Assembly: GCF_001545095.1 (NCBI RefSeq)
Contig: NZ_CP013213.1
Location: 1,740,001 to 1,772,000 of the forward strand
Reading direction: 5' to 3'
Origin: Erysipelothrix larvae
GTDB lineage: Bacteria; Bacillota_I; Bacilli_A; Erysipelotrichales; Erysipelotrichaceae
Length of the DNA stretch: 32,000 bases
Below the pieces are notes generated by a model. That model was not told where the DNA came from, did not search any database, and was given only the letters and a program-made list of their open reading frames with translations. Each line of letters opens with the position of its first letter. Positions within the stretch are counted from its first letter, which is position 1. Made by a program: the position numbers and the translations under genes. Positions 1-32,000 of this stretch are shown one piece after another.

Positions 1-1352
1 CACCATCCAACAAAAGTGGTATCTTAATCTTGGGTATGGTCTTCCTCTCCACAACTGGAGCAGAAGCCCTTTATTCTGATATGGGACATGTTGGACGTAA
101 AAACATATACTTCACATGGCCTTATGTCAAAGTATGTCTTGTCTTGAATTACTTAGGCCAAGCAGCATGGATTTTATCCGCATCAAAAATGCCAGCATAT
201 TATGAGATTGAAGCATTGAATCCATTTTATGAGATGGTACCACACAGCTTAGTCTTTGCGATGGTAATTCTCTCAACAACTGCAGCAATCATTGCATCAC
301 AATCTTTAATTACTGGATCATACACCTTAGTATCTGAAGCCATTAAGCTCAACATGCTACCACGTATGAACATTCAATATCCAACCGACAACAAAGGTCA
401 AGTTTATATCCCTGCGGTAAATACCATGTTATGGATCAGTTGTGTTGCCTGTGTTCTTTACTTTAGAACATCTGCCCACATGGAAGCTGCGTACGGGTTA
501 TCCATCACAGTCACCATGTTAATGACAACCATCTTGCTTTACCAATACATGCGTCTTAAAAACCACAGTGTGCTTGTTTCGGGACTACTTATCGGATTTT
601 TTGGATTGATTGAAACACTCTTCTTTATTTCAAGTCTCTCGAAATTCTTCCACGGTGGATTTGTTGCAGCATTTATGGCTTTAGCAATCTATGCAGTGAT
701 GTACATTTGGACACGTGGAAACCTAGTCATGAAAAAAGCAGCGCGAGCTGTGAAGATACCAGACTATATTGATCAAATTGACCTGTTAAGAAATGATAAG
801 AGTTTACCTTTAGTCAATACAAACCTTGTTTACCTCACATCAAACAGTACAACTGATGAAGTAGACTATAAGATTATGTATTCACTATTAGACCGTAAAC
901 CAAAACGTGCGAAAGTTTATTGGTTTGTGAATATCGAAGTAACGGATAAACCATATGGTGCACAATACCATGTTGATACCTTTGATACTAATTATGTCTT
1001 TAAGGTTCACCTTTACTTAGGATTCAGAATGAAACAACACATCAATGTATACTTACGTGAAATTGTTCAAGAACTCATGGAACAAGGTACAATTGATACA
1101 CAACCTCAAGAATACACGACTGTTAAGGGACGCGAAGTGGGTGACTTTGCCTTTATTCTACTTCGCGATGAATTATCCGTGGAATCGGGTCTCTCTAAGT
1201 TTGAACAATTTATCATGAGTACAAAAATCGCCATTAAACGAAGAACTGTACTTCCTGAGAAGTGGTTTGGCATTCAATACAGTGAAACAACAACAGAGAT
1301 TGTGCCAATTGCGATTCGCAAACCCCAACACATCGAGATTACCCAAGTATAA
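1..1352 (+). CDS. kup: KUP/HAK/KT-family potassium uptake transporter, C-terminal ~450 codons (5' end outside window)
   Basis: The reading frame is open to the window edge (codons in phase with nt 3). It contains the Kup-typical block TGAEALYSDMGHVG, several hydrophobic helices and then a soluble C-terminal domain. TAA stop at 1350-1352, followed by a strong hairpin terminator. Confidence 0.9.
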   Translation, partial: PSNKSGILILGMVFLSTTGAEALYSDMGHVGRKNIYFTWPYVKVCLVLNYLGQAAWILSASKMPAYYEIEALNPFYEMVPHSLVFAMVILSTTAAIIASQSLITGSYTLVSEAIKLNMLPRMNIQYPTDNKGQVYIPAVNTMLWISCVACVLYFRTSAHMEAAYGLSITVTMLMTTILLYQYMRLKNHSVLVSGLLIGFFGLIETLFFISSLSKFFHGGFVAAFMALAIYAVMYIWTRGNLVMKKAARAVKIPDYIDQIDLLRNDKSLPLVNTNLVYLTSNSTTDEVDYKIMYSLLDRKPKRAKVYWFVNIEVTDKPYGAQYHVDTFDTNYVFKVHLYLGFRMKQHINVYLREIVQELMEQGTIDTQPQEYTTVKGREVGDFAFILLRDELSVESGLSKFEQFIMSTKIAIKRRTVLPEKWFGIQYSETTTEIVPIAIRKPQHIEITQV

Positions 1353-1358
1353 CAAAAC

Positions 1359-1397
1359 AAGGTTGAGTCCTCTTAGAGGCTTCAACCTTTTCTTTTG
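1359..1397 (+). terminator. Rho-independent terminator after kup (possibly bidirectional, also downstream of the convergent lipoprotein gene)
   Basis: AAGGTTGAgtCCTCttaGAGGctTCAACCTT forms a long interrupted stem, followed by TTCTTTTG. Confidence 0.75.
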
Positions 1398-1436
1398 TAT
1401 CAAGTCTTATAAATGTATTCAAATTATGATGTCGGA

Positions 1437-1982
1437 TTATCTGAAGCTCATAAAGAACATCACAGTTTCAATCATATTCAGTTGGTTATTTTGAAACTTC
1501 ATATAGCTTACTTGTATCGTATAAACCGTATCCTTGCTGATGTTATTCAAGTCGATTTGAACATGATCACCATCAACCCATTCATAAGGTATTATAAGTT
1601 CTCTTTCACTATCAGAAATGATAATGTGTACAGAAACAGGCAGCTCAAATTGTTTATTCAAGTATAGAGTAACAACACCATCTGATTCTAATACATTAAT
1701 TTTTGTGTCCAACTCTTTCTTTTGATTTATAAAATTTTCCATAAGTGTTGAGTCAACTTTTTCAGCAGTGATTGTGTTAGTGACTAAACTCGAATTATCA
1801 ATCATTTTATGTGAGATGATTGGGTACAAATCATTTTGATACATCATATAGATGCCTTGATTGGCTTGTAGGGTTATAGTGTTCTCTTCCTGTTTGGTAC
1901 TGGTACATCCTGTAAACATGCCGAGCAACACTAATGCTAGCACTAAAATACGCGCTTTGGACACAATATTATGTTTCTTCAT
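1437..1982 (-). CDS. Small secreted lipoprotein, function unknown
   Basis: N-terminus MKKHNIVSKARILVLALVLLGMFTGCTS carries a signal peptide plus a lipobox (L-x-x-C). The ATG at 1982 is preferred over the ORF-track start at 2000 because AAGGAGA lies 6 nt upstream of it. No recognisable family. Confidence 0.55.
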   Translation of the reverse strand: MKKHNIVSKARILVLALVLLGMFTGCTSTKQEENTITLQANQGIYMMYQNDLYPIISHKMIDNSSLVTNTITAEKVDSTLMENFINQKKELDTKINVLESDGVVTLYLNKQFELPVSVHIIISDSERELIIPYEWVDGDHVQIDLNNISKDTVYTIQVSYMKFQNNQLNMIETVMFFMSFR

Positions 1983-2362
1983 GAATTCTCTCCTTTTCAT
2001 TAATTTATTTGTACAGGAAACACCAAAGTAAATACAAGGGTAGCCTTTATGAAAAATAAATCTATGTAGATAATCCTGTGTTTTTAGTTATGATTTTAGG
2101 ATGACTTATACGTGCAATGTTCTTATAAACTGTCTTTCACGAGTTATCGTGAGTGTTTTCACCACTCCTACCTTTGTCTCCTTCGATACAGTTCCATATT
2201 TGCCTAATATGTCCTCTACTTGATTTTACTTTATTATGGTTGGAACTTGCACACAATTCCCTCTACTTTTATTTCTGAAATGCTTCTACTTTTTTTAAAT
2301 ATTGGATTTAGGTTAATGGGATATTTTATCCAAGAAGCAACCGATTGCTTGTTATAAAACAA

Positions 2363-2397
2363 TACCTACACGATCCAAAATGAGGAAAGTGTAGGTA
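2363..2397 (-). terminator. Putative intrinsic terminator downstream of the LPXTG surface protein gene
   Basis: 9-bp stem TACCTACAC / GTGTAGGTA (2363-2371, 2389-2397). On the minus strand it is followed by a T-rich tract (TTGTTTTAT). The loop is rather long (17 nt). Confidence 0.45.
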
Positions 2398-2416
2398 CTG
2401 TATTAAACTCGATCGA

Positions 2417-4798
2417 CTATTTATTTATTTTTACAAACTTGCGTGAGTATGTTACTAAAGCCAGTCCTACAAGAGAAATTAATGCGTATGATAGGAACAT
2501 ACCAGAACTCAACCCTGTTTCTGGAAGTTTGGATCCCTCTTCACCTGGTTTCTCTGTGTCTGTTCCGCCTGGTTTCTCAGTATCTGCTCCACCTGGTTTC
2601 TCTGTATCTGTTCCGCCTGGTTTCTCTGTGTCTGTTCCACCTGGTTTCTCTGTGTCTGTTCCACCTGGTTTCTCTGTGTCTGTTCCACCTGGTTTCTCTG
2701 TGTCTGTTCCACCTGGTTTCTCTTTATCCGTTTCGCCTGGTTTCTCAGTATCTGGTTCTTCAGGAGTCTCAACATCCTTATTTTCTACGACAACTTTAAT
2801 TGTTGTTTCGTAGCTTTCGTTTGACAATCTAGCAATTTGATTTTGAACGTTATTTCGCTCAACTACAACTTTTACGTCGTATGCACCACTTACTAAATGG
2901 TCCACTACTTCATCAAAGTTTGTTGTTACAGTAATATCATAATTGCTTTCAATATTAAGTCGTTCAATAAATTGTTGTTCAGTTAGTTTTTCACCATATT
3001 TGACCGTGATTTCTTTAACTGGGAACGTAACACTGAAATCACTATCTTCAGTTAAAGTTACCGGCTTAGTTTCCACATATGCACGATCCAATACAGTAAC
3101 TGCATAGTTTTTACTCAAGTCTTGAGTTGATAAAGTGTATTCGTAATCCCCTTTACCTTCAAAATAAACTCTATCAACAATATTGTTTGGATTTGCTACT
3201 AATTCTTCAACACCTGTTTCATTCCCTGCATATACAACATAGAATCGAGCATTTGTATTGTTTGAATCAATCCATTTTAGTGTTGACCCTTCAAGCACAA
3301 CAGAATCAACTGGCTTAGTATCATTATGCGATAATTTTTGATGTGATGGCGTCAATGAAGCAATTTTGAATGTATCACTCTTAAGAATTTCAATTGCTTT
3401 ATTATTTGCTTCTTTTTGAGGGCTTGTTGTGTTTTCATCTACTAAAATATCATTGTAGCTATACATAATCGACCCTTTAATATTTTTGTAGTTTTGGTTA
3501 AACTTCACTTGATTGTTAAGCTCTTCAGGGTTCATCCAATCAGCATCCCAACCCCCGTTAGATGTATGTTTGTAAGCAGCGTGACCAACATAAATATTGA
3601 CATTTGTTCCTTCTGCCACTGAATCCCACCAACGTGCTATTTCTCCATATGGAGCTGCTGCCGCTGCAAATGCCCAATATATTTGTGGTGCAACATAATC
3701 AAGCTTTTCATCCTTAATCCACTGATAGGTATCAGCATAGATTTGTTCTGAATAAGACTTACTCGAACCAGTTGGAGTATTTGAACCACGATCATCAATT
3801 GCTTTGTGTTCCCATATACCAAATGGGCTGATGCCAAATTGAATGGCCGTTTTATTTGTTTCGTTATGGTTATCAATGGCTTCCTTAACGGAATCAATTA
3901 AAAACGTAACATTATCTCTTCTCCAGCTATCAATATCTGTATAGCCTTCTCCATACTTATCATAAGTTGTAGCGTCTTCTCCATTTTTACCAAAATAGTC
4001 ATCCCCGACTCTATATGGATAGAAGTAATCGTCAAAGTGAATTGCATCCGTATCATATTTTTCCATGAATTCAACAACAGTATCAACAACATGTTGTACA
4101 ACTTCAGGTTCACCAGGATTTAAGAATAATTTACCTTTGAATTCTAAGACATACTCTGGATTTAATACCGCAAAATTATCATCTGCCAATAGACCAATTT
4201 CATTTAAGTATAGTGCTTTTTCTCCCGGAGTATAGTCACTTGAATTTTTTCCTGTAACAACTGCGAAATCACTATTTGTAACGCGGTATGGATTGAACCA
4301 AGCATGGAATTCCATTCCATTACGATGCGTTTCCTCTATCATCCAATACATTGGGTCATAAGATGCTTCAACACCTTGTTTCCCTGTGAAATACTCTGAT
4401 GATGGATTAATATCCGATTGGTAAAAAGCTGCATCTAATGTTGGTCTAACTTGAAATATTAGCGCATTTAAGTTCATTTCTTTTGCAGTTTCAATACGTT
4501 CTTTGTATAACTCTTGAATATCTTCTTTATCAGAGCTGTCTGGTTTAAAATGCAAATTAAAGATCGTCGCGATCCATGTTGACTTAAATTGCTCCTTTTC
4601 TTGAGTGTAGACATTTGGAATACTAATTCTTTCATTTGACCCTGAATAAAACATTACAGGAACATTAGTATCATAACCATATGTTCCATCGCTGTATTTA
4701 ACATATCGATACAAGTCTGTTGAATCCTCTGCTTTTATATGACCTGTTTGGCTTAAAACAATTCCTAGCCCACATAGCAAAGCCATTAATTTCTTCAT
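2417..4798 (-). CDS. Cell-wall-anchored (LPXTG) glycosyl-hydrolase-like family 10 (GHL10/DUF187, YngK-like) surface protein
   Basis: Signal peptide MKKLMALLCGLGIVLSQTGHIKA. The GHL10-like core includes FKSTWIATIFNLHF...MNLNALIFQVRPTLDAAFYQS...HAWFNPYR. The C-terminus has PGGTDTEK repeats, LPETG (nt 2513-2527), a hydrophobic helix and a basic tail SRKFVKINK. The ATG at 4798 is preferred (GAGGAGG 4 nt upstream) over the ORF-track start at 4816. Confidence 0.85.
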   Translation of the reverse strand: MKKLMALLCGLGIVLSQTGHIKAEDSTDLYRYVKYSDGTYGYDTNVPVMFYSGSNERISIPNVYTQEKEQFKSTWIATIFNLHFKPDSSDKEDIQELYKERIETAKEMNLNALIFQVRPTLDAAFYQSDINPSSEYFTGKQGVEASYDPMYWMIEETHRNGMEFHAWFNPYRVTNSDFAVVTGKNSSDYTPGEKALYLNEIGLLADDNFAVLNPEYVLEFKGKLFLNPGEPEVVQHVVDTVVEFMEKYDTDAIHFDDYFYPYRVGDDYFGKNGEDATTYDKYGEGYTDIDSWRRDNVTFLIDSVKEAIDNHNETNKTAIQFGISPFGIWEHKAIDDRGSNTPTGSSKSYSEQIYADTYQWIKDEKLDYVAPQIYWAFAAAAAPYGEIARWWDSVAEGTNVNIYVGHAAYKHTSNGGWDADWMNPEELNNQVKFNQNYKNIKGSIMYSYNDILVDENTTSPQKEANNKAIEILKSDTFKIASLTPSHQKLSHNDTKPVDSVVLEGSTLKWIDSNNTNARFYVVYAGNETGVEELVANPNNIVDRVYFEGKGDYEYTLSTQDLSKNYAVTVLDRAYVETKPVTLTEDSDFSVTFPVKEITVKYGEKLTEQQFIERLNIESNYDITVTTNFDEVVDHLVSGAYDVKVVVERNNVQNQIARLSNESYETTIKVVVENKDVETPEEPDTEKPGETDKEKPGGTDTEKPGGTDTEKPGGTDTEKPGGTDTEKPGGTDTEKPGGADTEKPGGTDTEKPGEEGSKLPETGLSSGMFLSYALISLVGLALVTYSRKFVKINK
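2541..2760. repeat. Nine head-to-tail 24-bp tandem repeats inside the surface protein gene (encode the 8-aa unit PGGTDTEK)
   Basis: CCTGGTTTCTC recurs at 2544, 2568, 2592, 2616, 2640, 2664, 2688, 2712 and 2736 (exact 24-nt period). The central copies are identical and the edge copies are diverged. Confidence 0.95.
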
Positions 4799-5628
4799 AT
4801 ACCCTCCTCTTAGCATATCTCTATATGTAAAATGAAATGCGAGCCTAATTATTGTCTGTACAAATATTACTGAAAATACCTATAGTTTTACAAACTAAGC
4901 AAAAGATATATCTACGCTAATTCTAACCAAATCTTGTAAGTAGCAAATTCATAAAATATAAACTCATAAATTATTAAACCGTTTTTAGAGTGTATGCTTC
5001 GTGTAATTGAAAACTCATCTCTTGATAACAATCTGAAATTATACTAGCTTACTTTTATCAATCTTGAATTTATAACAAAGGATAAATTCAAAGCAAACAA
5101 TGCGATTACACCGATTCTGATGATTAGGATTACCGATTAGACTATCAGTAGTCATTAAATTCTCCATTCAAATTAAATTGCGAGAATTATAAAACAAATT
5201 GTACTCAATAATTATCCAGTTTGAAAATTCAACCTTGACTCTTCCCAACGATTTTTACCCTCCATCACAACATAAGCTAAGACTGCCCCACCAATCTTCA
5301 AAATAGTAACAACTCACTTATCAAAGACCAATTGCAGATAAATAATTGATTAAATCAGTAAAGATGTGTTCTGCAATCGTTTACATAAAGAATATACCAT
5401 GACTGAAATAATGTGTCAATATGATTTATTAATATATGAAACTATATTTCTTTATGTTGATTTTAAAATTCTTTATCAAAATTTATCTAAGATTAATCAA
5501 ACCCTATTAAGCATGATTTCTTGGATTGATGTCATCAATGATTGACCCTTGATTAATGTCTATTGATGATCGTTTTGACTTATAATCTCGACTTTACAAA
5601 TCACGCCGGATGACTCACATCTTCATAA

Positions 5629-5666
5629 ATAAAAAACTTCTCACACAGTAGATGTAATGAGAAGTT
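5629..5666 (-). terminator. Rho-independent terminator ending the EIIC / small membrane protein transcription unit
   Basis: 9-bp stem AACTTCTCA / TGAGAAGTT (5635-5643, 5658-5666). The A-run on the plus strand gives a U-run after the stem on the minus strand. Confidence 0.7.
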
Positions 5667-5798
5667 AAACTTAAGTCATGAAAAAGTTAAGTGCTATTTG
5701 AAGATACTTTTATACTTGAACAATTGATACTTTTGCATACTCAAAATGACTGAAGAATCAAGATGAGACATACAAAGATCATTGGATAGAGAACGATG

Positions 5799-6098
5799 TT
5801 AAATGAATACACCTTCAAAAACCCACACATAAGTTATTAATGCAGTGAGTGCAAACAGTAATATAAAGATCGTCCAAAATGATAGGTCCATTTTCTTACC
5901 TTTTTGCATTACCAACGTTGTATAGGGAACGATGAATGCAAACGGTATTGCAGTTACAATCACTTTTAACCAGTTGTACCCAATACCCATAGCATCCAGT
6001 AATAATGGAATCACTAAAGATCCAATCAAAGATACGCCCAGCACAATGAATGCTGTTTTGATTGTAAAATAGGGTAGTTTTTCGTTTTGTCTTAACAT
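5799..6098 (-). CDS. Small integral membrane protein (about 3 TM helices), unknown function, co-directional with the upstream EIIC
   Basis: 99-aa ORF with three clear hydrophobic segments, 70 nt downstream of the EIIC gene and upstream of a terminator. No family recognised. Confidence 0.5.
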   Translation of the reverse strand: MLRQNEKLPYFTIKTAFIVLGVSLIGSLVIPLLLDAMGIGYNWLKVIVTAIPFAFIVPYTTLVMQKGKKMDLSFWTIFILLFALTALITYVWVFEGVFI

Positions 6099-6167
6099 AT
6101 TGTTTCCTCCAAATAGATTGAGGCTTGCTAAATAGCAAGCCGTTTACTAACTTTTTTAATACCTAAA

Positions 6168-7454
6168 TTATTCGCCAGTTTCTTGTTTTACTAGACTGCG
6201 GTCATACATCTTAAAGAATGGGAAGTAAATCATTACTGATAGAACAATCAGAACGATGTTGAGTACAGCAGTTCTCCAATCTCCAGCTGATGCCAAGTAT
6301 ACACCGATAGGTCCAGGAAGTGTCCAAGGTGATATAATTGTTAAACGATCCACTAAGCGCATCGATGTCGCGACCCATGCAATCGTAGCATTGATCATCG
6401 GTGCTAAAATAAACGGAATAATAAGTGTTGGGTTTAATACAATTGGTGTACCAAAAATCAATGGTTCATTGATGTTGAATAATGCTGGTACAAATGCAGT
6501 TTTACCAAGTGATTTAGCATACGATGATTTCGCAAAGAATGCCATACAAATTGCGAGACCGATTGTAGCTCCTGAACCACCAATCCAGATAAACCATTGG
6601 AAGAATGGTTCAACAGCGATTGCTGGAAGTGCAGTACCTGCAGTACCTGCAGCTGCAGCAGCAACGTTTTTGTCAAGTAACACGTTCCAAATTGGACGCG
6701 CCGCAGAACCAACAACTGAAACACCATGAATACCAAATGCCCAGAAGAATGTAATTAAGAATACTTGTAGCAATACGCTTGGAAGTGAATCTGAAGCTTT
6801 AATTAATGGTGCTACTAGATTTCCAATAAATGCATGCCAGTTAAATCCAAGATAATAAGTAACAGTTCCCATCAGTACAACGATTACTGCAGCAGGTGTT
6901 AATGCTTCAAATGATCGTGCAACAGAAGGTGGCACTTCTTTAGGCATTGTAATCTTGAAATTTGAATTAAGAATGAGTCGTGCTATTTCAACAGCTAAGA
7001 TTGCTGTAACAATACCCACAAACATTCCGCCTCCACCAAGGTTCGCAACAGGAAGAACAAATCCAGAAACCCCTGCTTCTAGATCAGCAGCTACATTAAT
7101 TGGTGTAAATGTTAACAAGAATGCAGCTTCAGCTAAGATACCGCCAGTTAATGCATCCATTTCATAGGATTGAGCTAAACTATATCCAATACCAAATACT
7201 GAGTACAATGTCATTAACGCCATTGTCATACGGTAAGGAAGCACGATTTGTGCTGCATTATCCTTTAGAAATTGTGTGATACCCCATGATAATGGTAACG
7301 GTGGGTTGGCAACAATCATGAAGAAAGAACCAACAATAATTAATGGTAATGTCGCAACAATACCATCACGTACTGCACGCAAGTGTTTTTGTGCAGCTAA
7401 TTTATTCATAGGACCCGCAAGATGTTGATCCATGAATTGTATTAAGAAATCCAT
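6168..7454 (-). CDS. PTS lactose/cellobiose(chitobiose)-family EIIC permease (copy 1; no EIIB or EIIA in the same transcription unit)
   Basis: 428 aa and polytopic. The N-terminus (LAAQKHLRAVRDGIVATLPLIIVGSFF) and the NINEPLIFGTPIVLNP block are typical of CelB/ChbC-type EIIC. Confidence 0.9.
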   Translation of the reverse strand: MDFLIQFMDQHLAGPMNKLAAQKHLRAVRDGIVATLPLIIVGSFFMIVANPPLPLSWGITQFLKDNAAQIVLPYRMTMALMTLYSVFGIGYSLAQSYEMDALTGGILAEAAFLLTFTPINVAADLEAGVSGFVLPVANLGGGGMFVGIVTAILAVEIARLILNSNFKITMPKEVPPSVARSFEALTPAAVIVVLMGTVTYYLGFNWHAFIGNLVAPLIKASDSLPSVLLQVFLITFFWAFGIHGVSVVGSAARPIWNVLLDKNVAAAAAGTAGTALPAIAVEPFFQWFIWIGGSGATIGLAICMAFFAKSSYAKSLGKTAFVPALFNINEPLIFGTPIVLNPTLIIPFILAPMINATIAWVATSMRLVDRLTIISPWTLPGPIGVYLASAGDWRTAVLNIVLIVLSVMIYFPFFKMYDRSLVKQETGE

Positions 7455-7486
7455 AAGTATATCCCCTTTTCTGTCTTAACACCGTA

Positions 7487-7515
7487 AATATACCACATTA
7501 TTATTTTATAGTCAA
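7487..7515 (-). promoter_or_regulatory. Sigma-A-type promoter for EIIC copy 1
   Basis: On the minus strand this reads TTGACT - 17 nt - TATATT, with a TG at the extended -10 position (TGgTATATT). It lies about 35 nt upstream of the start codon at 7454. Confidence 0.5.
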
Positions 7516-7928
7516 AATATTATTTCATATTTTTAACAAAATTTATGATTAAATGTTTCGGAATAAATAATTACCTAAACCAAGAAAAAAAACGCTTACA
7601 TTTCTGCGTTTTCTCTTGACATTTAAGGGGTTTCACAGTTCTTTTTTTTTCTCCAATCATCAACTATACTAATGATTGCATTACATCCATGAGTTTTGAT
7701 GGTCTAACAGCTTCATAAGTTATCAATCATTTTTAATAACCTGTTTTCTTTTAAATTCACATGTTATGAATATTCTATTATGAAACACCTGTTATCTTCC
7801 ACTTTTTATACATCCAAACGGATTTTCAAGGTATTTTTGTGATGTTGCTATAGATGTTTGAGAACCTTGATCATAATGAAATTATTCGATTAAATTGAAT
7901 TATGATTTAATAAATAGCAAGCGAATAA

Positions 7929-7950
7929 CGATGGCCTCTCAGGACCATCG
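7929..7950 (-). terminator. Possible terminator hairpin downstream of the M81 peptidase gene
   Basis: CGATGGCC..GGACCATCG imperfect stem (one mismatch, one G-U pair) about 60 nt after the stop at 8012. The trailing T-tract on the minus strand is weak. Confidence 0.3.
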
Positions 7951-8011
7951 CTACACATTTTCATATAGAGAAGCATACAACTTCCATAGAATTTTTGTAT
8001 AAAATTGTATC

Positions 8012-9475
8012 TTATTTAATGTAAATAAGTTCTTCTACATCATCCATTGGCCACATTGGTCTGTGGATGCGTTTGAATGGAATACGTTCTGAACGTTGGA
8101 TTGTTGGTCCATCAGTCAATGCCATCACATGATATGCGGTTTCTGGAATCAAATCTGTATCTAGATATCCCATCTTGACCACAACGATCTCATAATCATG
8201 AAATTCCAACCCTGCTTTATGGAATTGAGACATTTGCCCATATTGAATGTTTCGATTCATGATAAGCACATCCAAATTTGTCCCTTCAACATTAACCGTA
8301 TAGGTTGGTCCTACGACGTGTTTACCATTACCACCATACATACCTTCACCAATTTTCACAAGAGTTCCTTTGATGGATACGGGTTGTGATTCAGGGGTTT
8401 CCCCATTCCCAAGATCAAAGGATACGGGTTGTCCTTCAAGGGTGCCTTCAAGTGCACTGTGTACAGCTTTATCATGAATTCCAGCTACTAACACATGTTT
8501 ATCTTTAAGATCTGCCTTCAACAACTCTCTTAAAACAACCGTATTATGTCCAGCACCCCCTGCGCCACAATTATCCCCTGAGTCGGTAATCACTGCGGTC
8601 TTGCCATCAAAATTAATGGCCATTTGAACGGATGCATCGGGTTCATCATAGTTTCCTGAGAATTTAAACTCATGACGGTGGTCCCATGCATATTGAGAGA
8701 CTTGTTGGGCAACAAAGTCGCAATATTCATGGTCTTTTTCTGTGTTTGGTACTACAATGACCGCTGCCCCCAACTTGTCATCATCATGACGAATGTAACC
8801 GACGTTATAACAGATTGAGAAAACACGTGAGTCTTCTTCAAATTGATCCATCAGTTGATTGATACTACGCATTGGCTCTTTGGCAGATACACTGCGTTCG
8901 CCTCCGACCATGATGGGTAGTTTTTTTATGATTGGTGTCATTGGGCGGCGGTTTTTCATTAAGTCAACCAATTTTTCAGCTACAAGTTTCTTAGTCTCTA
9001 TATGATCAATATGTGGGGATTCACGGTAACAGCGAACAATGTTGGTATACTTTGTAAAGTCCTCACTGAGGTTTCCGTGGGGATCCATAGATACCGCAAT
9101 CGGTAGGTATTTCCCGACTGCATTTCGAATCCGTTTGATAATATAATGTTCACCGGATATTTCTTCAAGTCCTACAACACCACTGGCACCATGTAGATGT
9201 AAGTAAATGCCATCAAAGGTTCCCATGTGAGTGTTGATATCGTTGATGATGCGGTCTGCAATCTCAACATAAGCTTCCTTTTTTACCATGCCATTTGGGG
9301 GTAAGCTTGCGAATTGGGATGGGATAATCTCAATCCCTGCTTCTTCAAATACTTCTCTTACATATAGAGCGTCTATGCATTCATCCCCTCTCAACAATAA
9401 AAATTCATCCAAGCCTACAGTATGTGATATATGTTCATTACATTCTGCGGATACGTGTGCTACTAATACTTTCAT
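8012..9475 (-). CDS. M81-family (MlrC-like, DUF1485 + MlrC_C) metallopeptidase
   Basis: N-terminus MKVLVAHVSAECNEH, plus YLHLHGASGV, SMDPHGNLS and ITDSGDNCGAGGAGHNT blocks, match my recollection of MlrC/microcystinase-C-like proteins. The ATG at 9475 is preferred (AAAGGAGGA 5 nt upstream) over the ORF-track start at 9511. Confidence 0.75.
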   Translation of the reverse strand: MKVLVAHVSAECNEHISHTVGLDEFLLLRGDECIDALYVREVFEEAGIEIIPSQFASLPPNGMVKKEAYVEIADRIINDINTHMGTFDGIYLHLHGASGVVGLEEISGEHYIIKRIRNAVGKYLPIAVSMDPHGNLSEDFTKYTNIVRCYRESPHIDHIETKKLVAEKLVDLMKNRRPMTPIIKKLPIMVGGERSVSAKEPMRSINQLMDQFEEDSRVFSICYNVGYIRHDDDKLGAAVIVVPNTEKDHEYCDFVAQQVSQYAWDHRHEFKFSGNYDEPDASVQMAINFDGKTAVITDSGDNCGAGGAGHNTVVLRELLKADLKDKHVLVAGIHDKAVHSALEGTLEGQPVSFDLGNGETPESQPVSIKGTLVKIGEGMYGGNGKHVVGPTYTVNVEGTNLDVLIMNRNIQYGQMSQFHKAGLEFHDYEIVVVKMGYLDTDLIPETAYHVMALTDGPTIQRSERIPFKRIHRPMWPMDDVEELIYIK

Positions 9476-9572
9476 TGTTTTCCTCCTTTTAATTCCATTA
9501 AGAATTGACACCTAAATTATAAAGAAAATACCCCTGTTTATTCAGTATTTAAAACCCTAAATGAAATTACAG

Positions 9573-9581
9573 TTAGGAAAT
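9573..9581. promoter_or_regulatory. Copy of the recurrent TTAGGAAAT motif (reads ATTTCCTAA in gene orientation) between cutC and the M81 peptidase gene
   Basis: Exact 9-mer. A TATAAT (minus strand, 9516-9521) lies between it and the M81 start, so an internal promoter is possible. Confidence 0.35.
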
Positions 9582-9592
9582 ATGGGTGTTTT

Positions 9593-10330
9593 TTAATCCT
9601 TGAATGCGTCAAGAGTCGCCCTTAGTTTTGAAGCGTCAACCCCTTCATAGTCCCCCAGATCACTGTATCGATATGTTACAAAATCCCCTTGTGTTGTGGG
9701 ATCACTAAACCACCCTTTAAAGGAACCGTGCAGTTGAGAGATCCCTGTTTGTTCAATCAAACCACGGGCATTGGATGCATTCACACCCGCTCCAATACAG
9801 AACTCTATGGCATCTGAAAAACGGTCTTTTAGAGCTTTGAGTGTCGCAATGCCTTCAGGGGCACTTGCTTTTAAGCCACTGGTTAAGATTCGATCAACAC
9901 CGCATTCAATTAACCCTTCACAGGCTTCAAAAGAATCTTTGACACAGTCAAAAGCACGGTGAAAGATGGCTTCTTTTTGATATCTGTGACATAGATTCAC
10001 AAAACGTTTCGTGGTGTTTTTATCAATGGTAGCATCTTCATTTAGAAAGCCAAACACCAAGCCATCAGCGCCATGATCTAAGCAGGTCACAGCATCCAAA
10101 TACATTGTTTCAATCTCGGTTTCTGTATAGTGAAACCCGCCTGCACGAACACGAATCATCGTGAGGATTGGGAGTGTGGTCTGTTTCTTTGCGTTCACAA
10201 GCGTTCCTACGGTTGGTGTTAACCCTCCTAAGTGTAACGCACTGTTAAGTTCAATGCGATGTGCATGGCATTGTGTTGCGATTATGCAGTCTTCTACAGA
10301 GCCTGCACAAACTTCAATTAAATGTTTCAT
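9593..10330 (-). CDS. cutC: CutC-family TIM-barrel protein (annotated copper homeostasis protein; true function uncertain)
   Basis: N-terminus IEVCAGSVEDCIIATQCHAHRIELNSALHLGGLTPTVG is the characteristic CutC signature. 245 aa. SD sequence AAGGAGA upstream. Confidence 0.85.
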   Translation of the reverse strand: MKHLIEVCAGSVEDCIIATQCHAHRIELNSALHLGGLTPTVGTLVNAKKQTTLPILTMIRVRAGGFHYTETEIETMYLDAVTCLDHGADGLVFGFLNEDATIDKNTTKRFVNLCHRYQKEAIFHRAFDCVKDSFEACEGLIECGVDRILTSGLKASAPEGIATLKALKDRFSDAIEFCIGAGVNASNARGLIEQTGISQLHGSFKGWFSDPTTQGDFVTYRYSDLGDYEGVDASKLRATLDAFKD

Positions 10331-10341
10331 AGTTGGTCTCC

Positions 10342-11736
10342 TTATTGTGGTGTAATCATTGATTCGGGTCTAAGTGCTTTATCCAGTTCTTCGTGTGTCA
10401 TGAGTCCATGCTCTACAACTACTGTTCTTAAAGACTTGTTTTCTTTCAAGGCTTGTTTTGTAATTTCGGATACTTTTGAGTATCCCAGATACTTGACAAG
10501 TGCGGTTGCCATTGCAAGTGAGTGCTCAACGTAATCATGCACCCGTTCTTTATTGACAGTGAGGTTGTCGATGGCATGAACGCGCAAGGTTCGACAGGCT
10601 TCTTTTAAGATCTCAAAAGACTCAAAGAGATTATAGAAGAGTACGGGTCCAAATACATTGAGTTCCATTTGACCACTTTCTGTAGCCATCATGATGGTTT
10701 GATTGTTTCCAATGACTTGGAAGCATACTTGATTCACAACTTCTGGTATCACAGGGTTCACTTTTCCTGGCATGATGGAACTTCCGGGTTGGCGATCAGG
10801 GAGGTTAATCTCATTGAATCCAACCTTCGGTCCCGATGCCATCATGCGAATGTCATTACATACCCGTGATAGTCCAATTGCAAAGGTATTAAGCGAGCCA
10901 TGAACATAAGCAAAGCTGTCTACGTGTTTGGTGGCATCCACAAGATCATCCGCACTGACAAACGGGCGACCACTGAATTTAGAAAGGTTTGTGACTGCGA
11001 ATTCACGATACCCTCGGATGGAATTAATACCCGTTCCTACAGCGGTTGCGCCAAGATTAATGACTTGAAGTTCTGTTAAAGCATTTTGAAGACGCTTCAT
11101 ATCGCGTTGAATCACTGAGACATAAGAATGAAAGACTTGACCCATTGTAATAAGGACGGCGTCTTGTAGATGTGTGCGCCCCACCTTGATCACATCACCA
11201 TACTCTTTCGCTTTCACTTCAAATGCTTGAGATAAAAGGTCCATCTCCTGAAGTAATAATACCCCTAGATTAATGGCGGTGAGCTTACCTGCGGTTGGAA
11301 TGATATCATTGGTGGATTGAGCACGATTTACGTGGTCATTAGGATGAATGTAATCATAGACTCCAATGGGTTTGTTCAGGATTTGAGCTGCACGATTCGC
11401 GATGACTTCATTGACATTCATATTCATGGACGTGCCTGCACCACCTTGAATTGCATCCGTAATAAAGGCTTCTTTATGTTTCCCTTCAATGATTTCATCA
11501 CACGCTTGCATAATGGCATCACAGCGATCCTTTGATAAGTCAGTGACTTGATAATTCGCGAGTGCGCAGGCCTTTTTTACCTTTGCAAGTGACAGGTACA
11601 TCATATCATTGACACGACGTCCTGTGATTCTAAAATTCTCCATTGCACGAACCGTTTGTGCACCATATAGTGCATCAATGGGTACCTGTACTTCACCTAA
11701 AGAATCCTTTTCGATTCGAATTGTTTGATCATGCAT
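10342..11736 (-). CDS. aspA: Aspartate ammonia-lyase (aspartase)
   Basis: Fumarase/aspartase superfamily with the signature GSSIMPGKVNPVIPE. The VIPE variant is aspartase-type, whereas fumC in this window has PTQIE. The N-terminus IRIEKDSLGEVQVP is AspA-like. Confidence 0.88.
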   Translation of the reverse strand: MHDQTIRIEKDSLGEVQVPIDALYGAQTVRAMENFRITGRRVNDMMYLSLAKVKKACALANYQVTDLSKDRCDAIMQACDEIIEGKHKEAFITDAIQGGAGTSMNMNVNEVIANRAAQILNKPIGVYDYIHPNDHVNRAQSTNDIIPTAGKLTAINLGVLLLQEMDLLSQAFEVKAKEYGDVIKVGRTHLQDAVLITMGQVFHSYVSVIQRDMKRLQNALTELQVINLGATAVGTGINSIRGYREFAVTNLSKFSGRPFVSADDLVDATKHVDSFAYVHGSLNTFAIGLSRVCNDIRMMASGPKVGFNEINLPDRQPGSSIMPGKVNPVIPEVVNQVCFQVIGNNQTIMMATESGQMELNVFGPVLFYNLFESFEILKEACRTLRVHAIDNLTVNKERVHDYVEHSLAMATALVKYLGYSKVSEITKQALKENKSLRTVVVEHGLMTHEELDKALRPESMITPQ

Positions 11737-11862
11737 AGATTTTCTTTAAACCCCTATCTTTCTTTATGATTTAAACATTTGATTTGTGTGATTCAGTCAT
11801 TCACACACTTTAAATTTATTTTATCACACACTATCATTGTTTGGTTTTATTCCTGTAAGTTT

Positions 11863-14148
11863 TTAATCTATAAATATTTGGCGTATCCAGGGATTGTTGA
11901 TGGCATTCACCTGATATCCACTGGTACTCCATAAAGTAATACGATTTTTTATAATTGCGATAAAGGGCAGGACATTCGCATCTAGATGATTGGCTTGTAT
12001 GATTTGGTGCAGCCAATGTTTGTCCCATTGTGTATGTACCTGAGTATTTGAAATCACACCCTTAAGTTTTTGAATCATCTCATGATTTGGATTACCTATA
12101 TTATAAAGATGAAGTGAAAAAGATTGTCCATTCAAAACATCGCTTATTTCAATGAGTTCGTTGATAATGTGCTGGGTTGGTTCTTCATCAACCTGCCCAA
12201 AACAAAGAATTGAAAGTGTGTTATCCCAAGATTCATCCAAGTATAATCGCATATCAGTATTCTCAAATGCTCCATTGTATGAACGTTTTGGAACACTTAC
12301 CTCAAGATTTAAATCCTGTGTGAGTGATATGGGAACAACCTTACCAATCACGGACCCATCTGGATAGCGTTTCGAAAGAGTCAACACATAATCCCCTTGT
12401 TCATAATAGGAAATGGGCTGATCTAAATCAAAGTTTCCCGATTCACTGATCAAAGAAAACGGAGATAATGCAATGTTAAGGAGTTTATCTTGTGTTTCTA
12501 TGCTTAGTTCATAGCTCAAATGACCACCAAGAGGTTCAAATTTACCTCGATTATAAACTTCCAAAGTCTGACTATGTCGATTTAAACGCGTTGGATACCC
12601 CTTTACACGACATATCATCGTAATCAGATGGAGCTTATCATTGAGTGTCCCTCGCTTTCTTTTCAACATCACTTCAAAGGGTAAAATCGTGTCTTCCATG
12701 AAATAATCACATGGACCACTATCCCAATTCATGATTTCTTGATAGATTTGCTGAGGGGTAGAGAAAGGAAACTGAACCAATGCTTCTGTATTAAAAGTAA
12801 GGTCTTCATGGCTAACACGTGGATTCAACAGTGCACTTTGGAAAATATCTGATGGCACTGACTTCTTCCACTTTTGGACAACCTTTGCATAATCAATCAG
12901 TACCTGCGCATCAAAGTCAAAGAGATCTTTTTGAGTCAAACAAGCTTTCACTTGATTTGCATATGGTTCACCCAATGCTTCTTTTAAGCGTTGATGTGCT
13001 TTTGTATTGACTATTTCTGGTTTTATGGCTTCCATACGCTTATGATATTGGTTCAAGTTTTGATTCTTGATAGTTTTGTACAGAGTTTGTTTTTTTTCAT
13101 CAGAAGTATCATAAGGAATTGTTTCCTTGAAAGGTACTTGAATCAAGTTGAATCCTATGTCACTTAACAAGTCTGTTTCATTGATTTCAACGACCATATC
13201 TCGTGCTGCTATTTCTTTAAGATATATCTTGTGATTGGTCTGTACTCTTACAAAACAATCACCATATCCGATTTCAACCGTTGCTTTATTATCTTGTACC
13301 TTTAACGTGGCGACATTTCTTAAGATTCCATAATTGAGTATTGCGATTGAGATTTCGTGACAATCCTTTAAACCAACATAAATCGTGAGATTACGTGTCT
13401 TTGTGTAATGGTGGGTGACATTAATTTTGGTATGAATCCCGCGTTTTTCTACAATTGCTTCGTCTTGAGTAAGATTTGAAAATTGATTGGTTCTTAGGAT
13501 GAGCGAACGCGATGCACTGGGTGTAAACCACGCATTGTTGAACTCTTTGGCACTGTCACCTGCACTAAGGTATTGCCATGCCCCATTTACATAAACTTCA
13601 ACCCATGCATGTCGATCATCACAATGTGACCACCACGGCGCATAGATTTGTCGTGCAGGAATTCCCACCGATCGATACGCATGCACCAAGAACGTTGACT
13701 TTTCGCCACACCTACCAATCCCACTCTTTAATGTCAAAGATGGGTTCTGGGTTCTCGCATCCGTACTTCGATATTGCACCATACTAATCATCCAAGTATT
13801 AATCGCAAAAATAGTGTCAACACAGTCATCACAACAGATCGGTTTTAACAACTCATAAAATGTGTTTCGAGATGCGTCAAGTGTTTCATTATTGATGCGT
13901 GGTTGGACTACATAGTCTAAGTATATTTGTTCAGGTACTTCTTGAGCATATTTCGACTTTATAAAGTAACTGTGCTGTACAAAATCATCCAACTGATCTT
14001 GTGTAATTCCTAAGTCATTATCCATCAAATACGCAAGTATGTATTTCGCGTACAATACTTCTTGGTCGCAATAAGAATCGAAGGACAATGCCTTATATTC
14101 ATGTTTTCGTTTCTCGTAATCAGCGTTAATTTGATGAACTATCTCCAT
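11863..14148 (-). CDS. Large cytoplasmic transglutaminase-core (PNGase-like) cysteine hydrolase domain protein
   Basis: Block GIGRCGEKSTFLVHAYRSVGIPARQIY...DRHAWVEVYVNGAWQYLSAGD gives a Cys-His-Asp arrangement: Cys codon 13708-13710, His 13609-13611, Asp 13555-13557. No signal peptide. The ATG at 14148 is preferred (GAGGTG 6 nt upstream) over the GTG at 14157. Confidence 0.8.
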   Translation of the reverse strand: MEIVHQINADYEKRKHEYKALSFDSYCDQEVLYAKYILAYLMDNDLGITQDQLDDFVQHSYFIKSKYAQEVPEQIYLDYVVQPRINNETLDASRNTFYELLKPICCDDCVDTIFAINTWMISMVQYRSTDARTQNPSLTLKSGIGRCGEKSTFLVHAYRSVGIPARQIYAPWWSHCDDRHAWVEVYVNGAWQYLSAGDSAKEFNNAWFTPSASRSLILRTNQFSNLTQDEAIVEKRGIHTKINVTHHYTKTRNLTIYVGLKDCHEISIAILNYGILRNVATLKVQDNKATVEIGYGDCFVRVQTNHKIYLKEIAARDMVVEINETDLLSDIGFNLIQVPFKETIPYDTSDEKKQTLYKTIKNQNLNQYHKRMEAIKPEIVNTKAHQRLKEALGEPYANQVKACLTQKDLFDFDAQVLIDYAKVVQKWKKSVPSDIFQSALLNPRVSHEDLTFNTEALVQFPFSTPQQIYQEIMNWDSGPCDYFMEDTILPFEVMLKRKRGTLNDKLHLITMICRVKGYPTRLNRHSQTLEVYNRGKFEPLGGHLSYELSIETQDKLLNIALSPFSLISESGNFDLDQPISYYEQGDYVLTLSKRYPDGSVIGKVVPISLTQDLNLEVSVPKRSYNGAFENTDMRLYLDESWDNTLSILCFGQVDEEPTQHIINELIEISDVLNGQSFSLHLYNIGNPNHEMIQKLKGVISNTQVHTQWDKHWLHQIIQANHLDANVLPFIAIIKNRITLWSTSGYQVNAINNPWIRQIFID

Positions 14149-14213
14149 GTGAATCACCTCTACGAAAATTATACGATAATCTTCTCTTAAAAAAAGGGAT
14201 TAATTCAGCACGT

Positions 14214-14256
14214 ACTTAGGAAATGAATACCTTAAACTCAATAAAAAATTTCCTAA
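14214..14256. promoter_or_regulatory. Inverted pair of the ATTTCCTAA motif in the divergent promoter region between the transglutaminase-like operon and the PRD regulator
   Basis: TTAGGAAAT at 14216-14224 and ATTTCCTAA at 14248-14256 are perfect reverse complements, 32 bp centre to centre. Each copy points toward its flanking gene. TATAAT boxes lie at 14291-14296 (+) and 14168-14173 (-). Confidence 0.45.
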
Positions 14257-14329
14257 ATGCTTCGCACAAACATAACTAAAAGTATTCCAATATAATGATA
14301 AAATTAAAGTGTGTGGAAAGGGGGATATA

Positions 14330-16249
14330 ATGAATCGACGACAAAAACAAATTCTATCGATTCTTACTGCCTCAAAAGACTGGGTTCGTGGTGTCGAATT
14401 ATCAAAACGTTTAGACGTTACCGATCGTACAATTCGTTCCGACATTGAAAAAATAAACAGTGAGTTGGGAAATGTAGTGGAATCAAATACACGTAAAGGT
14501 TATCGACTATCACAGACCAGTGATCTTGGTAATGTATTAGTTGAACAAAAAAATCAAATCCCACAGACACCAGAAGAGCGCACGTTTTATATCATCAAAA
14601 AACTACTCTTTTTAAATCGTCCCATTCGTATTTTTGACTTACAAGAAGAATTATTTGTAAGTGATTATACAATTGAAACGGACCTAAAAAGAATTCGGAA
14701 ATTGATTAAACCTTATAAGGGAATACGACTGGTGAGGACACATAACAATATTTTCTTCGAGAGTAATGAATATACAAAGAGGAAATTATATCGAGACCTG
14801 ATTAACAGTGAGATTCATGGTAATTTTATGAACCTTAACAAAATTGCTTCTCAACATGACAAATTCAACTTAATCAGCGTTACCAAGCTTCTCCAGGAAG
14901 TGATGGAGTCTTATGATTACCAAATGAGAGATTCTACATTACCGCTAATTGTTCTACATATTGGAATTATGACGGAACGGATGATATTAGGTCATAACTT
15001 GCCACCAGATCTGTCAAAACTAGAACGCGTTGATACTCAATCGGAAGAATATAAGATTGCAGTGGAGTTTTTAGAACGACTTTCTAAAATCTTGCCAATT
15101 CGATACAACGATTGGGAAATTTATGAAGTCGTAGCACTTTTGTTAGGTTATAAAAACCCAACCAACACTGTATCACATGTTCAAATCAAGGGAGAAATAT
15201 ATTCGGTAACACAATGTATTCAAGATATTATTACATACCTCGATATACACTTTGACATAGATTTAAAGAATGACGATGATTTCAAATCGGGCATTCACCT
15301 TCACTTACAGTCGCTTTTTTACCGAATAGAGAATGGTATCGAGATTCAGAACACTTACCTACAAGAAGTTAAGATGTCCTATCCCATGATTTTTGAAATG
15401 GCAATTCATGTAGCACGACTCATCAGCGATTACTTTGGTATCGTGATATCAGAAGCAGAAACGGGATTCATCGCCATACATTTAGGCACTGCTTATGAGC
15501 GTAATATTGCCAGCTCAAAATATCGTGCTATGCTAATTACATCCAGTAATCAAGCATTCTCCAAAGTAACAAAAGAAAAATTAGATGGACGCTTTAATGA
15601 TAGAATGGACATCGTTTCAATTTCGAGTTATTTTGAAATAAAAGAAATCGAAGAAAGCAACGTCGACATATTAATTTGTGTGACTCAAATTGAACACTCA
15701 CTCGATATCCCTACCGTTAAGATTTCAATGTTCGTCAATACAGAAGATGAAGCAAATGTCTTCAATCTTTTGAATCAACTTGATAAAAGACGATCTAAGC
15801 TTCAATTTGCGCATTGCTTATCAGGTCTCATTGAAGATCAATTCTTTTATACAAACGAATCCTGGCAAACACCTGAAGAAGTCATTGAATCAATGTCAAA
15901 TAATCTCTTTACACATCAAAGCTTTCTTGAGTCGTTTAAAGAGTCTGTATTAGAACGCGAGAAATATGCAGCGACATCATTTGAAATAGGACTTGCGACA
16001 CCGCATCCGATTGTCTTTGAAAGCTCAACCTCGCACATATCAATCGCGACTTTAGAGAAACCTGTTAAATGGGGAAGTTATGAGGTTCACCTTGTAATTC
16101 TCTTAGCAATCTCTCACCATGACCGTGAGACATTAGAAGCCTTCTTTAGTTGGCTCAGCAATGCAATATCAAACCAGTCAAAGTTTGATAAACTGATTAA
16201 CTCGAAAAATAGAGATGAGTTCGTTTACTGGATGTTGGAGGATATGTAA
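14330..16249 (+). CDS. PRD-domain transcriptional regulator (HTH + 2 PRD + EIIB-like + EIIA-like; MtlR/LicR/ManR architecture)
   Basis: N-terminal winged-helix segment QKQILSILTASKDWVRGVELSKRLDVTDRTIRSDIEKIN. Size and central/C-terminal layout are typical of PTS-controlled activators. The ATG at 14330 has GGAAAGGGGG upstream; the ORF-track start at 14309 is a GTG without an SD. Confidence 0.85.
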   Translation: MNRRQKQILSILTASKDWVRGVELSKRLDVTDRTIRSDIEKINSELGNVVESNTRKGYRLSQTSDLGNVLVEQKNQIPQTPEERTFYIIKKLLFLNRPIRIFDLQEELFVSDYTIETDLKRIRKLIKPYKGIRLVRTHNNIFFESNEYTKRKLYRDLINSEIHGNFMNLNKIASQHDKFNLISVTKLLQEVMESYDYQMRDSTLPLIVLHIGIMTERMILGHNLPPDLSKLERVDTQSEEYKIAVEFLERLSKILPIRYNDWEIYEVVALLLGYKNPTNTVSHVQIKGEIYSVTQCIQDIITYLDIHFDIDLKNDDDFKSGIHLHLQSLFYRIENGIEIQNTYLQEVKMSYPMIFEMAIHVARLISDYFGIVISEAETGFIAIHLGTAYERNIASSKYRAMLITSSNQAFSKVTKEKLDGRFNDRMDIVSISSYFEIKEIEESNVDILICVTQIEHSLDIPTVKISMFVNTEDEANVFNLLNQLDKRRSKLQFAHCLSGLIEDQFFYTNESWQTPEEVIESMSNNLFTHQSFLESFKESVLEREKYAATSFEIGLATPHPIVFESSTSHISIATLEKPVKWGSYEVHLVILLAISHHDRETLEAFFSWLSNAISNQSKFDKLINSKNRDEFVYWMLEDM

Positions 16250-16590
16250 TGACACTCGAAAAGATACAAGAAATTGGAATGATGATGATTTCTAAAATTG
16301 GACTTGCGAAATCTAACTATGTGGAATCGCTCAGCGAATCACGCGAAGGGAACTTTGAACGCGCAAAACAGCTGATTCAAGAAGCAGACCTGCTAAAGAT
16401 TGAAGCACACACAGAACACTTTGGATTGATTCAGTTGGAAGCTTCAGGTAACCAGCTCCCATTCAGTCTCATTCTTATGCATGCTGAAGATCAACTCTTA
16501 ACCTGTGAGGTGTTTCATAAAATAGCACTTGAACACATCACATTATATACACGGATTAAGAAACTTGAGGATGTCATCATTAAGGACTAA
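16249..16590 (+). CDS. PTS lactose/cellobiose-family EIIA (divergent active-site context)
   Basis: 113-aa helical protein with IEAHTEHFGLIQLEASG...LILMHAEDQLLT, corresponding to the AHxxQT...HAQDHLM blocks. Its start overlaps the regulator stop (TAATG). Confidence 0.75.
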   Translation: MTLEKIQEIGMMMISKIGLAKSNYVESLSESREGNFERAKQLIQEADLLKIEAHTEHFGLIQLEASGNQLPFSLILMHAEDQLLTCEVFHKIALEHITLYTRIKKLEDVIIKD

Positions 16591-16601
16591 AGTCTACAAG
16601 A

Positions 16602-16628
16602 AAAGCCGTTTGATACGGCTTTTTCTTT
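16602..16628 (+). terminator. Rho-independent terminator after regulator-EIIA
   Basis: AAAGCCGT ttgat ACGGCTTT stem-loop followed by TTTCTTT. Confidence 0.8.
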
Positions 16629-16663
16629 AGCACCATAAACTTATGGGAGGAACTATATAAAGC

Positions 16664-16690
16664 AAAAAACAGCAAACGCTGCTTTTTGTT
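16664..16690 (-). terminator. Weak A-run/short stem/T-run element downstream of the GrdB-like gene
   Basis: AAAAAACAGCaaacGCTGCTTTTT has only a 4-bp GC core, extendable by A-U pairs. It lies between convergent units. Confidence 0.3.
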
Positions 16691-16701
16691 TGAGGTAAAC
16701 A

Positions 16702-17223
16702 TCAATATAGGTACATGCTTAACGCTTCAAGTGAATGATTTGACCCAACATATTTCGCAATTTGAACCATATGATGAAGGGACTCATTCAGTCCCACTCC
16801 ACCTTTCTTTGGCATTTTCACCATCACAATCTTATCTTTATATTCTTCAATAGTTTCGTGATTCTTTTCAGGAGCACAGCATACAATAGCTCTACACTCT
16901 GAGTTTTTATTAATATACTCTGCTAAGTGGCATGCGGTTTGTGTGTAACGATCATAATCATAAGTAGGCCCGCAGATTACAACTTCTGCTTTAACCTTTT
17001 GAATCAAATTCACGACCTTTTCACAACATTCTTGTTTATTGTCTTCAAAGAAATCAGCACCTGCATACATGGTAGCAACTAAAGCTAATCCTTCTTGTTT
17101 GAAATATTTTTCAAACATTGCGTATGAACCGATCCCCCCTTTTTCAACACTAAGCGGTACATCGGTATGTTCTTTTCCACCTTTACCAGCTTGAATTTGA
17201 TCAAAGAATAATAGTGTTCTCAC
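16702..17223 (-). CDS. Short homolog of the N-terminal domain of glycine/sarcosine/betaine reductase component B (GrdB/PrdB family), last gene of a PTS operon
   Basis: Three blocks resemble GrdB as I recall it: LLFFDQIQAGKGGKEHT (GrdB VHYINQFFAGIGGEEKA), VVICGPTYDYDRYTQTACH (GrdB IAGPAFNAGRYGVACG) and IVMVKMPKKGGVGLNESL. GTG start at 17223 with AAGGGGGG 7 nt upstream. TGA stop. Confidence 0.6.
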   Translation of the reverse strand: MRTLLFFDQIQAGKGGKEHTDVPLSVEKGGIGSYAMFEKYFKQEGLALVATMYAGADFFEDNKQECCEKVVNLIQKVKAEVVICGPTYDYDRYTQTACHLAEYINKNSECRAIVCCAPEKNHETIEEYKDKIVMVKMPKKGGVGLNESLHHMVQIAKYVGSNHSLEALSMYLY

Positions 17224-17240
17224 TATAAGTCCCCCCTTTG

Positions 17241-18596
17241 TTAATCAAAGGAAATATCTGAAAGCGAGATATCATCAAGTTCATCTGTTTCGCTTTCCAA
17301 TCCTTTAGTTTCTTCCTCTAGATATTGTTTATCTAACACTTTGAAGAACGGATAATACACCAGAATACCTAATATTAACAGGAATATTTGGAAAAACGCT
17401 GCTTTAAAGCTTCCGGTCGCAAGCCATCCAGAGAAGAAGATTGGCATCGTCCATGGAATTGAAATCCCAAATGTCCGAGGAATCAACCCTATTGCAGTAG
17501 CAATATATCCAAGTGAAATATTCATAACAGGAACTAATATAAACGGTACTAGAATGATTGGGTTTAATACTACTGGAAGCCCGAAGATAACCATTTCATT
17601 AACTCCAAAGATTCCTGGAACAATCGATAACCGACCAAGTTGTTTTAGACGTTGTGACTTCGCAAAGAATAGCATACAGATAACCAAGGATAACGTTGAT
17701 CCTCCACCACCATAATTTCCAAAGAAATCAGAGAATGACGCAGTATAGATATTTGGAAGGTCTGCTTTCATTCCAAACTCTAGGAAAACGCTGAGGTTCT
17801 CTTGAGTTAATACTGTGGTGATTGGACTAAATACAGTATTGGTTACTGCAGGTCCATTGATTCCAAAGAACCAAAACAATGTAGAGAAGAATTGATATAA
17901 TACAGGGAATATTGGCAAGCGACCTAGACCCATTAATGGTGCTTGTAGAACTTCCATAATCATATCGTGGGCAAAGTTATATGATGTTAAGGATACGCCA
18001 ATTCTTAGTAAGAAAAAGAATGTCATTGAGAAGAATGCTGGAATTAATGCACTGAATGACATCGCAACCATTGGGGGTACACCAGCAGGCATTTTAATGA
18101 CCCACCCTTTTTTCTCAATTTTATTAAAGATCAGTACGCTCACAATCGCACAAATCATTCCTAAGAACAATCCACTCGATCCTAAATTTGAATAAGCGAA
18201 ACCAGAGAATGATTTCCCTGCATCGTTGACAAAGTTTGGATGACTTTGTGGGGTTAGAATTAGGAAACTTACAAGTGCAACAATTCCACCGACCATTCCT
18301 TCACTACCAAGCTCACGTGCATAAACATATCCAATACAAATGACATTGATCATTGCGAGTAAACTAAAGGTTGCTCCTGACACTGCCCCTAAGTACGTGG
18401 ACCAGTTTTCACCAAAGATACTTGCCATGAACTCTGAATACCCATTGATTGGGAAATTTTGGATGAGCAAGAAAACAGATGCTCCGATGATTAATGGGGT
18501 TGAAATCAAGAACCCATCACGAATAGCAATTAACACCTTATTGTTATTGAGTTTCTCGGCGATTGGTCCAAGAACATTTTCCAATTTATCTAACAT
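17241..18596 (-). CDS. PTS lactose/cellobiose-family EIIC permease (copy 2)
   Basis: 451 aa and polytopic. LIAIRDGFLISTPLIIGASVFLL and GVNEMVIFGLPVVLNP blocks. Acidic C-terminal tail. Starts 3 nt after the EIIB stop. Confidence 0.9.
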   Translation of the reverse strand: MLDKLENVLGPIAEKLNNNKVLIAIRDGFLISTPLIIGASVFLLIQNFPINGYSEFMASIFGENWSTYLGAVSGATFSLLAMINVICIGYVYARELGSEGMVGGIVALVSFLILTPQSHPNFVNDAGKSFSGFAYSNLGSSGLFLGMICAIVSVLIFNKIEKKGWVIKMPAGVPPMVAMSFSALIPAFFSMTFFFLLRIGVSLTSYNFAHDMIMEVLQAPLMGLGRLPIFPVLYQFFSTLFWFFGINGPAVTNTVFSPITTVLTQENLSVFLEFGMKADLPNIYTASFSDFFGNYGGGGSTLSLVICMLFFAKSQRLKQLGRLSIVPGIFGVNEMVIFGLPVVLNPIILVPFILVPVMNISLGYIATAIGLIPRTFGISIPWTMPIFFSGWLATGSFKAAFFQIFLLILGILVYYPFFKVLDKQYLEEETKGLESETDELDDISLSDISFD

Positions 18597-18599
18597 AAT

Positions 18600-18923
18600 T
18601 TAACCCTTCCCCTTATTTTTGATGAGTGATATCGCAAATTTAAGAACACGCTCACCATTAACTTTTCCATAATCCTCTAAATTGATAACCTCAACGGGTG
18701 TGTTTGGTTCATACTTAGCTTTTGTTTCTTTTTCTAAGTATTTCACTTGTGGTCCCAGTAAAATGACATCTGGATTAAACTGTGACACAATATCTTCCAT
18801 CTTTGAATCCGAAAAAGCTTTTACCTCAATTGGTAAATTATACTGGGTTGCGACTTCTTGCATTTTGCTTGCAAGCAAACTCGTCGACATCCCCGCATTA
18901 CAGAATAAGTACACTCTTTTCAT
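18600..18923 (-). CDS. PTS lactose/cellobiose-family EIIB
   Basis: MKRVYLFCNAGMSTSLLASKM carries the active-site Cys in the CxxGxSTS loop. 107 aa. SD sequence AGGGAGA. Confidence 0.9.
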   Translation of the reverse strand: MKRVYLFCNAGMSTSLLASKMQEVATQYNLPIEVKAFSDSKMEDIVSQFNPDVILLGPQVKYLEKETKAKYEPNTPVEVINLEDYGKVNGERVLKFAISLIKNKGKG

Positions 18924-18950
18924 GAATGTTCTCCCTTCGTCCTTATATTA

Positions 18951-19009
18951 ATATCCTAACAAATGAACCGAATCTTTGATTATCGTAAATTTCCTATCAG
19001 TTAGGAATA
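18951..19009. promoter_or_regulatory. Cluster of three ATTTCCTAA-like motif copies upstream of the EIIB-EIIC-GrdB-like operon
   Basis: ATATCCTAA at 18951-18959. ATTTCCTAT at 18989-18997 and TTAGGAATA at 19001-19009 form the inverted repeat TTCCTA-tcagt-TAGGAA. The cluster lies 28-86 bp upstream of the start at 18923. Confidence 0.4.
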
Positions 19010-19269
19010 CAAAAGTGACAGACTTTTGTGTAGATTCAAAAAAGAAACCCAAATCTTCCCATTTCTTCTCGGGATAAATCTCGGTTTCTTCTTATATTTG
19101 GATATTAAACTTTAAAGGTTTTTTCTCTCAACACTATTTCTTGGGAAAAGTTATTTATCGATTATTGGTTCATCTTTGTTAAGTAAGCCCAAACTTTCAT
19201 GAATCGAATTATATGATTTGAAGACCATGTTCTCTTGATACACAAGTCTTTAGCATATCAAAAGAAATT

Positions 19270-19311
19270 GAAACAAGATATCCTTTAAGTGTAAGCGATA
19301 TTTCTTGTTTC
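19270..19311 (-). terminator. Candidate terminator hairpin for the malic enzyme-fumC operon
   Basis: GAAACAAGATATC ... GATAtTTCTTGTTTC is a 13-bp stem with one bulge. On the minus strand it is followed by AATTTCTTTT. It lies about 260 nt after the fumC stop. Confidence 0.35.
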
Positions 19312-19479
19312 TTTAAAATCATCTCGTTTGAGTCTTATTATTTTCTTGATTTCCTCTTAACTAAAACCGTAATAATCTTTGCTCTTATTCTTAAAATGAA
19401 ACAGATGAAACAGCAAACATGATCCGATTAAAAGAGCCGTTATCATTGGCACCAATTATCAAGGTAATTCACTATTTTT

Positions 19480-19497
19480 ATTAGGACACTTCCTAAT
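19480..19497. promoter_or_regulatory. 7-4-7 palindrome ATTAGGA-cact-TCCTAAT built from the same TAGGA core
   Basis: Perfect inverted repeat about 80 nt downstream of the fumC stop, with no U-tract on the minus strand, so it is unlikely to be a terminator. Confidence 0.3.
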
Positions 19498-19572
19498 CGT
19501 GATGATCTTAATCATCTCTGACATAGGTATCTTTCAAGCATCTTAGCATGCAGAACAAAGCATCAATGCCTC

Positions 19573-20937
19573 CTACTTACCCTTTATATCATAGGGTTTT
19601 ATCATTGATTTCACATTCAAGTTTTGATCAAAGTCTTCTTCACTCATGAGTTGATGGCCTAAGACGACTTCTTTGATACTCAGTCCTTTTTCATGTGCTT
19701 CATTAACAAGCTTTGTTGTTTGGTCATACCCTAAGGTTTGATTCAACGCAGTTGCACTCATTAAGGTATGTTCTAGATTATAGGCCATCTTTGATGTGAT
19801 CGGTTTAAGACCCATTAAACAGCGTTTGGTGAATGAATCTAGACTGTCACTGAGTAATGTAATAGATTGCCAGAGCGTATATCCCATTAATGGCATGTAG
19901 ACATTAAGTTGGAAGTTCCCTTGTGAGTTGGCGATGGTCATTGTTTGGTTATTCCCCATGATCTGAACACAGACCATCGTCAGTGCTTCAATTTGGGTTG
20001 GGTTCACCTTACCCGGCATGATGGAGCTTCCCGCTTCATTGGCAGGAAGTTCAAGTTCACCAAGACCTGTACGTGGCCCACTTGCAAGCCATCGAATGTC
20101 ATTGGCCATTTTCATAATGTTTGTCGCACAGGTTGTAATCGCATTGTGTGTATTCACAAGTGCATCCTTACTGCTTAACCCATGAAACTTATTGAGTTGG
20201 GGTTTGACATTGAGGTTTAGTCTTTGATTTAAAACATCACACACGTCCTTATCAAAGCCATTGTAAGTATTGAGTCCTGTTCCTACAGCAGTACCCCCAA
20301 TTGCAAGGTCTAACACATATTTAAGACTGTCTTCAATTTGTGATTTATTTTGATTTAACATAGACACCCACGCACTGACTTCCTGTCCAAAAGACAACGG
20401 CGTTGCATCTTGTAAATGCGTCCGTCCTGTTTTGATTAATGCATGTGATTGTACTTCCAATTCTTCTAAGGTCTTGATACATTGTGTGAGTGTTGGAAGC
20501 AGGGTGTTTTGAATCATGGAAAGGGTCATGATGTGAAGTGCTGTAGGAAATACATCATTTGACGATTGTCCTTTGTTGACATCATCATTAGGATGAAGGC
20601 CATGTCCCCCAATATGTGCAATCACTTCATTCGCATTCATATTAGTTTGTGTACCAGAACCCGTTTGCCAGACTGATAACGGAAAATGGATCATAAAATC
20701 CGTATCTAGAAGTGTGTCTATAGCCTCCATGATGGCGTTTCCTTTTTCCTGACTTAAGATACCTTGGGTCATATTACTTAAGGCACACGCATACTTTACT
20801 TCAAGAAGTGCTTTAATTAAGTCCTTTGGCATTTTTTCAGTTCCAATGGGGAAATTATTGAGTGAACGTTGGGTGTTTTTACCCCAGGTCTTTGTGTCAT
20901 CCAGTGTGACTGATTCAAATTGATGGTTCGCACTCAT
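19573..20937 (-). CDS. fumC: Class II fumarate hydratase
   Basis: GSSIMPGKVNPTQIEALTMV signature (fumarase-type PTQ) and SSNDVFPTA block. 454 aa. Its start overlaps the upstream stop (ATGA). Confidence 0.9.
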   Translation of the reverse strand: MSANHQFESVTLDDTKTWGKNTQRSLNNFPIGTEKMPKDLIKALLEVKYACALSNMTQGILSQEKGNAIMEAIDTLLDTDFMIHFPLSVWQTGSGTQTNMNANEVIAHIGGHGLHPNDDVNKGQSSNDVFPTALHIMTLSMIQNTLLPTLTQCIKTLEELEVQSHALIKTGRTHLQDATPLSFGQEVSAWVSMLNQNKSQIEDSLKYVLDLAIGGTAVGTGLNTYNGFDKDVCDVLNQRLNLNVKPQLNKFHGLSSKDALVNTHNAITTCATNIMKMANDIRWLASGPRTGLGELELPANEAGSSIMPGKVNPTQIEALTMVCVQIMGNNQTMTIANSQGNFQLNVYMPLMGYTLWQSITLLSDSLDSFTKRCLMGLKPITSKMAYNLEHTLMSATALNQTLGYDQTTKLVNEAHEKGLSIKEVVLGHQLMSEEDFDQNLNVKSMIKPYDIKGK

Positions 20938-22112
20938 TTTAAAATCACTCCCATCTCAATTGCTTTTTGAGCCACCGCTTGTGCCACGTTTCTTGACACT
21001 TCAGGATTGAGTGCAGATGGGATGATGTTCTCATCATTGAGTTCATCTTCGGATAAAACACTTTGAATTCCGTACGCTGCCGCTAGTTTCATGGCTTCAT
21101 TGATTTCAGTTGCTCTTACACTTAAGGCCCCTTGAAAGATACCTGGGAATGCGAGGACATTGTTGACTTGATTTGGATAGTCAGAACGACCCGTTCCTAC
21201 AATACGAGCACCAGCACGTTTTGCTTTTTCATAGGTTATTTCTGGGTTTGGGTTAGCCATTGCGAAAACAACTGCATCGTGATTCATGGATCGTATATCC
21301 TCTTCACTGACGATGTCTGGTGCAGAGACACCAATAAAGACATCAGCATTTTTGAGTAAGTCACTGAGTGTTTTCTCTTCATTTAAATCAGAAATGCACT
21401 CACAAATTCCTTGAACCACAAAGTCATAGCTGTCTTTCTTTGTTTTATCAACTGGACCGTTAACATTATATGCATAAATGTTTGAAATACCTGCTTCACT
21501 TAACATATGGATAATAGAGCTTCCAGCAGCACCTGTTCCAGATACAACTACTTTAGCTTCTTTTAGTTCTTTGCCAATGAGTTTAAATGCATTGATGAGT
21601 CCTGCCATTACTACAATTGCAGTACCATGTTGATCATCATGAAACACTGGAATATTCAAACGTTTTTGAAGTTGTTTCTCAATATAGACACATTCTGGTG
21701 CTTTAATGTCTTCAAGGTTAATCCCCCCAAAAGTAGGTGCCATCATCTCAACAGCACGAATGATTTCATCAGGATCTTTTGTATCAAGCATGATAGGAAC
21801 AGCATTAACATTTGAGAATGCTTTAAAGAGCATGGCTTTTCCTTCCATCACTGGAAGTCCTGCAGATGCACCAATATCGCCCAGTCCTAACACCGCTGAA
21901 CCATTACTCACAACTGCCACAGTATTCGATTTCCATGTTGTTTCATAGATTGATTGCGGATTATTTTGTATTTCAACACAAGGTTGGGCAACACCTGGTG
22001 AATACAGTAAACTCATGATTTCAAGTGAATCCACATCCATCTTATTTCTTATCTCGATCTTCCCTTTTAATTGTTTATGAAGATCCAATGCTTTTTGATT
22101 AAGGTCTGTCAT
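20934..22112 (-). CDS. NAD(P)-dependent malic enzyme (short bacterial type, oxaloacetate-decarboxylating malate dehydrogenase)
   Basis: LYSPGVAQPC, VVSNGSAVLGLGDIG, FGGINLEDI, VFHDDQHGTAIV and VVVSGTGAAG blocks are typical of the ~390-aa malic enzymes. Confidence 0.9.
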   Translation of the reverse strand: MTDLNQKALDLHKQLKGKIEIRNKMDVDSLEIMSLLYSPGVAQPCVEIQNNPQSIYETTWKSNTVAVVSNGSAVLGLGDIGASAGLPVMEGKAMLFKAFSNVNAVPIMLDTKDPDEIIRAVEMMAPTFGGINLEDIKAPECVYIEKQLQKRLNIPVFHDDQHGTAIVVMAGLINAFKLIGKELKEAKVVVSGTGAAGSSIIHMLSEAGISNIYAYNVNGPVDKTKKDSYDFVVQGICECISDLNEEKTLSDLLKNADVFIGVSAPDIVSEEDIRSMNHDAVVFAMANPNPEITYEKAKRAGARIVGTGRSDYPNQVNNVLAFPGIFQGALSVRATEINEAMKLAAAYGIQSVLSEDELNDENIIPSALNPEVSRNVAQAVAQKAIEMGVILK

Positions 22113-22177
22113 TTAGGTCGCTCACTTTCTCTATATATTATTCTAGCAAAATCCCATGTATTTATATAATACTTTTT

Positions 22178-22198
22178 TTAGGAATGACTTAGGAAATG
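22178..22198. promoter_or_regulatory. Tandem (11-bp spaced) copies of the motif upstream of the malic enzyme-fumC operon
   Basis: TTAGGAATG at 22178-22186 and TTAGGAAAT at 22189-22197. The 12-mer ACTTAGGAAATG (22187-22198) is identical to 14214-14225. A possible extended -10 (TGCTAGAAT, minus strand) lies about 32 nt downstream of the proximal copy. Confidence 0.45.
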
Positions 22199-22444
22199 TT
22201 TTCTACTTAAACTTTATTGATTAGTGTTCCATTTGAACTAAACGACTGCAATATATTATGATTCGATTAATGAACAAAAATACCATACCGTGATAGATAT
22301 GGCATTTTTACAGATCTATGTTAATGATTGATGTCATACTCTTTATTATTTCTAGAACTATGTCCTATTTGAGCACAACGAAGTGTGATCCTATTTTGGC
22401 TAAAAATCATTTCATTTTATTTTCACGAAGAAATCTACTTGTAT

Positions 22445-23227
22445 CTATTTAACATATTGTGTATCACCAATAACTTCTACTGTGTACACACCGTTTTTAT
22501 AATGGATGATTGTAACAGAGCCATTCGCGATCTTTTCACCTTGATACTGACCCGGAACGATGCTTTCAACCATAAGAGGAATGATACCTCCAGAAGAAAC
22601 AATCAGTATATTACCGCCACCGCGTTTTAATGCATCTTCCACAGTGTCGGTCATTGCATCCTTCCCCCTTTTTACCATTTCATCATAGGTTTCTGCTGCA
22701 TGTAGCGGATCTACTTGTGCTGTCCGATTAATATAATCTTCTTCACCAATCATGTCTAGTAACCAAAACCAGACATTCTCTACATCGTCTGGGAACTCTT
22801 CAATACCCAAGGATTTTGCAACTTGAATGTTAATTTCCATATTCGGACCGCCTTCAAATCCCCCATAATTCATTTCCCTAAATCCTATGTTTTCAGTTAT
22901 TAATGGTACTTCATGTTTGTTCTCAGCTAGGATTAATTTTGCTGTATTCCTTTGCCTTGCAAGATCACTTGAATATGCACCAGCAAATGATATATCCTGG
23001 AGTCCTACGCCTACTTTCCTCGCTTGTTCTTCGCCTACTTCTGTGAGTGGCGAATCACAATATCCTTGTACCTGATCTGTTGTATTAAACCATGTTTTAC
23101 CATGCCTCACTAGATATATCGTTACTTCTTTATCAGCATTTTCTGTTTTTTTATCAGCTGAATTACATCCAACAAGACAGAAGGCAATCAGTAAGGTCAA
23201 TAATACTTTCCATACTTTTTTCATCAA
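22445..23227 (-). CDS. Secreted lipoprotein of the histidine phosphatase (phosphoglycerate-mutase-like) superfamily
   Basis: Signal peptide with lipobox (LIAFCLVGCNS), followed by the IYLVRHGKTWFN RHG catalytic motif and DSPLTEVGEEQA. Confidence 0.8.
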   Translation of the reverse strand: MMKKVWKVLLTLLIAFCLVGCNSADKKTENADKEVTIYLVRHGKTWFNTTDQVQGYCDSPLTEVGEEQARKVGVGLQDISFAGAYSSDLARQRNTAKLILAENKHEVPLITENIGFREMNYGGFEGGPNMEINIQVAKSLGIEEFPDDVENVWFWLLDMIGEEDYINRTAQVDPLHAAETYDEMVKRGKDAMTDTVEDALKRGGGNILIVSSGGIIPLMVESIVPGQYQGEKIANGSVTIIHYKNGVYTVEVIGDTQYVK

Positions 23228-23619
23228 ATTGGTCCTCCAATTGTACTTATTATATTTGCTTACCTAACACTATGTATTTAGCTAATGTTAGTATATTCTC
23301 CATCAAAACCATCCAATTAATACACTTTGTGCAACTATGTTATTTTAGTGTGCATATTAAAGGGTTATTGATGAAGGGATGGTCAATGTGCACAATCTTA
23401 AACTAAAAAACACTCATCCACGAGTCAAGTATTAATCTCGTGTGATGCTTTTCTTCTTTCAGTATAGTGTTAACTCTATATAATCTTATTATTAAGGATA
23501 TTTGTTGATATCTCAACCAATGTTTTGCACGCTCAGGTGAAAAATTATAGCGACAACTAATTGTATGATAGTCTATGCTTCCATTATATTGATTTGCTAT
23601 ACTTATTGAATTCTGTCGT

Positions 23620-25527
23620 TTACATCTTTGATTTTATAAAGTGTTTAAATTCATCAAATGATTGAATGTTCCATAGTTCAGAGTAAAGCTCAGGATAATC
23701 AAAAAGTGAGATTATCGCCTCATATACACTGGAGAAAGTATAACGATCAACATAGTTAATCGAAGCTAGAAGTACAATGTTAACTCTTTTTTCACCCCAT
23801 ACAAATCCTTTTTTTGATATTGCGACGCTAATATTCGTTTTATTTGCATCCATATACACAGAATGTGGTATTGCAAAGAGCTCGAATGCTGTCGAAGATG
23901 CTTTTTCTCTTTCAAGAACTTTATCTAGGTACTGAGTTTTAACAATATTATCCGCTTCAAGATTATTGCACATAAATTCTAGCAGTTCATCTCTATCTTC
24001 AATATCAAGATTATTGTAAAAATACTTTTCACTAAAATATGTGTCAAATTTCTCAAAAAGAATTGATTTTTTTCGCTGCAAAAGCATATCTTGAATTTTT
24101 GAACTTAGGTGAAGTTTTTGTTCATCTGAAAGAATAGGTAAGACTTCGATCGTTGCACAATTCAAGTTGATGCTCGTTTTCAATGTCGTGATAAGTAAAT
24201 CTATATCCGCGGATTCAAGTTCGATAGGATTTGATGTAACAAGAACTATATTCAGTTCATCACTGAAATTTTTTTGCAGTTGCCGGTATAGTTGCTCGGC
24301 ATGATTCATATAGTTCGGACATAAAATTGCCGTCTTAATTTTGGAACTGTTTTTCTTTTGCCCCTCTAACTCTGACCCAATGTGCAAAGCAATATATGCA
24401 CTCTCATGATCATTAATCGTAATTCCTAATAACTCTCCTAGTCGGTAGGATACATATACTGAGATGTCGTAAACAATAGGAAAATCAGTCTTTAGCACCT
24501 CAATCATCGGATTTTTCAAGTAAGCATCGTTTTTTGCACGATGATATAAATTACTGAGATGAATCGCGAAATTCAAAAAGAATTGTTCGCTTTTTAAATG
24601 AATTCCGTAGCTTTGATATACTTCTCCAACAATAATATTCAGACTCTCAATGATGTCTCTATGTATCACATTTTCGATTTTTTTAATATTCACATTCGGA
24701 ATGAAGTTGACGTTTGCTTGGAATAGGTAATAAAGTTCTTGTTTCTCAACATCATTTAGGATTACTTCGAATTCTTTTTCAAGCTTCTCGACAAACTCCT
24801 CTACAATGTTAGCTTTGGAGTCTTTGAAAAGAAGAATTATATCTTCATTTGAAATAAGAGAACGCCCATTTTTCACAGAAACGATGAGTACAAGTATATG
24901 TAACAAGAGATTCATGAAAGCAAAATCATTCATCTTAATATCTTCATACTCAAGAACTTCCTCAATGAGATTCGTAATTTTAGTGACATATTCATATTCA
25001 AAATTTTGTTCTAAAATTTCTTGTGTCATGAAATAGTTAGGGATTTCTTCAAAAATTACGTATGATGCTAGTCTTCTGATTTCCTTTTCGTTCCCTATTA
25101 TTTCAATTTTATCTTGACTAATTTCAAACTGTAGGTTAAAGGAATCGAATACTTGATTCATTCTTGATATATCAGACTTGATAGTTGAATAACTCACGAA
25201 TAATTCTTCTGTCAGATCAAAAACATCAACCTTTAGATTATCGATTGCAATTTTCTTAATAATGTAATTTGCTCTCTCTTTAAAAGTCTGTGGTATCTTG
25301 GTGGTAGGCATCAATTGTTCCAGAGTTTCACTTGGTAAATAGTTATTCACCCAATAACCTTGATTCGAAGAAAAAATAATTGTATCACCGGAAATAGCAT
25401 TGATTTCTTTTACATAATTTTTTACGGTTCTTATCGACACATTCAAAAGATTTGCAATTTTACGTGCAGATATAGGATAACTTTTATGTAAGAGGTAGTT
25501 TAATAGATTTGTTTGCTTTTCATTCAT
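23620..25527 (-). CDS. Second PRD-domain transcriptional regulator (HTH + PRDs + EIIB/EIIA-like domains)
   Basis: N-terminal HTH segment LLNYLLHKSYPISARKIANLLNVSIRTVKNYVKEIN. 635 aa with the same architecture as the regulator at 14330-16249. SD sequence AAAGGGGAAG. Confidence 0.85.
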   Translation of the reverse strand: MNEKQTNLLNYLLHKSYPISARKIANLLNVSIRTVKNYVKEINAISGDTIIFSSNQGYWVNNYLPSETLEQLMPTTKIPQTFKERANYIIKKIAIDNLKVDVFDLTEELFVSYSTIKSDISRMNQVFDSFNLQFEISQDKIEIIGNEKEIRRLASYVIFEEIPNYFMTQEILEQNFEYEYVTKITNLIEEVLEYEDIKMNDFAFMNLLLHILVLIVSVKNGRSLISNEDIILLFKDSKANIVEEFVEKLEKEFEVILNDVEKQELYYLFQANVNFIPNVNIKKIENVIHRDIIESLNIIVGEVYQSYGIHLKSEQFFLNFAIHLSNLYHRAKNDAYLKNPMIEVLKTDFPIVYDISVYVSYRLGELLGITINDHESAYIALHIGSELEGQKKNSSKIKTAILCPNYMNHAEQLYRQLQKNFSDELNIVLVTSNPIELESADIDLLITTLKTSINLNCATIEVLPILSDEQKLHLSSKIQDMLLQRKKSILFEKFDTYFSEKYFYNNLDIEDRDELLEFMCNNLEADNIVKTQYLDKVLEREKASSTAFELFAIPHSVYMDANKTNISVAISKKGFVWGEKRVNIVLLASINYVDRYTFSSVYEAIISLFDYPELYSELWNIQSFDEFKHFIKSKM

Positions 25528-25780
25528 TGTCTTCCCCTTTCACATTCAAAATGCATTTATTCTGTTCTCCTAAAACAGAGTTTTACCTAATACTTTATTT
25601 TGTATCCTTTCAATTGAGAGTCTTCTCAATTATTACTTTAGAATTTTTTCGCGCTGATTTAAAGGTTTCTTGCGATATATTATTATAAAAAGTTTTATAC
25701 CAAAGATAATACCAACAAAAAATAGATCAAATCAGTGTTATAGGTAGCCATATATTATCTGACCACCCCTTCACAAACAC

Positions 25781-25806
25781 AAAAACATACGAGTAAAACG
25801 TATGCT
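25781..25806 (-). terminator. Rho-independent terminator after EIIA of the GH1 operon
   Basis: On the minus strand: CATACG ttttact CGTATG followed by TTTTTGTGTTTG. Confidence 0.6.
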
Positions 25807-25813
25807 TTTATCA

Positions 25814-26161
25814 TTATTTTACGGATATCTCAAACAATTCAATAATTGCTAAAGTTAGTTTAATTTCGCTCATGATAGTCATAAGCGTATCCTGTGCGTG
25901 TGTAAATAATAGACTGTTTCCATGATAAACTCCAGCCATTTCACTTTGAATAATATCCGTTTGTGCTTTATGAGCAAGGACAATATCTTCCTGAGCAGCA
26001 TCGAGCAACTCGTACGATTCAGCAAACTTTTTTATTTTCGCTTTGTCAATTGCAGTTTGAGACTTCAACCTGGCATCTCCTGCATGTAATATGATTTTCA
26101 TAGCTACTTCAACTAGCTCGCTGTTCTCATGTAAATTTTCTTCTAGGCTGTCGTTTGTCAT
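25814..26161 (-). CDS. PTS lactose/cellobiose-family EIIA (canonical)
   Basis: LAHKAQTDIIQSEMAG and LLFTHAQDTLMT blocks. 115 aa. Confidence 0.88.
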   Translation of the reverse strand: MTNDSLEENLHENSELVEVAMKIILHAGDARLKSQTAIDKAKIKKFAESYELLDAAQEDIVLAHKAQTDIIQSEMAGVYHGNSLLFTHAQDTLMTIMSEIKLTLAIIELFEISVK

Positions 26162-26239
26162 GTTAACCTCTTTCTATTTTTTATCAATGCTTTAAAATCT
26201 ACAAATTAATCTGTATCAAAATATATACTTGTTAGTTTT

Positions 26240-26557
26240 TTATTTCTTGTCTATGATATCGAGTGCATAATTAAGAAGACTATCTCCATCTAGACTTGCA
26301 TAAATCGTTTGTGATATCACAACAACTGGTAAATCATAGGGTTCAGCCATTTTTTGAAACTTTTCCAGTTGATTAGAATAATGAGGGCCAATCATCAATA
26401 TATCAATAGATGATAAATAACTCGAAACCTCACTTTCAGATCTTGCTTCGATACTTGCAATGATTCCTCTTTTTTTAGCAGATTTTCTTGCTTTTTGAGC
26501 TAAAAACCCGCTTGACATCCCCGCTCCGCAACACAATAAAATTCTTACTTTTTCCAT
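26240..26557 (-). CDS. PTS lactose/cellobiose-family EIIB
   Basis: VRILLCCGAGMSSGFLAQKARK active-site Cys loop. The ATG at 26557 (MEKVRILL) is preferred because AAGGAG lies 10 nt upstream; the ORF-track ATG at 26566 is only 1 nt from that SD. Confidence 0.85.
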   Translation of the reverse strand: MEKVRILLCCGAGMSSGFLAQKARKSAKKRGIIASIEARSESEVSSYLSSIDILMIGPHYSNQLEKFQKMAEPYDLPVVVISQTIYASLDGDSLLNYALDIIDKK

Positions 26558-26619
26558 GATAAACATTCTCCTTTTTATTTGTTAATATGTGTGAGGCTCT
26601 TATTCAATATTTAGCAATA

Positions 26620-26661
26620 GTGTACGAAAGGAACATGAATAAACATGCTTCCTTCGTACAC
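26620..26661 (-). promoter_or_regulatory. Long near-perfect intercistronic stem-loop between the GH1 gene and EIIB
   Basis: GTGTACGAAaGGAAcATG aataaa CATgCTTCCTTCGTACAC pairs about 17 bp with two single-nt bulges. It starts 10 nt after the GH1 stop, with no U-tract on either strand. Confidence 0.5.
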
Positions 26662-26670
26662 CAAATCTAG

Positions 26671-28158
<1,488 letters not shown>

Positions 28159-29388
28159 TTACTTCCCTTCATCCGCAAGTTTTATTTTTTCGTATGACTT
28201 AAAGAATGGATACCAAATTGCTAGGTAAATCACAAACAGGATAGCCCACCATAGGAAAGCCCTGATGTCTTCAGTAATCATCCAACTGCTTATAGGAGCA
28301 GGAACCTGACCCATTTGATTTGACTTAGTCGGAATATTTAATAAGCCAGCTCTCATTATAATCCACACATAAACTGGTCCTACTATGGCATTAATCCACA
28401 TAGGTAGCATCAATAACGGATTAAATACTACAGGTGCACCAAATATAATGGGTTCATTAATATTAAAGATTGATGGTGCAATAAATACTTTCCCCATTGA
28501 CTTTAATTCTTTTGATTTTGAGAACAACATTAAGAGATTAAGTCCCAATGTTGCACCCATACCACCCATTGTAATAAATGCGAGTGTAAATACTGATTCA
28601 CTGGTAACGATATTTGTTGCAGGCAGGCCTTGTGCTACTGCATTAATGTTTGCTTGAATTCCCGCCATATAAATTGGTGTTGTAATTGCTCCAAACATCC
28701 AACTTGATACACCCAACGAATAGAAGAATGCAGGAATAAAGCAAATAAGAATAAACCCTGGCAATGTTTGAGCAATATTTGCAATAGGCATAAATAATGA
28801 CAAAATAGCTTCCATGACATTTATCTCAAGTATAACAACTAATATCATTGCAGTACCTAAAGTGATTAAATTTGGGATAATAACATTAATCCAGTTAATT
28901 AAGAAGTCTGGAATATTACTATCTTTAAGAAATTCTAATTTCCCCCAAAGGTTGAATATTATCGCTACGAAAATTGCAACAATCATACCAACTGCAATTC
29001 CTGATGGACCAAGACTTCCCATTAGCGCATCAACACTTCCAGCATTCTCGCCTACTGGCATTACAACCATAAACAACGTCCCTATAGCCACAAGACCCGC
29101 ATTTATTGTGTATGCAGGGTGCCCTAACTTCTCCATAAGCTGATTTGTAATCATAAAGGTAATATATAGCGTCAATAAACCAAAGCTGTATGTCAAGATC
29201 GGTCCTAAATCTGGTAAGAAAGAAATATACTCTTTGAATACATTATAGAAAAAGATTACCGACCCAGTTAAGATAAATGGAATAACCTTTTGCATAGCAG
29301 CAGAAAGTCCTGCTAACCAAGGTCTATTGAATAATTCGTTTGCAGCTGGAGCAAATTTATTTGTCAGCCAATCCATAAATTTTTTCAT
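28159..29388 (-). CDS. PTS lactose/cellobiose-family EIIC permease (copy 3)
   Basis: 409 aa and polytopic. FNRPWLAGLSAAMQKVIPFILTGSVIFF and NINEPIIFGAPVVFNP blocks. SD sequence TAAGGAGAAAAAA. Confidence 0.9.
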   Translation of the reverse strand: MKKFMDWLTNKFAPAANELFNRPWLAGLSAAMQKVIPFILTGSVIFFYNVFKEYISFLPDLGPILTYSFGLLTLYITFMITNQLMEKLGHPAYTINAGLVAIGTLFMVVMPVGENAGSVDALMGSLGPSGIAVGMIVAIFVAIIFNLWGKLEFLKDSNIPDFLINWINVIIPNLITLGTAMILVVILEINVMEAILSLFMPIANIAQTLPGFILICFIPAFFYSLGVSSWMFGAITTPIYMAGIQANINAVAQGLPATNIVTSESVFTLAFITMGGMGATLGLNLLMLFSKSKELKSMGKVFIAPSIFNINEPIIFGAPVVFNPLLMLPMWINAIVGPVYVWIIMRAGLLNIPTKSNQMGQVPAPISSWMITEDIRAFLWWAILFVIYLAIWYPFFKSYEKIKLADEGK

Positions 29389-29741
29389 TTTTTCTCCTTA
29401 TATATGGTATTTCACTATTAAATTAATCGTATTATGCGCATATTATTTACCATTCACTAGCTTATGTCCTATATTCAAAGTCTCTCATATATATGCGGAT
29501 GTATTCAACGTGTTATTTTCACTATATAGTGCAATAATATATCAAGTATTTTTTATGGTAAATCATCGAAAAAGTGTTCTCATTTTACAGAGGTCATGTC
29601 TTTTACTAACAAAAGGATACAATCACCAACTTATGTAAAATATACTCCCATATATCGATATAAAGTGATCTACTGCTTTATATACAATTTCTATAAAGAG
29701 TTTAGGGAATCTATTATCAATTCGATAGATTTCTGCCTATT

Positions 29742-29798
29742 AAAAATAAAAAAGCCAATGGTCAATAAAGTACAACGTACTCTATTGCCCAATGGCTT
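29742..29798 (-). terminator. Rho-independent terminator after the SIS-domain gene
   Basis: On the minus strand: AAGCCATTGGGC...GACCATTGGCTT long stem (10 of 12 outer pairs plus an inner AGTAC/GTACT stem) followed by TTTTTTATTTTT. Confidence 0.7.
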
Positions 29799-29806
29799 AT
29801 CAAGAT

Positions 29807-30553
29807 TTATTTGTAACGATAGTGAATTTGATCTCGATATATCTTATATAAGTTCTCGTTTTTTTGATCACCACCATCAAGATTAGCACTTGTGAAGAAT
29901 GGCAAGTCTTTCAATCCTTCATCCACAAGTCTTTGAGCAAGTTGAGTGATTGCTTCATTAAGAATCACTGTAGCAATGATTGTTGAACTCGATGCCACTT
30001 TTTGCTGACTTCCTTCAAGTTCACAAATCGCATCCCCAATGACTCCATGATTGTCGATAATTAGATCAGACACTTCATATAAGCGTTTGCCGCTTGAGTG
30101 TCTTGACGAGACAGATTTTGAATATTCTAAGTTTGTGATTGCTACAACGTGTGCTCCATTTTCTTTTGCTACTAAAGCTACATCGATACCAGCGCTGTTT
30201 CGACCAGACACTGAATGAACAATAAGAAGATCGTTGGTTTTAAAATTTGCTTTCATTGCAATGACTCTACCATATCCCTCAAGTCGCTCAATTTGACTTG
30301 TAATAGTTATAGGCTCATTATCAATGGACAATTCCCGTGGAAATATTGGATTAAAGAGCATAAACCCTCCAGCACGATAATACATTTCACAACTAATAAT
30401 TCCTGCATGACCTGCACCAAATATATAGATACTTTGTTTATTCACGACCGCTTCGTAGAGCATTTCAGAAAGTGTTACAATTTTTTGTGTTTCTTCGTTG
30501 GATACACGTTCAATATTCTCTTTGATTTTATCAAAGAACTGGAAGGACATCAT
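29807..30553 (-). CDS. SIS (sugar isomerase/phosphosugar-binding) domain protein, UPF0309-like
   Basis: IYIFGAGHAGIISCEMYYRAGG and LIVHSVSGRNSAGIDVAL blocks are typical of SIS domains. Its start overlaps the EIIC stop (ATGA). Confidence 0.8.
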   Translation of the reverse strand: MMSFQFFDKIKENIERVSNEETQKIVTLSEMLYEAVVNKQSIYIFGAGHAGIISCEMYYRAGGFMLFNPIFPRELSIDNEPITITSQIERLEGYGRVIAMKANFKTNDLLIVHSVSGRNSAGIDVALVAKENGAHVVAITNLEYSKSVSSRHSSGKRLYEVSDLIIDNHGVIGDAICELEGSQQKVASSSTIIATVILNEAITQLAQRLVDEGLKDLPFFTSANLDGGDQKNENLYKIYRDQIHYRYK

Positions 30554-31815
30554 AGAATGCCACCAAACAGGCTAGCAATCCAACGTACAATTGAACCAAA
30601 GAATGAGAAGTCATTCCCTCCAAATATTAAGAGCCAGTTAGAAATCGTGTTTTGATACACCATTACAGAGATTCCCATGAACGCAACCATTACAATTGAA
30701 GCTACAACGGTTCCAATAATGGATCCGCGAAGTCCTCCTGTACCTTCTCCGATGACTGCAGCAGTCCCTACTTCAAAGAATGAAGTAATTACTAATGGAA
30801 TCAACATTACACCAAAGAGATTCATCGAGTTTGCGATAACAAGTGCCGCTGTAGATGTAATCATTGCAACAACAAACCCAAGAATTACTGCATTAGGCTT
30901 GTAGTTGAAGATAATTGGACAGTCAAATGCAGGTAATGCATCTGGAACAAGCTTCTCTGAGATCCCCTGAAATGCAGGAACGATTTGGTTTATCAACATA
31001 CGTACTCCTTGTAGCATGATGAGAAGACCTGCACCAAAACTAAGTCCGTTTTCCACGGCATACATAAAGAGATTTGATCCTTCTGGAGTTAACTCAGGAA
31101 TGATAAGTCCCACTACGATAAACATTATGAAGATTACAATGCCACCCGTAATGGATATTTCTCTTAAGAATGAAAGTCCTGAAGGTAGGTTGAGATCTTC
31201 TGTTGATTTTTCTGTGTTTCCAAACTTCGATGCTACAAATCCTGAAATGAGTGATAGCATACCTGTTGGATGCCCAATTGTAAATGACTCGTCACCTGTT
31301 GTCTTCCATACATACTTTCTCAGTACCCATGGCATAATTGACCAATACAATGCAGAACAGATTGCTCCAAAAATGATTAATGCAACGCCAGATAATCCAC
31401 CTTCAACACCTGCTGCAACGAAAATGAATGGGAACCACCAAATCATATGTCCTGTAAGAAAGATTGTTTTGATTGGGGTAAAGCGTGCAATAAGCAAATG
31501 AATCATTAGTCCTAAAAACATGGCCATCCCCACATCAGCCCCATATTGTGCCGTAAAGGTGACATCATTAAGTCCATCAGTTACAACACCTCCTACGATA
31601 TTTGAAAATGCAGTATTAATTGGTGCGATAGCCCCTACAAGCACACCCACGCCAAAGTCTAAGATAACCATGCCAAATGCCGCAAGTAGCGCTCCCTTAA
31701 TCACATCTCCAATTGGTTTCTTAAGAATCATCAATCCCGTTGCCGCGACCAACCCCAATAAAATTGACGGGTTACGAATGATATTCTGAGTTACAAAGTT
31801 GAATACAGCTTCCAT
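30550..31815 (-). CDS. PTS ascorbate-family EIIC (UlaA/SgaT-like)
   Basis: N-terminus MEAVFNFVTQNIIRNPSILLGLVAATGLMILKK, plus IFLTGHMIW, LQGVRMLINQIVPAFQGISEKLVPDALPAFDC and KPNAVILGF blocks, parallel E. coli UlaA. Confidence 0.88.
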   Translation of the reverse strand: MEAVFNFVTQNIIRNPSILLGLVAATGLMILKKPIGDVIKGALLAAFGMVILDFGVGVLVGAIAPINTAFSNIVGGVVTDGLNDVTFTAQYGADVGMAMFLGLMIHLLIARFTPIKTIFLTGHMIWWFPFIFVAAGVEGGLSGVALIIFGAICSALYWSIMPWVLRKYVWKTTGDESFTIGHPTGMLSLISGFVASKFGNTEKSTEDLNLPSGLSFLREISITGGIVIFIMFIVVGLIIPELTPEGSNLFMYAVENGLSFGAGLLIMLQGVRMLINQIVPAFQGISEKLVPDALPAFDCPIIFNYKPNAVILGFVVAMITSTAALVIANSMNLFGVMLIPLVITSFFEVGTAAVIGEGTGGLRGSIIGTVVASIVMVAFMGISVMVYQNTISNWLLIFGGNDFSFFGSIVRWIASLFGGIL

Positions 31816-31830
31816 TATATTTTCCTCCTC

Positions 31831-32000
31831 TTAAATATATTCTTGTAATTTTCCCTTTACCTCTTCTTTGTCCATATAACGATGAATCGCAACTACAGGA
31901 CATTTAACACTTGATCGTAGTTGTGTTGCAAGCTCGTTGCTTGTAAACACTAAGTCTACTTGCGCACCCTGGGCACTGCTAACATCCGTATTTTCTACTT
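31831..32000 (-). CDS. PTS ascorbate-family EIIB (UlaB/SgaB-like), C-terminal 56 codons only (5' end outside window)
   Basis: My own translation of the minus strand gives ...VENTDVSSAQGAQVDLVFTSNELATQLRSSVKCPVVAIHRYMDKEEVKGKLQEYI*. The stop is at 31831-31833, just before the EIIC SD (GAGGAGGA). The layout resembles the C-terminal half of UlaB. This ORF is not in the supplied track because it is truncated. Confidence 0.55.
   Translation of the reverse strand, partial: VENTDVSSAQGAQVDLVFTSNELATQLRSSVKCPVVAIHRYMDKEEVKGKLQEYI

Follow-up and report, generated by a model that had tools for sequence, protein, structure and literature searches.

The chromosome of Erysipelothrix larvae, a bacterium from the gut of a beetle larva, contains genes for a transglutaminase (TGase)-fold protein, an aspartase, a CutC-family protein and an M81 peptidase beside genes of a PTS. 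A preliminary description proposed that this locus imports and dismantles a sugar-Asn/Asp conjugate, and did not recognise the combination as a described pathway. Is the pathway itself new? Or do new enzymes act here behind a transporter of a known type? The ega (glycosylasparaginase) locus of E. faecalis is reportedly a GlcNAc-L-Asn PTS (Combret et al. 2023, Res Microbiol 175:104169, as cited in PMC11549559 and PMC11976118). Here we investigate the E. larvae locus within a stretch of 32,000 nucleotides (the window) and in comparison with related loci, to which we refer by the handles L001, L009 and so on. The most likely answer is that the locus takes up and degrades sugar-Asn remnants of glycoproteins through a transporter of the known type, but that an uncharacterised and widely conserved pair, the TGase-fold protein and CutC, replaces the usual glycosylasparaginase.

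Layout of the locus

All of the genes first described (TGase-core protein, AspA, CutC, M81 peptidase, EIIC, small membrane protein, PRD regulator and EIIA) were found with the same coordinates and strands. Together with their surroundings they are:

5799–6098, minus strand: small membrane protein of 99 aa with three hydrophobic segments; membership of the system uncertain
6168–7454, minus strand: second Lac/Cel-family EIIC; membership of the system uncertain
8012–9475, minus strand: M81 (MlrC-like) metallopeptidase, cytoplasmic (PF07364 and PF07171)
9593–10330, minus strand: CutC-family TIM-barrel protein (PF03932, 178 bits)
10342–11736, minus strand: AspA, aspartate ammonia-lyase (NF008909, 638 bits; cut-off 510)
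11863–14148, minus strand: TGase-core multidomain protein of 761 aa (PF01841, 73.6 bits)
14217–14255: inverted repeat TAGGAA-N27-TTCCTA, candidate operator, in the TGase/regulator intergenic region
14309–16249, plus strand: PRD regulator (HTH-Mga-PRD-PRD-EIIA2, from domain profiles), activator of LicR/MtlR type
16249–16590, plus strand: PTS EIIA, Lac/Cel family (PF02255, 85 bits)
16663–16688: terminator-like hairpin (11-bp stem, then a T run) where the EIIA and GrdB-like genes converge
16702–17223, minus strand: GrdB-related protein without selenocysteine (NF041545, 220.9 bits; cut-off 175)
17241–18596, minus strand: PTS EIIC, Lac/Cel family, ega-type (TIGR00410, 389 bits)
18600–18923, minus strand: PTS EIIB, Lac/Cel family, ega-type (PF02302)
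18991–19007: inverted repeat TTCCTA-N5-TAGGAA, candidate operator, upstream of IIB
19573–22112, minus strand: class II fumarase-like gene and malic enzyme, tied to the locus by adjacency only

None of the four enzymes (TGase-fold protein, AspA, CutC and M81) has a signal-like N-terminus, and no terminator-like sites were found between their genes (8012–14148). GAGGTG precedes the ATG of the TGase-fold gene at 14148. Profile searches returned no family match for the 99-aa protein. The fumarase-like gene best matches fumC_II (TIGR00979) at 557 bits, below the model cut-off of 664.75, and malic enzyme domains were matched in the adjacent gene. The M81 protein contains both M81 domains but scores 80.8 bits against a cut-off of 999 for the model specific to the microcystinase MlrC, making it a distant member of the family, in a sugar-PTS context. 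Genes for Asparaginase_2, GH29, NagA and NagB are absent from the window.

Each of the two inverted repeats has one match, where 0.05 would be expected by chance. The repeat upstream of IIB is related to that of the TGase/regulator intergenic region; upstream of the second EIIC (6168–7454) the TAGGAA repeat is absent.

A transporter of the ega type

The EIIC at 6168–7454 had been taken for that of the system, but it is not the orthologue: it shares only 32–35% identity with ega-type EIICs. Its gene is 557 nt apart from that of M81 and has its own promoter-like site at 7515–7487. The transporter of the system is the IIB-EIIC-GrdB-like unit at 16702–18923, just beyond the coordinates of the preliminary description, as its synteny shows. 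By sequence, the EIIC at 17241–18596 is predicted to be the orthologue of the ega-type EIIC and is likely a GlcNAc-Asn permease.

As published, the ega locus encodes EgaG, the PTS components EIIB and EIIC, a dipeptidase, a putative oxidoreductase and a regulator of the GntR type (PMC11549559), and a further paper reports that GlcNAc-L-Asn is taken up by a PTS (PMC11976118). Candidatus Enterococcus murrayae has a locus (GntR-M20 and Asparaginase_2-IIB-EIIC-GrdB-like-M42-M42) whose gene order matches that account. The window IIB, EIIC and GrdB-like proteins are syntenic with, and 52%, 52% and 37% identical to, those of Ca. E. murrayae, which is a comparison with an Enterococcus locus of the published gene order and not with the E. 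faecalis proteins themselves. The window IIB is 70% identical to that of S. cuniculi, and the EIIC shares 61% identity with its S. cuniculi counterpart and 64%, 56% and 53% with those of L001, L091 and L167. A GrdB-like gene directly follows EIIC in L001, L091, L167, L171, L173 and L174; the GrdB-like protein is a conserved partner of the ega-type EIIC. The window EIIA is 43% identical to the IIA of L091, a PTS locus that also contains M81. The PRD regulator is 43% identical to that of L091 and 56% identical to that of L009, where it is divergent from a TGase gene and a second TGase gene is followed by M81.

In Erysipelothrix, Streptococcus and Enterococcus, genes annotated as N4-(beta-GlcNAc)-L-asparaginase show tight synteny with the IIB-EIIC-GrdB-like module. 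In another Erysipelothrix (L001) the operon reads IIB-EIIC-GrdB-like-M42-M42-Asparaginase_2-M20-AspA-CutC-TGase, so that TGase, CutC and AspA share an operon with the annotated asparaginase; this glycosylasparaginase is 97% identical to that of E. inopinata, and the AspA is 77% identical to that of the window. The front half of this operon recurs in S. cuniculi, where an AspA-like gene lies close by, and L167 carries the PTS, GrdB-like, M20, Asparaginase_2 and CutC genes without TGase. Since L001 has both the glycosylasparaginase and the TGase-fold protein, the two are not simple substitutes for each other. No E. larvae glycosylasparaginase was present among the 120 best matches, which is suggestive only; one may be encoded outside the window.

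In both the window and ega, EIIB and EIIC of the Lac/Cel family precede a GrdB-related "oxidoreductase", and both systems use a Lac/Cel EIIA together with cytoplasmic peptidases. They differ in that the window lacks the glycosylasparaginase EgaG and the M20 dipeptidase, has a PRD activator in place of GntR, encodes its EIIA within the locus, and adds the TGase-fold protein, CutC, AspA and M81. The claim that the combination is not a described pathway thus holds only in part. PTS-dependent GlcNAc-Asn catabolism has already been described (ega of E. faecalis in 2023, alongside alf-2 of L. casei in 2020), and what is undescribed is the TGase/CutC/AspA/M81 enzyme set.

The TGase-fold protein and its family

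The core of the 761-aa protein had been said to resemble eukaryotic PNGase more than it does generic TGase-like proteases of bacteria. Profile searches say otherwise, with a bacterial putative protease (3isr) matching at 1.3e-6, mouse PNGase at 1.4e-4 and yeast PNGase at 2.8e-3. The top 50 structural matches from Foldseek do not include PNGase, and the nearest solved structures are generic putative cysteine proteases. The AF2 model (pLDDT 88.5, pTM 0.90) has additional beta-sandwiches, a thioredoxin-like fold without CxxC and helical regions, which bear invariant residues of their own, an architecture unrelated to that of Png1/NGLY1 (PDB 2f4m, 1x3w). What is shared with Png1/NGLY1 is a TGase-fold core with catalytic Cys and His, the motifs GRCGE, HxWxEVY and W..xACE (W....xCE in the shared form), a cytoplasmic location and a link to N-glycans. 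The Cys and the His (C147 and H180 in E. larvae) do not vary among 89 family members, and His180 lies 30 residues from GRCGE rather than the 33 first counted. The canonical catalytic Asp position is Gly in 88 of the 89 and Ser (S195) in E. larvae; D198, which had been taken for this Asp, falls opposite the Glu in the D-x-C-E motif of PNGase. An identification as PNGase is therefore not demonstrable, as a generic bacterial TGase-like protease outscores it and the canonical Asp is missing.

The family is present in at least 596 species. For 80 species loci we counted the genes that lie no more than 10 kb from TGase; CutC is among them in 46, across phyla, and there is one CutC::TGase fusion. CutC is a conserved cytoplasmic partner of the family. 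At least one N-glycan enzyme is present in 37 of the 80 loci (GH29 in 26, GH92 in 10, and GH125, GH18 and GH2 in 6 each), an M17 aminopeptidase in 12, NagB-like proteins in 6 and NagA-like proteins in 4; ROK kinases occur too, and Asparaginase_2 is absent from all 80. The family occurs in N-glycan degradation loci across Clostridia and Bacteroidota. Bacteroidota export their TGase protein but keep CutC in the cytoplasm, so the pair need not share one substrate molecule. Conservation does not extend to the TGase-aspA-cutC-M81 quartet of the preliminary description, since the link to AspA, M81 and PTS is limited to Erysipelothrix-like loci and the peptidase elsewhere is M17, M42 or M20; broad conservation is that of TGase and CutC only.

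GH29, GH92, GH125, GH20 and ROK are families of the N-glycan carbohydrate-processing locus of S. pneumoniae (PMC5215778), and in Bacteroidota and other Firmicutes the same set surrounds the paired TGase and CutC genes. That paper names no TGase-fold protein and no CutC, and the window has none of these glycoside hydrolases. The L. casei alf-2 operon, for use of fucosyl-alpha-1,6-GlcNAc-Asn, comprises a transporter, the peptidase PepV, the Asn-GlcNAc amidase AsnA2 and the Asp-consuming AsdA (PMC6960285). The operons of L018 and L037 (SBP-permease-permease-CutC-TGase-GH29-M17) have all of its steps except the glycosylasparaginase. The window follows the same logic, and TGase-family loci elsewhere have counterparts of AlfC (GH29) and of SugK (ROK kinases). 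In place of the MFS permease AlfH the window has a PTS, which makes a kinase unneeded; it has aspartase rather than aspartate 4-decarboxylase, M81 rather than the M20 peptidase PepV, and no GH29.

A proposed pathway and its alternatives

Under the control of the PRD activator, EIIA (16249–16590) and EIIB/EIIC (17241–18923) would import a beta-N-glycoside and phosphorylate its sugar, as their homology to the GlcNAc-L-Asn PTS of E. faecalis suggests. The M81 peptidase may trim flanking residues in the cytoplasm. The TGase-fold protein could then cleave the Asn-sugar amide by side-chain chemistry like that of PNGase, to yield a (phospho)glycosylamine together with Asp or an Asp-peptide. AspA would convert Asp to fumarate and ammonia, CutC may act on a sugar-derived product, and the products of the neighbouring fumarase-like and malic enzyme genes could possibly take fumarate through malate to pyruvate. 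Sugar-Asn or N-glycopeptide remnants are probable substrates of the system. Here the earlier proposal stands, on grounds other than its own: ega-type PTS synteny, the N-glycan loci of the TGase family and the Erysipelothrix asparaginase operon. The full reading, in which an ega-type, PTS-dependent system breaks down GlcNAc-Asn and short remnants of N-glycopeptides with the TGase-fold protein as amidase, we consider about evenly balanced. With no glycosylasparaginase (Asparaginase_2) in the window, this protein, through Cys147 and His180, is the best candidate Asn-sugar amidase, an assignment that we make tentatively, at slightly under even chances.

Is the TGase-fold protein the amidase at all? 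For the same class of substrate, it may be a cysteine peptidase or isopeptidase that opens or trims glycopeptides, or an accessory protein that binds glycans or peptides, with the amide cut by CutC or by a glycosylasparaginase from another part of the E. larvae genome. The putative cysteine proteases among its best PDB relatives (3isr; Foldseek), the missing Asp, the invariant residues of the extra domains and the presence of Asparaginase_2 in L001 with TGase and in L167 with CutC but not TGase all fit this alternative. Side-chain amide chemistry, however, is typical of the TGase fold (TGases, PNGase), dedicated peptidases (M17, M42, M20, M81) are already alongside, and without Asparaginase_2 the N-glycan/peptidase operons would otherwise miss their amidase step. 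We regard it as unlikely, though a serious contender.

Less likely still is that the Lac/Cel PTS imports another beta-glycoside conjugate from which Asp is released, such as glycated Asp or Asn, a sugar-peptide resembling muropeptides, or a chitobiosyl- or glucosyl-Asn derived from glycoproteins of fungi, insects or bacteria. The beetle-larva gut, an M81, TGase and CutC set unlike that of ega, the lack of GH29, NagA and NagB, a second and divergent EIIC nearby, and the possible difference in specificity between Lac/Cel EIICs of 52% identity would suit such a substrate; the synteny of the transporter module with N4-(beta-GlcNAc)-L-asparaginase genes and the co-occurrence of the TGase family with N-glycan core enzymes and NagA/NagB argue against it. 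Finally, the gene order might be coincidental, with CutC in copper homeostasis, AspA in general amino-acid metabolism, an unrelated TGase-like protease and ordinary beta-glucoside PTS operons. Databases name CutC "copper homeostasis protein" as standard, and most CutC-centred metagenome loci place it among unrelated housekeeping genes. Against this stand the frequency of CutC near TGase across phyla, the fusion, and the recurrence of AspA-CutC-TGase with PTS genes in another Erysipelothrix operon, which leave coincidence very improbable.

The copper phenotype of E. coli CutC has in addition been reattributed to MicL, an sRNA whose gene lies within cutC (PMC4102768). The window protein is a clear member of the PF03932 family of E. 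coli and Shigella CutC and human CUTC (PDB 1twd, 3iwp), and its profile matches human CUTC at 5.6e-88. It differs in its link to the TGase-fold protein and glyco-Asn loci, a link not found in the literature searched. This context provides a testable lead on the function of CutC.

The enzyme operon and its PTS module

Judged from its sequence, the window contains an operon for a transglutaminase (TGase)-fold protein, an aspartase (AspA), a CutC-family protein and an M81 peptidase, together with a Lac/Cel PTS module of the ega type, a PRD activator and an EIIA. The genes named in the preliminary description, in which 5799-16590 was proposed as a catabolic system for sugar-Asn conjugates or glycopeptides, were all found where it had placed them. 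The features of the region are:

5799-6098, minus strand: 99-aa membrane protein
6168-7454, minus strand: second, divergent Lac/Cel EIIC
8012-9475, minus strand: M81/MlrC-like peptidase, M81 family member
9593-10330, minus strand: CutC (PF03932, 178.2 bits against a Pfam threshold of 23.3)
10342-11736, minus strand: AspA (NF008909, 638 bits against a cut-off of 510)
11863-14148, minus strand: Transglut_core (TGase-fold) protein (PF01841, 73.6 bits against a threshold of 23)
14309-16249, plus strand: PRD regulator, HTH-Mga-PRD-PRD-EIIA2 (PF08279, PF05043, two copies of PF00874, PF00359)
16249-16590, plus strand: Lac/Cel EIIA
16663-16688: hairpin that closes the IIB-EIIC-GrdB-like unit
16702-17223, minus strand: GrdB-related protein without selenocysteine (NF041545, 221 bits against 175)
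17241-18596, minus strand: Lac/Cel EIIC, outside the interval first proposed
18600-18923, minus strand: EIIB, likewise outside that interval
19573-22112: class II fumarase-like gene and malic enzyme, directly upstream of the PTS unit

The TGase-fold gene begins with an ATG at 14148, preceded by a GAGGTG ribosome-binding site, and its 761-aa product is AOC36_08095 of Erysipelothrix larvae (100% identical). No signal-like N-termini were found in the TGase-fold protein, AspA, CutC or the M81 protein, and no terminator-like sites between the four enzyme genes. AspA scores above the fumarase models, and reaches 584.6 bits with the equivalog model TIGR00839, under its cut-off of 681.2. An identity as MlrC microcystinase was rejected for the M81 protein, at 80.8 bits against the NF041767 cut-off of 999. 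The regulator has the LicR/MtlR-type layout of an N-terminal HTH and Mga domain, two PRDs and a C-terminal EIIA(Mtl/Fru)-like domain.

Inverted repeats of TAGGAA/TTCCTA are present only at 14217-14255, between the TGase-fold and regulator genes, and at 18991-19007, upstream of IIB. The chance expectation is 0.05 for each, and the two are unlike in spacing and orientation. Their presence at both relevant promoter regions is a weak hint of co-regulation, and the PRD activator may use them as operators. Promoter and terminator scans stayed at background level except for the hairpin at 16663-16688, and an Rfam scan of 5000-20000 found no RNA element. The 557-nt AT-rich gap between the M81 gene and the second EIIC (7455-8011) holds an imperfect hairpin, GCGATGGTCC...GGCCATCGT, with no T tail and no Rfam match. 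PTS genes are abundant in this region of the genome. A separate Lac/Cel PTS operon (IIA, IIB, GH1 phospho-beta-glucosidase and divergent EIIC) lies at 23620-29388; it has a PRD regulator of its own, which shares 26% identity with the one at 14309. At 2417-4816 is a 799-aa protein with GHL10 glycosyl-hydrolase-like and internalin-K-type domains, which may be a surface glycosidase.

Catabolism of GlcNAc-Asn through a PTS is already known. As summarised in a paper that cites it (PMC11549559), the ega locus of Enterococcus faecalis comprises the glycosylasparaginase EgaG, a Lac/Cel EIIB and EIIC and a putative oxidoreductase, with a GntR regulator and a dipeptidase transcribed separately. A "GlcNAc-L-Asn PTS" using the EIIA CelA1 is reported by the same group (PMC11976118). 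The gene order in Ca. Enterococcus murrayae (locus L174), GntR-M20 followed by Asparaginase_2-IIB-EIIC-GrdB-like-M42-M42-FGase, agrees with the one published for the E. faecalis locus. In S. cuniculi (L173) an AspA-like gene and a PRD regulator precede IIB-EIIC-GrdB-like-M42-M42-Asparaginase_2-M20-DUF7916, and in another Erysipelothrix (L001) a single operon reads IIB-EIIC-GrdB-like-M42-M42-Asparaginase_2-M20-AspA-CutC-TGase. A metagenomic locus, L167, has a PRD regulator, IIB, EIIC, GrdB-like, M20, Asparaginase_2, IIA and CutC. With these the window shares the Lac/Cel EIIB and EIIC with the GrdB-related gene directly after, in the same order (18923-16702).

Which EIIC belongs to the system? 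That at 17241-18596 is 64% identical to the EIIC of L001, 61% to that of S. cuniculi and 52% to that of Ca. Enterococcus murrayae, whereas the EIIC at 6168-7454 is just 33-35% identical. The latter, which the preliminary description had made the transporter, also lies 557 nt beyond the M81 gene with its own promoter-like site, and gives up that role; because of the difference in identity, the EIIC at 17241-18596 is taken as the permease of the system. The window IIB is 70% identical to that of S. cuniculi and 52% to that of Ca. Enterococcus murrayae, and the GrdB-like proteins are 51% and 37% identical, respectively.

The GrdB-related protein, lacking selenocysteine, directly follows the ega-type EIIC in all of seven independent loci, including the window (16702-17223), L001 (3110-3628), L173 (10001-10522) and L174 (8001-8522). 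One database protein (P0196, 457 aa) has GRDB and Asparaginase_2 domains in a single chain. In E. faecalis OG1RF the gene is reported as a pseudogene. The comparison singles the GrdB-related protein out as a constant and puzzling companion of the GlcNAc-Asn PTS.

Asparaginase_2 (PF01112), the glycosylasparaginase family, is carried by L001, L167, L173 and L174, and neither phmmer nor tblastn found such a gene in the 32-kb window. The glycosylasparaginase of L001, annotated as N4-(beta-N-acetylglucosaminyl)-L-asparaginase, shares 97% identity with the E. inopinata enzyme and 90% with the E. rhusiopathiae one. The window does encode a peptidase, but of another family: it has M81 and neither an M20 nor an M42 gene, where ega has an M20 dipeptidase and its relatives M42. 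What is new here is the lack of a glycosylasparaginase in the locus, and in its company an undescribed TGase-fold/CutC pair with aspartase and M81.

The TGase-fold protein and peptide:N-glycanase

The AF2 model of the TGase-fold protein is confident (pLDDT 88.5, pTM 0.90). Residues 1 to about 215 form an N-terminal helical region and the TGase core; the rest consists of long helices and further beta domains. Its beta-sandwich matches PDB 3e8v, a fragment of a B. fragilis "possible transglutaminase-family protein" (5e-19). The C-terminal domain (residues 645-760) is thioredoxin-like, with ResA/TlpA matches, and has an invariant E-P-T-x-H in place of CxxC. Other residues outside the core are also invariant (K407, D408, D411, R444, E448, Y587 and R594), and together these features point to a second functional site. 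Residues 465-540 were suspected of being a degenerate second TGase-like domain, an idea dropped when BLASTP showed no similarity.

Within the core, C147 and H180 line up with the Cys and His of peptide:N-glycanase (PNGase). They are invariant in alignments of both 39 and 89 sequences, which argues for an active thiol enzyme. GRCGE is present in 89/89 family members and HxDD(N/R)HAWVE is conserved. The likeness to PNGase includes local motifs beyond the generic fold. The catalytic Asp is another matter. The Asp of PNGase (D-x-C-E) and of the Cytophaga putative cysteine protease 3isr is Gly in 88 of the 89 members (motif GACEP) and Ser195 in the window protein, and the Asp that had been counted as the third catalytic residue, D198, aligns with the PNGase Glu. 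D177, D178 or D198 might supply the acid instead. Nor did the core prove to be nearer to PNGase than to other TGase-fold proteins, as had been suggested. Searched at full length against the PDB, the protein found mouse PNGase as its sole TGase-fold match, at a non-significant E = 0.1-0.2. With a core-only profile 3isr was best (1.3e-6), ahead of mouse PNGase (1.4e-4), yeast PNGase (2.8e-3) and TG3 (0.09). Foldseek ranked 3isr, TglA, TG2 and FXIII, with no PNGase among its top 50. Since it departs from PNGases both in the catalytic Asp and in overall closeness, membership of the Png1/NGLY1 type (EC 3.5.1.52) was rejected on phmmer, profile and Foldseek searches, and PNGase-like chemistry is kept as a possible mode of action.

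CutC and the glycan-degrading neighbourhood

Full-length homologues of the TGase-fold protein are 760-880 aa long. A word search gave 952 matches and an exhaustive search 656 clusters at 50% identity (E ≤ 1e-30); relatives occur in at least 596 GTDB species, in Clostridia, Bacteroidota, Coriobacteriia and Paenibacillus. By gene neighbourhood, the TGase-CutC pair is associated across this family with N-glycan glycoside hydrolases, peptidases and GlcNAc catabolic genes. Among 80 species loci with 10-kb flanks, 46 have a CutC gene near the TGase gene, mostly directly adjacent and on the same strand, and in one metagenomic protein the two are truly fused (CutC::TGase). The quartet assembled in the preliminary description does not extend so far, as AspA, M81 and Lac/Cel PTS genes are hardly seen outside Erysipelothrix-like loci and CutC alone stays with TGase.

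Scanned against Pfam, 112 operon mates (CutC excluded) included GH29 alpha-L-fucosidase (19), GH92 (6), GH125 (6), GH18 (5) and GH20 (2), as well as ABC sugar or peptide transporters. Clustering of all neighbours in the 80 loci gave GH29 (26), GH92 (10) and GH125, GH18 and GH2 (6 each), with at least one of these families in 37/80. Also present are M17 aminopeptidases (12), DeoR regulators (9) and NagB-like (6) and NagA-like (4) genes. The hydrolase families are those of the pneumococcal N-glycan locus (PMC5215778). Two operons (L018, L037) read SBP-permease-permease-CutC-TGase-GH29-M17; operons of this type have all functions of the L. casei Fuc-GlcNAc-Asn operon alf-2 (PMC6960285, with the MFS permease AlfH) except glycosylasparaginase, and Asparaginase_2 was found within 10 kb of the TGase gene in 0/80 loci. 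TGase-family proteins from Bacteroidota begin with a signal or lipoprotein sequence and CutC never does; the gene pair is therefore kept even though its two products are in different compartments. In Bacteroidota loci (L030-L090) the TGase gene is beside GH92 and GH125, with the gene for cytoplasmic CutC adjacent on the opposite strand. Locus L009 has tandem TGase paralogues (6461-11086; 760 and 777 aa) with an M81 fragment 2.4 kb downstream, and its divergent PRD regulator is 56% identical to that of the window.

The CutC profile finds human CUTC at 5.6e-88 and matches 3iwp, 1twd, 2bdq and 4r9x; the window protein does not reach the cut-off of the E. coli equivalog model (149 against 311). 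Beyond CutC structures the only matches are weak (E = 0.02-1); they fall in the C-terminal half of TIM barrels that bind phosphate (hexulose-phosphate synthase, TIM, RPE, HisA and KDPG aldolase). A role in copper was rejected from the literature, the E. coli phenotype having been reassigned to the MicL sRNA encoded within cutC (PMC4102768). CutC is not always clustered, because in a CutC-centred metagenome scan most close homologues are surrounded by housekeeping genes with no such link (those for MurG, a HAD hydrolase or restriction-modification). The informative loci of that scan were L167, L168, L091 (CutC, PRD regulator, IIA, M81, IIB, EIIC, GrdB-like) and L092 (AspA, CutC). The position held by CutC in the L167 and L001 operons is taken by DUF7916 in S. 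cuniculi (L173 14771-15670) and by an FGase-family protein (PF05013) in Ca. Enterococcus murrayae (L174 10857-11657). The DUF7916 protein looks, by its sequence, like a TIM barrel, and both may be alternative solutions to the same step as CutC.

A possible route for GlcNAc-Asn

GlcNAc-Asn is the remnant once endoglycosidases strip N-glycans, and its use by E. faecalis is said, in the title of a study by Combret et al., to matter during infection. In the route that we propose, GlcNAc-Asn or short GlcNAc-peptides would enter through the PTS as 6-phospho derivatives and M81 would trim the peptide. The TGase-fold Cys-His enzyme would then cleave the Asn side-chain amide, replacing the missing glycosylasparaginase. 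AspA would convert Asp to fumarate, the adjacent fumarase-like gene and malic enzyme could carry the carbon to pyruvate, and CutC would act on the sugar-derived product. Genes for the whole path from Asp through fumarate and malate to pyruvate would then lie within 14 kb; in L001 the fumarase-like and malic enzyme genes are not next to the PTS unit.

Is the TGase-fold protein the amidase? It might serve the same class of substrate as a peptidase or accessory protein, with the amidase encoded elsewhere; L001 carries TGase and Asparaginase_2 together, and L167 manages without TGase, both of which fit this rival. The substrate could instead be a different beta-glycoside conjugate. Coincidental clustering is unlikely because TGase-CutC adjacency spans phyla and a fusion exists. 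No paper was found tying CutC or TGase-like proteins to catabolism of N-glycans or GlcNAc-Asn, and searches pairing CutC or transglutaminase-like proteins with glycosylasparaginase, PNGase, GH29, GH92 or GH125 found no link.

Extended to the family, the proposal would have the TGase-fold protein and CutC dismantle the protein-glycan junction in two steps, by a widespread bacterial route that has so far gone unrecognised. Both steps would take place in the cytoplasm in Firmicutes, and in Bacteroidota they would be divided between periplasm and cytoplasm. A Cys-His amidase without the canonical Asp would cut the Asn-GlcNAc amide, and CutC, a TIM barrel weakly like phosphate-binding barrels, would process the (phospho)glycosylamine or a GlcNAc derivative. 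We regard this wider proposal as a long shot; if it is true, CutC, human CUTC alongside NGLY1 included, would for the first time have a real biochemical function.

The locus suggests that a whole bacterial group (at least 596 species, or 656 clusters at 50% identity, many from gut Clostridia and Bacteroidota) treats the GlcNAc-Asn junction with a different, uncharacterised enzyme. It also gives a testable lead on CutC function, with simple substrates: a protein conserved from bacteria to humans and still annotated "copper homeostasis" is now tied to a concrete, testable pathway.
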